From: Candidatus Woesearchaeota archaeon
GTDB taxonomy: Archaea > Nanobdellota > Nanobdellia > SCGC-AAA011-G17 > GW2011-AR17
NCBI GenBank assembly: GCA_964411565.1
Contig: CAYPLB010000001.1
Location: 106,839 to 170,838 of the forward strand
Direction: 5' to 3'
Length of the DNA: 64,000 nucleotides
The translations under genes were made by a program, and so were the position numbers. Under the pieces are notes generated by a model. It was not told where the DNA came from. It made no database searches and worked only from the letters and a program-made list of their open reading frames with translations. This document shows, one piece after another, positions 1-64,000 of this stretch (position 1 is the first letter of the stretch; each line of letters begins with the position of its first letter).

Positions 1-778
1 TGCTTAAAGGATATCCTTCAAACCATTTTATTGTCAAGTATGTTCCAATTAAAACTCCTTCAGCAGTTGCAGCTAAACCAATTGTACCAAATAAATGTAA
101 AGGACTTCTTTGATATGAACCTAAAAAAGTAATTGTACAAAGATCAAGTAAACCTTTGATTAATCTTTCCCAACCATATTTGCTAACTCCATGTACTCTT
201 TCTCTGTGTACAACTTTTATTTCTCCAACTTTGAAACCTTGCCATGAAGCCATAGCTGGGATGTAACGATGCATTTCTCCATAAAGTTTTAATGATTTTG
301 CAACTTCTTTTTTGTAAGCTTTGAAACCACAATTGAAATCGTGAAGATTTACTCTTGTCAAAATTCTTGTTAATTTGTTGAATAATTTTGAAGGAATTCT
401 TTTTCCTAAAGGATCTAATCTATTGTATTTCCAACCTGAAACTAAATCGTAACCTTCGTTAATTTTTTTTATAAAGTTTGGAATCTCTGCAGGGTTGTCT
501 TGTAAGTCAGCATCCATAGTAATGATAATGTCACCAGTAGCTTCTTTGAAACCAGTATTTAGGCCTTCTGCTTTTCCAAAGTTTTTTCTAAAAGAAATGA
601 TTTTTATGTTTTTGTCTTTTATTGATTGGATATTCTTTAATGTAGAATCTGTGCTACCATCATCAATGAAAATAATCTCATAAGAATATTTTTTTGGAAT
701 GTTTGCGATGATCTCTTTATACAAAGGTGAAATATTCTCCTCTTCATTGTATGCGGGTATAACAAAACTTAGTTTCAT
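1..778 (-). CDS. GT2 family glycosyltransferase, dolichyl-phosphate-sugar synthase-like (5' partial, runs off window start)
   Basis: Reverse-strand translation from ATG at 776-778 gives MKLSFVIPAYNEEENISPLY...IFIDDGSTDST...ITMDADLQDNP. This is the classic GT2 (DPM1/GtrB-like) N-terminus with a DxD-type DAD motif. The ORF is missing from the track because it has no stop inside the window. Confidence 0.8.
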   Translation of the reverse strand, partial: MKLSFVIPAYNEEENISPLYKEIIANIPKKYSYEIIFIDDGSTDSTLKNIQSIKDKNIKIISFRKNFGKAEGLNTGFKEATGDIIITMDADLQDNPAEIPNFIKKINEGYDLVSGWKYNRLDPLGKRIPSKLFNKLTRILTRVNLHDFNCGFKAYKKEVAKSLKLYGEMHRYIPAMASWQGFKVGEIKVVHRERVHGVSKYGWERLIKGLLDLCTITFLGSYQRSPLHLFGTIGLAATAEGVLIGTYLTIKWFEGYPLS

Positions 779-860
779 TATTGTGCTTTTTTTATATTGA
801 GCTTATATAGTTTTCGCAGTTTGGGTTTACTAAATATTTTTAAATGAGTTTTATTTTTAT

Positions 861-2357
861 ATGCTGATGAAGGACAAGCTTTGGAAGAATAGACATTTGA
901 TTCTTTTGTTAGTTATTCTAGTATTTGCTTTCTTTGTAAGGTTTGATTTTTTAACAGATTATTCTAATCAAGGATTATGGTATGATGAAGGAGAATATCT
1001 ATTGAGAGCAGAAAGTATAGCTTTTGATGGGTTGGAAGATCCCGAAGGAGTTGCTGAAAGAAGGCCAGTATTAATGCCTGCTCTTTGGAGTATTATTCTT
1101 TTGTTAGGTGGTGGTGAGTATGCCATAAAATTTTCTCAAGTCATACTCTCAGTGTTAGCAGTATTGTTTATTTATTTGTTAGGTAAAGAAGCACATAGTA
1201 AAAATTTAGGTTTGATTATGGCAGCATTGTTAGCAATATCATGGATACATATTTTCTTTTCAATTAGAATTGTGTTGGATCAAGCTGCATTGCTGTTTAG
1301 TATAATGGCTATGTATTTCTTTGTCAGATGTTGTAAAAAAAGTAATTGGAAAGATTCTGTGTTGACTGGAGTTTTTACTGCGTTGGCAGTTATGAGTTTT
1401 TATATTCCATTGTATTTAATTCCATTGTTTTTAGTTTATTTATTCTTCACAAAAAAGTTTAATATGTTTAAAGATAAGAATTTTTGGTATGGAGTTTTAG
1501 CTTTTATTTTAGCTTTAGCACCATGGTTGATTTGGTCTTATGTGGTTTATGGAGATCCTTTATTTGGTTTAAATCAGTATCATGGTACCGGACAAATTGA
1601 AGAAGGTTATGATTTTGGTATTTTAGGATTTTTTAGAGTTTTTCCTGCAGTTGCTTTGACAGGAATGATGATTTTCTTTTTGATAGGTTTAATAAAAAGT
1701 GTAGTTGATTTAGGTTTGTCTTTTGATTTAATTTGGAATAGGAAAACTAAAAAATTAGATCTAGATTTGTTGTTTTTTGGTTGGTTGTTAATTGTACCTA
1801 TAGCTTTAGGAATCGAAATTGTACACGTTGAACAAAGATATATGTTCCCAGCATTTATTGCTATGTTTTATTTTTTAGGTAAAGGTTTACTTTGGTTGAA
1901 GGATGTTATTGATAAAAATGTTGCTGAAAAAGCTAAAGAAGCAAAATATTTGTCTTTGATTTTGATTATATTGTTGTTAGTTTATTTCTCTTTTGTGCAA
2001 TTAGGTTATGCTGATGCTGTAATAGGTGGAAGTAGTTCTTCATTTCAACAACAAAGACAAGCTGGAGAATGGTTAAGTGAAAATATGGAACTAGAAGATA
2101 ATTTTGTTGCATGTAGTTATATTGTTGTGTACCAAGCTTATTCTGAAAGACAAGGTTATGCCTTTGGGACGAATGTTACTTTGATGGACAATGTTATTGA
2201 AAAATATGATCCTAAGTATTTAGTTGCAGATGCGTTTACACCTGATTGTGCATTTGAAGAAATTATTTCAAGAGAAGATCAGTTTGAACAAGTTGCTGTT
2301 TATTATTATGATGAAGCACAAACACAACCAATAGTAGTTATTTATGAAGTTGTTTAG
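861..2357 (+). CDS. polytopic membrane glycosyltransferase, GT-C fold (ArnT/PMT, GT39/83-like)
   Basis: 498 aa with many TM helices. The N-terminal region (RFDFLTDYSNQGLWYDEGEYLLRAESIAF) resembles the first periplasmic loop of ArnT/PMT_2 proteins. It lies divergent from a GT2 Dol-P-sugar synthase-like gene. Confidence 0.55.
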   Translation: MLMKDKLWKNRHLILLLVILVFAFFVRFDFLTDYSNQGLWYDEGEYLLRAESIAFDGLEDPEGVAERRPVLMPALWSIILLLGGGEYAIKFSQVILSVLAVLFIYLLGKEAHSKNLGLIMAALLAISWIHIFFSIRIVLDQAALLFSIMAMYFFVRCCKKSNWKDSVLTGVFTALAVMSFYIPLYLIPLFLVYLFFTKKFNMFKDKNFWYGVLAFILALAPWLIWSYVVYGDPLFGLNQYHGTGQIEEGYDFGILGFFRVFPAVALTGMMIFFLIGLIKSVVDLGLSFDLIWNRKTKKLDLDLLFFGWLLIVPIALGIEIVHVEQRYMFPAFIAMFYFLGKGLLWLKDVIDKNVAEKAKEAKYLSLILIILLLVYFSFVQLGYADAVIGGSSSSFQQQRQAGEWLSENMELEDNFVACSYIVVYQAYSERQGYAFGTNVTLMDNVIEKYDPKYLVADAFTPDCAFEEIISREDQFEQVAVYYYDEAQTQPIVVIYEVV

Positions 2358-3423
2358 TTAAAGCTTCTAAAGTTTTTTTTGCAGAATTTTTCCAAGTATA
2401 CTGTGAAGCATATTCTTTTAATTTAGGGAATTTTATTTTTTTGTCAAGAATGTTTTTCATGTTGAAAATGAATTCTGATTTTGAGTTTGCTAATAATCCA
2501 TTTGTTCTATGTTGAATAGATTCATTTAAACCTGCTGTGTTGAAAGAAACTGCTGGAGTGTTACAAGCGTTTGCCTCGATAACAGTTATTCCCCAACCTT
2601 CAGCACTAGAAGCTGAAGCATAAAGCCAAGATTTAGCATAAAGATTAAATTTTTCTTTCTCTGAAACTTTTCCTAAAACTTTGATTCTATTTTTTAGAGG
2701 AGAAACTTTAACTCTTTTTTTAATTTCTGGTAAGTATCTTCCTCCACCTGCAATTATTAATTCAGATTTAGGATAGTTTAGTTTCTCAAACATTTCAATA
2801 AGTAATTGTACTCTTTTGTATTTTTCAATTCTGCCAAGATAAAGAATTGTAGGATTTTTGAATTTAGTTTTAGGTTTGGCTTTTTTGTGATCAAAGCCAC
2901 AGTAACTTAAAGTAAAATTTTTTGATTTGAATCCAAGTTTTTCAAAACCTTTTTTTGTAGATTTACTTATTGCAACTAAAGGTGTGTTCCTGTATATGAT
3001 CGGCATTAAATAAACTTCAGCAAAGTAAGGCATCCATGCTAGATAAAATGGAAGTTCTTTGAAAACTACATCTTTGTGAACATGTAATAGGAGTAAGGCT
3101 TTTGGTTTGTTTGAAAATAAAGGTGTGAAATATGGAGTTCCATTTTCTACATCTAAAATGTAGTCTGTGTGTTTTTTGAATTTTTTTAAGTACAAGTATG
3201 GAAGAGTTATGTAGTTTGAAAATTTTCCTCCAGATCTGAAAACATGGCATCCATTTATTTTTTCATATTTTTTTGATCCTTTGAATCTTGGACAAAGAAA
3301 AATAACTCTATAACCTTCTTTGATCCAATGTTCTGCTTGGTTGAATGCATAAACAATTGATCCTCCAGCATATGGATGTTTAAGATCTTTCCATAAAAAA
3401 ACTGTGATTGTTTTTTGTTTCAT
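2338..3423 (-). CDS. GT4 family glycosyltransferase
   Basis: 361 aa. The C-terminal EGWGITVIEANACNTPAVSFNTAGLNESIQHRTNGLL matches the GT4 (GT-B) E-x7-E donor-binding motif. Confidence 0.8.
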   Translation of the reverse strand: MKQKTITVFLWKDLKHPYAGGSIVYAFNQAEHWIKEGYRVIFLCPRFKGSKKYEKINGCHVFRSGGKFSNYITLPYLYLKKFKKHTDYILDVENGTPYFTPLFSNKPKALLLLHVHKDVVFKELPFYLAWMPYFAEVYLMPIIYRNTPLVAISKSTKKGFEKLGFKSKNFTLSYCGFDHKKAKPKTKFKNPTILYLGRIEKYKRVQLLIEMFEKLNYPKSELIIAGGGRYLPEIKKRVKVSPLKNRIKVLGKVSEKEKFNLYAKSWLYASASSAEGWGITVIEANACNTPAVSFNTAGLNESIQHRTNGLLANSKSEFIFNMKNILDKKIKFPKLKEYASQYTWKNSAKKTLEALTKQLHK

Positions 3424-3523
3424 TTTTTAGAATTTGAATTTAATGTTTTATTATAATTTATGTTGCATTTTGAAAAACTTTATAAAGGTTATGAATATTA
3501 TATAGGGATAAGAGTGTAGTAGA

Positions 3524-6500
3524 ATGTTTAAAAAAAGAGGAATACATGAATCGTTTTTGATAGTTTTAGTCGTAATTTTTACATTACTTTTTTTGTCCTT
3601 TGTTGTGGCAGAAAGTAATACTGAGTTTAGGATACATTATCTAGGTCCAGATAATGGAAGTTTCTTTGGACCTCAATTTGTAGAGGAACCTGCTTTTACA
3701 TTTAATGTTAATGGAACTAATGCTTCTTATAAAGTTAACTTGATTTTTAATGGTGGTCAAAATAATTCTGGTTTTGTTGATAATGGAACTTTAGGAAATT
3801 TAAGTTTGACTGCAAATATAGCTGACATGGCTGATGGATTTTATGTATATTATTTTAATGCTTCTAATGGTTCTGTTTCTAACTACACCGCTACAAACAG
3901 AACTCTTACTATTGATAATACTGTACCTCAAATTAGTTATGCTGCAATGGAACCTAATGAAGCTTTCATAACTAAGAATTCTTTCCTATTGAATATTTCA
4001 TATACAGAAACAAATCGAGCAAATATAACTTTTAGAATTAGGGATTCAGGAGATAATATTAATACAACAATAATTTCTGATGAAAGTGTTTCACATTTGA
4101 ATTTAACTAGTGTAACTGGTGAATCTGCTTATAGTGATGAAAATCTTACAATTAATGTAACTATATATGATAATGCAACAAACACTAATATTACATCAAA
4201 TAGAGTGGTTATTGTAGATACAACTATACCTCAAATAGAGTCACATACATCGTCAAGTATAATTAATAATAGTAATACTTCAAGTTCTTCAATTTTTGTT
4301 AATATGAGTTTTACTGAACAAAATTTTGGGAATTTAACATTTAAGTTTGCGCCAACTAGTTATGTAGTTATTAATACAACAGTAGTTTCAGAATGGTCTA
4401 CACCTTATTTGAATATAACTAGTGTAATTGGAGGTGCAGGATTAAGTGATGCAAATGTTACAATGAATGTTACAATTACAGATAGAGCAGGTAATACTAA
4501 CATTTCAACTTATGGGATGGTTTTAGATCAAACTCTGCCTACTTTTACATATGCAGGGGCTGTACAGCCTAATGCAACTTTCATAAATAATGATTATATT
4601 TATGTAAATGTGTCTGTTACAGAGGCAAATTTGATTAATTTATCTTTTAGTTTGTTAAATTCTACAGGAGCAATAAATTATTCTTTGTTGTCTGATACAA
4701 TAGGAGATGGTGCTGGATCAGCAATTAATTTTACACAAATGGATTCAAAAGCTGGGGCACTTCCAGAAGGAAACTATACTTTTAATGTAACTGCATCAGA
4801 TATAGCTGAGAATCAGAATACTTCAATAAATCAATTTATTGTTTTAGATAGGACATCTCCAACAACAGATTATCAGGCTGCAACAACAGTTGCTAATAAT
4901 AGTAATGTTTCAACAGATTATGCATTCTTTAACATGACTTTTACTGAACAAAATTTAGGTAACCTAACATTTGCTTTAAGTCCAACTGATTATACAAGTA
5001 CCAATAGTACAGTAGTTTCAGAATGGTCTACACCATATGTTAACTTTACAAGTTTAACTAGTGGTAATGCTTTACCTGATGGAAACTATACTTTTAATGT
5101 TACTATTATAGATAGAGCTTCAAATGTTGCAAATTCGGAGATTAGAACTTTCTTTTATGACCCAACATTACCAGTTGTAATGTATTCACATGGTTCTTCA
5201 GTTGCTGGGGATAGTGGGACAGCAGCTACATATATCTTTGTGAATACAACAATCACTGAAACCAATTTGATTAACTTAACTTTTAATCTGAGAAATGAAT
5301 CAGGTGCAGTTAATGCTACATTAATTTCAGATGCAATTGGTGATAGTAATTTGACATATGTTAACTTTACAAGTATGACTGAAGGTTTGGCATTGCCAGA
5401 AGGAAATTATACTTTTAATGTAACTGGAACAGATAGAATGGGTAATAAGAATACAAGTGTGAATGGAACTATTATCATTGATCAACAGTTCCCAAATCTT
5501 AGTTACCATGCAGATACACCAGCAAATAAAACTAATTTGACAAAGAACTCTATTTATGTAAAAGTTAATGTAACTGAGCAGAATTTAGCTAACATTAGTT
5601 TTGTTTTAGCAAATAGTTCCTTTGTGAATGAAACTTGGGTAACAGATACAAATGTAAGTTTTGTGAACTTCTCAAGATTAGGAGATGGTTACTATAAATT
5701 TAATGTAACAATTACAGATGTATCAAATCAAGTTAACTTTACAGCTACTAGGAATGTAACTGTTGATACAACTGCACCAGATGCAATAACAGTAAGTGCA
5801 TCGCCAAGTTCAGTTAATGGTGGAGAATCTGTAAGTTTATCTTGTGGAGCTACAGATAACTTAGGTGGAGATATTTCATATGTGATTGAAGTTCAGAAAC
5901 CGAGTGGTTCTTATGAAGTACAAACAAGTTCAGCAAGTGTGTCATATACAGATACAGCATCAGTTTCAGGAACTTATAATGTAAGATGTACAGCAACTGA
6001 TGTTTATGGAAATGCTGATGCAAGTAGTACTAGTTTTTCAGTTTCTATTGAAAGTGGAAGTTCAGGTGGTTCAAGTGGAGGAAGTAGTGCAAGTTATGCT
6101 CCAGAAGTAGAAGAAGAAGTTGAAGAAGAGGAAGAAGAAGTTGAAGTAGAGGAAGTTGAAGAAGAGATAACTGCAGCTGTTGTTTTAGAAGAAGAAAGTA
6201 GCTGGGAAGAAACAGGTGTTTTAGAATATGCTTCAGCTGTTGTAGGTGATGTAATTGAAATGACATTTACAACTAATGAAGGTGAAGAAGAAGGACACTC
6301 AGTAACTTTAAGTGAAGTAAATGTAGAAGAGCAGTTTGTAATCTTGGTCTTTGAAAGTGATCCTCAGGAATTAACTCTTTATGTAGGAGAAAGTAGAAAC
6401 TTGGATATAGATACAGATGGAAATGATGACTTCGAAGTAACTCTAAATACAATTAATGAAGATGGTACTGTTGATCTAACCTTTACAAAGCTAGAAGGAT

Positions 6501-6610
6501 GGCTTGAAAATGAAGGAGTAGAGCAAAAGTCTTACTGGTGGGTAGGATTAGTAGTAGCACTAGTAGTTGTAGCAGGAATTGTATGGTTTTTTGTTGCTAA
6601 AAAGAAGTAA
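3524..6610 (+). CDS. large secreted/anchored surface (S-layer-like) protein, extremely rich in N-glycosylation sequons
   Basis: 1028 aa with an N-terminal signal/TM segment. I hand-counted about 65 N-x-S/T sequons in about 750 aa, arranged as alternating repeated modules (FVNMSFTEQNFGNLTF... and FFNMTFTEQNLGNLTF...; YIYVNVSVTEANLINLSF... and YIFVNTTITETNLINLTF...). A Gly/Ser and Glu/Val-rich linker is followed by a C-terminal TM helix and KKK tail. Confidence 0.75.
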   Translation: MFKKRGIHESFLIVLVVIFTLLFLSFVVAESNTEFRIHYLGPDNGSFFGPQFVEEPAFTFNVNGTNASYKVNLIFNGGQNNSGFVDNGTLGNLSLTANIADMADGFYVYYFNASNGSVSNYTATNRTLTIDNTVPQISYAAMEPNEAFITKNSFLLNISYTETNRANITFRIRDSGDNINTTIISDESVSHLNLTSVTGESAYSDENLTINVTIYDNATNTNITSNRVVIVDTTIPQIESHTSSSIINNSNTSSSSIFVNMSFTEQNFGNLTFKFAPTSYVVINTTVVSEWSTPYLNITSVIGGAGLSDANVTMNVTITDRAGNTNISTYGMVLDQTLPTFTYAGAVQPNATFINNDYIYVNVSVTEANLINLSFSLLNSTGAINYSLLSDTIGDGAGSAINFTQMDSKAGALPEGNYTFNVTASDIAENQNTSINQFIVLDRTSPTTDYQAATTVANNSNVSTDYAFFNMTFTEQNLGNLTFALSPTDYTSTNSTVVSEWSTPYVNFTSLTSGNALPDGNYTFNVTIIDRASNVANSEIRTFFYDPTLPVVMYSHGSSVAGDSGTAATYIFVNTTITETNLINLTFNLRNESGAVNATLISDAIGDSNLTYVNFTSMTEGLALPEGNYTFNVTGTDRMGNKNTSVNGTIIIDQQFPNLSYHADTPANKTNLTKNSIYVKVNVTEQNLANISFVLANSSFVNETWVTDTNVSFVNFSRLGDGYYKFNVTITDVSNQVNFTATRNVTVDTTAPDAITVSASPSSVNGGESVSLSCGATDNLGGDISYVIEVQKPSGSYEVQTSSASVSYTDTASVSGTYNVRCTATDVYGNADASSTSFSVSIESGSSGGSSGGSSASYAPEVEEEVEEEEEEVEVEEVEEEITAAVVLEEESSWEETGVLEYASAVVGDVIEMTFTTNEGEEEGHSVTLSEVNVEEQFVILVFESDPQELTLYVGESRNLDIDTDGNDDFEVTLNTINEDGTVDLTFTKLEGWLENEGVEQKSYWWVGLVVALVVVAGIVWFFVAKKK

Positions 6611-6630
6611 TTTCTTTTATTTTTTTAATA
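6611..6630 (+). terminator. oligo-T tract downstream of the surface-protein gene (possible archaeal terminator)
   Basis: tttcttttatttttttaata lies immediately after the TAA stop at 6608-6610. Confidence 0.3.
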
Positions 6631-6648
6631 TTGTTTATTAGCATAATC

Positions 6649-6656
6649 TTTATAAG
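6649..6656 (+). promoter_or_regulatory. TATA-box-like element for the 6681 gene
   Basis: tttataag sits 25-32 nt upstream of ATG 6681, consistent with a leaderless archaeal transcript. Confidence 0.35.
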
Positions 6657-6680
6657 TTAGATTAAATATCTTGGTTTATT

Positions 6681-7346
6681 ATGAGAGGAAAAATTTTATT
6701 ATTAGGCTTGTTATTGTTTAGCTTTACTTTTGTTTTAGCTGGTAATAGTTATGATGTAAGTTTTGAAGATCAAAATTCTCAAGCAATTTATCTTTATGAA
6801 AATGATGAAGTTAGGTTTGAGTTATTAGATGGTGAACATTCTATAATTGTTGAAGAAGTTTCTGAAATTGGAGCTAAATTTGATATTGTACCTTTTATTC
6901 ATGATGGAGTAACTAATGCTTGGCCAGGTATGGCAACTTTAGATACTATTATGAAAGTAGATTTAGATAAAGATGGTTATTATGATATGAATGTAGCTGT
7001 TTATTCTGTAGCTTCTGATGGTCAAGTACATTTAGTTTTGCAAGTTGCTGATAATAGTGATGATGATGATGATGGTAGTAGTATTGTTACAGGTTTAGTT
7101 GTGGATGATGAAGAAGAAGAGAGTGATATTGATTGGAAAAATTATATTTTAGCAGTTTTAGGTATTTTGATAGTTATAATAGTAGCAGTATTTGTTTTGA
7201 GAAGTGCTGATACTGAAGAAGAGAAGGAAGAAGCGAAAGAAGAAGAGAAAGAGGAAGTGAAGGAAGAAGCGAAAGAAGAAGAGAAGGAAGAAAATAGTGA
7301 TGATGATAAAAAAGATGATAGTGAAGAGAAAAAAGAGAAAGAATAA
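6681..7346 (+). CDS. secreted, membrane-anchored acidic protein with KEEEKEE-repeat cytoplasmic tail
   Basis: 221 aa with a signal peptide (MRGKILLLGLLLFSFTFVLAG). It has a DDDDDG/EEEE acidic stretch, one TM helix (ILAVLGILIVIIVAVFVL), and a tail of (E/K)-rich repeats encoded by a roughly 35-bp direct DNA repeat. Confidence 0.6.
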   Translation: MRGKILLLGLLLFSFTFVLAGNSYDVSFEDQNSQAIYLYENDEVRFELLDGEHSIIVEEVSEIGAKFDIVPFIHDGVTNAWPGMATLDTIMKVDLDKDGYYDMNVAVYSVASDGQVHLVLQVADNSDDDDDGSSIVTGLVVDDEEEESDIDWKNYILAVLGILIVIIVAVFVLRSADTEEEKEEAKEEEKEEVKEEAKEEEKEENSDDDKKDDSEEKKEKE

Positions 7347-7378
7347 ACTTTATTAATTCTTTTATATATTATTTATTT

Positions 7379-7702
7379 ATGAAATGGTATGTGTTGCTTG
7401 TTATTGTACTTTTGTCAATTAGTTTTGTAAGTGCTGAGTTAATTATTAGTTGTGAAAGAGATGATACTTGTAATTTGTTTTTAGATGATTCTTGGTGTGA
7501 AGAAGATCTTTGTGTTGTTCCTCAAGTTGAGGAGGATTTAGAAGTGAGAGATGAGTTAAGAGATTATAATGAAGTTGAATGGGGAATGTTAGTTTTGGAA
7601 GAAAAAGAAGAATTTTTTTGTGAGAACTGTTTGAATTTTGCACCTGAGTATACTGGTAATTTATTTTATGATTTTATCTATTGGTTAATTTATGCTAAGT
7701 AA
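7379..7702 (+). CDS. small secreted Cys-rich protein
   Basis: 107 aa with signal peptide MKWYVLLVIVLLSISFVSA. The mature part is acidic and contains seven cysteines. Confidence 0.45.
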   Translation: MKWYVLLVIVLLSISFVSAELIISCERDDTCNLFLDDSWCEEDLCVVPQVEEDLEVRDELRDYNEVEWGMLVLEEKEEFFCENCLNFAPEYTGNLFYDFIYWLIYAK

Positions 7703-9148
7703 ACAAGCTTGACCTGAAATTGTTTTTTCTTGAAAATTACATGTTTGTGTTAAATAGGTGCAATCTTCATTTAGTGCAATTATTTCTAAGACATTTAATT
7801 CATTTAGTCCTTCTTCTAACTTCTCACAGTCTTCTGTAAAACCAATATTTGTAATTAAATCAATGTAATTTTTATCCTTTGACCAGTCAGACCAACCAGA
7901 AGCTGTATTTTTGTTTATTAAAGCTGCATAGGAATAATAAGCTTGTGGATATGAAGTTTCTATGGATTGGGATCCTAAAATTAAAAATTTTTCTTCAATA
8001 TCAGGCATAACTGCTAAGATGTCATATTCTGTTTGTGTGTAGTCTTGGAAGAAAGGAGTTAATAACATATTGTATGAGATTGCTGCAACTGTAGCTAAAG
8101 CTAGAATGATTAAAAGAGAAGTTTTTATTTTGTTTGATATTTTATTGTAATTTAATGATACTAGGAAGAATGATGTGAATAAAATTAAGAAATTAGTCCA
8201 TGGATCAGGATAAATTTCTTTGTATATTGGTATAAAAGTGATTATTCTTGTTAATACTAAGAAAGCTAGAGTTAATGTAGGTAGAAAGAAAAGAAAATCT
8301 TTTTTCTCTTTTTTATAGAAATAAAATAATGTTAATAGGGATATAGTTAAACCTGTTAGAATTAAATTACTAATTAGGAAACTGTTGAAGTCTAAAAGCC
8401 AGAGTCCAAATTCTTGGTCAATTAAATTGAGCTGTGTGTATGCTTGTAAAAATGGGATTAACCAGAATGAGGAAAGTATAATACCTAAGACTAAAGTGGA
8501 AATAATTTTTATGTTTTCTTTGAAATTTTTGGTTAGAATTAAACCTAGTAAGAAAGTTGAACCCAAAACTGTTTCTGGTTGATGAGAAATTATTAAAAAA
8601 GTATATAATGGTGCTAAGAAAAGGATTTTCCAGTCAATAGGATTGTCTTTGTAGTATAAAGCTAGATAGAAGATATATGTGAATACTACGAAAGCAGTTA
8701 GTTCTGGAAGTCTACCTTGTTTTAAAAATCCTCCAATAGCCATAGGGTTTGCAAAAATGAATAGGTATAATGCGGTAGTTTTGATCTTAGAAATTCTAAT
8801 GTGTTTTCCAATTAGATATATTGAAATGAATCCTAAAATGTAAAGTAAGATTATTGATAAGTAAGTAGAAAGCATTATGTTGTTTGTGAGATTTAATATT
8901 GGTAAAGTGAATAAAGCCCAACCTGGGGCAGATGCTTGAAATAGAATAAATCCATTGTACCAATTTGGAACATTGGCAAAAAGACCATATGCATCTAGAA
9001 AACTTAGTTGTGCAACATATGAAGCTAAATCATTTGTGTAGTCTAAAGGGAAATATTTGATTATTTTTGATGTGTCAATTAATCTGTAAATTAAGTTCAA
9101 ACTAAATAATATTATAGGAATAAGGAATATTTTATCTGATTTCTTCAT
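7685..9148 (-). CDS. polytopic membrane protein with C-terminal soluble domain (possible GT-C-type glycosyltransferase or envelope assembly protein)
   Basis: 487 aa with about 10 or more predicted TM helices, then a roughly 130-aa C-terminal hydrophilic Cys-containing domain. It has no WWDYG motif, so it is not called AglB. Confidence 0.5.
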   Translation of the reverse strand: MKKSDKIFLIPIILFSLNLIYRLIDTSKIIKYFPLDYTNDLASYVAQLSFLDAYGLFANVPNWYNGFILFQASAPGWALFTLPILNLTNNIMLSTYLSIILLYILGFISIYLIGKHIRISKIKTTALYLFIFANPMAIGGFLKQGRLPELTAFVVFTYIFYLALYYKDNPIDWKILFLAPLYTFLIISHQPETVLGSTFLLGLILTKNFKENIKIISTLVLGIILSSFWLIPFLQAYTQLNLIDQEFGLWLLDFNSFLISNLILTGLTISLLTLFYFYKKEKKDFLFFLPTLTLAFLVLTRIITFIPIYKEIYPDPWTNFLILFTSFFLVSLNYNKISNKIKTSLLIILALATVAAISYNMLLTPFFQDYTQTEYDILAVMPDIEEKFLILGSQSIETSYPQAYYSYAALINKNTASGWSDWSKDKNYIDLITNIGFTEDCEKLEEGLNELNVLEIIALNEDCTYLTQTCNFQEKTISGQACLLSIN

Positions 9149-9171
9149 CTATTTTTTTAGTTTTTGAAGGT

Positions 9172-9179
9172 TTTATAAG
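9172..9179 (-). promoter_or_regulatory. TATA-like element (tttataag/cttataaa) upstream of the minus-strand gene starting at 9148
   Basis: It lies 24-31 nt from ATG 9148 and is part of the recurrent TATAAGG-TT-TATGAAG motif. Confidence 0.4.
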
Positions 9180-9181
9180 GT

Positions 9182-9895
9182 TTATGAAGATATTTTTTTA
9201 CCAATATAATATACAGAAACTCCCCAAGGTAATGAAATTCTATTTTCAACTAAAAAGTTCTCAACTTTTAATATGTTAAATAATATTTTGTTTACTATTG
9301 GATTTTCTTCCTTTGCTGTGGTTTCTTCTTTTTTTAGGAAATTATTTAATTTTATTATTAAAAATGCTCCTGGAAATATTGTGAAGTCCCAATAAGTAAG
9401 AATTTGAGTTTTTAGTAAACCATTTGTAAGCCCTTTTATTTCTTTTTTTGTGTATCTTTTTTTATGTTGACATAAAACATCATGATGGGACCATAAGAAT
9501 TGGAAGGCTGAAGTATTTATTACAAGTTTTCCATCTTTTTTTAGAAGCTTTGTTAGATTTTTTATTAATTCTTTATCGTTATCAATATGTTCAATAATAT
9601 CTAAAGCTAAAATTAAATCAAATGTGTTTTCTTCAAAAGGGAGTTCTTTTGTAACATCTCCTTGAACAGCTTTTATACCTTGAGCTTTAGCTCTTTCAAC
9701 AGCTTCTTTTGATATGTCAATACCGTATTTTTCTTTAGTTGGAAATTCTTTTAGATTGATACAGGAACTACAACCTACTTCTAGGATTTTTGCATCGGAA
9801 GAAACTTTTATTCTTTTAATTAGATCTCTTTTTCCTTTGAACCACCAGTGTTCTTTTTCTAGCTTGAAATAGTCTTGCTCATAATCTTTGTCCAT
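9182..9895 (-). CDS. class I SAM-dependent methyltransferase
   Basis: 237 aa. Motif I ILEVGCSSC and the acidic post-II/III region DLILALDIIEHI support the call, with a hydrophobic C-terminal segment. Confidence 0.7.
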   Translation of the reverse strand: MDKDYEQDYFKLEKEHWWFKGKRDLIKRIKVSSDAKILEVGCSSCINLKEFPTKEKYGIDISKEAVERAKAQGIKAVQGDVTKELPFEENTFDLILALDIIEHIDNDKELIKNLTKLLKKDGKLVINTSAFQFLWSHHDVLCQHKKRYTKKEIKGLTNGLLKTQILTYWDFTIFPGAFLIIKLNNFLKKEETTAKEENPIVNKILFNILKVENFLVENRISLPWGVSVYYIGKKISS

Positions 9896-9918
9896 AAATA
9901 TAGAATTATTTTGTCTTG

Positions 9919-9926
9919 TTTATAAA
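9919..9926. promoter_or_regulatory. shared (bidirectional) TATA box between divergent genes 9895(-) and 9958(+)
   Basis: tttataaa lies 24 nt from ATG 9895 (minus strand) and 32-39 nt from ATG 9958. It belongs to the motif TATAAAGGTTTATGAAGG. Confidence 0.4.
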
Positions 9927-9957
9927 GGTTTATGAAGGATCTTAATAAAACTTTTAA

Positions 9958-10854
9958 ATGGATATTTTAAAGAAAATAGATATGTTTGTTGTAATTACTA
10001 TTCCTGCATATAATGAAGAGGAAACAATTCCTAGTGTTATAGAAGAAATTAAGTTAGTTATGAATAAAACTAAGTATAAATATAAAATCTTAGTTGTTGA
10101 TGATGGTAGTGTAGATAAAACTAGTGAGGTTTCTAAGAAAGCTGGAGCTATTGTTGTTAGAAAAAGACATAGTGGATTACTTGAAACTTTTAAAAGAGAA
10201 ATGAGTGAATGTTTGAAATTAAAAGCAGATATAATTGTACATACAGATGCTGATGGACAGTATCCTTCAGAATATATTCCACTTCTAATTGAAGAAATTG
10301 AGAAGGGAAATGATTTGGTTTTAGGAAGTAGGTTTAAAGGAGAAATTGAGTCAATGCCTTTTTTGAAATGGTTTGGTAATGTTGCTTTTGCAAAAGTGTT
10401 TACACAAATTTGTAAAACTGAAATTACTGATTCAACAACAGGATTTAGAGCTTTTAGAAGAGAAGTTGCAGAAGCGATAGAATATAATACTGATTTTACG
10501 TACACACAGGAACAATTGATTAAAGCTTCAAGGTTGAAGTTTAGAATAAAAGAAATTCCTATATATGCGAGAAAAACTCGAGAAAGTAGGTTGATGACAG
10601 GAGCATTTGATTATGCATTAAAAGCTTGGATAAATATTTTTAAAATATATAGAGATTATAAGCCTCTGGCATTTTTTGGGAAGATAGGAATTATGTTGTT
10701 GACTTTTGGGATGTTAATTGGTTTATACGTAGTTTATCATATTTTACAGTATGATGGGACTGGAGGGACTCCTAGGGTTGTTTTGTCAGCTTTATTGATA
10801 TTAACTGGTATGCAAATTGTGCTTTTTGGATTTATGGCAGATATGAAAAAATAA
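9958..10854 (+). CDS. GT2 dolichyl-phosphate-sugar synthase-like glycosyltransferase with C-terminal TM anchor
   Basis: 298 aa. It carries VVITIPAYNEEETI, VVDDGSVDKTSEV and HTDADGQY (DxD), plus two C-terminal TM helices. The architecture resembles archaeal AglJ/AglD or bacterial GtrB. Confidence 0.85.
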   Translation: MDILKKIDMFVVITIPAYNEEETIPSVIEEIKLVMNKTKYKYKILVVDDGSVDKTSEVSKKAGAIVVRKRHSGLLETFKREMSECLKLKADIIVHTDADGQYPSEYIPLLIEEIEKGNDLVLGSRFKGEIESMPFLKWFGNVAFAKVFTQICKTEITDSTTGFRAFRREVAEAIEYNTDFTYTQEQLIKASRLKFRIKEIPIYARKTRESRLMTGAFDYALKAWINIFKIYRDYKPLAFFGKIGIMLLTFGMLIGLYVVYHILQYDGTGGTPRVVLSALLILTGMQIVLFGFMADMKK

Positions 10855-10903
10855 TATGTTAATTTTTTTTAACACTTGTTAGACTATTTTAACAAACCAA
10901 AGA

Positions 10904-10911
10904 TTTATAAA
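10904..10911 (+). promoter_or_regulatory. TATA box for the MNT-HEPN operon
   Basis: tttataaa sits 24-31 nt upstream of ATG 10935, followed by gttatg as in the recurrent motif. Confidence 0.4.
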
Positions 10912-10934
10912 GTTATGTTAATTTTATTTTACAT

Positions 10935-11444
10935 ATGTTAGGAATATTTAACAAACTGAAACCTTTTTTTGAAGATAATTATAGAAGAATTAGTGTTAGA
11001 GAATATGCAAGGATTTTGAAAATAAGCCCTCCAAATGCTTCAGTAATTTTGAATAATTTTGTTAAGGAAGGATTATTATTGAAGGAGGAAGATAGAAGAT
11101 ATCATTTTTTTAGTGTAAATAGAAAAAGTAAAATGTTTGTTAAATTGCAACAATTGTATTATCAAGGAAAATTTAAATCTCTTTTTGAAGAAATTGAGAA
11201 AGAATTTGTAAGTCCTGTTATTATTTTATTTGGTTCTTTTGCAAAAACAGAAGTAAGTAAAAATTCAGATATTGATATTGCAGTTTTTTCAGTGAGTAAG
11301 AAAAAAATTAATTTGAAAAAGTATGAAAAAAAATATGGACGGGAAATTCAATTGTTTGTTTTTAAGGATAGAAAGAAATTAGAGAAAAATGAAGATTTGC
11401 TTAATAATATTTTAAATGGATTTATTGTTTCTGGGAGTTGGTAG
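10935..11444 (+). CDS. minimal nucleotidyltransferase (MNT) with N-terminal winged-helix; toxin-antitoxin-like
   Basis: 169 aa. ILFGSFAKTEVSKNSDIDIAVFS is the canonical GS-x9-DxD pol-beta NTase motif. Its stop TAG directly abuts the next ATG. Confidence 0.8.
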   Translation: MLGIFNKLKPFFEDNYRRISVREYARILKISPPNASVILNNFVKEGLLLKEEDRRYHFFSVNRKSKMFVKLQQLYYQGKFKSLFEEIEKEFVSPVIILFGSFAKTEVSKNSDIDIAVFSVSKKKINLKKYEKKYGREIQLFVFKDRKKLEKNEDLLNNILNGFIVSGSW

Positions 11445-11846
11445 ATGGACCTTGAAAATTGTAAAAAGAGAGGATTAGTTAAGGAAGTAAATGTGGATTT
11501 AAATAGAATGAAATCTCTTTTGAAAGTTGCAAAAAATAAAGAAAAAGCTTCTGATATTTTACCTGAAGAGTTTTTGGAATCAAAAATAAGTCTACTTTAT
11601 GATGCATTAAGGATGATTTTGGAATATTTAGCTTTGAAGGAAAATTTTAAAATATATAATCATGAATGTTATGTCTCCTTTTTGAAAGAAGTTTTGAATG
11701 AATCTCGTTTAGGAGATAAATTTGATGATTTTAGGAAAATAAGGAATTCTATAAATTATTATGGGAAAGAGTTGGATAATGATGAGGCTAGAGAAATTCT
11801 TTTGCAAATGAAGGATTTTATTAAGAAAATAAAGATGAGGAAGTGA
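11445..11846 (+). CDS. HEPN-domain protein, partner of MNT
   Basis: 133 aa, all-helical, immediately contiguous with the MNT gene. A C-terminal RKIRNSINYYG region is a degenerate R-x4-6-H-like HEPN motif. Confidence 0.55.
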   Translation: MDLENCKKRGLVKEVNVDLNRMKSLLKVAKNKEKASDILPEEFLESKISLLYDALRMILEYLALKENFKIYNHECYVSFLKEVLNESRLGDKFDDFRKIRNSINYYGKELDNDEAREILLQMKDFIKKIKMRK

Positions 11847-11883
11847 GTAAGTTTTTTAAAGAGTATTTTATTTCTTTTTTAGA

Positions 11884-12564
11884 ATGAGTAGTGAAGATTT
11901 TTATGGGAAAACATATGGAAAGGATTTTGATAAAAGTTTATATGATCTTCCTGAGATAAAGTTTAGAAGAAAGAAAGTTGTTCGTATGGTTGGAAGGAAT
12001 AAAAGAGTTTTAGATTTAGGTTGTTCTTTAGGAAATATCTCAAAAGGTTTGTTAGCAAATAGGAATGAAGTTTATGGGATAGATGTAGCAAAAGAATCTG
12101 TTGATTTCTGTAAGAAATTAGGAATTAAGGCAAAAGTACATAATGTAGAAGAAGGGAAGATGCCTTACAAAGATGATTTTTTTGATGTTGTTGTTTTTAG
12201 TGAAGTTGTTGAACATTTGTTTAACACAGATCATGCTATTAGAGAAATTTATAGAGTTTTGAAGAAAGGTGGATACTTAATTATTACAACTCCAAATATT
12301 GCAGCTCTGAATAGAAGGTTGAAATTATTTTTAGGTTTGAACCCTGGAATTGATTTAGGAATTGAGTCCAGTGGTGATGAGAGAGCAATTGGACATATTA
12401 GGTATTTTACTTTTGATAGTTTGAAGAAATTGTTGAGAAGGAATGGTTTGAGAGTTGTGCATATGTCAAGTGATGTTATTATGTTGAATAGATTGAGAAT
12501 GTATGAAATGGCGAAGATCTTTCCAAGGTTTGGTTATACTATTTATTTGAAAGCTCGGAAATGA
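11884..12564 (+). CDS. class I SAM-dependent methyltransferase
   Basis: 226 aa. Motif I VLDLGCSLGN plus FDVVVFSEVVEHL (motif II/III) support the call. Confidence 0.8.
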   Translation: MSSEDFYGKTYGKDFDKSLYDLPEIKFRRKKVVRMVGRNKRVLDLGCSLGNISKGLLANRNEVYGIDVAKESVDFCKKLGIKAKVHNVEEGKMPYKDDFFDVVVFSEVVEHLFNTDHAIREIYRVLKKGGYLIITTPNIAALNRRLKLFLGLNPGIDLGIESSGDERAIGHIRYFTFDSLKKLLRRNGLRVVHMSSDVIMLNRLRMYEMAKIFPRFGYTIYLKARK

Positions 12565-13612
12565 TCTCTAAGTTTTTGTTTACAAAATTTTTCCAAGTGA
12601 ATTTTTTGGATTGTTTAATTCCTTTTTTTGAAAGTTCTTTGGAATATTTTTTGTCTTTTATTATTTTAGTTATTTCTTTTGAAAGTTTTTTAAAGTCTTT
12701 CTCGTCGATAGTTATTCCTCCATTGCCAATTACTTCTGGTAGAGAAGATTTGTTTGAAGTAATTGTTGGAGTTCCACATGCCATTGATTCTAAAGGAGGT
12801 AATCCGAAACCTGCATAAGAACATAAGTAAATAGAAATGTCTGCAATGTTATAAAGATAGGATAAATCTTGTTCGGGGACATAATTAGTGAAAATAATGT
12901 CTTTTTGGAGGTTTAGTTTTTTAATTATTCTATTTAATTTTTTTCTCATTTCGGGGTAGTTTGACTTTCCTACTTTGATTAATTTTAAATTTGGTATTTC
13001 TCTTTGTGCAAGTTTGAATGCCTTTAGTAAAGTTAATAGATTCATTCTTGGTTCTTCATTTCCAACATAGATTAAATAATTATTTTCTTTAGGAAGATTG
13101 TATTTTTCTCTTATCTTTTTTAGATCTTTTATTGGTTTGTAGATATTATGGTCAACACCAATATGAGCAACTGTGATTTTTTCTTTTGGATATTTTAAAT
13201 GTTTTACAATTTCATCTTTTGTGAATTGTGAGATTGCAATTATATGATCTGCTTTGCACATTCCTCTGTAGGCAAACTTTGCTTTTATTTTTTGAAACTT
13301 TGTTCCATAAGGAAGTACTAAAGGTATAATATCATAACATAAAACAAGGGATTTTTTGAATTTAAAGAAGTTTAAGATATGTGCGTCAGCTTGTGAAAGT
13401 ATGTATGAAATAGAGTTTTTCCTTCTTTTTTTTATTGTGGATAAAGGTGCATCTGTTAGGAAATCAAGGAAATTAAGGATTCTATTTTTTGGTTTGTAAG
13501 AAATTATTCTTTTGTTAATATTCTTAGGAAGACCTTTTAGCAATTCTAACTTACATCTGTTCATACCAAAAATTTCTTTTGTATGTCTACCAAAGTATAA
13601 ATCTAGTTTCAT
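12539..13612 (-). CDS. GT4 family glycosyltransferase
   Basis: 357 aa. AGFGLPPLESMACGTPTITSNKSSLPEVIGNGG matches the GT4 E-x7-E region. Confidence 0.8.
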   Translation of the reverse strand: MKLDLYFGRHTKEIFGMNRCKLELLKGLPKNINKRIISYKPKNRILNFLDFLTDAPLSTIKKRRKNSISYILSQADAHILNFFKFKKSLVLCYDIIPLVLPYGTKFQKIKAKFAYRGMCKADHIIAISQFTKDEIVKHLKYPKEKITVAHIGVDHNIYKPIKDLKKIREKYNLPKENNYLIYVGNEEPRMNLLTLLKAFKLAQREIPNLKLIKVGKSNYPEMRKKLNRIIKKLNLQKDIIFTNYVPEQDLSYLYNIADISIYLCSYAGFGLPPLESMACGTPTITSNKSSLPEVIGNGGITIDEKDFKKLSKEITKIIKDKKYSKELSKKGIKQSKKFTWKNFVNKNLEIISELSNK

Positions 13613-13653
13613 TAGGTTTTTTGAAAAAGGTTTTGTATATAAATGTAGTGGAG

Positions 13654-15489
13654 TTATCCTTGAACCTTTGTTAGTAATAATGGGAAAAATTTTGGATAAG
13701 CTTTGTCTAAAATGTCATAGGCTTGGGAATATAAAACTCTTAATCTTTGTTGTTCTTGTGGATTGATTTTTCCATCAACTGTGTAAGTTCCTGAGCTATG
13801 GTTAATACTTACTTCTGATTGTAAAATTTCATTTTTGAAGTAAACGAAACCAGCTTGATGGTATAGAGAATGAAGAGGATGATGGAAATAACCTTTTAGT
13901 TCTTCATCTTGGTTTAATCTTGCTCTCCATCTGAATATTATTGAAGCAGCTTCATTACTATATCTTAAGGTGCAATTTTCAGTTTCAAGTTCTTTTTCTT
14001 GTTTAAAAATTGTTGTTTCTAATTGAGTTCTATATTCATCGTTTTTTAAGGATGGAGGTTTAAAAGCAGTTCTTCTTTCATGATTAGGATCAAGAATAAA
14101 TAATTTTCTTTCTAGCCTTCCAATTTCTTTTTTTCTTCTTTCATGTTCTTTTGCACCAATTAGTGGCCATCTTAGGAATGGATTTTGAGATTTTAAAATT
14201 ATTCTTTTTGTAGAAGATAATTGGAAAAGTGGATATTGTAAATCTAATATTTTAAATTTAATATCTTTAAGAGTTGGATCTTCTTCTTCAAGAAAAGATA
14301 ACATTTCTTGTTCATATTGTAAATTTCTTTTTCTATGATTAATGATAGGGATACTAGTTATGATTCCAGATGTTAGACATGCTCCAGCTGTTAATAACAT
14401 TCCAGGAATGGAACCTAATAAATATGGCATTGTACTAGCAGCTACAACACCTCCAATTAAAGCTCCAGATATTACAGGTAAGTGAGGGAATTCTTTTGTT
14501 TTTCTTTCTGCTGCTTCAATTATACTTGTTTGTTCAGAAAGTATTTGAGAAATGTCAGTTGTTGTTAATGTCAGTTTTTTGGATTTGTGTTTTGGTATTA
14601 TTGTTTCTACATAAGATTCTAAATCTGATTTTACTTCTCTTACTGTTTGATAATTTTTTGTTAAGTCTACAAGCAATAATTTATCAACAATGTTTTTTAA
14701 TCCTTCTGGGATTCTTTCAGGAAGTTTATATGGACTCACTCCTGTGATTCTGCTCATTAAAATTTCTCTTTTTAGTTCTCCTTCTAAAGCAAAAGCTGCT
14801 GAACAACCAAGAGCATATAAATCACATTTTGTATTACTCTCTCCAATTTCTTGAAGAGGGTGTCTGGTAGTTATAGAACCTACAGAAGTATAAGAAGTTC
14901 CTTCTCCACCTTTTTCTTTTGAAGTGTCCATGTCAATGATTCTAACGAATCCAATATCATCTACAATTAAATGTTCAGGCTTTATATCTCTATGAACAAT
15001 GTCTTGAGAATGTAAATATTCTAATCCTTCGGAAGTGCTAAGTAAGATAGGAGCTAATTCTTTTGCTGTAAGTCTTCCTTTTTCTTCAACCATTTCAGCT
15101 AAGCTTTTTCCTTGTGCTTTTTCTCTAATAGCTAAGAAAAAATCTTCATGTTCGATTACTTCTAATAGTTTTGGGAAGTGAGGATTATCTATGATTCTTG
15201 AGTTATTTAATCCTCTTCTTATTGCATTGAGTAAGGAATCATAGTCTGCATCTGCTAAATTACCAGCAACAAGTTTTGCAACATATTCATTTTCATTATT
15301 ATCTTTTAATTCAAAAACTAATCCTTGTCTACCTATACCTAAAGTATCTGTAATTTGGTATTCTCCAATTGTACCTGTAGGATATAATTCAAAAAAATCA
15401 TCAAATGTTCTTCGAAATCTTCTAATCTCTCTTTTATTCAATTTTTCTTCTAATTTTTGTCTAGGTAATAATTCAATAGCTTGTTGCAT
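13654..15489 (-). CDS. eukaryotic-like Ser/Thr protein kinase, membrane-spanning, with C-terminal domain of unknown function
   Basis: 611 aa. The Gly-rich loop LGIGRQGLV, catalytic loop HRDIKPEHL and a DFG-like IIDMDTS are present. Two TM helices follow around residue 350, then a roughly 220-aa C-terminal domain. Confidence 0.8.
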   Translation of the reverse strand: MQQAIELLPRQKLEEKLNKREIRRFRRTFDDFFELYPTGTIGEYQITDTLGIGRQGLVFELKDNNENEYVAKLVAGNLADADYDSLLNAIRRGLNNSRIIDNPHFPKLLEVIEHEDFFLAIREKAQGKSLAEMVEEKGRLTAKELAPILLSTSEGLEYLHSQDIVHRDIKPEHLIVDDIGFVRIIDMDTSKEKGGEGTSYTSVGSITTRHPLQEIGESNTKCDLYALGCSAAFALEGELKREILMSRITGVSPYKLPERIPEGLKNIVDKLLLVDLTKNYQTVREVKSDLESYVETIIPKHKSKKLTLTTTDISQILSEQTSIIEAAERKTKEFPHLPVISGALIGGVVAASTMPYLLGSIPGMLLTAGACLTSGIITSIPIINHRKRNLQYEQEMLSFLEEEDPTLKDIKFKILDLQYPLFQLSSTKRIILKSQNPFLRWPLIGAKEHERRKKEIGRLERKLFILDPNHERRTAFKPPSLKNDEYRTQLETTIFKQEKELETENCTLRYSNEAASIIFRWRARLNQDEELKGYFHHPLHSLYHQAGFVYFKNEILQSEVSINHSSGTYTVDGKINPQEQQRLRVLYSQAYDILDKAYPKFFPLLLTKVQG

Positions 15490-15569
15490 TAGAAAAGAAA
15501 TTTTATTTTGATTTATAAGAATTGTTAAACTGCGAAAATATTAAATATAGGTTTATTATTAAGGTATTT

Positions 15570-16313
15570 ATGAATATGAAATATTTAGTAGGTTTGGTTC
15601 CTGCTGTTGGGATTATAACTGTTGGGACTATAGATATACATTCTATAGGGGATGATTTTAATGTTAGTGTTAAACAAGAAGGTTTGGAAGCTAAGTTTGA
15701 TATTTCTAATCCTGGATATAGAGATCATTGTTTGAGAAATTATGATATTATGGTTAGAATAGTTCAAGTGGAAGGTATGAAATATGCTGACCATGGAGAT
15801 GGTTATGAATTTGACTATGATTCTGCAGATTTACTATATAGAGCTCCTATTTGGAATGGTGATGGAAGTAGAGCTGCACCAACAGTAGGTGAGTTAATGT
15901 TACAAAGTGGAGTTTTAGTTGAAGATGGAGACAAAATATTGGTCTCTGAAGAATATAAATCAATAGTAAGTGAAGAAGAGGTAGAGAGAAGAAGAAAGGA
16001 AGAAAGTAATGTAATTTTTGTTGATCCAAATGAAGGAGGGCCAATAGGACTTTTTTATACAGTTGTAAGAATGGGTGGTAGATTTTTGAAACAAGTTAAT
16101 GAAGAGGATGATCATTTGCGACTTTATATTGCAAGAGTAGATCTACCTCTGATTGCAAGAGAATTGGAAGAGTCAAGGTTGCAAGTTGTTGAAGAAGAGG
16201 ACAGTTCTTTTGTGTTTAGTTGGCCTTGTTGTATTCCAAGTTTTAGAAGTTCAAAAGCAAAGGAAATGAGAGAAATGTATCCTGATCCAACTTTGGGAAA
16301 GAATTTTTTATAA
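15570..16313 (+). CDS. hypothetical protein (N-terminal hydrophobic segment)
   Basis: The ORF track starts at 15522. The internal ATG at 15570 (MNMKYLVGLVPAVGIITV) is the more plausible start. The protein is acidic with no recognisable motif and is divergent from the kinase gene. Confidence 0.45.
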   Translation: MNMKYLVGLVPAVGIITVGTIDIHSIGDDFNVSVKQEGLEAKFDISNPGYRDHCLRNYDIMVRIVQVEGMKYADHGDGYEFDYDSADLLYRAPIWNGDGSRAAPTVGELMLQSGVLVEDGDKILVSEEYKSIVSEEEVERRRKEESNVIFVDPNEGGPIGLFYTVVRMGGRFLKQVNEEDDHLRLYIARVDLPLIARELEESRLQVVEEEDSSFVFSWPCCIPSFRSSKAKEMREMYPDPTLGKNFL

Positions 16314-16399
16314 AAATTGGTTTTAATTTATTTCTTTTTTGAAAAATTTTCAGATTTTTTATAAATAGATTTATATATTACTTAGTATTACTTTGTATT

Positions 16400-16657
16400 A
16401 TGGAAACAATAAGTTTGAAAATGGAAACTAAATTAATAAAAGATATTGATAGAGCAATGAAGAGACATAGATATTCTACAAGGACTGAATTTATTAGAGA
16501 TGCTATTAGGAATAAACTTGGAGCATTAGGTAAAGAAGAAGCTATTAGAAATTTAGAAAAATATTTTGGTAAAGGGAAGTCTAAGAATAAATTTTCAGAT
16601 CGAGAATGTAGAGAGTTAGCTTGGAAGGAATATGGTAGAAAATATAATTTAGATTAA
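16400..16657 (+). CDS. ribbon-helix-helix (CopG/Arc-like) DNA-binding protein
   Basis: 85 aa. An N-terminal beta-strand then two helices (ISLKMETKLIKDIDRAMKRHRYSTRTEFIRDAIRNKL) is typical of the RHH fold. Confidence 0.5.
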   Translation: METISLKMETKLIKDIDRAMKRHRYSTRTEFIRDAIRNKLGALGKEEAIRNLEKYFGKGKSKNKFSDRECRELAWKEYGRKYNLD

Positions 16658-16748
16658 GTCTTCTGGTTTTTTAATCTCTAAATATCCTTCAAATATAATC
16701 TATTCTAGTATCATAAAGCTTTTAAAATGATGAAATTGGATTTATTTT

Positions 16749-18437
16749 ATGTCTTTAAATAAGGAATTAAAGAAACTTATCTTATTATATTTAGCATTTG
16801 TTTTGGGGAAGGTTGTATTAGGGTTTTTTATTAGTTCTCCGAGTGCCTTAGGTGATGAGTATCTTTATTCAAAAATAGCTAGAAATCTCTTTGAATATAG
16901 TTCTAGCTTGTATCATGGAGATGTTTTAGCTCATAAGTATCTTCCTTTGTATCCTTTGTTTTTATCAATAGGATATCTATTTTCAAACATGGAAGTTGTA
17001 TACTTTGTAATGAAAGTAGTTAATGCATTTCTTTCATCAGCTATTATTTTTCCAGTTTATTATTTAGCAAGAGAATTTTTAGAATCAAGGAAAGCTTTTG
17101 TCGGAGCATTTTTAGTTTCAATATTTGTAGCAAATTTTAATGTATTTGCATATTTAATGTCAGAGAATTTATTCTATCCTTTGTTTATGTTATTTGTATT
17201 TTTAGTTTATTTTGCTTTTAAAACAGATAATAAATGGTTGTTTTTAATCTCTGGAATAGTTTTAGCTTTAGCTTATTGGGTTAGAGTTTTAGCTTTAGTT
17301 CTGATTCCAGTAGTTTTTGTGGTTTGGTTATTTAGAAGGACTAAATTTGTGAACCTAATTTGGCATTATGGCTTTGCTTTGCTCTGTGTGATCCCAATCT
17401 TTTTTAGAAATGTTGGAACTTATGGAGGGTCAGCAATGGCAGTGACTGGAGGTTATGGTGGTCCATTAGCTTTTATGGGTAACTTTATGACAAATCCTTT
17501 AGGATTTTTTAATTGGATTGCTTTATACTTTGCTTATGCATTGATTGCTACAGGATTTATTTTTGGATTTTATTTCTTGCTTGGATTGAAAGTTAAAGAT
17601 AAGGATTTTAAATTATTGTATATGATTACAGGAATTAGTTTTATTGTCAATGTTTTAGTTATTGCAAATCAAGCAAATGGAAGTGATTTATTGTATAATT
17701 CACCTTTCTTTCCTTTGTTTTCAAATAGACCTATAGGTCGATATTTTGATATGACTTTGTCCTTAGTTTTGTTAGTAGGGTATATTTCTTTTGAAAAATT
17801 TGAGTTTAAAGAGAAATTTATTAAATTTGCAATTGGATTTAGTTCATTGATTTTGTTGTTAGGTACACAGCTGACAATTGCAGCTTTATTTCCTTTCAAT
17901 AATATGGCATTATCTTTGTTGGGTGTGTTAGATTTATTTTTAGAATGGTTATTTTATGGTTCAATCTTTTTAGAGTTTACTTGGTTGCCTTTCATTATTA
18001 TTGCTTGTATATTATTTATTATTCCGTATACTCTTTTATTGTTTAGAAAAAATAAGAATTTAGTGTTTTATTTAGGTGCTGGGTTTATTGTTCTTACTAC
18101 AGTAGTTAGTTTCTGTTTGATTTCATTTAATGCTGCACATTATTGGGGAGATTCTGATCAAGCAGAGTTAGGTCATTGGTTCAATGAAAATGTGGAAGGA
18201 AATGTTTTGTTGGATGAAAGATTTGTCTCAGATAAATTGACTAAGTATACTTTGAATGAAGAATTGTTTAATGTAAGGAATGAATGGTCATTGTTTGGGT
18301 TTTGGGTTAATGAAGAAATTAGAGTTGGAAGTCCATATAATATTGAAGGATTTGATTATTTAGTTTCTATGGATGAAAACTTAGGTTATGATATTATAAA
18401 GAAAGAAGGAGACTTTATTTTGTATGAGTTAAAATGA
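16749..18437 (+). CDS. polytopic membrane glycosyltransferase, GT-C fold (ArnT/PMT-like)
   Basis: 562 aa with about 12 or more TM helices. The N-terminal loop YLYSKIARNLFEYSSSLYHGDVLAHKYLPLYPLF resembles the ArnT/PMT_2 family. It is a paralog of the 861 and 44315 genes. Confidence 0.6.
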   Translation: MSLNKELKKLILLYLAFVLGKVVLGFFISSPSALGDEYLYSKIARNLFEYSSSLYHGDVLAHKYLPLYPLFLSIGYLFSNMEVVYFVMKVVNAFLSSAIIFPVYYLAREFLESRKAFVGAFLVSIFVANFNVFAYLMSENLFYPLFMLFVFLVYFAFKTDNKWLFLISGIVLALAYWVRVLALVLIPVVFVVWLFRRTKFVNLIWHYGFALLCVIPIFFRNVGTYGGSAMAVTGGYGGPLAFMGNFMTNPLGFFNWIALYFAYALIATGFIFGFYFLLGLKVKDKDFKLLYMITGISFIVNVLVIANQANGSDLLYNSPFFPLFSNRPIGRYFDMTLSLVLLVGYISFEKFEFKEKFIKFAIGFSSLILLLGTQLTIAALFPFNNMALSLLGVLDLFLEWLFYGSIFLEFTWLPFIIIACILFIIPYTLLLFRKNKNLVFYLGAGFIVLTTVVSFCLISFNAAHYWGDSDQAELGHWFNENVEGNVLLDERFVSDKLTKYTLNEELFNVRNEWSLFGFWVNEEIRVGSPYNIEGFDYLVSMDENLGYDIIKKEGDFILYELK

Positions 18438-19543
18438 AAAAAGTTTTGTTTATTTTAGAAGATTTTTATCCTATGAAAGGAGCTCCTGCAGTAAGGATTA
18501 ATTCTTTTATTAAAAAATTTAAAGATTGTAAAGTTGAAGTTCTTGGTGGTTCAAGCGAAAAGGTTTACAAGAGAGGATGGTATATAATACATAGGCCTTC
18601 AGAAAGTAAGTTGTTTTCATTTATTTGGTTTTTAATAAAAATGAATGTAAAAGCTGTTTATTTAACTTTAATAAAAAGGTATGATCTTGTTGTTGTTTCT
18701 ATTCCTAAATATGAAGTTTTGTTGAGTTTTCCTTTAATTAAATTGTTGAGTAAGAAGACTGTTTTGGATATTAGAGATTCGTTTGAATTTTTGAGATATG
18801 ATTCTTATTTTAAACATTTTTTTCCAAGGGTAGTGGCAGAAGGTTTGGGTGCTTTTGTAAAAAATTATTTTGTGAGAGGATTTTTGAATGTAAGTTTTAA
18901 ATTAGCAGATTTGATTACTGTGGCAAATAGAGGTATTAAAAATTCTCTTTCAGGGTTAGATAATGTTTATGTTGTTTCTAATGGGGTAGATGTAGACTTG
19001 TTTAGGCCTAAAAATAAAATGAAAAAATCAAATTTACAATTAATTTATGTTGGTAATTATTCTGAAAAAGATAGATTTCATTGGATTCTAAATGTAGTCC
19101 CCAAATTTAATGTAACTTTGAATTTAGTTGGGAATGGTAGATGTAAAGGAAAAATTTTGAAAAAATTCAAGGAAAGAGATGTTGATTATGTTGATCATGG
19201 ATTTGTAAAACATGAAGATATGCCTAGAATTTTATCTTCAATGGATCTAGGTTTTATATTTAGAGATGCTGAAATTAATGAATCAATTCCTGTATCTGTT
19301 TATGAGTTTTGTGCAATGAATATTCCTACATTAATAAATGATGTTGGTATTATGTCTAAGTTTGTTAAAGAAAATAATTTAGGATTTGTTTTGAGAAGTC
19401 AAGAAGATTTTCAAGTATTAATGAAGAACTTTGTAATAAATCGAGGTGAATTGAGTAAATTTTCTAATTTACATACTTTAGCTGTTGATAATTTTTCTAG
19501 GAAAAAAGAAGCTGAGAAATTTAGAAATCTAGTTTTAAGTTAG
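18434..19543 (+). CDS. GT4-like glycosyltransferase
   Basis: 369 aa. It overlaps the upstream stop by 4 nt. The C-terminal region ESIPVSVYEFCAMNIPTLINDVG is GT-B/GT4-like. Confidence 0.6.
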   Translation: MKKVLFILEDFYPMKGAPAVRINSFIKKFKDCKVEVLGGSSEKVYKRGWYIIHRPSESKLFSFIWFLIKMNVKAVYLTLIKRYDLVVVSIPKYEVLLSFPLIKLLSKKTVLDIRDSFEFLRYDSYFKHFFPRVVAEGLGAFVKNYFVRGFLNVSFKLADLITVANRGIKNSLSGLDNVYVVSNGVDVDLFRPKNKMKKSNLQLIYVGNYSEKDRFHWILNVVPKFNVTLNLVGNGRCKGKILKKFKERDVDYVDHGFVKHEDMPRILSSMDLGFIFRDAEINESIPVSVYEFCAMNIPTLINDVGIMSKFVKENNLGFVLRSQEDFQVLMKNFVINRGELSKFSNLHTLAVDNFSRKKEAEKFRNLVLS

Positions 19544-20573
19544 GAAGTCTTGTTACTTCGTAGATTCTCAAGGATAATGTATTTGGATCTGATGTTCTTT
19601 CAGTTAATAATTTGGTTTTTGAATTTAAGTTTCTTCTGAATTGTTTTTCTAATGCTGTTTTAAACATCTTTGATGGTTTATTGAAGTGTTCTTTGAATGT
19701 GTAAATAAAAAATGCAGTTTCAATTCCTGAAGGATTGTAAGCAAAACCATACTTGCTTTTTTCTGCGATTTTTAAGTGTTCTTTACTTAAAGCATATTGA
19801 GTTAGCTTTTTGAATTTTTTTGATCTCCAAAATGAATGGGAAGGAAATTTTTGTTTTAACATTGCTAGAGCATAAAGATTGAATGCATGGTAAGCAGCTT
19901 CTTTTTTGTAAAGATATCTTTTTGAAGTTTTGTTCTTTAAAAAATTTAATGGAGTAATTATTTGAGGATAAATGAAATGTCTTATTAATCCATTTTTGTG
20001 AATATGTAAGTTATTTTCAAGCTCGTCCATGAATTTGTTAACCTCTTTTCCAATACTGTCTTTTTTGGAATTAGAAATTAAAGAAGAACAAGCAGCAAAC
20101 CAAAGTTGGTGATTAAATGTTAAATCTAGGAATAATTCTCTTCCATTTATTTCTCTTTTTTTCCAATAGGATAGAAAATTGTGGTAGTTTATGTAGTGGA
20201 AAGTCTGTTTTGCTAAGTTTTTATATTTTATCTCTTTAGTGTTTTCATAAGCAATCATTAAAGCTTCTATTGACCAGGCTTGTCCAATTAAACCATTACA
20301 TTTGTCTTTACCTTTTTTGTTTCTATAATAAAAAGTATAATTGTGTGGTCTAGCTTCTTTTAAGAAAAGAAAATTTATGTGTTTTATAGCAGCTTTTTTG
20401 TATTTTATCTTTTTTGTAATTTTATAAGCTTTGAAGAATAAAATAGAAAGGTGTGCATGAGTTCTAACCATTGTTTCGGGATCTTTGTAAGGACCATTGT
20501 GACCTGATTTGGTTTTACTTTTAAGAAAATAATCTGCATTTTTTATTATTATAGTATTAAGGTCTGTTTTCAT
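19521..20573 (-). CDS. hypothetical protein, possibly (alpha/alpha)-toroid fold sugar-modifying enzyme
   Basis: 350 aa, all-helical and K-rich, with a weak GQAWSIEAL signal. It has no firm family assignment. Confidence 0.4.
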   Translation of the reverse strand: MKTDLNTIIIKNADYFLKSKTKSGHNGPYKDPETMVRTHAHLSILFFKAYKITKKIKYKKAAIKHINFLFLKEARPHNYTFYYRNKKGKDKCNGLIGQAWSIEALMIAYENTKEIKYKNLAKQTFHYINYHNFLSYWKKREINGRELFLDLTFNHQLWFAACSSLISNSKKDSIGKEVNKFMDELENNLHIHKNGLIRHFIYPQIITPLNFLKNKTSKRYLYKKEAAYHAFNLYALAMLKQKFPSHSFWRSKKFKKLTQYALSKEHLKIAEKSKYGFAYNPSGIETAFFIYTFKEHFNKPSKMFKTALEKQFRRNLNSKTKLLTERTSDPNTLSLRIYEVTRLPNLKLDF

Positions 20574-21972
20574 TTTTTAGATGTTTTTTGGCTTTGTAAG
20601 TCATTACACTAACCATAGCAATGTCAAATAATCCTCCATATAATGTGAAGAAAATCATGTAATATTCTAAAATACCAAAAATGCTAAAAAGAATTATACT
20701 GTGACATAAGAAAAAATCGTTTAACATAAATTCTTTTAGCCATCCTCTTTTCTTTCTCTCTTTTTTTACTTCATCCATTCCGAAGTTAAACATTACTCTA
20801 AAGTTATATTGAACTATTACAGAGAATTCTAATACTGCAAAAGCTGTGAATGTCCAAATCCAAACATATACTGAAGGATTATTTAAGTAAATACCCCAGG
20901 CTATTGCAAAGAATAAAATAGGGTTCATTATCCTATCAGCTATTTTATCGTACCAACCACCTAATGGAGAACACATGTCTTTTTGTCTTGCTAAATTTCC
21001 ATCTACAGTGTCGAAAACGAATGATAAATAGTAAAGTAAAGAAGCTATTAAAACATAAACATAAATTCCTGTTGAGTAGAAATATGATGCTACTATAAGT
21101 AATAACATGCTAAAAAAAGTTACTTGGTTTGGTGTAATTTTTGTATCTTTTATTGCATGAACAATGAAGTATGTAAGTGTAACATGAGGAATTCTTAAAA
21201 TATCTGTGTAAAGTCCTTCTTTGATATGTTTGCCTTCTCTAATTTCTTTTAATGAAAGTTTTTTCTTTTTTGTTTTTGTAGTTTGTTTATTGAATTTGTA
21301 AATTCTTAATCTTGTTTCAGGGAATTTGTTTAATTCACAACCCTCTTCAAACATGTTGTTATGTTTTATGATATCAAAACCTATACTCTTGAAGAAATTT
21401 ATGTATTGTTCTGGAGTTCTGTAAGTTGCACTGTAATAAGTTTGTAGAGCTTCTGAAAATCTTCTATTAATCTCATATCTGCCTTTGATACCTGTTCCAT
21501 CTCTTAAAATTATTTTTGTATTCTCATGTGAATATTGTCTAATCTTTTCTCCTAATTTTATTAAATCAGTATCATTTAAGTAAATTAAAAGTCTTGAGAT
21601 AAAAATTATGTCATATTTTGTTTGACTATCATATTCTTGAGCTGAAGCTTGGAAATATTTTATGTTGTTTATTCCTTGTTCTTTACATTTCTTTTTCCCT
21701 AAAGCAATTAAATCGAAACAATAATCTACTATATGAACTTCTTTAGCTTTTTTTGCAAATCTGAATGCCCATCTACCATAGCCACCAGCTAAATCTAGAA
21801 TGGTTTTATTATGTAAATTTGGAAGAAATTCGTCAACTCTTTTTTCTTCTAAGTCTGTTTTTAATTTTCTTAACCTATTATCATCTTCAAGATTAGTAAT
21901 GCCTTTGTTGTCACTATGTTGTTCTGCTCTCTTTTCCCAAAAGTCTTTTACTTCCTTTAAGTTGATTGCCAT
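20557..21972 (-). CDS. fusion protein: N-terminal class I SAM methyltransferase + C-terminal CDP-alcohol phosphatidyltransferase
   Basis: 471 aa. The N-terminus has ILDLAGGYGRWAF (motif I). The C-terminus has DTVDGNLARQKDMCSPLGGWYDKIADR, an exact D-G-x2-A-R-x8-G-x3-D-x3-D signature, within a multi-TM region. Confidence 0.75.
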   Translation of the reverse strand: MAINLKEVKDFWEKRAEQHSDNKGITNLEDDNRLRKLKTDLEEKRVDEFLPNLHNKTILDLAGGYGRWAFRFAKKAKEVHIVDYCFDLIALGKKKCKEQGINNIKYFQASAQEYDSQTKYDIIFISRLLIYLNDTDLIKLGEKIRQYSHENTKIILRDGTGIKGRYEINRRFSEALQTYYSATYRTPEQYINFFKSIGFDIIKHNNMFEEGCELNKFPETRLRIYKFNKQTTKTKKKKLSLKEIREGKHIKEGLYTDILRIPHVTLTYFIVHAIKDTKITPNQVTFFSMLLLIVASYFYSTGIYVYVLIASLLYYLSFVFDTVDGNLARQKDMCSPLGGWYDKIADRIMNPILFFAIAWGIYLNNPSVYVWIWTFTAFAVLEFSVIVQYNFRVMFNFGMDEVKKERKKRGWLKEFMLNDFFLCHSIILFSIFGILEYYMIFFTLYGGLFDIAMVSVMTYKAKKHLKNENRP

Positions 21973-23216
21973 TTTAAGTATGATAATTTTGTATTTGTTA
22001 ATAATTTGTTTGATAAACTTAAATTTTTAGGTTTTTTGATTCTTGTATTAAATAAGAAATCCATGTTAAAGGTTGTGAATTCGTTTTCTTGCTTTGTTGG
22101 GATAGGTAATACTCGAATGCCTAATGGTTTGTCTAATGTTGATGATAAAGATGCTATATCTAAGATAATAGAGTTTAGCTCTTCTTCAAAAATGTCACCA
22201 GGTAAAGGAACCATGTCTAGACCACATCCGCAAACAGCTGAGTATGATATTAATGAGTCAATTGAAAATAATTTGTTGTTATTTCTTAAACCTAATTGTT
22301 CATCTTCTAATAAAGAAAACATAACTCCATTGAATCCTGTAGTTGGGATGTTATTTCTTTTCTGAATTTCTTTTAAGATGTCAGTTAAATAGGAAGTTAA
22401 GAATAAAGTTCCATTGCTACCAAGTTGTTCTAAACCTAAGAGTTCTATTAATTCTGCTACACTACTACCTTTCTCTGGATAAGGTGCAAGAGAAAAATCT
22501 ATTCCATGATATTTAATAAAATGTTTATTTGTTAAAACTGTTAACATTTTATTTATTTGATTTATTTTTGGAGATATTTTTGTTATTATTTCTTCCCTTA
22601 ATGAAATTAAATCTTTGTTTTCAGAAGAGTTGATTATTTGTATGAACTCTTTTGGAAGTTCTAAACCTGCTGAAATACCTAGTTCTTCTGAACTGTATGT
22701 GTATGGAAAGAAAGGTGTGTTTGCTTTTATGTTACAAGAAATACCTACTCTGAAATTATTATAACCAGAGTTATCTAATTTTGATACGTCTTTGATGAAT
22801 TTACTTGCAATAGGTATTGAATTGTAAGAAATGTTTTTGTTTTTTGCAACAATTAAATTTGAAAAAGTTTTTGAGTATCTTTTTAAGATTGTTAAGGCTA
22901 ATTTGGATAATTCTTTTGGATTCTCGGTTAAATCAAAAGGTATGTTTATCCATCTAATGTTTAATCTGTCTGCAAAGCTTGAAAAAGTTTCTATTTTTCC
23001 TATTATTTTTTGTGAATTTAAATCTGAATTTTTGTTTGTGATTGGAGTTAAGTTTATTCTAAATGTTCTAACATTGATGTTTTCCATAGCTAAAGCTATT
23101 GTTGTTTCTTCAAGAAAATTTTTTAGTTTTGATTCTAGATGTAATAAAGTATCAGATTCTATGTCAATAGGAATCCCAATTGTTATTGTTCTAAGATCCA
23201 TTTTTTGTTTTCTCAA
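21957..23216 (-). CDS. hypothetical protein
   Basis: 419 aa, soluble, with no recognisable motif. It is operonic with flanking genes (16-nt and 26-nt overlaps). Confidence 0.45.
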   Translation of the reverse strand: MRKQKMDLRTITIGIPIDIESDTLLHLESKLKNFLEETTIALAMENINVRTFRINLTPITNKNSDLNSQKIIGKIETFSSFADRLNIRWINIPFDLTENPKELSKLALTILKRYSKTFSNLIVAKNKNISYNSIPIASKFIKDVSKLDNSGYNNFRVGISCNIKANTPFFPYTYSSEELGISAGLELPKEFIQIINSSENKDLISLREEIITKISPKINQINKMLTVLTNKHFIKYHGIDFSLAPYPEKGSSVAELIELLGLEQLGSNGTLFLTSYLTDILKEIQKRNNIPTTGFNGVMFSLLEDEQLGLRNNNKLFSIDSLISYSAVCGCGLDMVPLPGDIFEEELNSIILDIASLSSTLDKPLGIRVLPIPTKQENEFTTFNMDFLFNTRIKKPKNLSLSNKLLTNTKLSYLKWQST

Positions 23217-25011
23217 TTAAATTAATGTAATCTAAAGGGGTATTTATCTCATGGAAGAATATATCTTTTATGTCAATAATGTTTATTTCAAAATTTTCTA
23301 AAGGTAAATTGATTCCAGCAAAAACATTTTTGTTGTTTAAACATCTTTTTTTCCATTCTCTTAAAATATCTGGATTTGAAATTTTGAATATTCCTGTTGT
23401 TTCAGGTTCATTTGAAAAATCTTCTCCAAAAAACATATCTTTTATTATTCCTTCTTCAGATTTACATCTTACTGTGTTATAACCTTTGTTTTCTGATTGA
23501 AATACAAATACTGAGTTATCTGGTGAAGATTCTATTAAATTTAACATTTCTTCGTCGAAAATTAAGTCTGATGATGTGACTATTGTAGGTCGGTCATCTA
23601 AAGCTAAACTTAAACTATAGCTATTTCCTGTGATTCTCCATTGGTCATTGTAAACATAATTTAAATGAGGATATTCTTGCATAACATGTAAAGCTTTGTG
23701 GCCTAAAACTACTGTGATTTCATAATCTTTGAAAAGCCTAGAATATTTTTCTATTAAAGTTTCTTGATTTTTCGGATCTTTTATGAAAAGTTTGTTTAAA
23801 CCATGAACTTTGAAACCTTGGCCTGCAGCTAGGATAATTAATCTTTTAGATTTATTTTCCTTTTCTATTAGAATCTCTCCTTTTAAGTTTTCTAATGGAA
23901 TATAACATTCACTAATTACTCTGGGAAAATTGTGTTTGACAGTTTTGTAAGGATATATGTCTCCTTGGTTTGCCCTTGCTATTACTGTAGGAATATCAAC
24001 ATATTCTTCTTTTCTTAAAGTCCAAACTTTTACATCTTCATAATTAAAACCTTGTGTAGGTATTTTTTTAATCCCCATTCTTATTGCAGCTTGTAATCTA
24101 TGTTGGCCGTCAAGAACTAAGTTGTGATTTTTTTCAATATAAATTGGTTTTAACCATGCACCATCTTTTTCAATTTTTTCTACTAAAATATTAACTCTTT
24201 CTTCATCAAAATTTTCTATATGTTTAAGTTTTTCAGTTTCTATGAAATTAATTTCTTTTTCTTTTGGTTGTTCTTCATCAAATTCTAACTCTACAGCTTT
24301 GTAGTAATCCTCTGGAGAATTGAAAGTTGAAAATTTATATTGGCTAGCATTTCCTTCAATACATGGTAAGTGATTTAAGTTTTCAATCCATGGTATTAAG
24401 AAATATTGTTTGAAAGTTTTTTCTGCATAAATGTTAACAAGTTTTTTGAATAAGTCAATTTCATTTGGACCCACTCTCATTAAACCTGTTAGTTTTGTAT
24501 GGTTTTTGTATTCTTCTCTGTATTCTGGAACTATTCTAATATCATTTATGTTACCTAACTCATCTGATCTTAAAATACCACCATATTGAGTATCATTAAA
24601 TTTTCCTTTTGTAAGCCAAGTTGATTTCCCTTCAAAGTCAGAACCAGCTAAATATTGTAATAATGAATCTTCAGCAATCATATCAGCTTCAACAATAATA
24701 AAAGGATTTTCTATATGATCTAAAGCAAGTTTCATAGAATAAATGTTAGTATCTTCAAAATATCTAGGATTTTCTACAATTTGTATTTCAATATCTGCTA
24801 TATTTTTTGTTTCTTCAATAATTTTATCTTTTGCAAAGCCCACAACAATTATAATTTTTTCAATATTAGCTTTTTTTAATTGATTGATAACTCTAGATAA
24901 GATAGTTTGATCTTTGTATTTCAATAAAGACTTGTGTTTTCCCTCACAAAGCAATCCCATTCTTCGGCTAGATCCTGCAGCTAGAATTATAGCCTCTTTA
25001 ATCTCGTTCAC
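23191..25011 (-). CDS. tri-domain protein: nucleotidyltransferase - ParB/sulfiredoxin-like domain - nucleotidyltransferase
   Basis: 606 aa. The N-terminus has AIILAAGSSRRMG (sugar/alcohol-phosphate NTase G-x-G-x-R loop). The middle has LVLDGQHRLQAAIRMG (ParB/Srx-type DGxHR). The C-terminus has a second LIILAAGQGFKV NTase-like domain. Confidence 0.6.
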   Translation of the reverse strand: MNEIKEAIILAAGSSRRMGLLCEGKHKSLLKYKDQTILSRVINQLKKANIEKIIIVVGFAKDKIIEETKNIADIEIQIVENPRYFEDTNIYSMKLALDHIENPFIIVEADMIAEDSLLQYLAGSDFEGKSTWLTKGKFNDTQYGGILRSDELGNINDIRIVPEYREEYKNHTKLTGLMRVGPNEIDLFKKLVNIYAEKTFKQYFLIPWIENLNHLPCIEGNASQYKFSTFNSPEDYYKAVELEFDEEQPKEKEINFIETEKLKHIENFDEERVNILVEKIEKDGAWLKPIYIEKNHNLVLDGQHRLQAAIRMGIKKIPTQGFNYEDVKVWTLRKEEYVDIPTVIARANQGDIYPYKTVKHNFPRVISECYIPLENLKGEILIEKENKSKRLIILAAGQGFKVHGLNKLFIKDPKNQETLIEKYSRLFKDYEITVVLGHKALHVMQEYPHLNYVYNDQWRITGNSYSLSLALDDRPTIVTSSDLIFDEEMLNLIESSPDNSVFVFQSENKGYNTVRCKSEEGIIKDMFFGEDFSNEPETTGIFKISNPDILREWKKRCLNNKNVFAGINLPLENFEINIIDIKDIFFHEINTPLDYINLIEKTKNGS

Positions 25012-25116
25012 GAGAGAAATCTATTCTATTTGCTTTTTAAGTTTTATGGAGTTCTTATATGTTATTTAGAGAATATTTACATAAGGCTTATATAGGATTT
25101 ATTTATTTTTTTAATT

Positions 25117-25764
25117 ATGGTAAGCACATTATTAAAATATTTTGAGGATATACCTCAGATTGGTTTTTTGTTAAAAGATAATTTTCCTTTGGCTAAAGCA
25201 ACTGGTGTTCCACAAGCTTTTGAAGGAGAAGAACCTAATTGGGATATGTTAAGAGAACAATTTGGAGATGCAATTTATATTAATAGAGGGACAAAGAATG
25301 AGTGGAGAGAAGTTTCTGTAGCAACACCTTATAATTTAGACAAAAGAATGATTCCTTCAGGAAGATTATTGAGAGTTCCAGGACAGAAAATAGATTCTTT
25401 TTCGGTACAAGCTCATAGAAGAGGTGCTTTAGAAGATTTTTCTTGGATGGAGACTGGACAATATTGTTTTGCTTTAACTCCAGATGGAAATAATATTATT
25501 GTTGGTACTAGGGGTGGATCAGAAAGTGTTGGAGAAGTGATAGCTTTGCCTGTAGGTAGTGTTGAATATAATCAAATTTCTGATGGTCGAGATTTAGCTT
25601 TAGAAGCAACTATTAAAGAAGGATATGAAGAAGGAGTAATTCAAGAACATGAATGGGATTTTATTAGACCTTTAGGAATTTATAGACAAGAACCTGGAAG
25701 TACAGCACCTTCAAATATTTTTATGTATCTAGGACAATTGAATATTCCTTTTGAAGAAGTTTAG
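25117..25764 (+). CDS. hypothetical protein
   Basis: 215 aa and soluble. It is richer in G/E/R than its neighbours and has no motif. Confidence 0.45.
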   Translation: MVSTLLKYFEDIPQIGFLLKDNFPLAKATGVPQAFEGEEPNWDMLREQFGDAIYINRGTKNEWREVSVATPYNLDKRMIPSGRLLRVPGQKIDSFSVQAHRRGALEDFSWMETGQYCFALTPDGNNIIVGTRGGSESVGEVIALPVGSVEYNQISDGRDLALEATIKEGYEEGVIQEHEWDFIRPLGIYRQEPGSTAPSNIFMYLGQLNIPFEEV

Positions 25765-25773
25765 AAGAGGCAT

Positions 25774-26121
25774 TTGAGATCAATGTTATTGTATATGAAT
25801 GCAAGAGCTGAAGGAGCTTTTGAGTCCAGTGCTGATGAATCTGAAGTAGAATCTTTTGCTAGAAGAACTTTAGATAGAAAAGCAAAAGAAAATCCTGGAA
25901 TGTATGCAAGAGATGCTTGGGAGAATCAACATTTAGGTTTAATACCTGCTGATCCCGAAGAGTTAGTTAGTTTATTGAAAAAAACTGATGAAACTTTAAA
26001 ACATGGGATGTTTGGAGCAATGGCTTTATACATTAAGCATGTTGGAGGAGATAAAGTTTATGGTCAATTTATGGATGTTTCTTCAGTTAAAAAACAATTA
26101 ATTGAAGGAAGAAATTATTAA
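25774..26121 (+). CDS. hypothetical protein
   Basis: 115 aa. It sits 9 nt downstream of the previous gene and is probably co-transcribed. Confidence 0.45.
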   Translation: MRSMLLYMNARAEGAFESSADESEVESFARRTLDRKAKENPGMYARDAWENQHLGLIPADPEELVSLLKKTDETLKHGMFGAMALYIKHVGGDKVYGQFMDVSSVKKQLIEGRNY

Positions 26122-26126
26122 TTTTT

Positions 26127-26375
26127 TTATTTGTATATATTTTTTCTATGTCCAATTTCAATTACAATTATCGTTAACTTACCATTGTTAATGTCAAGTA
26201 TAGCTCTATATTTTCCTATTCTTAATCTAAAATAAGGAGAAGAAATTAATTTTTTTACATGAGCATGAGGCCTAACTCTTGATCTTTCCAAAACTGAGAT
26301 TATTCTAATTTTTTCTTCTTTATTGAGCTTTTTAAGAAATTTTTTAGCTTCATTTGTAAAGAATAATTCAAACAT
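26127..26375 (-). CDS. RelE/ParE family toxin (type II TA)
   Basis: 82 aa. FRLRIGKYRAILDINNGKLTIIVIEIGHRKNIY is the typical RelE/ParE core. Its start codon overlaps the antitoxin stop (TAATG). Confidence 0.75.
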   Translation of the reverse strand: MFELFFTNEAKKFLKKLNKEEKIRIISVLERSRVRPHAHVKKLISSPYFRLRIGKYRAILDINNGKLTIIVIEIGHRKNIYK

Positions 26376-26596
26376 TAGAGATCAATCTCCTTTTTAACTT
26401 CGTCAAGAGAATAAATTCTTCCAGCTTTTATATCAGCTTCAGCTAGTTTGATTCTTTTTTTTGTCTCTTTTGATAATTCCATTGAATCTTCAAGAGCATC
26501 CCAAATTATTTCTTCGTATGATTCTTTGTCATAAAGCTTTCTTTCTTTTAACTTTGTAAGTAATTCCTGACTAATTTGAATAGTTGTTGTCGCCAT
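26375..26596 (-). CDS. antitoxin partner of RelE/ParE toxin
   Basis: The ORF track gives 26375..26641. The likely start is the internal Met at 26596 (MATTTIQISQELLTKL...). It is helical with a 1-nt stop/start overlap with the toxin, and directly repeated gactata motifs lie upstream. Confidence 0.55.
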   Translation of the reverse strand: MATTTIQISQELLTKLKERKLYDKESYEEIIWDALEDSMELSKETKKRIKLAEADIKAGRIYSLDEVKKEIDL

Positions 26597-26637
26597 AATG
26601 ACTATATAAGTGACTATAGTATATAAACCTTTTGTTT

Positions 26638-27861
26638 TCACATTCCTTTGTAATTATATTTATAGAATTTCTTGTAAAATTTAGGTAAAGATTTTATTCT
26701 TAATTTATTCTTTTTTTTGTCTTTGAACCATAATGTAGATTTGTCTGGATAGTCTTCTTCAAATGTTGCTTTTGCTAAAATTACTTCCATATCTTCAGGC
26801 CAGAAGGAATAATCTGGAGTTAGATCAACACCCATCCATTTTTTTATTGTTTTATCCCAAATTTCTCTAGATATTGTGCCAAACCAATAGTTTAATTTTT
26901 TCTCAAAAGGAGCATTTAGATATTTTTCTTTCTTTGTGAAAGTTCTTCCAAATCTTCCCCATTCTAAAATTGGGAAACCTCTTAATCTTAATTTTGAATC
27001 TAATCTTTTTTCATATCTTTCTAAATTTCTTATTAATTTTTGTTTGTCCATTAAATTTTCTTTTAAGAATTTTTTTATTGTTTTACCTTTTGTAATTCCA
27101 TTTTCATATAAGTACATTGCTTGGACTGCTTTTCCATAGTTTTTTGGGAATGTAGGTGTATCAACATGTAACATGCCTCTTACAGGATCGTACATCGAAG
27201 GTCTGCCTCTTTCTAATTCTCCAGGATGTTTTTTACCATCCCAGAAAATGTGACCTATATGGTTATCGTAATGGTAAATATTTTCTAGGCCTAAACGACC
27301 TATAATGATTAAAGACATAACTCCATGAATAGATAATCTGTGTGGTAAAAATGCTAAAACATTGAAATCAAAGAATCTTTTTTTCTTTGCAGCTTTAGAG
27401 TTAATAATGAAAAACATATCATCAAAGTGGCCAGTTGGACAATCATGTCTGTACCTAGAAAATCCTAAACCTCGCATAGCAAATTCTTTTTTGTTTTTTT
27501 TCATTTCTTTAATAATTTTCAAAACTTGATCTTCTTTTAATGGCCAGGCATCAGTGTGTAAGTGCATAACATAATCTGCTCCTGCTTTTATTGCACCAGT
27601 ACAAGATTTTTTTATACAGTCAGCAACTCTGCATCTCATGTTAATACTGTTTCGCATCCAAGGCATATCTTTTGTAACATTAATATCATCGCCTCTTGTG
27701 AAAACATCAATGTCTAAATTTTTTATATGTGGTTTAGGACTTGGATGGTTACTACAAACAGAAATAATATAGTCACCTTTCCAATTCTTTCTAATAATAT
27801 CTATTAAAATAGCTAATTCTTCAAATTTGTCATATAAACTGATAGCAATTCCTATTTTCAT
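26638..27861 (-). CDS. hypothetical protein, possible GT-A-like nucleotide-sugar transferase
   Basis: 407 aa. MKIGIAISLYDKFEELAILIDII resembles the first beta-alpha unit of GT-A enzymes and HLHTDAW is a possible DxD-like site. The assignment is weak. Confidence 0.35.
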   Translation of the reverse strand: MKIGIAISLYDKFEELAILIDIIRKNWKGDYIISVCSNHPSPKPHIKNLDIDVFTRGDDINVTKDMPWMRNSINMRCRVADCIKKSCTGAIKAGADYVMHLHTDAWPLKEDQVLKIIKEMKKNKKEFAMRGLGFSRYRHDCPTGHFDDMFFIINSKAAKKKRFFDFNVLAFLPHRLSIHGVMSLIIIGRLGLENIYHYDNHIGHIFWDGKKHPGELERGRPSMYDPVRGMLHVDTPTFPKNYGKAVQAMYLYENGITKGKTIKKFLKENLMDKQKLIRNLERYEKRLDSKLRLRGFPILEWGRFGRTFTKKEKYLNAPFEKKLNYWFGTISREIWDKTIKKWMGVDLTPDYSFWPEDMEVILAKATFEEDYPDKSTLWFKDKKKNKLRIKSLPKFYKKFYKYNYKGM

Positions 27862-27903
27862 TGTAAAGAAAAATTAAAAATGTATTAATAAGTTTTTGGA
27901 AGA

Positions 27904-28836
27904 TCAAGCTTCTAAAACTTTTAATACTGTATCAACAAGGTTGTCTTTGTCAAGTCCATACTTTTTGTATAAGTCGTTTGGATTTCCACTCTCACCAAAG
28001 AAATCTTTTGGTAAACCAATCTTTGTTAAAGCAGCTCTTCCATCATTCTCAACAATTGCTGAAGCAACCATATCACCAAGTCCACCAATAACTCTGTGAT
28101 CCTCTATAGTTACTATTTGGTCATATTCTCTTGCAACTTTACCAACTGAAGCACCATCAAAAGGATGTATAGAAGGTACATTGATTACTTTTGTTGAAAT
28201 CTTATGTTTTTCTTCAAGTTCTTTAGCAGCTTCTAATGCAGTAGCAATTGTTCCTCCCTGTGCATATACTGCAATATCGTTACCTTGTCTAAGAGTTACT
28301 GTTCTACCTGGAATAAATCTATAATTCTCTTTATTTACTTCTAACATTGGTTGTCTACATAATCTTAAGTAAGCTGGGCTATTGCTTGTAGCAAGATGTT
28401 CCATAATTGCTTTTGTTTCTATTTCATCAGCAGGTTGGTATATTTCTAAACCTTGCATTGCTCGCATAATTGCTAAATCTCTTGTACCCATTTGAGTTGC
28501 ACCGTCTTTACCAATTGCTAAACCTGCATGAGTTCCAACTAAAACTACTGGAGCTCTGTTATAACAAATTGAATTTGCTATTTGGTTTGTTGCAACTTCC
28601 ATGAATGCACCAAAAGTACTGAAGAAAGGTCTGTAACCTGAAAGAGCTAAACCAGATGCAATACTAACAGCATTTGATTCTGCAATTCCACATTCAAAAA
28701 ATCTTTCTGGATATTGTTTGCCAAAAGCTTTTGTTTTTGTAGCACCACATAAGTCTGCACTTACTACTAAAATATTTTCATATCTTGAACCTAAATCTAA
28801 TAAAGATTCACCAAATGATTCTCTTGTTGATTTCAT
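27904..28836 (-). CDS. transketolase, C-terminal subunit (split transketolase)
   Basis: 310 aa. It has pyrimidine-binding and C-terminal domains (FFECGIAESNAVSIASGLALSG...THAGLAIGKDGATQ). It overlaps the N-terminal subunit gene by 4 nt. Confidence 0.9.
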   Translation of the reverse strand: MKSTRESFGESLLDLGSRYENILVVSADLCGATKTKAFGKQYPERFFECGIAESNAVSIASGLALSGYRPFFSTFGAFMEVATNQIANSICYNRAPVVLVGTHAGLAIGKDGATQMGTRDLAIMRAMQGLEIYQPADEIETKAIMEHLATSNSPAYLRLCRQPMLEVNKENYRFIPGRTVTLRQGNDIAVYAQGGTIATALEAAKELEEKHKISTKVINVPSIHPFDGASVGKVAREYDQIVTIEDHRVIGGLGDMVASAIVENDGRAALTKIGLPKDFFGESGNPNDLYKKYGLDKDNLVDTVLKVLEA

Positions 28837-29723
28837 TGATAACCTCCTAATTCAGTCATTGCTTTTTTGTAATCTGTATCTCCAATTTTTTTTGCGTGCC
28901 AGGACATTGTGTTTTCCATGAAAGAAACACCTTTGCCTTTAACAGTGTCAGCAATAATCATTGTTGGTTTGTCAGTAACTTCTCTTGCAATTTTGTAAGC
29001 ATCTAATAAGTCTCTATAATTATGGCCATCAGCTTCAATTACATTCCAACCAAAGGCTTCCCACATTTTGGGAAGTTGTTCTCTTGGAAGTAATCTTGTA
29101 GAAGCTCCATCATTTTGAAATTGGTTATAATCAGTTATTGCAAGTAAGTGACCTAGTTTACCTTCTCTTGCGAATGTTGAAGCAGACATAGCAGCTTCCC
29201 AAACTTGACCTTCTTGACTTTCACCATCACCAATAATTACATAAGTTCTTCTGTCTAAACCTTGAAGTTTTGCAGCTAAAGAATAACCAATAGCTCCACT
29301 TAATCCTTGGCCTAATGAACCTGTTGAAAAGTCAATGTATTCAGGTAAAGCAGTTCTAACTGGATGACCTTCAAGTCTACTGTCAACTTCTCTTAAAGTA
29401 TCAACAAGTTCTTTTTCAGGAATAAAATCACCAACTGCTAAAGCTGCGTATAATGCTGGAGCAGCATGACCTTTTGAAAGAATAAAAATATCTCTTTCAG
29501 TTGGAGCTGGTTCGAAGGTTGGTCTCTCTCCTGTTTTTGAGTGTCTTATTACATTTTTTGTTGGTACACCAAAATTCATCTCCTCAAAAAATAAACTAGT
29601 TACTAAATCAGTAACAGATAAAGATGGACCTGGATGACCTGATTGAGTTTTGTAAAGGGATTCTATGATTAATCTCCTTGCATGTAAACTCTTTTCTTCT
29701 AAATTTTTAATTTTATCTTTCAT
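28833..29723 (-). CDS. transketolase, N-terminal subunit (TPP-binding)
   Basis: 296 aa. QSGHPGPSLSVTDLV, GHAAPALYAALAV and GSLGQGLSGAIG...IGDGESQEG match the TPP/PP domain. Confidence 0.9.
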   Translation of the reverse strand: MKDKIKNLEEKSLHARRLIIESLYKTQSGHPGPSLSVTDLVTSLFFEEMNFGVPTKNVIRHSKTGERPTFEPAPTERDIFILSKGHAAPALYAALAVGDFIPEKELVDTLREVDSRLEGHPVRTALPEYIDFSTGSLGQGLSGAIGYSLAAKLQGLDRRTYVIIGDGESQEGQVWEAAMSASTFAREGKLGHLLAITDYNQFQNDGASTRLLPREQLPKMWEAFGWNVIEADGHNYRDLLDAYKIAREVTDKPTMIIADTVKGKGVSFMENTMSWHAKKIGDTDYKKAMTELGGYQ

Positions 29724-29724
29724 T

Positions 29725-30381
29725 TTATATCCTTAAATATTGATCAGCTACTTTACCTTTTAATATTCCAATCATTGCATGAAGAACATGTAATGATAAA
29801 TCTTCATATGTTAAATTAAAATCATTTCCACCAGTTTGGCCAGGGAATAATGAACCTTCACCAGGAATGATTATACAATGATCTGCTAAGTCTTTTGCAG
29901 TTCCACCATCTTTTCTTGCTCCAACAATTGCAATTGATTTTGCTCCATATTCTTTTGCAACTTCAAAAGCATTAATTACATTTCTAGAAGTTCCACTTCC
30001 AGTTAAACCAATAACTAGATCTCCTTCATCAATTTCATAGTTTCTTAATTGTTGTGCAAAAATTTGATCATAACCAAGATCATTTGCTAAGCCTGTTAAC
30101 ATTGCACCACTTGCGCCTAAATCTACAGTTCTTAGTCCTTGAATTCCTTTAGGTAAAGGTCTACTTTTATCTTCACTAACAAAGGGATGTGTGCTAAGAT
30201 CCATTAAAGCATGAGAAATTGTTCCAGCTGGACCACCATTTGCACATCCATAAACAGTTCCATTATCAAAATAAGTTTGAATTAATGTTTCTGAAGCCCT
30301 TCCTATTTCTTCACGAGGTAGACTCATTAAAGATTGTGCCGTTTCTGTTTGATATTGTCTTAGTAGTGTTTCGATTTTCAT
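29725..30381 (-). CDS. SIS-domain sugar-phosphate isomerase (GmhA/sedoheptulose-7-phosphate isomerase-like)
   Basis: The ORF track starts at 30402. An internal ATG at 30379-30381 is preceded by a strong SD (ctGGAGGaaaaaaATG) and aligns with GmhA N-termini (MKIETLLRQYQ...). The motifs GCANGGPAG...LTGSGTSRN support the family. Confidence 0.8.
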   Translation of the reverse strand: MKIETLLRQYQTETAQSLMSLPREEIGRASETLIQTYFDNGTVYGCANGGPAGTISHALMDLSTHPFVSEDKSRPLPKGIQGLRTVDLGASGAMLTGLANDLGYDQIFAQQLRNYEIDEGDLVIGLTGSGTSRNVINAFEVAKEYGAKSIAIVGARKDGGTAKDLADHCIIIPGEGSLFPGQTGGNDFNLTYEDLSLHVLHAMIGILKGKVADQYLRI

Positions 30382-31972
30382 TTTTTTCCTCCAGTAGTTC
30401 AAAAAGCATTAGTTTTCCTAAGTAGTATAGGAAAATGTTGTAAGGTGTATGATGTAATGGTGCAATATTTGGGAAATGTAGAGCACCAAGCACCTTAACT
30501 TTGTAGAGATCGTAATTATTGGCTTTAATAAAGTTGTGAAAGATTTTTCTGAATCTTAGAAGGTTTCCTTTGGCTAAATAATTGAAATTTATTTGGTTCC
30601 CTTTTTTCTTTACAAAGAATTCGTTTCTTCTAATTATTTCTCCATTGATAATTAATGCATGTTCTAATTTTGCAAAATCATAGTAAATATCTCCAAATTC
30701 TAAAATACCTCCAAAGTCGTGTCTCCAGTCAATTAAAACAGAATCTCCATTGTTTTTCATAATAATATTTTCAGGTTGGAAATCTCCATGAAATAATACT
30801 GGAACACCTTCACAGAATCTGTCCCAATCAATTCTTTCTAATAAAGAAGCCATTGTTGGAACTCTTACACCATTTATAGTTTCTTCTTCATCTTGAATTC
30901 CAGTTCTTAAGTAAAAATCTTTTATTCTACTCTTTGTCTTTCCTTCAATGAAATTTTTACATGCTTCTTTGAATTTAATTTTTTGTTCGTCAGTTAATTC
31001 TTTCTCTTTCCATAAAGTTTCTTTTTGTTTTTTTAGAAGATTTTTGAAATTTTCTTGATCAAAAGTTTCTGAAAGCATTTTTCCTTCAATCATTTCGTAT
31101 GCATAAAAATGAGGTTTACTTAATGTAATCTCAGGAACAATTCCTTTTAGTAAATTTGCTCTATCTACTCTGTCTTTTGCAGATTTTGGATTTGCAAAAT
31201 ATTTTATTACTTTGTTGTTTTCAAAATATATGAATTCGTTTAATTTTGGTAAGACTTTATTTTTACTGAAATTAATACAAGTAATTTCATAAGAGTTTTG
31301 ATCTCCTGTGTTATACCATGTGAAAGGAATTGCTTCTAGTTTATGTTCAATTAGAGTGTTTAACCCATTTGAAACCTGAAGTTCATTTTTTATTAATTCA
31401 CTTTTACTTTCTTCTAAACCTTCCCAGAATTCTTTGTAGTTTTTTACTCCAGCCATTCCAATGAAAGCATTGTCTAAGATTGTTTTGTAGTCTAAACAAA
31501 CTTGTAATAGTATCTCTGTTTCAAATTTGTCAAAGAATTTTATAACTCTATCATTAACAACTTCTGAAATACAAAAGTTTTGTGAGTTTTTTACAGGTGC
31601 AACTCCTATCCAATTCCTTGTAGGTTTGGGAATGTCTTCTGCAACTAATGTATCACATGAAGTAAAAATAAATGGACAATTTAGGTGTGGTTTACAAGAT
31701 AATAAAGAAAGTCCTGGACCTGAGCCTGGGCCGTCCCAATTTTCTACTTCTACAAAAGTAATTAATCTGTCTGGATGAGTTATAGCTAAGTAATCTTTTA
31801 CTTGTTGTGCTTTATATCCAAGAGGTATTACTATTTCAACATCCTTAGGAAATTTTTCAATAATTCTTGATATAGCTGATTTATGGCCAACTGGAAGTAG
31901 AGCATTATTAACTAGTTCTGAATATTTTACTCTGTTATTTTTTCCTGCAGCTAAAATACAAACTTTATACAT
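30311..31972 (-). CDS. bifunctional nucleotidyltransferase / APH-choline-kinase-like kinase
   Basis: 553 aa. The N-terminus has MYKVCILAAGKNNR...FPKDVEIVI...GSGPG (sugar/alcohol-phosphate NTase). The C-terminus has HGDFQPENIIM...LIDWRHDFGG (Brenner HGD-x4-N plus D-x-x motifs of the APH/choline-kinase fold). Its 3' end overlaps the SIS gene start by about 71 nt. Confidence 0.75.
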   Translation of the reverse strand: MYKVCILAAGKNNRVKYSELVNNALLPVGHKSAISRIIEKFPKDVEIVIPLGYKAQQVKDYLAITHPDRLITFVEVENWDGPGSGPGLSLLSCKPHLNCPFIFTSCDTLVAEDIPKPTRNWIGVAPVKNSQNFCISEVVNDRVIKFFDKFETEILLQVCLDYKTILDNAFIGMAGVKNYKEFWEGLEESKSELIKNELQVSNGLNTLIEHKLEAIPFTWYNTGDQNSYEITCINFSKNKVLPKLNEFIYFENNKVIKYFANPKSAKDRVDRANLLKGIVPEITLSKPHFYAYEMIEGKMLSETFDQENFKNLLKKQKETLWKEKELTDEQKIKFKEACKNFIEGKTKSRIKDFYLRTGIQDEEETINGVRVPTMASLLERIDWDRFCEGVPVLFHGDFQPENIIMKNNGDSVLIDWRHDFGGILEFGDIYYDFAKLEHALIINGEIIRRNEFFVKKKGNQINFNYLAKGNLLRFRKIFHNFIKANNYDLYKVKVLGALHFPNIAPLHHTPYNIFLYYLGKLMLFELLEEKNENRNTTKTISNRNGTIFNESTS

Positions 31973-33227
31973 TCACTCCTCCTCCAAGGTGTTCAGAAAC
32001 AATTCTCCCTGATTGTCTTCCAGAATCATCACTGATCCTTTCAACATCATCAAGTTCTGGAGTTGATGTTTCGTAAGCTACATAATCTGTAACTGAAATA
32101 ACTCTGTGAACAATACCTTTTCTTGATGTCCAAAATTGTCCAGGTTTTCTTCTTTCTTTGTAATCATTTAAATTTAAAGATAAAACCTCTTTGTTGGTTT
32201 CTTCTCTTGGTTTTGTTAAATCAATTTCAATTCCATCAATAACATCTGCTTCACCTTCTGTTAAATAATTTGTTTCAAGCTTGTTTAAGTGGTATTGTAA
32301 ACTACATTGATTTCCAGCTGTCATCCAAATTTGTTTTAATACATGAAGGTTTGTCCAAGAAATCCAAAGTTCTCCACCCCAAGGTTTGTTAACTTTTTTT
32401 GGATCCTTTATTATTTTGAATGTTGTTAAAGGTCTTTCTATTTGGGTTTGTCCGTCGTCGATAATTTCTTTTATTAAAAACCCTTGAGGGACTTCAGAAT
32501 GTGTTGAAAACGCTAAGAAATCTTTGCTAATTTCTTTTAGTTGATATTCTTCATTTGGAATTGTAATAAAACCTTGGCCTTCTCTAAGTAAAACTTTTTC
32601 TGAAGTGAAAGAATTTTTTATCTCTAATATAGCTTGACCTTTGTGAATGTAAGTTGTCCTTAAATTTTTTGATTTGAAAGTTTCAGTTTCACTTTTGTTG
32701 TTATATAACCATTTTTCAAAGGTGTATCTTGGTGTTTTATCAATAAGTTCTATTTTTATTGAACTTTTATCTTCACTAAAAAATCTTTTATTTATTTCAA
32801 TACAAGCATCGCAAACAGCACCTTCAGCTGAATTAGATTCTGTTACAAAGTCTGCTGACATTTTAGCTTCTCTTCTTGCATTTTGAGGAGCTATTCCAAA
32901 TGCACATGCTTTTAAAATTGGAGCATCATGAATACTGTCACCAATAAATATAGTTTCATTTAAATTAAAGTTTTTTTTCATGTAATCAGATCTGCTTTCT
33001 TCTGAAACTAGTTCTAAATCATAACCCATATCATCTTGGATTCTTTTTTTTGTAATGAGAAAACCTCTCTTGTCTGCTGTTATAAATTTTATTTTTATTT
33101 TGTCTTTAATTAATTTTAGTCCATCTGAATCATGTGGTCCAAATATTTTGTAAATTTTGCCTTTTTCAGAATATAAAAATTGTCCTGTGGTCATAACACC
33201 ATCTACATCTAGTATAAAGTTTTTCAT
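31965..33227 (-). CDS. fusion: HAD-IIIA (KdsC-like) phosphatase + type II phosphomannose-isomerase-like cupin
   Basis: 420 aa. The N-terminus has LDVDGVMTTGQ...GDSIHDAPILKACAFGIA (KdsC/YrbI-type HAD). The C-terminus has KPWGGELWI and SLQYHLNKLETNYLTEGEADV, which are PMI type II cupin motifs. Confidence 0.7.
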   Translation of the reverse strand: MKNFILDVDGVMTTGQFLYSEKGKIYKIFGPHDSDGLKLIKDKIKIKFITADKRGFLITKKRIQDDMGYDLELVSEESRSDYMKKNFNLNETIFIGDSIHDAPILKACAFGIAPQNARREAKMSADFVTESNSAEGAVCDACIEINKRFFSEDKSSIKIELIDKTPRYTFEKWLYNNKSETETFKSKNLRTTYIHKGQAILEIKNSFTSEKVLLREGQGFITIPNEEYQLKEISKDFLAFSTHSEVPQGFLIKEIIDDGQTQIERPLTTFKIIKDPKKVNKPWGGELWISWTNLHVLKQIWMTAGNQCSLQYHLNKLETNYLTEGEADVIDGIEIDLTKPREETNKEVLSLNLNDYKERRKPGQFWTSRKGIVHRVISVTDYVAYETSTPELDDVERISDDSGRQSGRIVSEHLGGGVNV

Positions 33228-34037
33228 TTATTTTCCTCCCAGTAAATTAATTACTGCTCTTTGCATTTCTTCAACAGGTGCATCTTGTCCTGTATATAAT
33301 TTAAATTGTGCTGCAGCCTGACCAACACACATAACATAACCAGGAATAACAGTTAAATCTAATTCTTTTGCTTCTCTTATTATTCTTGATTCAATAGGTG
33401 AAGTAACAACATCATAAACAACTTCAAAATTGTTTAGATTCATTTGAGGATAAGGAGTTTCATCAGAATTCATACCTATTGAAGTAGCATTAATTAGTAA
33501 ATATCCATTTTCATTTCTTCTTTCTTCCCAATCAATAACTTTTGCTTCTAAAGTTGATGCAAGTTGTTCAGCTTTTCCTCTTGATCTGTTACTTATGTAT
33601 AAGTCTCCACCTTTTTCAATTACAGCAAGACCAATTGCTTTTGCTACACCACCAGCACCTAGCATTAAAATTTTTTTTCCGTTAATTTCTGGAAGAGCAT
33701 CTTTTGCACCTGAATAATCTGTATTGTATCCAATAAGTCTGCCATTATCATTTAGAATTGTGTTTACTGCACCAATAGTTGAAACTTTTGGATCAATTAA
33801 ATCTAAAAAAGGAATTACTAATGGTTTAAATGGCATTGATACACTACAACCTCTAATGCCAGTTGCTCTAACTGTTTGTAATAATTCTGGAAGTTTTGTT
33901 TCGTCTTCTAAACCTAAAGGCTGATAATGGAAATTTAATCCTAAAGCATTATATCCAACATTGTGAACTGTAAAACCAAATTTACCAGGGTATTTTGCTA
34001 AAGAAATACATAGTGTAGGTGGGGTATTTTTTTTCAT
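33228..34037 (-). CDS. shikimate/quinate 5-dehydrogenase family oxidoreductase
   Basis: 269 aa. SVSMPFK, GYNTDYSGA and GAGGVAKAIG (Rossmann) are hallmarks of AroE-family enzymes. Confidence 0.8.
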   Translation of the reverse strand: MKKNTPPTLCISLAKYPGKFGFTVHNVGYNALGLNFHYQPLGLEDETKLPELLQTVRATGIRGCSVSMPFKPLVIPFLDLIDPKVSTIGAVNTILNDNGRLIGYNTDYSGAKDALPEINGKKILMLGAGGVAKAIGLAVIEKGGDLYISNRSRGKAEQLASTLEAKVIDWEERRNENGYLLINATSIGMNSDETPYPQMNLNNFEVVYDVVTSPIESRIIREAKELDLTVIPGYVMCVGQAAAQFKLYTGQDAPVEEMQRAVINLLGGK

Positions 34038-34074
34038 GTTTTTGATCCTATTTTATCCTCTTTATAAATTTTAT

Positions 34075-34791
34075 TTATTTAAGATAGTCAATAGTTTTTT
34101 GAGTACTATCTGGGGAGTAATCGTCAATAAAAAGTATTTCTCCTTCTTTTAATTCTCTACCAATTTCTCTTTGAGTTGCTTCAATTAATGCATCTTCTGG
34201 AAGAGTTCTTGTTAAAGCAATATTTTTTCTTACTCCTGCTGTTATTGAACCAGCTAATCCTAAAGGAGAATCTTCCCAAACTGCACAATACTTTGGTGGT
34301 ACTCTTAACATTCCTGCAGCATAAACAAATACATCTGGTTCTGGTTTGTGTCTTAAATCCAGTTCTGAAGTTAAACAAATATTTCCATCGAATAATGCAC
34401 TTGTTCCTCTAATCTTATCTGAAATATAAAATTGATCTGAGCCTGATGCAACTGCCACTGGTGTATTAGGAAATGCTTCTCTTATTTTTTGATAATGTTC
34501 TAAGAAACCTGGAACATGAGAAGCAACTTCTGCATACCATGCATGAATCATTGGCATTCTAACTTTTGAAAGCTCTTGAGCTGTTACTTTTCCTTTTAAT
34601 CCATGAACATCAATTAATACTTCTAAACCTGGGATTTCAGGTTTTCCAGAAAAATGTCTTCTTAAGTCTGGATCAAATTTTACATTATATGGTTTTAAAA
34701 TTTCTGTGTTCATGTTAACTAATGCTTGTTCTATGTCAATTACTATTCCGTCATGATCAAATAAGAATCCTTTTATGTTAGTGTCTACCAT
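34075..34791 (-). CDS. HAD-superfamily hydrolase (beta-phosphoglucomutase/phosphatase-like)
   Basis: 238 aa. FLFDHDGIVID is HAD motif I (DxD). Confidence 0.7.
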   Translation of the reverse strand: MVDTNIKGFLFDHDGIVIDIEQALVNMNTEILKPYNVKFDPDLRRHFSGKPEIPGLEVLIDVHGLKGKVTAQELSKVRMPMIHAWYAEVASHVPGFLEHYQKIREAFPNTPVAVASGSDQFYISDKIRGTSALFDGNICLTSELDLRHKPEPDVFVYAAGMLRVPPKYCAVWEDSPLGLAGSITAGVRKNIALTRTLPEDALIEATQREIGRELKEGEILFIDDYSPDSTQKTIDYLK

Positions 34792-34823
34792 TTGGCAACA
34801 ACAATGATTTCGTTTTAAAAGTT

Positions 34824-35687
34824 TTATGAAGAAATAGTAGATTCTCTTAGTGCTAAAACTGCACCGAAAAGACCTGCATTGTCGCCTAAAGAAGAAGGTT
34901 TTATTATAGGCTGCATTTTGAAGTTTTCTAGAATTTTGTTTGTTTCATTTATTAGTTTTGGATGACTTGCGCCTCCACCAATTACAATTGAATCTGGATC
35001 AAATGTTCTAATAGCATTATGACAAAAAATTGCTAAAATTTTTGCAGTTTCTTTTAATGTTTTTTCTGTCATTTCATTATTAGTATACCAAATCTCACTA
35101 GTTCTCTCTAGATTGCCTCCTCTTTTATTGTGTCTATTTAGAATGCTTTTACCTTTTAGGATACTATCCCAAGTTCCACTTTTTGCTCCAAAAATAATTG
35201 AATCCGATTCTATATCAAAAATTGTGTTACTAATCTCTCCAGCTTTTCCGTTTGATCCATTGTAAAGATTTTTGTTAATAATAATTCCTGCACCAACTCC
35301 AGTACCTAAAGTAAAACCAATCATATTTTGTGTATTTCTGCCAGCACCAATTCTGTTTTCAGCTAATGTGAAACAATTTCCATCATTTTCTAAAACTAGA
35401 GGAATGTTAATGTTTAGTTCTTTTTTTAAGTCAACTCCATTTAATATTGGTACATTTGGTGTATCAATAATGGTTGTTTCTTTGAATAAACCTGGAACTG
35501 CAAAGCCTATTCCTGATATAGAAAATTCATTTGAGAACTCTTTTAATTGTTCTTTTATTTGGTTAATCATAAAATCTTTTCCTTTATGAATTGCAGTTTC
35601 TAGAATAGTTTTTTTAATTAAATTATTATTTTCGTCAATTAAAGCAAATGCTATTTTTGTTCCACCTAAGTCAATCCCTATTTCCAT
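34824..35687 (-). CDS. ROK/glucokinase-like sugar kinase (actin-like ATPase fold)
   Basis: 287 aa. MEIGIDLGGTKIAFALID is the phosphate-1 motif and GFTLGTGVGAGII is the phosphate-2/adenosine motif. No Zn CxC motif is seen. Confidence 0.7.
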   Translation of the reverse strand: MEIGIDLGGTKIAFALIDENNNLIKKTILETAIHKGKDFMINQIKEQLKEFSNEFSISGIGFAVPGLFKETTIIDTPNVPILNGVDLKKELNINIPLVLENDGNCFTLAENRIGAGRNTQNMIGFTLGTGVGAGIIINKNLYNGSNGKAGEISNTIFDIESDSIIFGAKSGTWDSILKGKSILNRHNKRGGNLERTSEIWYTNNEMTEKTLKETAKILAIFCHNAIRTFDPDSIVIGGGASHPKLINETNKILENFKMQPIIKPSSLGDNAGLFGAVLALRESTISS

Positions 35688-35778
35688 CTTTAATCAGAAA
35701 GTATAAGATTTATTTATAAAATTTTGGTATTAATACTTTACCAATAATTTTATAAGTTTGGTCAAATAAAGGAGGAAA

Positions 35779-37146
35779 ATGGAAAATGTGGTGTTTATTG
35801 ATCCTTCACATAAAGGATCTACTGAGGAATTTAATTGTGGATTACTAACAATTGGAACTTATTTAGATTCTAAAGGTTATAAAGTTAATTTGATTTTTTC
35901 TTCAAATGATTATAGTGTGTTTGATCAATATATTAATGATGAAACTGTTTATGTAGGTATTTCTGCAATGACTACACAAATTCCAGAAGCATTGAAAGTT
36001 TTGAAATATGTAAAAGAAAAATGGCCTAAAGTAACAATTGTTTTTGGAGGTTATCATTCGATTTTGTATCCTGAACAAACTTTAGAACATAAAGATATAG
36101 ATTTTATTTGTTTAGGAGATGGTGTTGAACTTTGTGAAGAATTAATTTTAGCTTTGAAAGGAAAAAAAGAATTTAAGGATATTAAGGGTTTAGGTTATAA
36201 AGAAAATGGTAATTTGAAGTTTAATGAGAAATGTGCTCATACAGATCTTTCTATTATTCCAAGGATGAATTATGGTTTAGTTCATGATTTTAAGCCAATT
36301 GAAAGAAAATTACATTTTAATAAAGGTGAAAAAGTTAAAACAGGAATTGTTTTCTCAGGGAATGGCTGTCCCTTTTCTTGTACTTTTTGTATTAATTCTG
36401 CTATGCAAAGGAAATGGCAAGGAAGAGATATAGAATTAGTCTTAGATGAAATTGAATGGTTTATTAATGAACATGAAGTTAATGATATTTATTTGATAGA
36501 TGAATTATTTTTTGTAAAGAAAGAAAGGTTCTTTCAATTTTTAGATGGGATTGAAAAAAGAAATTTGAATTTTACTTGGAACTCTCAATGTAGAGCAGAA
36601 TATTTTGGAGATCATTATTTATCTGTAGATGTTTTGAAGAGAATGAGAAAATTGGGAGCTAGTGGAATTTTGTTAGGAGTTGAATCTGGCTCACAGAGAA
36701 TGTTAAATAAAATGAGGAAAGGAATTAAAGTTAGTAGTGTCATCAAAGCAGTTGAAATGATGGGGGAAGCTGGAATTGTTCCAAGAGCTAGTTTTATTAT
36801 TGGAATGCCTGGTGAAACTCGAGACGATATGTTGAGAACTTTTAAGTTGATCATAGAATTGTATAAAATAAATTCGAATCTGTATTTACATGGACCAAGT
36901 ATTTATAGACCTTATCCAGGTGGTTTAATGTATGATGAATTGTTGGAATCAGGACATTATAGTCATCCAAAAAAATTGGAGAAGTGGGATTTAGTAGATT
37001 CTTCTTGGAATGATAGATATCTTCTAAAAGATTCAGATTGGATTGAAGAAAAAGATTTAATTTTAGATATTAAGGATACTTTAAATGTTTTTAAGAAATT
37101 TAAGAAAAGAAAAATGTTTGATGTTGCTAGATTCTTTTTGAAGTAA
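35779..37146 (+). CDS. B12-binding radical SAM enzyme (class B rSAM, likely methyltransferase)
   Basis: 455 aa. An N-terminal cobalamin-binding-like domain is followed by GNGCPFSCTFC (C-x3-C-x2-C). Confidence 0.8.
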   Translation: MENVVFIDPSHKGSTEEFNCGLLTIGTYLDSKGYKVNLIFSSNDYSVFDQYINDETVYVGISAMTTQIPEALKVLKYVKEKWPKVTIVFGGYHSILYPEQTLEHKDIDFICLGDGVELCEELILALKGKKEFKDIKGLGYKENGNLKFNEKCAHTDLSIIPRMNYGLVHDFKPIERKLHFNKGEKVKTGIVFSGNGCPFSCTFCINSAMQRKWQGRDIELVLDEIEWFINEHEVNDIYLIDELFFVKKERFFQFLDGIEKRNLNFTWNSQCRAEYFGDHYLSVDVLKRMRKLGASGILLGVESGSQRMLNKMRKGIKVSSVIKAVEMMGEAGIVPRASFIIGMPGETRDDMLRTFKLIIELYKINSNLYLHGPSIYRPYPGGLMYDELLESGHYSHPKKLEKWDLVDSSWNDRYLLKDSDWIEEKDLILDIKDTLNVFKKFKKRKMFDVARFFLK

Positions 37147-37361
37147 GTATATTATCAAGAAAAGCTGATGGAATTTTTACTTAAGAAATTACCTTATATG
37201 GATCCAAGTGCTAAAACTTTATTTAGACCTGATTTGGATAGATCATATATGAATCTTTTGAGAATGACAGATGAAATTGATGTTTTAGATGCAGAAAAAG
37301 TTATGGTTGAAGCAAAGTAAGTATCCATAAGCTTTAAAAGTAGTTTTTTTAACAAAATCTT

Positions 37362-38324
37362 ATGAAAAATTTTTATCTTAGAATATTGCATGTATTTATT
37401 TTATTGAGTTTACTTTTTGCAGTTTTTTGGAAAGTTGGTGTTGATAGTATTATTGAAGTTTTTGTAAATCTTAATCCAATATGGTTGATTCCTTTTGTTG
37501 TAATCTATTTATCAACAAAGTTGATGGCAACTTTGAATCTTGCACTTCTGTTTAAAGCAATAAAGAAAAAAGTTTCTTATTTGATGTTGTTGAAATTTTT
37601 GTTATTGACAAATGCTGTAACTTTATTTTTTCCTAGTAGAACCGGAGAATTGAGTTTGCCAATATTATTGAAGAAACATAAAAATTTTGATTATGGAGAA
37701 GTTTTGTCTGTACAATTAATAGATAAATTGATTACTTTTGTTTTTTTTGGTGGATTAGCTTTATTTGGTTTAATATTTTTGTTTGATTTATCTAATAACT
37801 ATTTGTATATTTTGATCTTTACCTTAGTTTTACTTGTTTGTGTTGGATTTGCTGCATGGTCGGATAAATTTAGATTTTATGTGAAAAAATATGTATTAAG
37901 GAAATATTCTAAATATTTTAGGAATTTTTCTTCAAGTTTTAAGTATGCTTTTAGGAATAGGAAAAAATATTTGATAGTTAATTTTTTTGTAACCTTATCT
38001 CTTTTAATTGTTACTTTTATGGGAGGAGTATTTTTATTCTTAACTTTTGGACAGGAAGTTTCTTTGTTGCATGTTGCAATGATACAAGCTGTTGTAACAA
38101 TGATAACTTTACTTCCTATTCCTTTTTCAGGTCTAGGTTTGAAAGAAATTTCTGGAATTTATATGTATGGAATTATTGGAGTTCCGTATGCTGTTTCAGT
38201 TAATTATTTTTTGTTTAACTTTTTGTTTAAGTATATATTTGGATCTGTTGTTTATGGGATATTTAATAAAGAATTCTTAGGGAAGAAAAGAAATCATGTT
38301 GTTTCCAGTGTTGAGGATAGTTGA
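37362..38324 (+). CDS. integral membrane protein, flippase-like (UPF0104/LPG-synthase TM-like)
   Basis: 320 aa with about 8 TM helices. Proteins of this type often accompany GT2 genes. Confidence 0.4.
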   Translation: MKNFYLRILHVFILLSLLFAVFWKVGVDSIIEVFVNLNPIWLIPFVVIYLSTKLMATLNLALLFKAIKKKVSYLMLLKFLLLTNAVTLFFPSRTGELSLPILLKKHKNFDYGEVLSVQLIDKLITFVFFGGLALFGLIFLFDLSNNYLYILIFTLVLLVCVGFAAWSDKFRFYVKKYVLRKYSKYFRNFSSSFKYAFRNRKKYLIVNFFVTLSLLIVTFMGGVFLFLTFGQEVSLLHVAMIQAVVTMITLLPIPFSGLGLKEISGIYMYGIIGVPYAVSVNYFLFNFLFKYIFGSVVYGIFNKEFLGKKRNHVVSSVEDS

Positions 38325-39137
38325 ACCTTTTTCTTGTAAAAATTTTAATCCTCTTTCAAAATCTTCTTTATTTTCAAAATAGTAAATATTTTTATCTTTT
38401 AGTTTGAATAAAAAGGAAGTTATATTTTTTTCAATTGTTGTTTCATCAATTTGTTTCTTTGCAAAATATTCTTCTGTTTCTTTGAAAGTTTTGATTGTTC
38501 CTGTGTCAAGCCAAGTGAAAACAACACCTTTTAGTTCTTTTTCAAGTAAAGCATTTGAACCATTTGAAACTTGAATCTCATCTTTTATTAGAGTCTTATT
38601 ATTTGTTAATGCACTCCAGAAAGTTTCATAGTCCTTTATTCCTAAAGCTCCAATATAAGCATGTTTGTTGTCACATTTTACTTTGTCATCAAGTCTTATT
38701 ATAATATTTTTTTCATCCATTTTTACAGAACAAAATCTTTCAACATCATCGATCTTAGAAATTCCCATCCAATTTATAATTGGTTTTGGTATTTCTTCTA
38801 ATACAATAGTATCAGCTGCTAAGTGAATAAATGGACATTGAAGGTGATTTTTACACATTAACATAGAGTAACCAGGACCTGAACCTATACCTTCAAATTT
38901 TTCAATATTAACAAAAGTGATTTTATGATCTGGATGTGCAAATTTAATGTATTCAATAAGTTTTTCTTTGAGATATCCTACAGCAATTACAATCTCAACA
39001 TCTTTTGGAAATTTTTCTATTAAATAAGATATTACTCCCTTGTTATTTATAGGAAGCATAGCTTTGTTCATTGTTGCAGCTAATTTTCCCATCCTAGTTC
39101 CTTTACCTGCTGCTAAGATACAAACTTTGTATTCCAT
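38277..39137 (-). CDS. nucleotidyltransferase, paralog of the N-terminal domain of the 30311..31972 protein
   Basis: 286 aa. MEYKVCILAAGKGTRMG...FPKDVEIVIAVGY...GSGPGYS is about 45% identical by eye to the other NTase over its full length. Confidence 0.75.
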   Translation of the reverse strand: MEYKVCILAAGKGTRMGKLAATMNKAMLPINNKGVISYLIEKFPKDVEIVIAVGYLKEKLIEYIKFAHPDHKITFVNIEKFEGIGSGPGYSMLMCKNHLQCPFIHLAADTIVLEEIPKPIINWMGISKIDDVERFCSVKMDEKNIIIRLDDKVKCDNKHAYIGALGIKDYETFWSALTNNKTLIKDEIQVSNGSNALLEKELKGVVFTWLDTGTIKTFKETEEYFAKKQIDETTIEKNITSFLFKLKDKNIYYFENKEDFERGLKFLQEKGSTILNTGNNMISFLP

Positions 39138-39210
39138 AAATCTCTAAAAATTGTGATCTATTTAAAATTTTTATGATTCTAAAGTTTTTTAAATAAATCT
39201 TTTTATCTTT

Positions 39211-40698
39211 TTGATAATGTCTAAAAGTTCACTAGATTGGATTGTAAGAGGAGCATTTTTTGTGTTTATAGGTTTGTTTTTCTCTAAATTGCTAAATTTT
39301 GCATTTAGAACTATTGTTGCAAGATGGTTAGGTCCAGTAGATTATGGTGTTTTGAGTTTAGGTATTGCTGTGTTTAGTATTGTTGGAATGGTTGCTTCTT
39401 TAGGTTTGGAACATGGTGTTGAAAGATACTTAGGATACTTTTATGGAAAGAAAAAAGAAATGAAGAATGTAATCTTTTCAGGTTTGAAGATAGCTTTTGT
39501 TTCAAGTATTATTTTTGCTGTGTTATTATTTGTATTTTCTAGTAATTTATCAAGTTTGATTAGTTCAAATGGTACATTAAGAAGTTTCTTACTAATATTA
39601 GCTTTGGTTTTACCTTTCTGGGTTATTACTGAGTTGTTTATGGCTGTGTTTAGAGGAACAAAGAAAATTGAAAACTATATTACTGTTAGGCAAATTGTTG
39701 AGCCAGGAGTAAAAGTTTTGTTGGCTGTAGCATTTTTATATTTTGGATATTCATTGTTTGGAGTTATGTGGGCTTATGTTTTGAGTTATTTTGTTAGTTT
39801 TTTTGTAGGAATGTTTTTTGTTTGGAAATTGATTTCAAAGTATAAAGATAAAAATTTAGGAAAATCTTTTGGAAAGAAATTGTTGACATTTTCTTGGCCA
39901 TTGTTGTTTATGGGGGCTTTGTTTACTTGTATGACTTGGATTGATACATTGATGATTGGATATTTTTTAACTGAAGATTTAGTAGGTGTATATAATGTTG
40001 CTATACCTTTAGCTGCTTTGTTAGTTATACCTATTAATTTGTTTAAGGGATTGTTTATTCCTGTAGTTAGTAAATTATATGCTGAGAAAAAGTTTAAGGA
40101 AATTAAAAAAGTATATAAGAAATTGTTGTGTTGGTTTGTAAGTTTAACTTTCCCACTGTTTATGTTTATGTTTTACTATACTGAAGAATTAATTGTATTT
40201 TTATTTGGTATGGATTATGTTGGAGCTTTGTGGCCAATGAGAATTTTGTTGTTAGGAACTATGATTGTTACTTTCTTTGGGGTTTTAGGATTATTGTATA
40301 ATAGTTTTGCTATGACCAAAATGAAATTATTAATTAGTTTTGTTGCTACAGTTATAGGTGTAGTGTTGAATATTGTTTTTATTCAAATTTATGGGATTAC
40401 AGGTGCAGCATTAGCAACTGCTTTGTCTTTGTTAGTGTTTAATATTTTGTTGTTTGTGCCTCTGTTTAGAAGATTTAGAATATCTCTTTTAGATTTTGAT
40501 TTGATAAAACAATATTTTAGAGTTTTAATTGTTGGAGTTTTGAGTTTCTTTGCTTTAGTTTGGATTTTTGGTAATGTAGAGAGATATATTCTTATTTTAT
40601 TTGCTTTAGTTTATGGTTTTGTTTATTTATTGTTCTTGTTTATTTTTGGTGGAATAAATAAAGAAGATGTGAAAAGTTTTAAAAGTTTTAGAAATTAA
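39211..40698 (+). CDS. MOP-superfamily polysaccharide/oligosaccharide flippase (Wzx-like)
   Basis: 495 aa with about 14 TM helices, typical of the polysaccharide biosynthesis protein family. Confidence 0.7.
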   Translation: MIMSKSSLDWIVRGAFFVFIGLFFSKLLNFAFRTIVARWLGPVDYGVLSLGIAVFSIVGMVASLGLEHGVERYLGYFYGKKKEMKNVIFSGLKIAFVSSIIFAVLLFVFSSNLSSLISSNGTLRSFLLILALVLPFWVITELFMAVFRGTKKIENYITVRQIVEPGVKVLLAVAFLYFGYSLFGVMWAYVLSYFVSFFVGMFFVWKLISKYKDKNLGKSFGKKLLTFSWPLLFMGALFTCMTWIDTLMIGYFLTEDLVGVYNVAIPLAALLVIPINLFKGLFIPVVSKLYAEKKFKEIKKVYKKLLCWFVSLTFPLFMFMFYYTEELIVFLFGMDYVGALWPMRILLLGTMIVTFFGVLGLLYNSFAMTKMKLLISFVATVIGVVLNIVFIQIYGITGAALATALSLLVFNILLFVPLFRRFRISLLDFDLIKQYFRVLIVGVLSFFALVWIFGNVERYILILFALVYGFVYLLFLFIFGGINKEDVKSFKSFRN

Positions 40699-41411
40699 GT
40701 TAAAAATACTTGTTTTGATATGTCTTCTTTTTTTAGGAATACATGTATTGTTTTTGCAATCCAGTATATATTGTAAGAGAATGCATAGAATAAAATGTAG
40801 TACTCTGGAATTCCAATTAATATAGAGATAAATAACATTTCAATTGAATAATCGATAAGCATTATTTTTCTTGATATTGAGTAAATATTGTGTAGTTTTC
40901 CTTGTTTTTTTGGTTTATCATCAGTAATTTTCTTTTGGTAAATGAACATCTCTTTTAATGGGATTAATTCTTTCATGATAAATCCAATTAGGAAAAAACT
41001 CATAGCTATAATTATCCAAGTTTTACCTGTGTTTAGAAAATATGAAATAGCTAAGAAAGTTTGTGGTAAAATTGCCATGGACCATGATCCAATGAAATCT
41101 ATAATTGCTCCTTTCTTACTGAATTGTTTTTTGTATCTAGCTAATGAACCATCTACCATGTCTAATTGTAAACAAAGTAAAATAATTGCACTTGCGATTA
41201 TGTGTACTGAAAAGTTGTAGATCAAGAAAAAAGGTGATGTAATTAAAACTAGTAAAACCCAAAACATTGTTAATTGGTTTGGAGTTATTTTAGTGTGAAG
41301 TAAAGTCCAAAGAAAATAAGGAGAGAAAATTCTAAGATGAGTTTCTGTTTTTCTGTTTTTGAATTTCCAAGCGAACTTATTTAATTCTTTTATTGATGGA
41401 ACTTTTTTCAT
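40695..41411 (-). CDS. CDP-alcohol phosphatidyltransferase family protein
   Basis: 238 aa and multi-TM. DMVDGSLARYKKQFSKKGAIIDFIG is the D-G-x2-A-R-x8-G-x3-D signature (the last Asp position is degenerate). Confidence 0.7.
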   Translation of the reverse strand: MKKVPSIKELNKFAWKFKNRKTETHLRIFSPYFLWTLLHTKITPNQLTMFWVLLVLITSPFFLIYNFSVHIIASAIILLCLQLDMVDGSLARYKKQFSKKGAIIDFIGSWSMAILPQTFLAISYFLNTGKTWIIIAMSFFLIGFIMKELIPLKEMFIYQKKITDDKPKKQGKLHNIYSISRKIMLIDYSIEMLFISILIGIPEYYILFYAFSYNIYWIAKTIHVFLKKEDISKQVFLT

Positions 41412-42136
41412 TTTTTTCTTGCTATGAATACAAACTCTTGAGGAGTGATTGGTGGATATCTTTCGAATTCTCTGATTAATGCCATTGCTATTGGGTCTAA
41501 GTTTAAGTAATATAATCTTGAAGCATTTACTTGCAAATTGTAGTGATTGATAACTGTGTCAACTTCAATTATTTCAAAACCAGCTTCCTCTAATTCTTGA
41601 ATGAATTCTTTTTCTTTTATTTTATAATCTACAACATCAATCTTTTCGTTACTTTGTTTTATTGATCTATCTATGAAATTTTTGTTTGCCATGTCTGTAA
41701 TGAAAATTGAATTGTCATTTAAGTGAGAATGTACATTTGCTAAAAGCTTTTTTCTGTCTTCTTTGTCAAAATGTCTGAAAAATCTGAATGAATAAATTAA
41801 ATCATATTTATTCTTTAACTTTAAATTAAATGCATCACCTTGAATAAATTTCCAGTTTTTGCCTTTTAGTCTTTTTTTTGCAACATTTAACATATTTTTT
41901 GCATTGTCAAAAGCAGTTCCATTTTTTGCATTAATATCCACAGTTAATCTTGCTGGTCCACAAGCCAAATCTAAAACATTTTCTGCATTGTATTTTTTAA
42001 TATAAGAATTTACTATAGAAGTTTCTCTTTCATGTAAAAATCTGCCTAATGGTTTTGAGAATCTGTTTTTAACATAACCTTTGATTAAGCCTTCTGAATC
42101 ATAATGATCTTTTATATCATTCTTTTCTTTTAACAT
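41408..42136 (-). CDS. class I SAM-dependent methyltransferase
   Basis: 242 aa with VLDLACGPARLT (motif I). It overlaps the downstream gene by 4 nt. Confidence 0.75.
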   Translation of the reverse strand: MLKEKNDIKDHYDSEGLIKGYVKNRFSKPLGRFLHERETSIVNSYIKKYNAENVLDLACGPARLTVDINAKNGTAFDNAKNMLNVAKKRLKGKNWKFIQGDAFNLKLKNKYDLIYSFRFFRHFDKEDRKKLLANVHSHLNDNSIFITDMANKNFIDRSIKQSNEKIDVVDYKIKEKEFIQELEEAGFEIIEVDTVINHYNLQVNASRLYYLNLDPIAMALIREFERYPPITPQEFVFIARKK

Positions 42137-42184
42137 TTAGACTATTTTCTTAAAGATTATTTATAAATTTTTGGGATCTATAGT

Positions 42185-42487
42185 TTAAAAAGTTCTAATC
42201 TCAATTTTGTGAGAAAAAGTTTTTTCGTAATTATCTGCAAACCTTTCTAGTTGAGGAATAATGTCTTTATCTAATACTTTTATTATTAAACCTTCTTGTG
42301 GTACTATTGAGGGGGACCTCATTTCATCATCTTTACTTGGAAAATGTAATGTTGCTTGATATTTTTCTCTGTCTGTGCTAATAACATGAGAATAACAGTC
42401 AGGTAAAGTTCCATGAATATCATCACAATATGGGTGAGTATAATGTATTAATTCTTCATTTTCAAGTAATTTATTTATTGTTGACAT
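42185..42487 (-). CDS. small hypothetical protein (100 aa)
   Basis: It has no motif and is His/Cys-containing (HYTHPYCDDIHGTLPDCYSH). It is the first gene of the minus-strand MTase/CDP-OH transferase transcription unit. Confidence 0.4.
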   Translation of the reverse strand: MSTINKLLENEELIHYTHPYCDDIHGTLPDCYSHVISTDREKYQATLHFPSKDDEMRSPSIVPQEGLIIKVLDKDIIPQLERFADNYEKTFSHKIEIRTF

Positions 42488-42594
42488 AATAATGTTTTTT
42501 TTGAGGTTTTTATAAACCTTTTGGATTTTTTTTTATAAATATAATTGAAGAATAATAAAATTTATATAGATCTAATTAAGGAATTTAGAAGGTT

Positions 42595-43896
42595 ATGAAG
42601 ATAAGTTTAGTGTTTGCAAGGATGAAATATAAAACTGGAGATCCTCCAGGAGGTTTGGCATTACTAGCAGCACAATTAAGAAATAATGGTTATTCTGTTG
42701 ATTTGGTAGATTCTACTTTTAATCCTACAATGGAATTTATTAAGAAAAGAATTGATGATTTTGATGCAGATTATGTTGCAGTATATTGTGATTCATTAAT
42801 GTTGAATGATGTTAAAGAAATTGCAAAATATTCAAAGTCTAAAGGGAAAAAAGTTATTATTGGTGGGCCACAAGCTACACTTAGACCTGAGACTTTAACA
42901 GAATTTTCTGATTATGTTGTAAAGGGTGAAGCTGAATTAGCTATGTTGGATATTTTGAAAGGCAAAGCTAAAGAAAAAATTTTAGAAGGAGAAAAAGCAG
43001 ATTTAGAAAATTTGCCTATTATGGCTTATGATCTTTTAGATATGGAAGAATATATCAAACTTTGGCATGTTTTTGATAGTATTGATCCAACTGTTAGAGG
43101 AACAAATATGTTTTCTTCAAGAGGATGTCCTTTTAGATGTACATTTTGTCAGCCTGTTCTTGAAAAGATTTTTGGTAAAGGAGTAAGAACAAGGACTGTT
43201 GATAGTGTAATTGAAGAAATGAAATATTTGAAGAATAATTTTGGTATTAATGCAATATGGTTCAATGATGATACTTTTACAGTTAGGAAAGAATGGATAA
43301 AAGAATTTTGTGAAAGAATTGTTGATGAAGAGTTAGAAATGCAGTGGGGAATTAATTCTAGAATAGGTTTATTAAATGAAGATGAAATGAGAATGATGTA
43401 TGCTGCTGGTTTGAGAATAATGCATGTTGGTGTAGAAACTGGATGTCAAAGAGTTGCTGATGAAATTTATAATAAGGATATTGATCTTTCTAAAGTTCAT
43501 GGGGATGTAGCTATGGCTGAGAAAGTTGGAATAAGATGTCTTTGTTATTTTATGCTTGGAGCTCCAGGAGAAACTAAAGAAGAAATTTTACAGACAATTA
43601 AATTTGCTAAGTCTTTAGATGCTACAGAAATTACTGCTACAATAACAACCCCATTACCTGAAACTCATATGTATGAAAGAATGAAAGATAAGTATAAGTT
43701 GACAGAAGATTATGATTATTATAAAAATAGAATTTTTGAAGATGATAGTATCTCATTTTCAGAATTGAAATTTTTACAAAAAAGGTTGTTATTTGAATTT
43801 TATACGCATCCTAAGAGATGGAATTATGTTGCAAAACATTTAACTTCTGTTCAAGGATTGCATAAAATGTATTTGAAAGTTATGAGGTTTATGTAA
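42595..43896 (+). CDS. B12-binding radical SAM enzyme (class B rSAM)
   Basis: 433 aa. An N-terminal B12-binding-like domain is followed by SRGCPFRCTFC. It is a paralog of 35779..37146. Confidence 0.8.
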   Translation: MKISLVFARMKYKTGDPPGGLALLAAQLRNNGYSVDLVDSTFNPTMEFIKKRIDDFDADYVAVYCDSLMLNDVKEIAKYSKSKGKKVIIGGPQATLRPETLTEFSDYVVKGEAELAMLDILKGKAKEKILEGEKADLENLPIMAYDLLDMEEYIKLWHVFDSIDPTVRGTNMFSSRGCPFRCTFCQPVLEKIFGKGVRTRTVDSVIEEMKYLKNNFGINAIWFNDDTFTVRKEWIKEFCERIVDEELEMQWGINSRIGLLNEDEMRMMYAAGLRIMHVGVETGCQRVADEIYNKDIDLSKVHGDVAMAEKVGIRCLCYFMLGAPGETKEEILQTIKFAKSLDATEITATITTPLPETHMYERMKDKYKLTEDYDYYKNRIFEDDSISFSELKFLQKRLLFEFYTHPKRWNYVAKHLTSVQGLHKMYLKVMRFM

Positions 43897-43897
43897 A

Positions 43898-44275
43898 ATG
43901 GTAAAAATATATGTAGCACATTCAAAGAAGTTGAATTTTTTTGAGGAATTATATATTCCTTTAAGACATAGTGTATTAAATCTTGAGCATGATATAACTC
44001 TACCACATGAAAAAAGTGATGCTCTTTATAGTTCAAAAGATTTTTTTAGAAATGATTGTGATCTATTGGTTGTTGAAGCTTCATATCCTACAATTGGTGC
44101 TGGTATTGAAGCAGGATGGGCTGATGCTTATGATGTTCCAATTATTGTTATGCATAAAGAAGGAATGAAGTTATCAAAATCTATTGCTTCAATGGGGGAT
44201 GTAATAAAATATAATTCTTTGGATGATATGATCTCAAAACTTTCTGAAGCTGTGAATGAGAAAATTAGTTCTTAG
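43898..44275 (+). CDS. small protein, nucleoside 2-deoxyribosyltransferase-like fold (tentative)
   Basis: 125 aa. The pattern LLVVEASYPTIGAGIEAGWADAYDVPIIV resembles NDT/YtoQ-like Rossmann proteins. It starts 2 nt after the rSAM stop. Confidence 0.4.
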   Translation: MVKIYVAHSKKLNFFEELYIPLRHSVLNLEHDITLPHEKSDALYSSKDFFRNDCDLLVVEASYPTIGAGIEAGWADAYDVPIIVMHKEGMKLSKSIASMGDVIKYNSLDDMISKLSEAVNEKISS

Positions 44276-44314
44276 ATCATAAATCTTAAAAAAGGATTAT
44301 ATTATTTCTGGATT

Positions 44315-45886
44315 ATGAAATTTATTAAAGATAATCTTAGTTTGATTTTAATATTATTATTAGGTTTCTTTTTAAGATTATTTTTAATGTTTACAATTGG
44401 GTATAGAGATATGGCTTCTGATGCTTTGGGTTATGTAATGATAGCTAAAGCTTTATTTCAAGAAGGATTTTTGATAGAACAAGCTTTATTTTTCCCACCA
44501 GGATATCCATTGTTTATTGGAGTTTTTAATTGGTTTATTGAAGATGCTTTGATTGCAGCAAGATTTGTGTCAGTAGTTTTTGGAACTTTGACAGTGTTTG
44601 TTTCTTATAAAATTGGAAAAGAAATGTCAAATAAATCTGGTGGATTGTTTGCAGCTTTAGCAATGGCTATTTATCCCGGAATTGTTCAAGCTGGTGCTCT
44701 TGCAATGAGTGAAGCATTGTTTATTTTCTTTATGTTTTTGGCAGTTTATTCTTCAATAAAAATTTTGAGAGATATTAGTTGGTTATATATTGTAATGTTA
44801 GGTGCTTCAATTGCTTTTACATATTTGATTAGACCTGAAGGAATATTTTTGTTTCCTTTACCTTGCTTTGTAATATTTTGGAATTGTAAAAATTTTATGT
44901 TTAAGAATGCAAGTAAAGTTCTTGTTGTGTTTTTAGTTTTTGTTTTGATTACAAGTCCTTATTTTTATTATGTTTTTTTGGAGACTGGAGACTTTTCTAT
45001 TAGTGGGAAAGGTGGATGGAATTTGTTAAAGGGAGAGATTGTAACAGGTCCTGAAGAAGAATGGAGAATTGAATATCTTTCTTTGAATGAAGATAAAACT
45101 TTAACTTTGCTTGAAGAAATTTCTTTTGAAATATCGACATTAGATTATATTCTTGAAAATCCAGGAGATATGTTTGATCGGTATGTAATACAGTTTATTG
45201 AAGTAGTAAGGTTATTATTTTATTTGATAGTACCTGTGTTATTTGCTTTGATCTTTTTCTTTTTGAATAAGTATAAAGATGTAGGTTTGATGTATATGCT
45301 TTTAGCTTATGTTATTATGTTGATTTTTATTTATCCTCTTTATACAATTCATCCTAGATATTTGTTTATTTTAGCAGCTCCTTTAGTTTTGGTGTCAAGT
45401 TTAGGTTTTGCTAAAGCTAGGAGAACTGTGAAAAAGTATTATGATAAATATGATTTGGCTAATAATATTAAAAGCATTTTAGTTTTTATTTTAATTTTAT
45501 TTTCATTCTTGTATCTTGTTTCTTTAGCTTATGATTTACCTTATTATGTTTCTTATGGTCAAGGAGATGTGCCTGAAGTTTATTCTGATGCTGCTGATGT
45601 GATTCTTTCTTATGAGGAAACTGAAAGATTGAATATCATGGCTGCAACTTCTTATATTAGTTACTTTTCTGATTCTAATATGGTTAATTTTCCGTATGCA
45701 AATGTTGAAGACTTTTTGGAGTATGCAGAGAATAGAGAAGTTGATTATATTGTTATTGAAGAAAGTTCACAAGGTAATTGGGATGTATATGAAGATTATA
45801 CAAATCTAGATGATTATGATTATATAGAATTAATATTTGAAGATGATTCAACAGGAAGTCTAATTCAAGTCTTTAAGGTTGATTGA
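44315..45886 (+). CDS. polytopic membrane glycosyltransferase, GT-C fold (ArnT/PMT-like)
   Basis: 523 aa. FFLRLFLMFTIGYRDMASDALGYVMIAKAL is the typical N-terminal region of ArnT/GT83/GT39 proteins, followed by multiple TM helices and a C-terminal soluble domain. Confidence 0.65.
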   Translation: MKFIKDNLSLILILLLGFFLRLFLMFTIGYRDMASDALGYVMIAKALFQEGFLIEQALFFPPGYPLFIGVFNWFIEDALIAARFVSVVFGTLTVFVSYKIGKEMSNKSGGLFAALAMAIYPGIVQAGALAMSEALFIFFMFLAVYSSIKILRDISWLYIVMLGASIAFTYLIRPEGIFLFPLPCFVIFWNCKNFMFKNASKVLVVFLVFVLITSPYFYYVFLETGDFSISGKGGWNLLKGEIVTGPEEEWRIEYLSLNEDKTLTLLEEISFEISTLDYILENPGDMFDRYVIQFIEVVRLLFYLIVPVLFALIFFFLNKYKDVGLMYMLLAYVIMLIFIYPLYTIHPRYLFILAAPLVLVSSLGFAKARRTVKKYYDKYDLANNIKSILVFILILFSFLYLVSLAYDLPYYVSYGQGDVPEVYSDAADVILSYEETERLNIMAATSYISYFSDSNMVNFPYANVEDFLEYAENREVDYIVIEESSQGNWDVYEDYTNLDDYDYIELIFEDDSTGSLIQVFKVD

Positions 45887-46598
45887 CTTTATATTTTCCT
45901 AGAAAATTATTGTATCTAACTTTTAGTAATTCTTTGAACATGCTATAACCATCTTTTATTGGATGTAATGTACTTCCTTCTTGGTCAACCCATTGTACAG
46001 GAACTTCTTTTATTTTATATCTCATTTTTTTTGCTAAGAATAAAAGTTCTACATCAAAACCAAAACGATCTATTGTTTGGTGTTTTATGATGTTTTGAAT
46101 AACATCAGTTTTGAACAATTTGAAACCACATTGTGTGTCACTAATTCCTCTAACTGCAATAACTCGTACCATTAAAGGAAAAGTTTTTCCCATGATCTGT
46201 CTGTAGAAAGGTTGATTAACAATTATTTCTGAATCTTCTAAAGTTCTTGATGCAATTACAATATCATTATCATTTATGTTTTCAAGTAAAATATCCAGTT
46301 CATCAATTGGAGTTGCTAAGTCACTGTCAGTGAAAAGAACATAGTCATATTTTGCATTCATAATTCCATTTTTTACAGAGAAACCTTTTCCTCTGTTAAT
46401 TTTGTTTTCTATGACTCTTAAATTTGTTTTATCTTTGAATTGATTTGCAACTTCTGTAGTTTTATCTTTTGATCCATCATTAACTACAATGATTTCATAG
46501 TTTAAATTTAAGGAATCTAAATAAGGTATAATCTTCTCTAGTGACCCTCCAAGTCTTTTCTCCTCATTGTATGCAGGAATTACAATAGATAAATCCAT
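45873..46598 (-). CDS. GT2 dolichyl-phosphate-sugar synthase-like glycosyltransferase (DPM1-like, soluble form)
   Basis: 241 aa. LSIVIPAYNEEKRL, VVNDGSKDKT and TDSDLATP (DxD) support the call. Confidence 0.85.
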   Translation of the reverse strand: MDLSIVIPAYNEEKRLGGSLEKIIPYLDSLNLNYEIIVVNDGSKDKTTEVANQFKDKTNLRVIENKINRGKGFSVKNGIMNAKYDYVLFTDSDLATPIDELDILLENINDNDIVIASRTLEDSEIIVNQPFYRQIMGKTFPLMVRVIAVRGISDTQCGFKLFKTDVIQNIIKHQTIDRFGFDVELLFLAKKMRYKIKEVPVQWVDQEGSTLHPIKDGYSMFKELLKVRYNNFLGKYKVNQP

Positions 46599-46666
46599 TA
46601 AATTTGGTTAAAAAAACTGGGTTTATAAGGATTTTGTAATAAAAGTAAAGCTTTTTAAGTTGATAT

Positions 46667-46990
46667 TTGTTTAATTTTTTGATGGTAGAAGAAGTTCAAG
46701 GAAGTTTTGATAAGTATAAGGATTGTGAGTTAGATGGTAAAGGATATTTTTTGATAAAGATTTATTCTGATGAAGATAAAATTGGGATTAGGTTTTGTGA
46801 AATGGAAACAAATAAACCTGTTATTGATATTTTTGGAAAAATTCCTCAAGAGTTATATACTGAAGCTATTAAAAGAGATTTAATATCTAGTTTGGAACAT
46901 GCAGCTTATTTAGGTAAAGAATTAATGAAAGCTTATGTTTGTTTGAAATTAAAAAGAGAATATATCCAAGATGAGGATAATTTTCTTTAG
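46667..46990 (+). CDS. small hypothetical protein (107 aa)
   Basis: No motif found. Confidence 0.4.
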   Translation: MFNFLMVEEVQGSFDKYKDCELDGKGYFLIKIYSDEDKIGIRFCEMETNKPVIDIFGKIPQELYTEAIKRDLISSLEHAAYLGKELMKAYVCLKLKREYIQDEDNFL

Positions 46991-47025
46991 AAAGTTTTAT
47001 AAGTTTCTTTTATATGATTTAGTTT

Positions 47026-47979
47026 ATGCAAGAAATAAAGAGGTATTTAAGGTTAGCTTTCTCAGATGAAAGATATGAAGTAGGCTTGTTAAAAAGAGAA
47101 GTAAATGTTTTGAAAAAACTACAAGCATCAGTAGAGTCTGGTGGAGTAAGAGATGTTAAAGGATCTATTTTACAATTACAATCCTTTTTTATTGCATTAT
47201 CAAGGACTAATGAAAAATTTTTGAATCATTTATTAGTATTAGAAGAATCGTTTCCAAAAGATGAAAGAATTTCTCAAGTAGAGAATGAAGTTAAAGCTAA
47301 GTTTTTAAGAATTTCTGAGTTGTTGAGTCCTAGTTCTGAGATTATGAGTTTTGTTGTTGATGGAAGAAGAGACGATGTAAGTTCTTTAGTTCCTTTATTA
47401 AGAGAATTAAGGAATTCTATATTAGATCTTTTAGCTACTATGAAAGAAGCTGATGAAGATTTTAAGGATATCAGGAAAAATTATAGGAAGTTGTACAAAA
47501 AAATTATTACTTCTCCTCAAGAAAAAATTGTTGATCTTTTAGCTGGAAAAGGAAAATATAAAGATGTTGATTTGTTGAAGAGAAATGAAATATGGAAGAG
47601 ATGGAAAGGTATGACTAGAGTTAGAGTTTTGAAAGGTAAAAAGAAAAAACCTTTGAAATTATCTGGTTTAGAACTTGCAGGATTTGATTTTAGAGAATTT
47701 AAGTTTGAAAATGTAGATTTTTCAAAATCTACTTTTACTAAACATGGAGTTATATTTGGAAGACTTGGTTGCGGAACTTCTGTAGGAGTCCCTTTGAATG
47801 CTGAATTTATTTTAAGAGTTAATATGAGTAATGCAACTTTTTGTGCTAAACGTGATGGACAAAAATTAGGAGCTTCTGCTAAAGGCCTGAAAGGATTAAA
47901 CTTTGATCAAGTAAATTTTGAAGGAATGGATAATAGAAGTCTAAGATTAATAAGATCAGGAAGAACAAGTATTGATTAA
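47026..47979 (+). CDS. helical N-domain protein with C-terminal pentapeptide-repeat-like region
   Basis: 317 aa. The C-terminal region (LSGLELAGFDFREFKFENVDFSKSTFTKHGVIFGRLG...NMSNATFCAKRDGQKLGASAKGLKGLNFDQVNFEGMD) has 5-residue periodicity typical of pentapeptide repeats. Confidence 0.45.
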   Translation: MQEIKRYLRLAFSDERYEVGLLKREVNVLKKLQASVESGGVRDVKGSILQLQSFFIALSRTNEKFLNHLLVLEESFPKDERISQVENEVKAKFLRISELLSPSSEIMSFVVDGRRDDVSSLVPLLRELRNSILDLLATMKEADEDFKDIRKNYRKLYKKIITSPQEKIVDLLAGKGKYKDVDLLKRNEIWKRWKGMTRVRVLKGKKKKPLKLSGLELAGFDFREFKFENVDFSKSTFTKHGVIFGRLGCGTSVGVPLNAEFILRVNMSNATFCAKRDGQKLGASAKGLKGLNFDQVNFEGMDNRSLRLIRSGRTSID

Positions 47980-48044
47980 TTATCTTTTTTAATTATTTTT
48001 TATTGTAATTTTCTTTAATAAAGTTTTTAAAGAGTTTATATTAT

Positions 48045-48767
48045 TTGTTTGCTATGAAATTTGTTTTAGCTTTACCAACATACAATGAAAAAGAAAATTT
48101 GAAGATTTTACTTCCTAAGCTTTTTGAAATTATAAAGAATATTGAAAATTGGGAAGGAGAGATTGTTGTTGTTGATGATAGTAGTCCAGATGGTACTTCT
48201 GAGTTTGTTGAAGATATGATGAAGAAATATTCTAATTTACATTTAGTAAAAAGGAAAGCTAAGTCTGGTTTAGGTAGCGCATATATTGCAGGGTTTAAGT
48301 ATGGGATTAATGTTTTAGGAGCAGATAATGTTTTTAGTATGGATTCAGATCAAAGTCATGATCCAAATTTAATTCCTAAATTTTTAGAGTATGCTAGTAC
48401 TAATGATATTGTTATTGGAAGTAGATATATCAAAGGTGGAGATTTTAAGAATTGGCCTTGGATTAGAAAAGCAATTAGTAGAGGTGCTAATATTTATGGA
48501 CAATTGATTTTAGGTTTGAAAGTAAATGATATCTCTTCAGGATATAGATGTTATAATACTTTGTTGTGGAAGAAAATAGGGTTTGATAACGTGAAAACAA
48601 ATGGTTATTGTACTCTTGAAGAAATTCTATATTTGGCTAAGAAAAAAAATGCTAGAGTTAGAGAAATACCTTTAGTTTTTGTGGATAGGACTATTGGAGA
48701 AACAAAGCTAACATATAAAGAAATGATTAAGTTTTTTACTACAATTATTAAGTTGAGATTCTCTTAG
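48045..48767 (+). CDS. GT2 dolichyl-phosphate-sugar synthase-like glycosyltransferase (DPM1-like)
   Basis: 240 aa. LALPTYNEKENL, VVDDSSPDGTSE and SMDSDQSHDP (DxD) support the call. Confidence 0.85.
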   Translation: MFAMKFVLALPTYNEKENLKILLPKLFEIIKNIENWEGEIVVVDDSSPDGTSEFVEDMMKKYSNLHLVKRKAKSGLGSAYIAGFKYGINVLGADNVFSMDSDQSHDPNLIPKFLEYASTNDIVIGSRYIKGGDFKNWPWIRKAISRGANIYGQLILGLKVNDISSGYRCYNTLLWKKIGFDNVKTNGYCTLEEILYLAKKKNARVREIPLVFVDRTIGETKLTYKEMIKFFTTIIKLRFS

Positions 48768-50085
48768 AAATACATAGTTCTTCATAACATTTTTCTAGAA
48801 TAAATTCTTCTGGAACTGGATCATCTTTGTGAGAGATCCATAAATTTGCATGTTTTACTCTATCATCTTGTGCAATTAATAAGTTTCCTTGTATCTCTAA
48901 AATTTTGTCATAATAATATGTAGGAGATGCTTGTAATGATAAAGTTGAAAAATACTCCGAATCTTCTGTAAAAGCGTAATATTCTTCTGGTAAGAAATAA
49001 GATCCTTCCCAAAGATATACCGCAACTGTTGGATGTAAGATTGCTCCGTCTATATTGTAGTCATTTTGTATTTGTTCTAAATCTGATGGATAAGATGCTT
49101 CAACTGGTGAGTAAAATGGAACTATAAAGATTAAAGTTAAGATTATAGAAATAATTATGTGTAAGTAAACCATTTTTTTGGTTAATACTTTTGAAAGTAA
49201 ATAGAAAATAATTGCAGATGGAATTAAAATGTATTTTATGTATGATCCAGTTACTAAGAAAAATGCAGTAACTGTAATTATGAAAAAAAGTTCATTTTTG
49301 TATTTTTTGAAGTTTGTTTTGTAAAGCATGAAAAGTAAAGGAGAAATTAAGAATATGAAATAAACCGTTTCAAAAATTAATAAACCTGCAATCATTCCTG
49401 CATCTCCAGTTGCACCTAAACCTAAAGCATTTTTTAAGTTTGCTCCAAAAAATCTAATCTCTGAATAAAAAGGTAGACCTGTTAGTTTATAGTCGAGAAT
49501 AATTCTTGGTAAGTAAAATAATCCAACTAGTATTGAAAATGGAATTAGTTTTTTTATTGTCAGTTTTCTCATGAAAGCAATTAAGAACATTAAAGTTACA
49601 AAGAACATTGGAGTATAAATTGCCATGGAAAGGCCTAAAGAAATTGCTGTGATCCAAAGATGTTTGTTTTTGTTATTATTTTGCCATTTTTTTATTTGAA
49701 AATAAGATAATGTTGTTAAGAAAGCTGCAGGCATGACTGGTGTTAGTTCAGGAGCAGCTATCCAAACCATTGGTGAAAATAAAAAAAGTAAATATGCTTT
49801 CTTGTTTGTATATTTTCTGATTAAAATTGCAATCGGAATTAGCCATAGTACATTTAGAATTTGAATTGTTTTTATTGAAGGAATAAATTCTACAAAGAAT
49901 GCTAAAATGTATGTGTATAACATTGAGTGAGTACTATGTGCTTTGATTATTTGAAAACCAGCAAAATCTTTTATTAAATTAAAATATTCTATAGAATCAT
50001 GAAAAATTATTTGTTTTGATGTGTATACTAAGATTAATAAGAGTATTGTGAAAATTCCTAAAAGTAGCCAGTCTTTTTTGTTCAT
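48748..50085 (-). CDS. polytopic membrane protein (possible GT-C-type glycosyltransferase)
   Basis: 445 aa with about 11 TM helices and a C-terminal soluble domain. It has no WWDYG motif. It is convergent with and overlaps the GT2 gene by 20 nt. Confidence 0.5.
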   Translation of the reverse strand: MNKKDWLLLGIFTILLLILVYTSKQIIFHDSIEYFNLIKDFAGFQIIKAHSTHSMLYTYILAFFVEFIPSIKTIQILNVLWLIPIAILIRKYTNKKAYLLFLFSPMVWIAAPELTPVMPAAFLTTLSYFQIKKWQNNNKNKHLWITAISLGLSMAIYTPMFFVTLMFLIAFMRKLTIKKLIPFSILVGLFYLPRIILDYKLTGLPFYSEIRFFGANLKNALGLGATGDAGMIAGLLIFETVYFIFLISPLLFMLYKTNFKKYKNELFFIITVTAFFLVTGSYIKYILIPSAIIFYLLSKVLTKKMVYLHIIISIILTLIFIVPFYSPVEASYPSDLEQIQNDYNIDGAILHPTVAVYLWEGSYFLPEEYYAFTEDSEYFSTLSLQASPTYYYDKILEIQGNLLIAQDDRVKHANLWISHKDDPVPEEFILEKCYEELCISKRIST

Positions 50086-50188
50086 TAGATGTTTTTTCTT
50101 TAAACCCTTTTTATAGTTTATTATGTTAAAATTAATAATTGTTTTTTCTTTCGGAAAATTTATAAAGAGGGGTTTTATTTTTTATTTT

Positions 50189-50527
50189 ATGGTATGGGAA
50201 GAAATTTTAAATCAATATGGAAAAAGAGATAAAAGAAATATAGGAGTTGCTTATAATTTTGATGGATTTAAAATACTAGGTATTTATCATCAACCTTTAA
50301 AAGAAGATCCTTCAGCTAGTTTAGAGCTTTTAAGTCTTTTAGAAGAAGATCAGAGTAGAGGAACTCTAGCTTCATATAATCTTGATGGAAGTGGAGAATC
50401 TGTTAGATTAGAAAATTTTAGAGGAATTGAAAGTCAACTTAGAGAACTTAGAAGGCATCCTGATTATGGTAGATTATTTGGATCTGTAGTTGATGAAATT
50501 TTTGAAGAGTTAAATATTAAACAATAA
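50189..50527 (+). CDS. small hypothetical protein
   Basis: The ORF track starts at 50123. A TATA (tttataaa, 50160-50167) 22-29 nt upstream of the internal ATG at 50189 favours the shorter 112-aa product. Confidence 0.4.
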   Translation: MVWEEILNQYGKRDKRNIGVAYNFDGFKILGIYHQPLKEDPSASLELLSLLEEDQSRGTLASYNLDGSGESVRLENFRGIESQLRELRRHPDYGRLFGSVVDEIFEELNIKQ

Positions 50528-50593
50528 TAACGGTTTCTCCTTCAGAAAACTTATAAATGGAAATTTTGTTAGGTTGAGAATTGGAGGGTTAAA

Positions 50594-51640
50594 ATGAAAA
50601 AAGCTTTAATTACAGGAATTACAGGACAAGATGGTTCTTATTTGGCAGAATTTTTATTAGAAAAAGGGTATGAGGTTCATGGTATTGTTAGGAGAGCTGC
50701 TTTGGAAGATTCTAAAGCTAGAATGAGTCGAATACATCACCTAAAAGGAAGGATAGTTTTGCATCCAGGAGATATTGCAAGTTATGCTTCTGTGTTAGAT
50801 ATTATTGATAAAATAAAACCTGATGAATGCTATCATTTAGCAGCGCAAAGTTTTGTGCATGAATCTTTTCATGATCCATTTTCAACATTTAAAACTAATG
50901 TAGATGGTACAATGCATATTTTACATGCAATAAAAGAAAGAGCTCAAAATTGTAGATTATATTTTGCAGCAACTTCTGAAATGTTTGGAGATGTTGTTGA
51001 AGTTCCTCAAAAAGAAACAACTAGGTTTCACCCAAGGTCACCATATGGTGTAAGTAAAGTTACTGGTTTTGATATAATTAGAAATTATAGAGAAAGTTAT
51101 GATTTATTTGGATGCTCTGGAATTTTGTTTAATCATGAGTCTCCAAGAAGAGGATTTGAGTTTGTAACAAGAAAAATTACACAGAATGTTGCAAAAATGA
51201 AAACTGGAAAAGAAAATGTTTTAGTCCTAGGAAATTTAGAAGCTAGAAGAGATTGGGGCTATGCTGGAGATTATGTTAAAGCAATGTGGTTAATGTTGCA
51301 ACAAGAAAAACCAGAGGATTATGTTGTAGGAACAGGAGTGAATCATTCTGTAAAAGACTTTGTTGATGCAGCATTTTTAGCAGCTGGATTAAGTTATGAA
51401 TTAGTTGATTTGCATATGATGAGTCCAGAAATGGCAGATATGAAAATTGAAGAACTAAGAAAGGATAAAAGTAGGTTATTTGTTGTACAACATCCAAAAT
51501 TCTTTAGACCTGCAGAAGTACATAACTTATTAGGAGATCCGACAAAGGCTAAAATGAACCTAGGTTGGCAACCAGAAGTTTCTTTTCAAGAGTTAGTTAA
51601 GATGATGGTTGAAGAAGATATCAGACAAATGAGTGGTTAA
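50594..51640 (+). CDS. gmd: GDP-mannose 4,6-dehydratase
   Basis: 348 aa. KKALITGITGQDGSYLAEFLLEKGYEVHGI, the YGVSK catalytic dyad and LFNHESPRRG are canonical GMD motifs. SD ggaggg precedes the ATG. Confidence 0.9.
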   Translation: MKKALITGITGQDGSYLAEFLLEKGYEVHGIVRRAALEDSKARMSRIHHLKGRIVLHPGDIASYASVLDIIDKIKPDECYHLAAQSFVHESFHDPFSTFKTNVDGTMHILHAIKERAQNCRLYFAATSEMFGDVVEVPQKETTRFHPRSPYGVSKVTGFDIIRNYRESYDLFGCSGILFNHESPRRGFEFVTRKITQNVAKMKTGKENVLVLGNLEARRDWGYAGDYVKAMWLMLQQEKPEDYVVGTGVNHSVKDFVDAAFLAAGLSYELVDLHMMSPEMADMKIEELRKDKSRLFVVQHPKFFRPAEVHNLLGDPTKAKMNLGWQPEVSFQELVKMMVEEDIRQMSG

Positions 51641-51950
51641 AATGAGGAAATTACTCTCTTCTTATGGTTTAACTAATAAAAGGGAAGGTGTCGATGAAAT
51701 TTACAGAGGGGAGTATGTTAATGGGTATGATTTTGAGTTTGGTGAAAAAGAAAGATTAGGTTTGGTAGTAAAGAGATTTGTAGGTTATGGTACTTATGGT
51801 GCTGTAGGTTATATTTGTAATGATTTGGATGATCTAAGAACTATTGTTGAAAAAGAAGAAAAACTGGATTATCAATATTTTGAGTTTAGAATTTATAGAG
51901 TAGGTGAGAATATTGACTTTTGGTATTCTGCATCTTCAGAAAGTTTATAA
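51633..51950 (+). CDS. small hypothetical protein (105 aa)
   Basis: It overlaps the gmd stop by 8 nt and is likely co-transcribed. No motif found. Confidence 0.4.
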   Translation: MVKMRKLLSSYGLTNKREGVDEIYRGEYVNGYDFEFGEKERLGLVVKRFVGYGTYGAVGYICNDLDDLRTIVEKEEKLDYQYFEFRIYRVGENIDFWYSASSESL

Positions 51951-51973
51951 ATTTCTTTATTTTTTTAATATTT

Positions 51974-52462
51974 ATGGCAACTTGTGAAATGTGTGGATAT
52001 ATGGGTGAGTTGAAAAGAGCAATAGTAGAAGGAAGTATGATAGGTGTCTGTCAGAAATGTTTAAAGTATGGAGATGCCATCGAAATTAAAAGTCCACCAA
52101 AAGAAGTTGTTGAAAAAAGATTAGCTTTCAAGGCTAGAAGAAGTTTTGCTGATAGACATAGGATTGAAGATGAAAATATAGTTTCTGGTTATGGTAATAA
52201 AATTAGAAAAGCAAGAGAAAAAATGGGTAAGACACAAGAAGATATTGCAAAAGCTATAGCAGAAAAAGTTTCAGTTGTACAAAAAGTAGAATCTGGTGGT
52301 TTAGAGCCTCCTTTGAAATTAGCTAGGAAGTTTGAACAATTTTTTAAGATTAATTTAGTAAAGAAAAGTGAAAAGATTGGTGAAGAGACAATAAAAGAGT
52401 TTAATATTAAAAGTACTGACTTAACAATAGGTGATATGATTAAGTTCAAAAAGAAAAGTTAA
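51974..52462 (+). CDS. archaeal multiprotein bridging factor 1 (MBF1): zinc ribbon + XRE-type HTH
   Basis: The ORF track starts at 51920. A TATA (tttataaa, 51946-51953) 21-28 nt upstream of ATG 51974 indicates MATCEMCGY... as the start. The protein has C-x2-C...C-x2-C followed by the HTH GKTQEDIAKAIAEKVSVVQKVESG. Confidence 0.8.
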   Translation: MATCEMCGYMGELKRAIVEGSMIGVCQKCLKYGDAIEIKSPPKEVVEKRLAFKARRSFADRHRIEDENIVSGYGNKIRKAREKMGKTQEDIAKAIAEKVSVVQKVESGGLEPPLKLARKFEQFFKINLVKKSEKIGEETIKEFNIKSTDLTIGDMIKFKKKS

Positions 52463-52489
52463 ATAAATGAATGTTCTTATTTAATATGT

Positions 52490-53107
52490 ATGAATAAAAA
52501 AGAGTTGGAAATTATTTTGTCTAAATTGAAAGGATTTCATAAACCAAAAGTTAAGTTAGAGCAATATTTAACTGATTCTACAATTGCAGCAGATGCTGTT
52601 TGGAATGCTTATCATAATAAACATTTAACTAAAAAAACAATAGCTGATTTGGGTTGTGGGCCAGGAATCTTTGGCTTTGGAGCTTTAGCATTAGGTGCAA
52701 AGAAAGTATATTTTGTTGATATGGATAAAGAAGCTTTGATAGTGGCTAAAGAAAATAAAAAAATTATGGAAAAATTATTAGGAAAAAAATTAAATTGTGA
52801 TTTTAGAAATGTTAATGTTAAAGATTTTTCTGAGAAAGTTAATATTGTAATACAAAATCCTCCCTTTGGGGTAAAACAAACACATCATGATAAATTGTTT
52901 TTAGTTAAAGCAATGGAATTATGTGGAATTATTTATTCTTTCCATAAGTTATCTACAAAAGATTTTGTGAATAAATTTGTTAGAGATAATGGATTTAGAA
53001 TTAAACATTTCTATACATATAAATTTCCTATCAAACAGACTTATTGGTTTCATATTTCTAGAGTTAAAGACATAGATGTTGGTTGTTGGTGTATAACTAA
53101 AAGATAA
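52490..53107 (+). CDS. small N6-adenine-type (NPPF) SAM methyltransferase, METTL5/HemK-like
   Basis: 205 aa. IADLGCGPGIFG (motif I) and IVIQNPPFG (motif IV of amino-methyltransferases) support the call. Confidence 0.7.
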   Translation: MNKKELEIILSKLKGFHKPKVKLEQYLTDSTIAADAVWNAYHNKHLTKKTIADLGCGPGIFGFGALALGAKKVYFVDMDKEALIVAKENKKIMEKLLGKKLNCDFRNVNVKDFSEKVNIVIQNPPFGVKQTHHDKLFLVKAMELCGIIYSFHKLSTKDFVNKFVRDNGFRIKHFYTYKFPIKQTYWFHISRVKDIDVGCWCITKR

Positions 53108-53142
53108 AAACTTTAATAAAAGCCAGAGACTAAAGAAATATT

Positions 53143-56100
53143 ATGCCTTTTAATGTAATTGTAGGAAGAAATGAATCTGATAAAAAGAAGTTTGGTGATA
53201 AAGGGTCTATTCTATTAGGTAGAACTTATGTAAAAATGGGTCAAACTGTTTCTTTGTCTAATTATATTTATATGGATGTTATTAGGTCTCATATTGTTTT
53301 TGTCGTCGGTAAGAGAGGAGGGGGAAAGTGTCTTACAGGAGATTCTCTAGTATGTCTTGATGATGGTTCTTGTTTACCTATTAAAGAATTAGAAGATAAT
53401 AATCAAAAAATATTAAGTTTGAACAAAGGTTTGAAAATTAATCCTAGAGAAAAAGATGATTTTTTTAAGAGAAAAGTTGATAAAATTGTAAATTTAAAAC
53501 TTCGTAGTGGAAGGAATATTAAACTTACACCAGAACATCCATTATTAACAATCAAAGGTTGGAAAGCTGTAAAAGATTTAAATTTTGGAAGTAGAATTGC
53601 TGTACCTAGAAAGATTGAAGTTTTTGGTAATGAGGAAATGTCTGATTTTAAGATTAAATTATTGGCTTATTTGATTGCTGAAGGTCATACAAGGAATAGT
53701 TGGGTTTTGTTTAGTAATAAGGATAAAATTATTTTTGAGGATTTTGAAGATTCTGTTAAAAAGTTTGATGATAATTTACAAGTTTTAGAACATAGTAAAC
53801 CTGGTTGTTATAGAGTAAGTAATAAAAATAATAGATATGGTGGGAAAAAGAATTCAATAAAGGAATGGTTAATTGGTTATGAGCTTTATGGTAAATATGC
53901 TACTGAAAAATGGATACCTCAAGATATTTTTAGATTACCTAGAAAATCATTAGCTTTGTTTCTAAATAGATTATTTAGTTGTGATGGGAGTGTTTATTAT
54001 AGTAATTCAACAAAATCATGGGAAATATGTTATTCATCATCTTCCGAGAGATTAATTAGAGATGTTCAACATTTGTTGTTGAGATTTGGAGTTTTGTCTA
54101 AATTAAGAGAAAAAAATATAAAATATAATGGAGAATATGTCAAATCTTATGAGTTGGTTGTAAATAGGGAAAATTGTATAAAATATATTGAAGAAATTGG
54201 TTTTTTAGGAAATAAAAAAGAAATTTCTAAGAAATGTTATAATGAAATTATTAATGTTGTAAAAAATCCTAATGTTGATACAATCCCTAAGGAGATATGG
54301 GATATTTATAGACCTGAAAATTGGGCAGCTCTTGGGAGGGCAGTTGGATATAAACATCCTAAAGCTATGAGAGAAAGAATTAGATATTCTCCTTCAAGGC
54401 AAACAATGTTACAAATAGGTTTAGTAGAAGAGAATCTTAGTTTGATGGCTATTGCTAGATCAGATATATTTTGGGATGAAATAGTTTCAATGGAAGTTTT
54501 GGATGGAGAATTTGAAGTATTTGATATTTCTATTCCTAAAAGTCATAACTTTGTTGCAAATGATGTTATTGTTCATAATTCTTACAGTGCGTCTGTAATT
54601 GCAGAAGGAATGGTAGATTTGCCTGATGAAGTTTCAAAAAATCTTTCAGTAATTATGATTGATACTATGGGAGTTTTTTGGTCAATGAAATATCCTAATG
54701 AAAAGGATTTAGATTTATTGGAACAATGGGATTTAAAACCTAAAGGTTTGAAAAAAATTACTGTATTTGTACCAATTGGAAAGTTTGAAGATGCAAAAAA
54801 AAATGGAGTTCCTGTTGATGAACCATTTTCTCTGAAAGCAAGTGAATTAACTGGAGAAGATTGGAGGTTAGCTTTTGAATTGGATTATTCACATCCTGTG
54901 GCAATTTTAATGGAAAAAATTTTAGGGGATATGTTGGAAGAAAAAATTTATGAATATGATATTGATGATATTATTGAAAGGATTGAAAAAGAAAGTACTT
55001 TTCCACAATTAGTTCGAAATGAAGGAATTAATAGAATGAAAGCTTCAAAGAGATGGGGTTTGTTTTCTAAGGAAGGTACTAAAATTAATACTTTGATTAG
55101 AGGTGGACAAGTTAGTGTTTTAGATACCTCAGCTTATCTTACTGGAGAAGGAGGACAAGCTGTTAGATCATTAGTAGTAGGTTTAGTTGCAAGAAGAGTT
55201 TTTGTTGAAAGGATGATCTCTAGACAGTTAGAAGAAGTTGAAGCAATTAAAACAGGTTATTCTTATTTTAAAATGGAAGAAGAAGCTGATAATAAAGAAA
55301 AGAAACCTTTAGTTTGGTTTATTATCGATGAATGTGTGCCTAAGGGAACAAAAGTTCATACTCATAATGGACATACTTCTATTGAAGAAGTAATTGAAAG
55401 ATTTAATTCTGGAAAAGAAGTTAAAGTTATGTCTTATGATGCATTAAGGAATGAATATGGTTTTAGAAAAGTAACAAAAGTTTATGAAAATGGTGTGAAG
55501 GACTTGATAGAGTTAAGAACAGAAACTGGAAAAATTTTGAAATGTACTCCTGATCATAAATTATTAGGAGTTTTAGGTTTTAGAAAAGCAAATGAAGTTA
55601 CAGAGATTGGGGCACCTTTAAATTATCATCATGACAAAAGAGAAAAGTTAATTATTGCAAGATTATTTGGAAATATTGTTGGGGATGGTTATTTGTCATC
55701 TAATGGGACAATTGTAGGATTTTCTGGGAAAGGTTGTAAAGAAGATTTGTTGAGAATTAAAGATGATTTGGGAGATTTGAATTTTAGTTCTGGGGAAATT
55801 TATAGTAGAAAAACAGAGTCTCAAATTGTATCGGAAGATGGAAAAATTGTAAAAGTAAAAGGTATTAGTCAGGAACTAAGATCTAGTACAAAATGTTTTA
55901 ATTATTTTAGTAAATTAGAGGCACCAATTGGAGAAAAAATTCTAAGTGATTTTAGAATACCTAAATGGTTGAAAGAAGCAAGTTTTGAAGAAAAGACTGA
56001 GTTTTTGGCAGGATTAATGGGGGCTGATGGAAATTTACCTAGTGTAAATAAAAATTGCGGAAGTGATCCAAATCCAATAAGATTGTCTTTTAATTTTTTG

Positions 56101-57075
56101 AAAGAAAATAAAGAAAAAGCATTAGCTTATGCAGAAGATTTGAAAAAATTGTTTGAAGATGTTGAAGTTCAAATAAGTTCTATATTAATTAGAAAAGGTA
56201 ATATAAGAAAAGATGGAAAACTAACTTCAAAATGTGTTTTAACATTAGCAAAAAATCATGATAATATTATTTGGTTTTTGGATAAGGTTGGATATAGGTA
56301 TTGTGAAAATAAAGAAAAAGCTGGAAGAAGATGGTTACTTTATTTGAAATCAAAGAAATTTGAAGGTTATATGCAAAATTTATTGAAGAAAAAAGCAATA
56401 CAAATACATGCTGAAAAAGGTTTAGGTAAAATAAAAATAGCTAAAATTTTGGGAGTTAAACCTTATCAAGTTAGGGATTGGATATATTTTTCACATTTTG
56501 GGACAAGAGCTCCAAATTCTTTTCCTAATTTTAATGAATGGATTAAAGAAAGAGAAATAGATAATGTAGTATTTGAGAATGTTATACTAAAAAAGTTTTC
56601 TCCAGCACAAGAAGTTTTTGATTTGACTGTAGAAGGGACTCATAACTTTGTAGCAAATGATTTTATTATACATAATTGTCATAATTTTTTACCATTTGAA
56701 GGAAAGACAGCTGCAACTGATGCTTTAGTTACAATTTTGAGAGAAGGTAGACAACCTGGTTTGTCTTTGTTATTAATTACACAACAACCAGGAAAAGTTC
56801 ATACTGATGTATTAACACAATCTGATATTGTTCTTTCTCATAGATTAACTGCAAAGAGAGATGTTAGTGCTTTGAACTCTATGATGCAGACTTATTTAGG
56901 AGAAACTTTAACTGGATATTTGAATATGTTGCCATCTGAGAAAGGTGCAGCAATTATTTTAGATGATAATTCTGAAAGGTTATATCCTATGAAAGTTAGG
57001 CCTAAATTTTCTTGGCATGGTGGAGAAGCACCAACAGCATTAAAGTATAAGAGATCAATGAACTTGGGGATTTAA
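53143..57075 (+). CDS. HerA/FtsK-like (DUF87-type) P-loop ATPase interrupted by two inteins
   Basis: 1310 aa. The exteins splice to ...VVGKRGGGK|SYSASVIAEG (Walker A), ...VWFIIDE|CHNFLPF (DEAH-type Walker B) and LLLITQQPGKVHTDVLTQSDIVLSHRL (HerA-like TQxP region). The total extein length is about 445 aa. Confidence 0.85.
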   Translation: MPFNVIVGRNESDKKKFGDKGSILLGRTYVKMGQTVSLSNYIYMDVIRSHIVFVVGKRGGGKCLTGDSLVCLDDGSCLPIKELEDNNQKILSLNKGLKINPREKDDFFKRKVDKIVNLKLRSGRNIKLTPEHPLLTIKGWKAVKDLNFGSRIAVPRKIEVFGNEEMSDFKIKLLAYLIAEGHTRNSWVLFSNKDKIIFEDFEDSVKKFDDNLQVLEHSKPGCYRVSNKNNRYGGKKNSIKEWLIGYELYGKYATEKWIPQDIFRLPRKSLALFLNRLFSCDGSVYYSNSTKSWEICYSSSSERLIRDVQHLLLRFGVLSKLREKNIKYNGEYVKSYELVVNRENCIKYIEEIGFLGNKKEISKKCYNEIINVVKNPNVDTIPKEIWDIYRPENWAALGRAVGYKHPKAMRERIRYSPSRQTMLQIGLVEENLSLMAIARSDIFWDEIVSMEVLDGEFEVFDISIPKSHNFVANDVIVHNSYSASVIAEGMVDLPDEVSKNLSVIMIDTMGVFWSMKYPNEKDLDLLEQWDLKPKGLKKITVFVPIGKFEDAKKNGVPVDEPFSLKASELTGEDWRLAFELDYSHPVAILMEKILGDMLEEKIYEYDIDDIIERIEKESTFPQLVRNEGINRMKASKRWGLFSKEGTKINTLIRGGQVSVLDTSAYLTGEGGQAVRSLVVGLVARRVFVERMISRQLEEVEAIKTGYSYFKMEEEADNKEKKPLVWFIIDECVPKGTKVHTHNGHTSIEEVIERFNSGKEVKVMSYDALRNEYGFRKVTKVYENGVKDLIELRTETGKILKCTPDHKLLGVLGFRKANEVTEIGAPLNYHHDKREKLIIARLFGNIVGDGYLSSNGTIVGFSGKGCKEDLLRIKDDLGDLNFSSGEIYSRKTESQIVSEDGKIVKVKGISQELRSSTKCFNYFSKLEAPIGEKILSDFRIPKWLKEASFEEKTEFLAGLMGADGNLPSVNKNCGSDPNPIRLSFNFLKENKEKALAYAEDLKKLFEDVEVQISSILIRKGNIRKDGKLTSKCVLTLAKNHDNIIWFLDKVGYRYCENKEKAGRRWLLYLKSKKFEGYMQNLLKKKAIQIHAEKGLGKIKIAKILGVKPYQVRDWIYFSHFGTRAPNSFPNFNEWIKEREIDNVVFENVILKKFSPAQEVFDLTVEGTHNFVANDFIIHNCHNFLPFEGKTAATDALVTILREGRQPGLSLLLITQQPGKVHTDVLTQSDIVLSHRLTAKRDVSALNSMMQTYLGETLTGYLNMLPSEKGAAIILDDNSERLYPMKVRPKFSWHGGEAPTALKYKRSMNLGI
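53329..54579 (+). mobile_element. intein 1 (417 aa) with LAGLIDADG homing-endonuclease domain, inserted in the P-loop
   Basis: It starts with Cys1 (CLTGDSLVCLDDG) and ends ...VIVHN followed by the +1 residue Ser. The LAGLIDADG-type blocks are LAYLIAEGH and FLNRLFSCDGSV. Confidence 0.85.
55333..56676 (+). mobile_element. intein 2 (448 aa) with LAGLIDADG homing-endonuclease domain, inserted after the Walker B IIDE
   Basis: It starts CVPKGTKVHTHNGH and ends ...FIIHN followed by the +1 residue Cys. The LAGLIDADG-type blocks are LFGNIVGDGY and EFLAGLMGADGN. Confidence 0.85.
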
Positions 57076-57627
57076 ATGTACGAGAGAAGAGATAAGTTTT
57101 ATGAAAAAGCTAAGAAAGCAGGATATAGAGCTAGGTCTTCATACAAATTAATAGAAATTCAAAAAAAATATAATCTAATTAAAAAAAATGATGATGTGTT
57201 AGATATTGGTTGTGCTCCAGGTTCTTGGTTACAAGTTGTGAAAAAATATACCAAAGGAAAGATTGTTGGAGTTGATATTGTTCCAATGAAAAAAGTTTCT
57301 GGAGTTAAATTTATTAAAGAAGATGTTAGAGAAATTAAATTTAGTGAGAAATTTGATGTTGTTATTTCTGATATTGCTCCAAAAACAACAGGAAGTAGAG
57401 AAGAAGATCAATTTTTGTCTTATGAACTATCAAGAGAAAGTTTTTTGGTCGCTAAAAAGAATTTGAAGAAGAAAGGAAATTTTTTAGTGAAAACATTTCA
57501 ATCTCAAGATACAGAAGAATTAGTAAAAGAAATGAAACCTTTTTTTGGTTTTTTAAAGAGATATGTGCCAAAGAGTACAAGACAAAGTTCTAAGGAATTG
57601 TATATTATAGGGTTAGGATTTAAATAA
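57076..57627 (+). CDS. rlmE: rRNA (uridine-2'-O)-methyltransferase RlmE/FtsJ
   Basis: 183 aa. GYRARSSYKLIEIQKKY and DIGCAPGSW are FtsJ hallmarks. Its ATG directly follows the stop of the ATPase gene. Confidence 0.85.
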   Translation: MYERRDKFYEKAKKAGYRARSSYKLIEIQKKYNLIKKNDDVLDIGCAPGSWLQVVKKYTKGKIVGVDIVPMKKVSGVKFIKEDVREIKFSEKFDVVISDIAPKTTGSREEDQFLSYELSRESFLVAKKNLKKKGNFLVKTFQSQDTEELVKEMKPFFGFLKRYVPKSTRQSSKELYIIGLGFK

Positions 57628-57629
57628 AT

Positions 57630-57637
57630 TTTATAAA
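57630..57637 (+). promoter_or_regulatory. TATA box for the 57660 gene
   Basis: tttataaa sits 23-30 nt upstream of ATG 57660. Confidence 0.35.
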
Positions 57638-57659
57638 TAGATAATTTTTCTTTGTGTAG

Positions 57660-58019
57660 ATGAAAGTTGAAAATTTAAATTTAGGACAAGAAGTAAGGAT
57701 AAAACATATTGAAGAGAATGAATATCAAAAAGCAAGATATGTAGGTTTATTTGGACAACAAGACCAATTGGCTACTTTTATTTGGAATAGTGAAAGGAAA
57801 GATTTTATTGATGGAGTAAGAGCCTATATGGATCAAAATTTTAAAATTCATAAAGAAAATGATGCTGTTTTTGTTGAATATGGAAAAACCAGTAATTGGG
57901 AAGGAGTTAGTAGAACTTTAGGTACAGTTTATTATTTCTCAGATTTTTTACAAGGGGAAATTAGGAATTTGGAAAAATTCGCAGAGAGAGAGTATAATTC
58001 ATTATTAGCTTTTTTGTAA
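57660..58019 (+). CDS. small hypothetical protein (119 aa)
   Basis: No motif found. Confidence 0.4.
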   Translation: MKVENLNLGQEVRIKHIEENEYQKARYVGLFGQQDQLATFIWNSERKDFIDGVRAYMDQNFKIHKENDAVFVEYGKTSNWEGVSRTLGTVYYFSDFLQGEIRNLEKFAEREYNSLLAFL

Positions 58020-58150
58020 ATCTTTTGATTTTTCTGAAAATCTTTCAGTTTTTTCTTGTAAAGTTTTTTTAAATTGTTTTTGTTATTATAGTTTGAGAGT
58101 TTTTTTGCTGTTTTTGTTGATATAGCGAGAGCTTTCTTAGGAGGTGTAAG

Positions 58151-58684
58151 ATGAGTTTAGAATCTGAGATTATTAAGGAAATTGAAAATAAAGGATGGGA
58201 TATAAGTTATAATGGTGAAACTGTTGAAAATATTTATGGACAAGAATTTGAAGTTAATTTTGAGAAATCTGATGGTTTTTTTAGTTTAGGTGGCTATATT
58301 GATCCATTAGGAAAGAAGATTGTTATAAAAGATCCTGATCCACAATATGTTGCTTTGACACAAGCAGATTCAAGAGGAGATTTGATGGCGCAAACTTTAG
58401 CACATGAATTAGGACATGCAGATTCATATTGGGTTTCATATGGATTGAGTGCTTTGATTATAACATTAGGTGTGCAACAAGCAGTTAGTAATAAATCAGT
58501 AAAACCATTAGCTTATGCAGGAGTTACATTTGTAGGTTGTAGATTGCTAGTTGATGAAGTTATTGCTGAAGCTTTTGCTTGTGCTTTTCATGATGTGCCA
58601 TTTTTTAGAAGCGCATATTTAGGTCTACCAAGTATAGCAGGGTCTGCATCAGAAGTTTGGAATGGAATCCAGGGACTTTTTTAG
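58151..58684 (+). CDS. HEXXH zinc-metallopeptidase-like protein
   Basis: 177 aa with LAHELGHADSYW. Strong SD ggaggtg lies 7 nt upstream. A hydrophobic stretch follows the HEXXH. Confidence 0.45.
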   Translation: MSLESEIIKEIENKGWDISYNGETVENIYGQEFEVNFEKSDGFFSLGGYIDPLGKKIVIKDPDPQYVALTQADSRGDLMAQTLAHELGHADSYWVSYGLSALIITLGVQQAVSNKSVKPLAYAGVTFVGCRLLVDEVIAEAFACAFHDVPFFRSAYLGLPSIAGSASEVWNGIQGLF

Positions 58685-59007
58685 TTTCTTTTAGGAAGAA
58701 TTAAATTTAAGTTGAAGGTTTTTATTAGACTTTCAACAAATTGTTCACCTTTTTGAGTAATATAATACTCAACCCTTAAAGGTTGTTCAATTAAAATCTT
58801 TCTCCCAATTAAACCAATTTCTTCTAAATGTTTTAATTTGTTTGATAGAACCTTTGGAGTTATTTTATTTACTCTTTTATTAAGTTGGTAGAAGTTTATA
58901 GATCCATATGCATAAATTAATAATAAAAGTAATACAATCCATTTTCCAAAGATAGTATCTAGATGGATTACCTTCTTAATTATTTGTGATATATTGGCCT
59001 CTAACAT
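58681..59007 (-). CDS. winged-helix transcriptional regulator (HxlR/MarR-like) with N-terminal hydrophobic segment
   Basis: 108 aa. KITPKVLSNKLKHLEEIGLIGRKILIEQPLRVEYYITQKGEQFVE resembles the HxlR-type wing-helix. Confidence 0.5.
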   Translation of the reverse strand: MLEANISQIIKKVIHLDTIFGKWIVLLLLLIYAYGSINFYQLNKRVNKITPKVLSNKLKHLEEIGLIGRKILIEQPLRVEYYITQKGEQFVESLIKTFNLNLILPKRN

Positions 59008-59079
59008 AGAGTATTTTATGGGTTTTTTATTATATAAAAGTATGTTATCACTAAGAAGTTTAAGGGTTTAAAAAGGAAA

Positions 59080-59997
59080 TTATAGGATTTTTATGTCTAA
59101 GCAAACTCTAAGCTTTCCTGGACCATATTGACCACATTTTGCAACTTCTAAAACTTTAAACCTTTTTATGTGTTGTTTTATTGTCTCAATAGATCTTTTT
59201 GGAATATCTTTTTCACTTAGAAAATCGTAAAAGTGGATTGTTCCATTCTTTTTTAGTAATTTTTTTGCATTGTCTAAAAAGTCTTCAGCAGACTTTGGTA
59301 AAGGCATTAATATTCTGTCAAATTTTTCTTTGTGAGAGAAAGTTTTTGCATCTTCATTGTATAATTCTATATTAGGATATTTTTTGCAATTCTCAATAGC
59401 ATATTTGTGACCAATAGGATTTTTTTCTACAGCAACAATTAGTTTAGGGTTTGAATGTTTTGCAATTACTAAAGGATATGGAGCTACTCCAGAAAATAAT
59501 ACTAATACTTTTTCATTATCTTTGACTTGTTTTGCTACTCTTAATCTTTCAGTGCTTAATCTTGGAGAAAAGTAAACTTTTTCAGGGTTTAATTTCATTT
59601 GTATTCCATTTTCTCTGTGAATTGTTTCTTTTCTTTTCTCGCCAGCTATATGTTCTAGTTTTAATGTTCTGAACTCTCCAGAATAATTTCCTTTTCTTCT
59701 TAATACAACTTTAATATTTGATCTTTTTAATATTTCTTTAGCATCAGATTTTTTTGCTTCTTGAGATAAAATAACTATGTCACCAACTAAGTCATAAGAA
59801 CTAGATTCAATATTTGATCTTTCAATTTTTTCACATTTTTTTTGTACAATATTTAAACCTTTGATTTCTTTTGTAAGAGGGAAATATATGAACTGTTTGG
59901 TAACTAAAGCTTTGTAATCTCTTGAAAGAACCTTAGCTTTGATTAGTTTTTGTTTTAATTTTTCTGCATCTTTCTTCAGCGTTTTAGCGCATTTCAT
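59080..59997 (-). CDS. tRNA methyltransferase of the Trm5/Taw2 (Met-10+) family
   Basis: 305 aa. VLVLFSGVAPYPLVIAK (motif I of Trm5/Taw2) is present and the C-terminal class I MTase fold is intact. Confidence 0.7.
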   Translation of the reverse strand: MKCAKTLKKDAEKLKQKLIKAKVLSRDYKALVTKQFIYFPLTKEIKGLNIVQKKCEKIERSNIESSSYDLVGDIVILSQEAKKSDAKEILKRSNIKVVLRRKGNYSGEFRTLKLEHIAGEKRKETIHRENGIQMKLNPEKVYFSPRLSTERLRVAKQVKDNEKVLVLFSGVAPYPLVIAKHSNPKLIVAVEKNPIGHKYAIENCKKYPNIELYNEDAKTFSHKEKFDRILMPLPKSAEDFLDNAKKLLKKNGTIHFYDFLSEKDIPKRSIETIKQHIKRFKVLEVAKCGQYGPGKLRVCLDIKIL

Positions 59998-60079
59998 AGT
60001 ATTATATAAGAAAATGAGAGTTTAAAAGCCTTTTTGGATTATGAGGTAGAAAACTGAAATCTTTAAATATTAGGTCTTT

Positions 60080-60583
60080 TTGAAGTTTTTTATGAATCCA
60101 TTATTATTATTACCATTTGTTAGCATGGCTGAAGCATATGATCCTAAAGATATTAGTGCTATTGTTATTGATGAAGCTTTTAAAGATGGAACTTATGAAG
60201 ATAGTTTAGATTCTAGAGAATATAGGATCGATAAATTTTCTGAACAAAATATGCAATATTTTGGGTGGTTTAAAATTCCTGTATATTTAGATGAAATTGT
60301 TTATACTGATAAAGAGAATAATGGATTGTCTGAAGGAGATAAATTAAGTTATAATTTTAGATTTGTTGTAGGAGGAAGGAATATGTATTTTTCATTTGAA
60401 GACCATTTTCATAGCTCTGAAGGATTGTATGCAACTTGTGTTTATACTGATTTACCAGAAAGTAAATGTGTTACTGTTGCAGATTTTAATCAGTTTGGAG
60501 AAACTTCTTCTTTGATTTATCAGACTACAGAGCTATATAGAGAAAAGGTTGGAAGTCTATTTGAAAAATTATCTTCTCCTTAA
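60080..60583 (+). CDS. secreted hypothetical protein
   Basis: 167 aa with signal peptide MKFFMNPLLLLPFVSMAEA. It is convergent with and overlaps the next gene. Confidence 0.4.
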   Translation: MKFFMNPLLLLPFVSMAEAYDPKDISAIVIDEAFKDGTYEDSLDSREYRIDKFSEQNMQYFGWFKIPVYLDEIVYTDKENNGLSEGDKLSYNFRFVVGGRNMYFSFEDHFHSSEGLYATCVYTDLPESKCVTVADFNQFGETSSLIYQTTELYREKVGSLFEKLSSP

Positions 60584-61687
60584 TGGATATATTACATTTG
60601 CACTTTGTCTAGGTGGCCTTTGTGCTTGGAATGTTTCTAAATCTTCTTCTAACCAAGAACTGGATTCTTCACTCCAATGAGGTGGAGCATTACTTTTACC
60701 ATTAATTTCATTATGGAAATATTCGTTGTTATAGTACATCCAAATGTCTACAGTAGGATAATCATGATATTTGAAATAATAATAAGGGATACTTGAGGAA
60801 TCTACTTCCATGTAACCAGTTTCATCGTAATAGTTTCCAGCAGTTGCTTCAACATCAAACCATCTTCCATCTTCATATACTTGTACCCATGCATGACCAC
60901 CAACAGTCCCATCAAAATTTACAGTTCCAAGGACAACTCGAATATTTTCTGTATCATAACCATCTGCAATTAATACTGAAACTAATGTATTAGCTTGTTC
61001 TTCACAGTCACTTGCAGTTAAACCTAAAGGATTGGTGTCCAAACTTGCTGTAATTGTTAAAAAGTTTTCAGGGAATAACCATTTTTCTTCTTCACCAAAT
61101 AACATAGAATCTGACATCCAAACCCAATCTAAGGATTCAGCATATATTTCTTCTATTCCATCAAGTTCATCAGCTAATTCTTGAACTGCATCAGAGTCTG
61201 GAGTAATGTAAAGTTGGTATGGAGATATTATGCCACCAGGCCAGTCAATTTCTGGATTTTCTTCTTCAAGTAATCTCTGTAATTCCTCTCTGTCAATAAT
61301 GTCTCTTTGTATAACTGTTCTATCTAAATTTAAGTTTTTAATTTTTTCATCTCTTGCTGAATTTAAATCTTGTTTTAAGTCACTAATCATTGTTTTAATA
61401 TTATGGCCTTTAGCAAGTTCTAATACACAAGAATTTGAACTTAAGTATTCATAGTCAGAATCTGTTCCATCTGAGCCAATAATAATAAATTCATCATTTT
61501 CAATAGTAATTTTAACTTCACCTGGTACTAATGATTCCCATTCACAACTTTTGTCAAATTTTATTACAATTGGTTCTGTTGTATTATAAAAAGTTAAATA
61601 TAAAGATGTAGCTAGTGCTAGTAATAATATAATAGTGATTGTAAAAATTATAGTTTTTCTTAAAGCTCTTTTAGTGGCCTTTTTCAT
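60569..61687 (-). CDS. membrane-anchored transglutaminase-like (papain-fold Cys-His-Asp) domain protein
   Basis: 372 aa with an N-terminal TM anchor. The core DCEEQANTLVSVLIADG...GGHAWVQVYEDGRWFDVEAT matches the transglutaminase-like Cys/His/Asp arrangement. Confidence 0.7.
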   Translation of the reverse strand: MKKATKRALRKTIIFTITIILLLALATSLYLTFYNTTEPIVIKFDKSCEWESLVPGEVKITIENDEFIIIGSDGTDSDYEYLSSNSCVLELAKGHNIKTMISDLKQDLNSARDEKIKNLNLDRTVIQRDIIDREELQRLLEEENPEIDWPGGIISPYQLYITPDSDAVQELADELDGIEEIYAESLDWVWMSDSMLFGEEEKWLFPENFLTITASLDTNPLGLTASDCEEQANTLVSVLIADGYDTENIRVVLGTVNFDGTVGGHAWVQVYEDGRWFDVEATAGNYYDETGYMEVDSSSIPYYYFKYHDYPTVDIWMYYNNEYFHNEINGKSNAPPHWSEESSSWLEEDLETFQAQRPPRQSANVIYPLRRR

Positions 61688-61711
61688 TGGTAGAAAATAT
61701 TTATTTTGAAT

Positions 61712-62290
61712 TTATAAAGTTTTAGAAAGATGTTCTGTGCAGTTAAAAAGCTCCATTTGTTTGTTGTTGATTATTGTTAAGGAAGTGTTATCGGTTAAAT
61801 ATTCTCTGTATTCTTCTATAGGTATGTTGAGTAAATGAAGGATTGAACATATTATTGAACCTCCATGCCCAACAATTAAAATGTTTTTATCTGGTAGTTC
61901 TTTGTAAAATTGTGAAATTTTTGGTAGACAATCTAAGTAATTTTCTCCACCTTCAGGTCTAAAGTAACAATAAAGTATATTTTGTTTGTTTAATTCTTTG
62001 TAGAAATGTTTACGTTTCATACCTTCATATTTGCCTTTTGACATCTCTCTTAGTTCCTTTTTTTGATTTAATTTAATATTTGGATGAAATTTTAAGATCT
62101 CTTTAGCAGTTCTTGAAGCTCTTTGTAAATCACTAGAAAAAGCTAAATCAAATTTTAGATCTTTTAGTCTGTTTGCAATTGCTTTTGCTTGTTCTATACC
62201 TTTTTCAGTTAAAGGAGAATCTAGTTGACCTTGTGTGATGTCATTTTTATTAGCTTCAGATTGTCCATGTCTTACCAAGAAAAGTCTCAT
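61712..62290 (-). CDS. histidine phosphatase (phosphoglycerate-mutase family)
   Basis: 192 aa. LVRHGQSEAN is the RHG catalytic motif, with HGG near the C-terminus. Confidence 0.8.
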   Translation of the reverse strand: MRLFLVRHGQSEANKNDITQGQLDSPLTEKGIEQAKAIANRLKDLKFDLAFSSDLQRASRTAKEILKFHPNIKLNQKKELREMSKGKYEGMKRKHFYKELNKQNILYCYFRPEGGENYLDCLPKISQFYKELPDKNILIVGHGGSIICSILHLLNIPIEEYREYLTDNTSLTIINNKQMELFNCTEHLSKTL

Positions 62291-62342
62291 AATATTTTGA
62301 AAAGTAGTAATATTTTTAAAGATTTGTTGCTTTTAGATAAGG

Positions 62343-62669
62343 ATGGTAGATGAAATTGTTACAAAAAATATTGAATTTCTTAGAAAAAATTTAAGTAAAT
62401 TTGTAAGATCTTCAGCAATGACAGGTCAAATGTATAAAGGATATAATATAATGAGCTATACTGTTTTTTATGATGAGAATGGTAGTTTTAAAAATAATAT
62501 TACTGAAGGAAAGAATAGTGTTTCTATGAAAATAGCTTTAAGTGATGTGAGCCCAAAGGCAAAATTATATCTTTTTGATTTCAAAGTTCCATTTTTTCCT
62601 TGGAAAGTAGGAAGAAAAGTTAAGGAAAGTTTGAATTTATATAATCAATTAGATGGTTTTAAACCCTAA
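62343..62669 (+). CDS. small hypothetical protein (108 aa)
   Basis: No motif found. It is convergent with the FEN-1 gene. Confidence 0.35.
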   Translation: MVDEIVTKNIEFLRKNLSKFVRSSAMTGQMYKGYNIMSYTVFYDENGSFKNNITEGKNSVSMKIALSDVSPKAKLYLFDFKVPFFPWKVGRKVKESLNLYNQLDGFKP

Positions 62670-63664
62670 AACCATTTTTTTAGTGTAGAATTTTCTTTTT
62701 CATTTATTTTTGAAAGAGTTTTATCAACTCTCTCTTCTGAAAAATCATGTCTCTCAATTAAAATCTCTTTTATTTTCTCAGGATCATATTTTTGTTCTTT
62801 AGGTTTTTCATCTTCAACAGGTATATTTTTGAAAATGTTTAATATCTCTTCCCAATCAAAGTCTGTTTCAAGTTCGTCAAATATTCTTTCAAACTTTTTT
62901 CCAGATTGTAATAATTTCAAAGCTTTCTTTGGACCAATTCCTTTGATCCCTTTTGGATTGAAATCTGTACCAACCATAATTCCTAAGACAATTAATTCTT
63001 CTTGGTTTAATTCTAATTTTTCTAATAATTCATTTAGTTCAATTAATTGAGGAAATACTGGGATAGATCTTCCTTGGAATCTTCTTGTTTTTGCTAGAGT
63101 TAAGTTTTGAATTAATCTTGGTGATCCGAAAAGTAAAGTGTCAAAATCTTGAGAAGCAGTTGCCCAAACTATTTTCTTTTTACACATGTGTGAACATTGT
63201 GCTTCTGCCTCTGAAGGAGCTTGTACTGTAGGTAAACCTAAGGCATTAAGTAATTCCTTTGATTCTTCAATCATATCTTCGTTCAAGGCAGAAAGCTGTC
63301 TAGAATATTTGTGCATTTGTTCGAAGTCTTCTTCTTCTTTTGCATGAATATATTTCTCTTTTGCTTTTGCTTTAGCCTTTCTTCTAATAACCCTGACATT
63401 TTCCTTTAATTCTGGAGCTTCACCATCAAATACAAATATTGGAGTAATTCCTTTTTGCATTAAATTAGGTACTCTGGAAAATAAACCTAGTAAATGTGAA
63501 GTAACATTGCCATCATCGTCAGTTAAAGGTGCACCATCTTGTTGTCTTATTGAACTAAGAAATTGAAAAATTACATTTTGAGCATCAACTGCAAGTTTTT
63601 TTCCATTTAATTGATCCCATTTTAATGGTTTTTTTTCAACTAAATCTGTAAGTTTGATTCCCAT
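62666..63664 (-). CDS. fen: flap endonuclease 1 (FEN-1), archaeal type
   Basis: 332 aa. MGIKLTDLV...AVDAQNVIFQFLSSIRQ...GITPIFVFDGEAPELK is the N-domain, followed by the I-domain acidic residues and a helix-hairpin-helix region. Confidence 0.9.
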   Translation of the reverse strand: MGIKLTDLVEKKPLKWDQLNGKKLAVDAQNVIFQFLSSIRQQDGAPLTDDDGNVTSHLLGLFSRVPNLMQKGITPIFVFDGEAPELKENVRVIRRKAKAKAKEKYIHAKEEEDFEQMHKYSRQLSALNEDMIEESKELLNALGLPTVQAPSEAEAQCSHMCKKKIVWATASQDFDTLLFGSPRLIQNLTLAKTRRFQGRSIPVFPQLIELNELLEKLELNQEELIVLGIMVGTDFNPKGIKGIGPKKALKLLQSGKKFERIFDELETDFDWEEILNIFKNIPVEDEKPKEQKYDPEKIKEILIERHDFSEERVDKTLSKINEKENSTLKKWF

Positions 63665-63718
63665 GTAGGTTTTCTAGAGTTAAGGGTATAAAAAGTTTTT
63701 GTGTTTAGATTGATAAGT

Positions 63719-63726
63719 TTTATAAA
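63719..63726 (+). promoter_or_regulatory. TATA box for the partial gene at 63750
   Basis: tttataaa sits 24-31 nt upstream of ATG 63750. A mirror TATA (63687-63694) serves FEN-1 on the other strand. Confidence 0.35.
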
Positions 63727-63749
63727 TTCAGTAAGTCATAATATAAATC

Positions 63750-64000
63750 ATGGATAAATTAACTCTTATATTTAGTGATATTGAAGCTGGTGGTGGAACT
63801 ACAACTGATGATTTAGTAGAAGAAGATCTTTTGTGTCAAGTTATTAGAAATAATTTTTCTTATGCTAAGGAATATCCTACAGATCTTGTTTTGAATGGAG
63901 ATATTTTTGATTTTATGAAAAGTCCATATAAGAAAGAGTATCCTAGACATATTACCGAAAATATTTCTTTGTGGAAATTAGAAAGAATTGCTAAAGCACA
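63750..64000 (+). CDS. hypothetical protein, 5' partial view (runs off window end); weak calcineurin-like phosphoesterase resemblance
   Basis: MDKLTLIFSDIEAGGG...LVLNGDIFDF resembles metallophosphoesterase motifs I and II (D-x-H-x-G ... GD-x-x-D), but Glu replaces the His. Confidence 0.35.
   Translation, partial: MDKLTLIFSDIEAGGGTTTDDLVEEDLLCQVIRNNFSYAKEYPTDLVLNGDIFDFMKSPYKKEYPRHITENISLWKLERIAKA

Follow-up and report, generated by a model that had tools for sequence, protein, structure and literature searches.

Gene content and setting of the operon

The window analysed here, a stretch of 64,000 nucleotides from a Candidatus Woesearchaeota archaeon, carries eight tightly packed open reading frames on its minus strand between positions 27904 and 35687. 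In transcription order these encode a ROK-family sugar kinase, a HAD-IA hydrolase, a shikimate-dehydrogenase (SDH)-like oxidoreductase, a HAD-cupin fusion, a nucleotidyltransferase (NTase)-kinase fusion that we call NTK, a SIS isomerase and the two halves of a transketolase (TktN and TktC). Spacers of 32 nt and 37 nt follow the ROK and HAD-IA genes, 0 nt separate the SDH-like gene from the HAD-cupin gene, the latter overlaps NTK by 8 nt, and SIS and TktN are 1 nt apart, with a 4-nt overlap between TktN and TktC. The ORF coordinates and junction lengths bear out the packed block of the preliminary description, and profile searches (Pfam, NCBIfam) agree with the domain labels it gave to the eight proteins.

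The operon is probably transcribed from a divergent intergenic region of 91 nt (35688–35778) between the ROK gene (minus strand) and a B12-radical-SAM gene (plus strand). Read on the minus strand, this region has TTTATAAATA some 30 nt ahead of the ATG of ROK, a candidate archaeal TATA box by resemblance. A scan with bacterial promoter and terminator models was uninformative, with 45 sites where 47 were expected. At the other end, the transcription unit probably runs on beyond TktC, through a gene 42 nt further along (26638–27861, minus strand) as well as a toxin-antitoxin pair. The former, probably operon gene nine, has no Pfam or NCBIfam family and no PDB relative detectable by sequence. Its modelled fold is of the GT-A type, and it is a candidate glycosyltransferase for the product of the module. 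The wider surroundings are indeed a glycosylation island, as had been proposed, with GT1/GT4 and GT2 proteins, three PMT_2 GT-C proteins, a flippase and a GDP-mannose dehydratase.

The first operon gene (34824–35687, minus strand) matches Pfam ROK (9e-51, 173 bits) and reaches no NCBIfam equivalog cut-off; visual inspection shows neither its ExGH motif nor its Cys-rich zinc motif to be conserved. The second (34075–34791, minus strand) encodes a beta-phosphoglucomutase/YqaB-like HAD-IA hydrolase (HAD_2, 6e-07) that scores 71.6 bits against TIGR02009, for which the cut-off is 153.

The third protein (33228–34037, minus strand) is an NAD(P) oxidoreductase of the shikimate-dehydrogenase family that travels with the module. 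The earlier label of AroE-like reductase holds to that extent, but the protein is not an AroE: it groups with SdhL, falls below every AroE equivalog cut-off of NCBIfam and has lost the carboxylate-binding motif. Its nearest solved relative is SdhL of H. influenzae (HI0607; 1npy, 5.6e-44), and it also matches the 5-ketofructose reductase 7cok (6.5e-25). By eye, in AroE numbering, the K/D catalytic pair is kept and the SKSP motif reads GKFG. This is probably a sugar ketoreductase or oxidoreductase.

The next protein (31965–33227, minus strand) was described as a KdsC-like phosphatase fused to a PMI-type cupin, and profile and family searches confirm both parts. Residues 1–150 form the KdsC-like HAD phosphatase (57.7 bits against TIGR01670 KdsC, cut-off 106.95), which also matches the KDN-9-P phosphatase model; some 125 residues without an assigned fold separate it from the C-terminal cupin. 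The latter is type II mannose-6-phosphate-isomerase-like. Searched singly, the cupin of this protein has no Pfam match; PF01050 (PMI C-terminal) matches 21 of the 23 members of its family, which keeps Q-x-H...E...H and STPExDDVxRxxDD.

NTK (30311–31972, minus strand, 553 aa) is the marker gene of the module. The presumed APH fold of its kinase is upheld by a Pfam APH match in the C-terminal half; the N-terminus, of sugar-1-phosphate NTase fold, gives a weak GlmU-type match. The catalytic motifs of the kinase domain are intact and invariant; its structural neighbours (choline kinase, fructosamine kinase, APH) are no guide to whether it acts on an anomeric hydroxyl. Both folds of the reported fusion are present, but the NTase domain is degenerate in this window, with its signature Gly and Lys lost. 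A stand-alone canonical NTase (38277–39137, minus strand; NTP_transf_3), a paralogue of this domain, lies 2.6 kb away. Its signature is G-G-R-K and its top PDB matches are LicC (3.9e-7), RmlA and HddC. Such stand-alone NTases occur alongside 22 of 25 degenerate-signature NTKs; among NTKs with a canonical signature, 5 of 60 in cellular loci and 0 of 77 in viral loci have one (Fisher p 1e-12). Because the fused domain has lost its signature residues, nucleotidyl transfer would probably be taken over by the stand-alone protein.

The SIS protein (29725–30381, minus strand) is a GmhA-like sugar-phosphate isomerase of a distinct subfamily. In favour of the earlier GmhA-like label, its top NCBIfam model is gmhA and its top PDB matches are all phosphoheptose isomerases (8e-13 to 7e-10); however, its 71 bits are far under the gmhA equivalog cut-off of 209. 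The family alignment has an HPFVSEDK insert and invariant D61, E193 and H201. Because this alignment conserves N-terminal residues, the start is best placed at ATG 30381, which gives a 71-nt overlap with the disordered tail of NTK (residues 535–553, pLDDT <50); gene callers gave 30327.

TktN (28833–29723, minus strand; Transketolase_N 1e-39, NF004559 267.6 bits) is the N-terminal, ThDP-binding half of the transketolase, and TktC (27904–28836, minus strand; NF004559 251.5 bits) the C-terminal half with the Pyr and C domains. Summed, they reach 519 bits against NF004559, above the cut-off of 488. The top PDB match of TktC is 6yaj (1.3e-69), the C-terminal chain of the split transketolase of Carboxydothermus, with which the R, S, H, D and R substrate-binding positions align. 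The transketolase here is about 50% identical to that functional enzyme.

Conservation of a six-gene core

Six genes recur as a core: TktN, TktC, the GmhA-like SIS, NTK, the KdsC-like HAD-cupin and the SdhL-type oxidoreductase. A cupin-NTK-SIS-TktN-TktC block with SDH and HAD occurs, in similar order, in 16 of the best 80 GTDB loci, spanning DPANN archaea, Omnitrophota, Pirellulales, Dehalococcoidia, Sedimenticola, an alphaproteobacterium and SAR11, and in about 23 of the best 80 IMG/VR viral contigs. The two remaining genes are lineage-specific additions outside this conserved module. Among the best 80 GTDB loci, ROK is confined to same-species contigs (L001–L006) apart from two weak matches on the opposite strand (L047 and L053, 25–27% identity), and HAD-IA is found beyond the species only at a contig edge (L007, 76% identity). 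The proposed eight-gene unit is thus narrowed to a widespread core of six, with ROK and HAD-IA not conserved alongside.

Module genes are also found fused, as NTK-SIS (P0063), dicupin-NTK, NTK-GatZ, HAD-dicupin, dicupin-SIS, SDH-HAD, HAD-NTase and HAD-NTase-mutarotase. These fusions, and the recurrence in unrelated genomes, support the view that the genes act as one functional unit. The universal partner of NTK is the cupin rather than the SIS protein: 76 loci have a cupin, 65 a HAD and 18 a SIS. An SDH gene is present in 37 of the best 80 cellular and 30 of the best 80 viral loci, and a reductase of either kind (SDH-like or SDR) in roughly 75% of loci. Viral loci carry a HAD of about 120 aa with 1xpj- and GmhB-like PDB matches, phosphatase function being kept there by non-orthologous displacement.

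In type-1 loci SIS always directly precedes TktN, and TktN is a separate ORF of about 255–385 aa in almost all of them, proteobacterial and viral ones included. A split form in almost all of the loci with this block, regardless of host lineage, indicates that the transketolase travels with the module. The possibility had been raised that tkt and aroE belong to aromatic amino-acid clusters; instead, the transketolase and the AroE-like gene follow sugar-activation genes, not aromatic or pentose-phosphate contexts.

A commoner sister module has a GatZ/KbaZ-like aldolase-fold protein in place of transketolase and SIS, and GT90-like genes follow many of its copies. One locus (L069) has both types in tandem, therefore the two probably make different sugars. 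The module is widespread and uncharacterised, in archaea, bacteria and viral contigs.

Candidate routes and products

The analysis establishes which genes are present, how they are conserved and fused, their folds and the state of their motifs. The substrate, the sugar and the nucleotide are inferred, and the sequence of reactions given here is modelled on AfhE/AfhF and GmhA/HldE/GmhB. The split transketolase would supply a ketose phosphate, most likely sedoheptulose 7-phosphate, from which the GmhA-like SIS, the PMI-type cupin or both may form an aldose phosphate. The APH-fold domain of NTK would phosphorylate the anomeric C1, the KdsC-like HAD would remove the terminal phosphate, and a nucleotidyltransferase, here probably that at 38277–39137, would make the NDP-sugar. 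The downstream GT-A protein could then transfer the sugar onto a surface glycan. The SdhL-type oxidoreductase may add redox tailoring somewhere along the route, and ROK and HAD-IA may be local feeder enzymes for hexose phosphate.

We see about an even chance that the operon is a nucleotide-sugar module for an activated higher-carbon sugar, probably a heptose, destined for surface glycans. A heptose is plausible: the transketolase, the nearest-family assignment to GmhA and a GT9 heptosyltransferase, which lies two genes after Tkt in one locus only, are consistent with the higher-carbon sugar proposed earlier. Transaldolase/FSA genes, found beside seven modules, are a further link to C7 metabolism. 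Several findings count against it. Both SIS and cupin have intact catalytic residues where one isomerase is enough for sedoheptulose 7-phosphate to heptose 7-phosphate. The cupin, although the universal partner of NTK, is left without a role, and a plain heptose route offers no place for the SdhL/SDR step. The low gmhA score of SIS, the tandem modules of L069 and the rarity of GT9 neighbours also weigh against a heptose.

A CDP-polyol route with LicC/LicA logic would give the reductase such a place: a ketose phosphate would be dephosphorylated, reduced to an alditol by SdhL/SDR, re-phosphorylated by the APH/choline-kinase-like domain and cytidylylated, yielding a phospho-polyol on glycans or lipids. 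NTK has the architecture of a LicC-LicA fusion, reductases are common in the module and SDH is fused to HAD in some proteins; yet about a quarter of loci lack any reductase, and the two conserved aldose-forming isomerases would be superfluous. Within a distance of 10 kb the window also has two CDP-alcohol phosphatidyltransferase genes, but such transferases accompany the module in just 1 of 80 loci, the adjoining conserved transferases being GT-A, GT90-like and GT9 Leloir-type. The sole characterised kinase homologue targets a sugar phosphate at its anomeric carbon, and aldose-1-epimerase-HAD fusions point to a hemiacetal intermediate. A precedent is C. jejuni CDP-6-glucitol, which is made from a ketose phosphate with a reductase (PMC10918830). 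On balance we consider this route unlikely.

Quite unlikely, in our view, is an octose or larger sugar. Here transketolase would add C2 to a hexose 6-phosphate, supplied via ROK and an isomerase, to give octulose 8-phosphate, which SIS would convert to octose 8-phosphate ahead of the C1 kinase, an 8-phosphatase and the NTase, in parallel to the lincosamide GDP-octose pathway (LmbR/N/P/K/O). Such a route uses transketolase and two isomerases linearly, which is impossible in the heptose model. However, PMI-type isomerases give 2S aldoses, known transketolases make little use of glucose 6-phosphate as an acceptor, and the transketolase here retains the Asp that in canonical enzymes selects 2R-hydroxy acceptors. 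The KdsC family works on the terminal phosphate of C8/C9 sugars, in keeping with the TIGR01670 and KDN-9-P phosphatase matches, and transaldolase/FSA genes adjoin seven modules. The operon is headed by a ROK hexokinase-like gene, but ROK is not conserved with the module.

A salvage route to an NDP-hexose (NDP-mannose or an epimer) is very unlikely. It would use the cupin, kinase, phosphatase and NTase, with kinase and phosphatase replacing a phosphomutase, and transketolase and SIS feeding fructose 6-phosphate in a reduced DPANN cell. DPANN genomes are metabolically reduced, but free-living bacteria and viruses, in which the supply of fructose 6-phosphate sets no limit, likewise have transketolase and SIS with the module. 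Cupin, NTK and HAD do form the universal core, like bifunctional PMI-GMP enzymes, and ROK and HAD-IA resemble feeder enzymes; against this, the GatZ/KbaZ-like enzyme of the sister module implies a non-standard ketose phosphate, and the GDP-mannose dehydratase implies that GDP-mannose is made anyway. Finally, that housekeeping genes (a pentose-phosphate transketolase, an AroE for aromatic amino acids) lie by chance beside glycosylation genes is effectively refuted by the fusions and by a synteny that is shared among archaea, bacteria of at least six phyla and viral contigs. Although archaea ordinarily have split transketolases and AroE for housekeeping, and the two halves jointly exceed the transketolase equivalog score, the AroE-like protein is SdhL-grouped without the shikimate carboxylate-binding motif, and no other shikimate-pathway gene occurs in the 64,000-nt window.

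Comparison with known pathways

The preliminary description held that this combination matches none of the described pathways. That is too strong: the UDP-arabinofuranose route of phage HY126 shares the NTase plus APH-like enzyme, the SIS and the HAD (PMC13326640). It comprises a SIS isomerase, AfhE (NTase and APH-like C1 kinase) and AfhF (HAD), and its AfhE-type enzyme phosphorylates arabinose-5-P at C1, a step that precedes those of the HAD phosphatase and the fused NTase (PMC13326640). The kinase domains of NTK and of the RB69 AfhE-type enzyme are homologues (hhalign probability 95.4%), and the phage route is the closest characterised relative of the module. The module differs from the textbook heptose pathway in its enzyme types, an APH-fold kinase and a KdsC-like HAD-cupin. 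Nevertheless, the logic of isomerase, kinase, phosphatase and NTase that had been proposed remains the best reading, and it is shared with the AfhE/AfhF route, in which isomerase, C1 kinase, terminal phosphatase and NTase follow one another as in GmhA/HldE/GmhB.

The operon and its surroundings

The eight minus-strand ORFs of the operon fill positions 27904-35687 with spacers of 0-37 nt or overlaps, so the tightly packed block reported in the preliminary description is borne out by ORF mapping. In transcription order they encode a ROK-like kinase, a HAD-IA protein, an SDH-like protein, a HAD-cupin fusion, NTK, an SIS protein and the two chains of a split transketolase (TktN and TktC). NTK (553 aa, 30311-31972, minus), which we use as the module marker, fuses an NTase-like N-terminal domain to a kinase of APH/choline-kinase fold. 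Pfam and NCBIfam searches confirm the domains that had been assigned from the sequence, with the exception of the cupin, which is seen at the family level only. The proposed glycosylation-island setting is likewise evident, with GT4, GT2, three PMT_2 proteins, a flippase and a GDP-mannose dehydratase around the operon. The window is AT-rich (GC about 29%), its flanks hold archaeal housekeeping genes (FEN-1/XPG, Trm5/TYW2 and an intein-bearing ORF), and there are no tRNA genes within its 64 kb. An identical NTK protein is present on 22 metagenome contigs, and among the GTDB loci the closest genome is a Black Sea Nanoarchaeota MAG (L007, NTK identity 87%).

About 30 nt ahead of the operon's first gene, within a 91-nt divergent spacer, is a TATA-like element, TTTATAAATA. 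The transcription unit probably extends through a 407-aa GT-A gene (26638-27861, minus), located 42 nt past TktC, and a DUF7557/ParE pair. The antitoxin-like DUF7557 gene (26375-26641, minus) shares 4 nt with the end of the GT-A gene and is followed by the ParE-family toxin gene (26127-26375, minus), which suggests that a toxin-antitoxin pair has been appended at the 3′ end of the sugar operon. A scan of the window for sigma-70 promoters and intrinsic terminators performed no better than on shuffled sequence, as one would expect in an archaeon of such AT-rich DNA.

The island includes two genes for B12-binding radical SAM proteins (35779-37146 and 42595-43896, both plus). The first is transcribed divergently from the promoter region of the operon, and weak matches to such genes turn up near other NTK modules too (in 20 of 80 loci). 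At a distance of 15 kb from the module there is a gene for a GDP-mannose 4,6-dehydratase (50594-51640, plus; PF16363, 1e-127), an enzyme whose relatives in other organisms dehydrate GDP-heptose. A further candidate activation module, at 20557-25011 (minus), comprises a 606-aa NTP_transf_3/IspD-like protein, a DUF711 protein and a fusion of a methyltransferase with a CDP-alcohol phosphatidyltransferase; this module is about 90% identical in L007 and occurs in no other locus. Another CDP-alcohol transferase, with a methyltransferase, is located at 40695-42136. The island also hosts genes for a 611-aa Ser/Thr protein kinase (13654-15489, minus) and for a 1028-aa, probable surface protein that carries Ig-like domains (Big_13 and Y_Y_Y; 3524-6610, plus). 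Elsewhere in the window is a 1310-aa ORF (53143-57075, plus) in which intein splicing and LAGLIDADG homing-endonuclease domains are found.

The NTK family and its modules

The survey of related genomes that had been proposed shows that the block recurs across archaea, bacteria and viral contigs. NTK has at least 749 close relatives, and an NTK profile search among 1.84 billion representatives returned 904 clusters at 50% identity (E<=1e-30). We analysed the best 80 of 315 GTDB loci and the best 80 from the 294 IMG/VR contigs encoding NTK relatives; the window proteins were mapped onto the fetched loci and all ORFs were clustered. Near-constant neighbours of NTK are a PMI-type cupin (76 cellular loci) and a KdsC-like HAD (65 loci).

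The modules are of two types. In type 1, that of the window, SIS, TktN and TktC come immediately after NTK. This arrangement is found in 16 of the best 80 cellular loci, in three more identified by look-up and in about 23 of the best 80 viral loci; its hosts include DPANN archaea, Omnitrophota, Pirellulales, Dehalococcoidia, Sedimenticola, an alphaproteobacterium and SAR11. Transketolase is split in nearly every type-1 carrier, which argues that it is part of a mobile module and not of host housekeeping. In type 2 (57 cellular and 46 viral loci, among the best 80 fetched from each set) a GatZ/KbaZ-like protein of about 335 aa and class-II-aldolase fold replaces both SIS and transketolase. Its Pfam and PDB matches are weak yet consistent (Pfam 6e-6, PDB 2fiq 1.5e-4; e.g. 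L032 11586-12608 and loci L019-L089), and its DHCGPG and HID motifs are invariant. This protein is a distant relative of GatZ/KbaZ and the class-II aldolases, and a candidate ketose-phosphate 4-epimerase or aldolase. IMPase-family genes lie alongside it in 11 loci.

About three quarters of the loci carry a reductase, either an SdhL-type SDH (40 loci) or a FabG-like SDR (26 loci), and 22 have a C-methyltransferase-like gene near NTK. ROK and HAD-IA map only to the window's own lineage. The suggestion of one eight-gene functional unit therefore stands for the module genes but not for these two. The module parts are also tied together by fusion to one another. NTK is fused to SIS (P0063), to a dicupin (P0021, 818 aa, with the cupin part N-terminal of NTK) and to GatZ (P0105); the HAD-dicupin fusion is the window's own protein; and further examples are dicupin-SIS, SDH-HAD, HAD-NTase, HAD-NTase-aldose-epimerase, HAD-IMPase and HAD-GHMP kinase. 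Conserved neighbourhoods and fusions exclude a chance juxtaposition of genes. In an uncultured alphaproteobacterium (AG-464-G03, locus L069, about 4650-15000) a type-2 module (HAD, aldolase-like, GT-A-like, cupin, NTK) is directly followed on the same strand by a type-1 module (cupin, NTK, SIS, TktN, TktC, SDH). This tandem suggests that the two NTK modules make different sugars and are probably not redundant.

Viral NTK modules are of both types and form co-directional arrays, often on contigs of 100-500 kb, e.g. L107 (7052-12800), L108 (GVMAG-S-3300000325-26) and L129 (a 494-kb contig); these carry the IMG/VR label and may be giant virus, phage or cellular. In the DPANN type-1 loci (L009-L016 and L092) the gene immediately upstream of NTK, transcribed divergently from it, invariably encodes a conserved zinc-ribbon-like CxxC...CxxC protein of about 104 aa; in L009, for instance, it occupies 9593-9910 (minus), with the stand-alone NTase on one side and NTK on the other. 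The window lacks this protein, which could be a regulator or an IS remnant.

The AF2 model of NTK has a pLDDT of 91. Fold searches place its N-terminal domain with sugar-1-phosphate NTases such as RmlA, GalU, LicC, MurU and HddC, and its C-terminal domain with the APH, choline and fructosamine kinases; HGD...N and the metal-binding Asp of the latter are invariant. Against PDB, the NTK sequence profile gave only weak NTase matches, and no functional name for NTK proteins appears among the sources that give names.

The fused NTase had been credited with the activation step, a role that its signature speaks against. Where RmlA and LicC have GxGxR...K the window NTK reads G-N-R-N; it is instead the stand-alone 286-aa NTase (38277-39137, minus) that reads G-G-R-K. 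We scored each locus for a stand-alone canonical NTase within 10 kb of NTK. Such a gene accompanies 22 of the 25 degenerate NTKs in cellular loci, 5 of the 60 canonical ones and none of the 77 canonical NTKs in viral loci; the association between degenerate signature and stand-alone NTase is strong (Fisher p 1e-12), and every DPANN type-1 locus pairs the two. The fused domain in the window is probably dead, with a non-catalytic or structural role. From the degenerate signature and the co-occurrence counts we infer that the paralogue at 38277-39137 provides the missing activity.

An experimentally studied enzyme has a similar build. The UDP-arabinofuranose route of phages HY126, RB69 and DLP3, treated in a 2026 paper on phage DNA that carries arabinosylated 5-hydroxycytosine, is assigned there to AfhE/AfhF (HY126), ORF055c/053c+052c/051c (RB69) and gp83/82/81 (DLP3) (PMC13326640). 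As described there, an SIS arabinose-5-phosphate isomerase makes the aldose phosphate; AfhE, which has a MurU/LicC-like NTase N-terminus and an APH/choline-kinase-like C-terminus, phosphorylates C1 of arabinose-5-phosphate; AfhF, a small HAD phosphatase, takes off the 5-phosphate; and the NTase domain of AfhE makes UDP-Araf (PMC13326640). The hhalign alignment of the NTK profile to ORF052c, the RB69 kinase, covers 238 columns (probability 95.4%, E 1.7e-8), and both have the motifs HGDxxxxN and IDxRxxFG..YG..YDxAK, although identity is only about 21%. The NTase halves align weakly (probability 34%). BLAST found no link between NTK and the phage enzyme, and tblastn of NTK against GenBank phages hit one uncultured marine virus only and did not match RB69. 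On the strength of the kinase alignment and the shared motif we regard the NTK family as a distant AfhE relative of the same architecture, and the AfhE pathway as the best experimental guide to its mechanism.

Module enzymes and the predicted sugar

Pfam detects all three transketolase domains. TktN and TktC together score 519 bits against the NF004559 cut-off of 488 (NCBIfam). Between TktC and the C-chain of the Carboxydothermus split transketolase identity is about 50%, and the substrate-binding arginine, serine, histidine and aspartate positions line up. Given the domains, this score and the aligned positions, TktN/TktC is by sequence an ordinary sugar-phosphate transketolase.

The top PDB matches of the SIS protein are all phosphoheptose isomerases (best 8e-13) and gmhA, its best NCBIfam model, scores 71 bits where the cut-off is 209; no KdsD/GutQ model appears among its matches in either collection. 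In the family alignment the protein belongs to a separate subfamily, marked by an HPFVSEDK insert; D61, E193 and H201 are invariant, and we take these to occupy the places of the GmhA catalytic or metal residues. The start at ATG 30381 is favoured over that of the gene callers, since the family conserves residues upstream of the latter. The revised gene overlaps the NTK tail by 71 nt, and this tail is disordered (pLDDT <50 at NTK residues 535-553). The second isomerase is the cupin. PF01050 matches 21 of 23 relatives (best E 9e-37); the window cupin alone has no significant Pfam match, though its metal ligands are present. The family shares Q-x-H...E...H and STPExDDVxRxxDD motifs with invariant Q36, H38, E43 and H99, and from these residues the cupin is type II PMI-like with its metal ligands intact.

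The window HAD is KdsC/YrbI-like, with TIGR01670 as the best model (57.7 against 106.95) and PRK09484 at 43.1 against 208; it does not classify as a GmhB-type HAD, and neither KdsA nor KdsB is conserved in the loci examined. In 43 of the 80 viral loci it is replaced by a HAD of about 120 aa with DxDGT and TGR motifs (e.g. L107 7052-7420 and L128 11615-11974), which suggests that the phosphatase step is kept by non-orthologous displacement. The PDB matches of this small HAD are the Pnkp1 phosphatase domain (5e-11), 1xpj (0.0012) and GmhB (0.002). Its comparison with RB69 ORF051c was negative by hhalign (probability 0.9%) and by BLASTP.

The nearest structure to the SDH-like protein is SdhL HI0607 of H. 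influenzae (1npy, 5.6e-44), and all AroE NCBIfam cut-offs are missed (best 218.8 against 252). Inspected by eye, the protein has GKFG in place of the shikimate carboxylate-binding SKSP motif and Thr in place of the Tyr; these positions were placed using what we take to be the AroE residues, Ser-x-Ser of SKSP and Tyr215 (E. coli numbering). The reductase is thus AroE-like, as first described, but does not belong to AroE itself. It also matches a 5-ketofructose reductase of the same family, which shows that the fold is able to reduce keto-sugars.

We propose the following route. Transketolase would produce a ketose phosphate, most simply S7P, and an isomerase would turn it into an aldose phosphate. 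The APH-fold kinase would phosphorylate C1 and the KdsC-like HAD would strip the terminal phosphate; in its exocyclic diol phosphate a heptose may resemble Kdo-8-P. By analogy, the kinase would act on the omega-phosphate form first and the HAD afterwards. The stand-alone NTase would form the NDP-sugar, which the GT-A enzyme would then transfer. The profile of this 407-aa protein had no sequence match in PDB, and only a fold search identified it as GT-A.

The indirect hints of an NDP-heptose product are the transketolase, one GT9 neighbour and transaldolase/FSA neighbours. The GT9 heptosyltransferase occurs in a single type-1 locus (L090), with none found by BLAST in the others, and so is unusable as general evidence for heptose. 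Transaldolase/FSA genes adjoin seven modules and fit C7 or C8 ketose phosphate metabolism. Other features fit a plain heptose route poorly: by their residues type 1 holds two catalytically intact isomerases, of which the cupin and not SIS is universal, and the SdhL/SDR step is left without a role. With the tandem modules of L069, these misfits mean that the product could be a non-manno heptose, an octose or something else. An octose could arise by C2 extension of a hexose phosphate, following the logic of lincosamide GDP-octose.

A CDP-polyol, made by LicC/LicA logic plus a reductase, is disfavoured. GT90-like genes follow many type-2 modules and, together with the GT9 neighbour, favour an NDP-sugar donor over a CDP-alcohol; the conserved isomerases and the homology to AfhE also argue against it. 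A tetrose (threose/erythritol) formed by transketolase cleavage is chemically possible but unsupported, and a poor fit with a GmhA-like isomerase. The remaining candidates were rejected: Kdo/KDN (no conserved KdsA/NeuB or CMP-type synthetase), AHBA/aminoshikimate (ROK, HAD, SDH and transketolase recall RifN/M/I/Orf15, but there is no DAHP synthase, DHQ synthase or dehydratase), C7-cyclitol (no sugar-phosphate cyclase) and a MEP-like route (the thiamine enzyme is transketolase, not DXS).

It is possible, if on balance doubtful, that NTK modules form a large unrecognised family of nucleotide-sugar pathways in DPANN, CPR, other bacteria and large viruses, making rare higher-carbon or epimeric sugars from ketose phosphates generated in situ. 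If true, these would come from split transketolase with a GmhA-like isomerase, or from a GatZ/KbaZ-like epimerase or aldolase. The SdhL class would then be a sugar oxidoreductase, the first physiological role of this orphan shikimate-DH class, and the window product a sugar undescribed in archaeal glycans, e.g. a non-manno heptose or an octose. NTK is found in glycan loci of DPANN, CPR, SAR11, SAR86 and Omnitrophota, whose surfaces are almost unknown, and on hundreds of viral contigs. With one module solved, an entire class of surface-glycan genes would gain an annotation; new sugars could come to light, and SdhL-type dehydrogenases and the family-less GT-A enzyme could be given a function. 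The AfhE link would make activation by an APH-like C1 kinase, a HAD and an NTase general and no phage peculiarity, and the degenerate NTase with its stand-alone paralogue may be a clean natural case of pseudo-enzyme complementation.

Comparison with known systems

The AfhE route and the window module have in common the fusion of an N-terminal NTase to a C-terminal APH-like kinase, an SIS isomerase giving an aldose phosphate and a HAD phosphatase for the terminal phosphate. Beside viral NTK copies, the small HAD weakly matches 1xpj, a structure reported for AfhF-type phosphatases. However, the SIS here is GmhA-like, not KdsD-like, and the HAD is KdsC-like; the module adds transketolase, a PMI-type cupin and an SdhL oxidoreductase, and its setting is surface glycosylation rather than DNA hypermodification. 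The sugar of the window module is almost certainly not arabinose.

NDP-glycero-manno-heptose synthesis follows the same sequence of ketose phosphate, isomerase, C1 kinase, terminal phosphatase and NTase; GmhA is the family nearest to SIS, and S7P, the likely precursor, is a transketolase product. The window kinase is nevertheless APH-fold, not a ribokinase (HldE) or GHMP kinase (HddA), the phosphatase is KdsC-type and not GmhB-type, and SIS is far below the GmhA cut-off with an insert of its own. The PMI-type cupin, SdhL enzyme and dedicated split transketolase are extras. The GmhA/HldE/GmhB-type logic of the preliminary description is thus retained through the AfhE analogy, whereas the enzymes themselves, a KdsC-like HAD and an APH kinase, are unlike HldE and GmhB.

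The lincosamide GDP-octose pathway uses the transaldolase LmbR, the isomerase LmbN, the kinase LmbP, the phosphatase LmbK and the NTase LmbO. There, too, a C-C-forming enzyme of pentose-phosphate type feeds a GmhA-like isomerase, followed by kinase, phosphatase and NTase. It differs in having a transaldolase instead of a transketolase, a GHMP kinase and a GmhB-like phosphatase, and in belonging to an actinomycete antibiotic cluster.

LicC/LicA (LicCA when fused, in some bacteria) likewise places an NTase ahead of a choline-kinase-fold kinase, but acts on an amino-alcohol, with LicD-type transferases and no isomerases, transketolase or phosphatase. The annotated neighbouring gene families of NTK include no LicD-type gene and are rich in sugar isomerases. 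The type II PMI-GMP enzymes (AlgA/XanB/ManC class) share the Q-x-H...E...H and EDDIVR-like signature of the cupin, and NTase and cupin are likewise fused in P0021; here a kinase and a phosphatase take the place of phosphomannomutase. SdhL is the best solved relative of the SDH-like protein, and both have an altered N-terminal substrate motif. That such an enzyme is embedded in a sugar-activation module suggests a sugar substrate.

No published description of a transketolase, SIS and NTase module was found in a search that also took in the literature on archaeal heptose enzymes and the C. jejuni capsule. The claim of an undescribed activated-sugar pathway needs dividing accordingly. The pathway logic and the NTase plus APH-kinase type are already known, from AfhE. 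What is undescribed in the literature found, and new here, is the particular combination of a split transketolase, a GmhA-like SIS, a PMI cupin, a KdsC-like HAD, SdhL and a pseudo-NTase paired with a stand-alone NTase.

Follow-up and report, generated by a model that had tools for sequence, protein, structure and literature searches.

Two LAGLIDADG-type inteins at the Walker A and Walker B motifs of a HerA-clade ATPase gene from a DPANN archaeon

How could an ATPase function when both of its nucleotide-handling motifs are interrupted in the gene that encodes it, and what are the interrupting elements? The question is raised by a gene located in a 64,000-nucleotide stretch of DNA (the window) from a tiny DPANN archaeon of the Woesearchaeota/Nanoarchaeia type. 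The gene consists of 1310 codons followed by a TAA stop, and 865 of the 1310 encoded residues belong to two inteins (Table 1). Its 3933-nt frame is open, without internal stop, and no other ORF of at least 60 aa was found in any frame of that span. The DNA of the gene was compared in 4 of the 14 contigs that carry it (L001-L004, independent assemblies from Logan, JGI and two ENA samples) and was identical in all four; the same precursor protein is encoded by all 14.

Table 1. Features of the interrupted ATPase gene, in coordinates of the window
Feature	Position	Strand	Basis
Precursor gene, HerA-clade (DUF87) ATPase with two inteins	53143..57075	+	ORF call, domain matches
N-extein, aa 1-62, HAS-barrel-like beta domain ending in Walker A	53143..53328	+	AlphaFold strands, invariant residues
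Walker A stretch GKRGGGK	53308..53328	+	
Intein 1, 417 aa (precursor aa 63-479)	53329..54579	+	PF14890, TIGR01445, TIGR01443
Intein 1 block A, CLTGDSLV	53329..53352	+	
Intein 1 block B, KLTPEHPLLT	53521..53550	+	
Intein 1 LAGLIDADG endonuclease core	53656..53991	+	PF14528 and motifs
Intein 1 LAGLIDADG motif 1, KLLAYLIAEGH, acidic residue Glu	53656..53688	+	
Intein 1 LAGLIDADG motif 2, LALFLNRLFSCDGS, acidic residue Asp	53950..53991	+	
Intein 1 blocks F/G, VFDISIPKSHNFVANDVIVHN	54517..54579	+	
Middle extein, precursor aa 480-730 (mature 63-313), from SYSASV to Walker B	54580..55332	+	
Walker B, LVWFIIDE	55309..55332	+	HMMER alignment to HerA 8xau
Intein 2, 448 aa (precursor aa 731-1178)	55333..56676	+	PF14890, TIGR01445, TIGR01443, AlphaFold model
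Intein 2 block A, CVPKGTKV	N-terminal start of intein 2	+	
Intein 2 block B, LKCTPDHKLLG	55537..55569	+	
Intein 2 LAGLIDADG endonuclease core	55651..56037	+	alignment A2, fold matches
Intein 2 LAGLIDADG motif 1, IIARLFGNIVGDGYL	55651..55695	+	
Intein 2 LAGLIDADG motif 2, TEFLAGLMGADGNL	55996..56037	+	
Intein 2 helix-turn-helix-like segment, GLGKIKIAKILGVKPYQVRDWIY	56419..56487	+	weak HTH_23, model helices
Intein 2 blocks F/G, VFDLTVEGTHNFVANDFIIHN	56614..56676	+	
C-extein, aa 1179-1310 and stop codon, starting with Cys+1 (CHNFLP)	56677..57075	+	
Invariant REGRQPG in C-extein	56740..56760	+	

Removal of residues 63-479 and 731-1178 from the precursor gives a product of 445 aa (1338 nt), which was aligned without gaps and with 100% coverage to an intein-free orthologue of 445 aa (P0001, encoded at L005:2367-3704) found in the same gene order as the window gene. 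The two share 92% identity at the protein level and 87.6% at the nucleotide level, as expected under purifying selection. Nine positions of the spliced protein (G56, K57, G59, G61, K62, S63, D312, E313 and H315) are invariant in 60 members of the family, which is widespread in Woesearchaeota/Nanoarchaeia. The residue following the Walker B glutamate is Cys here versus Ala in almost all intein-free relatives.

The spliced protein matches DUF87 (PF01935) with 35.5 bits for a cut-off of 23.2. Its AlphaFold model (pLDDT 87.5) places beta strands at 5-55, and the top 50 PDB matches obtained with Foldseek are all HerA or HerA-like (E down to 8e-18), the best of them, 9x1l and 9x1m, having E values of about 1e-17 and TM scores of 0.61-0.65. 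In the HMMER alignment with HerA 8xau, FIIDECH stands opposite IVYEEAH, and the best-matching models for the C-extein region are HerA as well. The equivalog cut-offs of the NCBIfam HerA models were missed (NF040819, 41.9 bits versus 970; NF040937, 23.9 versus 800). The host is a compact HerA-clade ATPase of the P-loop hexameric-translocase type, and its cellular role, as judged from the fold of the model, may be sought among such motors.

Canonical HerA works with NurA in resection, and nurA is adjacent to its gene, often with mre11 and rad50. Among the genes called within about 6 kb in loci L001-L007, no member of the NurA, Mre11 or Rad50 Pfam families was found. The neighbours of the ATPase gene are housekeeping genes. 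An FtsJ/RlmE gene lies directly downstream and abuts the ATPase stop codon here (TAAATG); this arrangement occurs in only 8 of 72 loci, and Trm5 lies within 5 kb of the ATPase gene in 30 of 83. No functional partner could be assigned from the gene neighbourhood (FtsJ/RlmE, Trm5, NurA). Wide conservation and housekeeping neighbours suggest that the ATPase gene may be essential.

The two inserts are canonical class-1 inteins, each with a LAGLIDADG homing endonuclease. Two stretches of the precursor were matched by the Pfam Intein_splicing profile (E 4.9e-45, 153.5 bits for a cut-off of 35.8), and the TIGR01445 and TIGR01443 models of the intein N- and C-terminal regions each gave two matches above their cut-offs. 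Intein 1 is inserted between Lys62 and Ser63 of the Walker A motif (GKRGGGK/S, the slash marking the insertion point) and runs in frame from CLTGDSLV to DVIVHN/S. The class-1 residues are present as the nucleophile C63, the TxxH motif in LTPEH, and VIVHN followed by Ser+1. This insert was detected with 96 bits by PF14890 and with 272 bits by the intein part of the NCBIfam DnaB model NF005852, and its PDB matches are the DnaB, RadA, CDC21 and VMA inteins. Its endonuclease was recognised by PF14528 (LAGLIDADG_3; 81 bits for a cut-off of 22.5). The two motifs, ending in LIAEG and SCDGS, have both acidic residues intact, and they are kept in P0128, P0136, P0137 and P0139-P0146. The closest copies of intein 1 (48-62% identity) were found only in this DPANN family and its long paralogues. 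Intein 1 keeps 48-54% identity across hosts in which extein identity is only 34-49%, and this higher conservation of the intein in distant hosts fits lateral movement. Among the top relatives from outside the family, those examined all sit directly after a Walker A lysine; their hosts resemble DnaB, RadA and further ATPases.

Intein 2 is inserted directly after the Walker B glutamate (IIDE/CH, between E313 and C314), in frame, from CVPKGTKV to DFIIHN/C, with C731 as nucleophile, the TxxH motif in CTPDH, and FIIHN followed by Cys+1. It gave 64 bits with PF14890 and 152 bits with the intein part of the NCBIfam RtcB model NF038162; its nearest named non-allelic relatives are the RtcB and RFC inteins (NCBIfam) and a thioredoxin-hosted intein at 29% identity. 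No LAGLIDADG domain was found in it by Pfam. Both motifs are nevertheless visible in the sequence (LFGNIVGDGY and FLAGLMGADGN). Alignment A2 shows no variation in the Asp-Gly of motif 2 across 9 sequences; motif 1 reads GDG in the 6 of 6 copies at the same site that cover it and SDG in the thioredoxin-hosted relative P0134. The catalytic Asp residues persist even where allelic copies share only 44-53% identity. The AlphaFold model of intein 2 (pLDDT 90.6) has its best matches among endonuclease-bearing inteins (TliVMA, PhoVMA, PI-SceI, PI-PkoII) and free LAGLIDADG proteins (I-AniI, I-OnuI, WhiA). A helix-turn-helix-like segment was matched weakly by Pfam HTH_23 (E 0.023), and the model has helices at 366-385; since WhiA, a LAGLIDADG plus HTH protein, is among the fold matches, this segment is probably an additional DNA-binding element of the endonuclease.

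These results bear out most of the preliminary description, in which a HerA/DUF87-type ATPase was said to carry two LAGLIDADG inteins exactly at Walker A and Walker B. The frame and the four intein boundaries proved exact, the terminal Cys, the C-terminal HN with its nucleophile and the paired LAGLIDADG blocks were all recovered in both inserts, and joining the exteins restores a contiguous ATPase. With only 19% identity between them, the two inteins are independent invaders, and the idea that intein 2 is a duplicate of intein 1 was rejected. No foreign composition was detected, the GC content of the inteins (27-28%) and their GC3 being those of the host, and the window's six further ORFs of 500 aa or more have no intein domain.

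We consider it highly probable, at about 90%, that two unrelated class-1 inteins invaded the HerA-clade ATPase gene, that they excise themselves and spread by homing, and that they are independent selfish passengers. The precursor as translated, with both motifs broken, should be inactive. Each intein would be expected to leave by the standard four-step route. An N-S acyl shift at Cys1 would come first; trans-esterification would follow, with Ser+1 as acceptor for intein 1 and Cys+1 for intein 2; the terminal Asn would then cyclise, and an acyl shift back would form the peptide bond. An ATPase of 445 aa would be released, with GKRGGGKS and IIDECH restored. In homing, the LAGLIDADG endonuclease would cut the empty site of an intein-free allele, and the intein would be copied into the cut allele during recombinational repair, each of the two acting on its own account. 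Judged from their conserved residues, both inteins are predicted to be competent in splicing and both endonucleases in homing.

All occupancy states of the two sites, a (Walker A) and b (Walker B), are present among the relatives. The gene is empty in P0001/L005, occupied at site a only in P0128, L009, L010 and L077, at site b only in L030 (892 aa), and at both in P0136 and P0145, which are diverged double-intein homologues. Mini-inteins reside at site a in P0050-P0052, and a third P-loop site (GKRG/SGKS) is used in P0022/L013. Together with the mismatch between intein and extein divergence, this distribution supports homing indirectly. Any intein in this gene was found in 5 of the best 80 species-level genome loci and in 5 of the top 120 protein clusters, which suggests low occupancy, split genes being probably under-ranked in both lists. 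The preliminary description had read the double occupation as a sign of intense homing pressure. This is unsupported by such counts, and insertion into catalytic motifs is the usual habit of inteins (PMC4760082) and no sign of unusual pressure.

Other explanations were weighed against the invasion by two mobile inteins. We rejected the view that the gene is dead, as a pseudogene with inteins unable to splice, or an assembly chimera: nothing specific speaks for it beyond the size of a precursor whose ORF is two-thirds intein, and it is opposed by the open frame, the intact splicing residues, the higher identity of the extein in protein than in DNA, the independent assembly of the same DNA and the diverged double-intein homologues. 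It is unlikely, though it has several observations on its side, that the inteins are resident relics which still splice while their endonucleases no longer home, the double allele being inherited vertically. The 14 contigs are uniform, and no empty or polymorphic allele was seen among them, the nearest empty allele belonging to a different species-level lineage. The composition of the inteins has ameliorated fully to the host's, comparison with the empty allele gave flat identity next to the junctions (0.78-0.97 per 60 nt) and no sign of a co-conversion tract, and the double-intein MCM alleles of haloarchaea home poorly into empty targets (PMC10643990). Against such a loss of mobility stand the retention of both LAGLIDADG acidic residues in each intein across allelic copies that are only 44-62% identical, the different look of decay in the mini-inteins at site a, the conservation of intein 1 beyond that of the extein in distant hosts, and the existence of alleles with site a only as well as with site b only.

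The inteins could also have been co-opted as post-translational switches, splicing conditionally (in response to redox, temperature or substrate/ssDNA) so that the ATPase becomes active once both have left. With the ATP site broken twice, activity would depend strictly on splicing, and the Cys1 and Cys+1 of intein 2 might form a disulfide trap. Conditional splicing has been reported for the P-loop RadA intein (PMC4513877) and has been argued for in general (PMC4760082). This is very improbable here, as most family members are intein-free and need no intein for function, and occupancy is patchy, with decaying mini-inteins. A broader proposal sees in the inteins a two-key gate on a conserved DPANN DNA-translocase (an ATPase active only after both inteins splice, with Cys1/Cys+1 of the Walker B intein as redox-sensitive lock), and/or reads the patchwork of empty, single and double alleles as a record of free-living populations of these episymbiotic archaea still exchanging and recombining DNA. 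We give it little credence; if it were true, DNA exchange among these archaea could be measured through intein homing.

Under the preferred reading of two independently acquired mobile inteins, a 1310-aa "hypothetical protein" is in reality a 445-aa ATPase, a warning for annotation. P-loop and Walker B inteins and ATPase genes with two inteins are already documented (DnaB, MCM, RFC, PolIII gamma), and knowledge of inteins is unchanged, insertion at these motifs and multi-intein genes being established. With this locus, a HerA-clade ATPase of DPANN archaea joins the known intein hosts; no report of inteins in HerA/COG0433/DUF87 or MJ0043 was found in the literature searched. Its family offers a natural series (empty, Walker-A-only, Walker-B-only, double, mini-inteins and the third P-loop site) for the interaction of neighbouring inteins, and could help to follow gene flow within this uncultivated group of archaea.

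The spliced protein resembles HerA in its HAS-barrel-like N-domain, RecA-like core, Walker A, Walker B DExH motif and REGRxxG segment. It differs from HerA (500-600 aa) in its smaller size and in scoring far below the equivalog cut-offs. Unlike the HerA of archaeal HerA-NurA end-resection or of bacterial anti-phage partnerships, it has no adjacent NurA, SIR2 or DUF4297 gene. Intein 1 occupies the same GK/S or GK/T point as the P-loop inteins of DnaB (site b), RFC small subunit (site a), aIF2, RadA/RecA and VMA-b, and the NCBIfam alignments for RFC and IF2 extend through the P-loop into this intein; the host family is another. Intein 2 sits immediately after the Walker B of a P-loop ATPase, as does the cyanobacterial PolIII gamma/tau (DnaX) intein (PMC4760082), whose host, an AAA+ clamp loader, is of another ATPase class. 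A further parallel is haloarchaeal MCM, for example of Haloferax mediterranei, with MCM-a in Walker A and MCM-d near Walker B (PMC10643990; PMC4760082). In both systems a single hexameric DNA motor has two independent endonuclease-bearing inteins in its ATPase core; one of them follows the Walker A lysine immediately, and the relatives include single-site as well as double-site alleles. Unlike the AAA+ MCM, the host here is an FtsK/HerA-type ATPase of DPANN archaea, and its second intein immediately follows the Walker B glutamate, where it forces Cys in place of the conserved Ala of the family (DEAH to DECH).

Each of the four intein coordinates in the preliminary description was codon-exact on translation of the precursor ORF, and the two inserts summed to the 865 of 1310 residues that it had attributed to inteins. 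No second ORF of at least 60 aa overlapping the gene was detected in any frame by ORF scan.

Features of the double-intein ATPase gene (residues in precursor numbering)
Feature	Position	Strand	Basis
Precursor ORF, 1310 aa	53143..57075	+	ORF calling
Intein 1, 417 aa, residues 63-479	53329..54579	+	start CLTGDSLV, end DVIVHN, then Ser
Intein 2, 448 aa, residues 731-1178	55333..56676	+	start CVPKGTKV, end DFIIHN, then Cys
Helix-turn-helix-like segment of intein 2, after the endonuclease core	56419..56487	+	weak Pfam evidence

Judged by sequence, both inserts are inteins, and protein splicing is their predicted activity. The precursor gave two matches to Pfam Intein_splicing (E 4.9e-45, 153.5 bits for a cut-off of 35.8) and, in NCBIfam, two matches over the cut-offs to each of TIGR01445 (N-terminal splicing region) and TIGR01443 (C-terminal), together with strong matches to the intein parts of curated models built for DnaB, RFC, IF2, GyrA and RtcB proteins that contain inteins. 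Both splicing domains were also matched by sequence to the solved inteins of DnaB, RadA, CDC21, RecA and VMA. The canonical splicing residues are complete: Cys1, block B TxxH (LTPEH and CTPDH in the two inteins), block F Asp, penultimate His, terminal Asn and the +1 nucleophile, including the N-terminal Cys and the C-terminal HN followed by a nucleophile reported for both inserts.

Failure of the extein junctions to restore a contiguous ATPase was looked for, and a contiguous 445-aa ATPase was found instead. The spliced product retrieved thousands of proteins of 440-450 aa at 100% coverage, the nearest being P0001 (92% identity), whose gene lies on contig L005 and shares with the window the order MBF1-like HTH gene, methyltransferase, ATPase gene and FtsJ. 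The spliced window DNA and the intein-free L005 gene are both 1338 nt long and align with zero gaps at 87.6% identity. At the first junction, GKRGGGK|SYSAS in the window corresponds to GKRGSGK SYSAS in this empty allele, and at the second FIIDE|CHNFLP corresponds to FIIDE AHNFLP. The exact 1310-aa protein is present on 14 contigs from several projects, and the gene DNA is identical across the four loci compared.

The inteins had been placed exactly at Walker A and Walker B, in agreement with the positions K62|S63 and E313|C314 (spliced numbering) obtained here. Across 60 aligned family members, G56, K57, G59, G61, K62 and S63 of Walker A and the DExH residues D312, E313 and H315 of Walker B are invariant, and HMMER paired FIIDECH with IVYEEAH of Walker B in the solved HerA structure 8xau. 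Intein 1 therefore falls between the Lys of Walker A and the Ser that binds Mg, and intein 2 directly follows the catalytic Glu. Intein 2 has Cys at +1, as does every Walker B intein allele seen, and Ala occupies this position in 57 of the 60 relatives. The intein-free P0003 (445 aa, 76% identical to the window extein) has DECH and not the DEAH of the family, which may be the footprint of a precise loss of the Walker B intein.

Two LAGLIDADG-type motifs are found in each intein, as first described, though Pfam recognises only those of intein 1 (LLAYLIAEGH and FLNRLFSCDGS; LAGLIDADG_3, 81 bits for a cut-off of 22.5). Intein 2 gave no match to the Pfam LAGLIDADG models, and its motifs, LFGNIVGDGY and FLAGLMGADGN, were read in the sequence. 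It was aligned with eight relatives (27-53% identical, six seen at the Walker B site): all sequences keep the motif 2 Asp-Gly, and motif 1 carries GDG in every Walker B copy covering it and SDG in P0134, hosted by a thioredoxin-like protein. The intein 2 model (pLDDT 90.6) is most similar to the endonuclease-bearing inteins TliVMA, PhoVMA, PI-SceI and PI-PkoII, with further similarity to free LAGLIDADG enzymes and WhiA.

The host had been called HerA/DUF87-type, and the spliced protein indeed exceeds the cut-off of Pfam DUF87, the HerA central domain. Its AlphaFold model (pLDDT 87.5) combines an N-terminal beta domain with a RecA-like core, and in a Foldseek search of the PDB all of the top 50 matches were HerA or HerA-like chains, the best being Thermococcus kodakarensis HerA (E about 1e-17, TM 0.61-0.65). 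Matches to the NCBIfam models for HerA, anti-phage HerA and CedD were weak, far under the equivalog cut-offs of these models, and no NurA gene is adjacent in the neighbourhoods examined. Given these scores, the HerA fold and the lack of an adjacent NurA, the protein is a HerA-clade ATPase and not the HerA-NurA helicase orthologue; the modelled fold suggests a hexameric nucleic-acid translocase. The family occurs at no fewer than 589 species-level genome loci, nearly all labelled Woesearchaeota, Nanoarchaeota or Nanoarchaeia, among housekeeping neighbours (FtsJ, Trm5, FEN1, ribosomal proteins, PolB). In the window the ATPase stop abuts the start codon of an FtsJ/RlmE-like methyltransferase (TAAATG, 57073..57078); this pair recurs in L005, L006 and L030, yet overall in only 8 of 72 loci. 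The L030 record is titled 'MAG: bacterium', with an ATPase gene and FtsJ neighbour of DPANN archaeal type, and 'uncultured Methanosarcinales archaeon' is the title of many other family loci; both kinds of title probably reflect mislabelled bins.

Full-length inteins occupy the Walker A site (GK|S) in P0128, P0137, P0140 and P0141 and at genome loci L009, L010 and L077, and mini-inteins of 144-188 aa without endonuclease in P0050-P0052. At a third site three residues upstream in the same P-loop (GKRG|SGKS), P0022 (L013:5001-6827) carries a mini-intein of about 164 aa, also without endonuclease. Walker B inteins (DE|C) are rare: 5.8 billion clusters gave only eight matches, including five allelic copies (P0129-P0133) in the ATPase family (44-53% identity). 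An 892-aa allele (L030:5001-7679) has the Walker B intein alone and an intact P-loop, and the diverged P0136 and P0145, with exteins 73% and 45% identical to that of the window, have both inteins, positioned as in the window gene. All four occupancy states exist, so the two inteins, only 19% identical to each other, assort independently. Inteins were present in 5 of the best 80 genome loci and 5 of the top 120 protein clusters, fractions that are probably underestimates because split genes rank lower in both lists; even so, they do not support the 'intense homing pressure' proposed earlier.

Intein 1 shows lower conservation than the extein among close relatives (62% versus 73%); among distant ones, long paralogues of 1200-1500 aa included, the order is reversed (48-54% versus 34-49%). 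Lateral transfer of intein 1 between diverged hosts would be the simplest explanation. The long paralogues P0139, P0142 and P0146 (1197-1492 aa), with a Lys/Glu-rich N-terminal and a large C-terminal extension, have at GK|S an intein with 48% identity to intein 1 in exteins about 34% identical to that of the window. Among more distant intein 1 relatives, those read have hosts resembling DnaB, RadA and other ATPases, the intein always directly following the Walker A Lys. For intein 2, the only clearly non-allelic relative found is that of P0134 (…DFYADW|C…; 29% identical); its insertion point appears to be the leading Cys of the active-site CxxC.

Across the whole window (1..64000), GC is uniformly low (27-34%). 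GC skew is strongly positive in two stretches, at about 1-20 kb and at 36-58 kb, and negative at 26-36 kb, a pattern that probably follows the coding strand. Two further proteins are unrelated to the inteins: one of 611 aa with a eukaryotic-type Ser/Thr protein kinase domain (13657..15489, minus strand) and one of 1028 aa in which Ig-like/Y_Y_Y domains are repeated (3524..6607, plus strand).

ATPase domains are places where inteins cluster: P-loop insertions are known in DnaB, MCM, RFC and others, a Walker B insertion in PolIII gamma, MCM sites around Walker B, and two inteins in some DnaB proteins (Novikova et al., PMC4760082). The double intein MCM-a (after the Walker A Lys) and MCM-d was studied by Turgeman-Grott et al. 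(PMC10643990), who found multi-intein genes to be frequent in Euryarchaeota and whose table lists none for the two DPANN genomes sampled. No mention of inteins in HerA/COG0433 proteins was found in the literature searched. The intein models, spliced alignment, motif positions and host fold confirm the original observation and support its structural interpretation. The ATPase family is a new host for elements of a well-known kind; the interest of the case is modest and lies chiefly in its being a clean natural system and in the corrected annotation.
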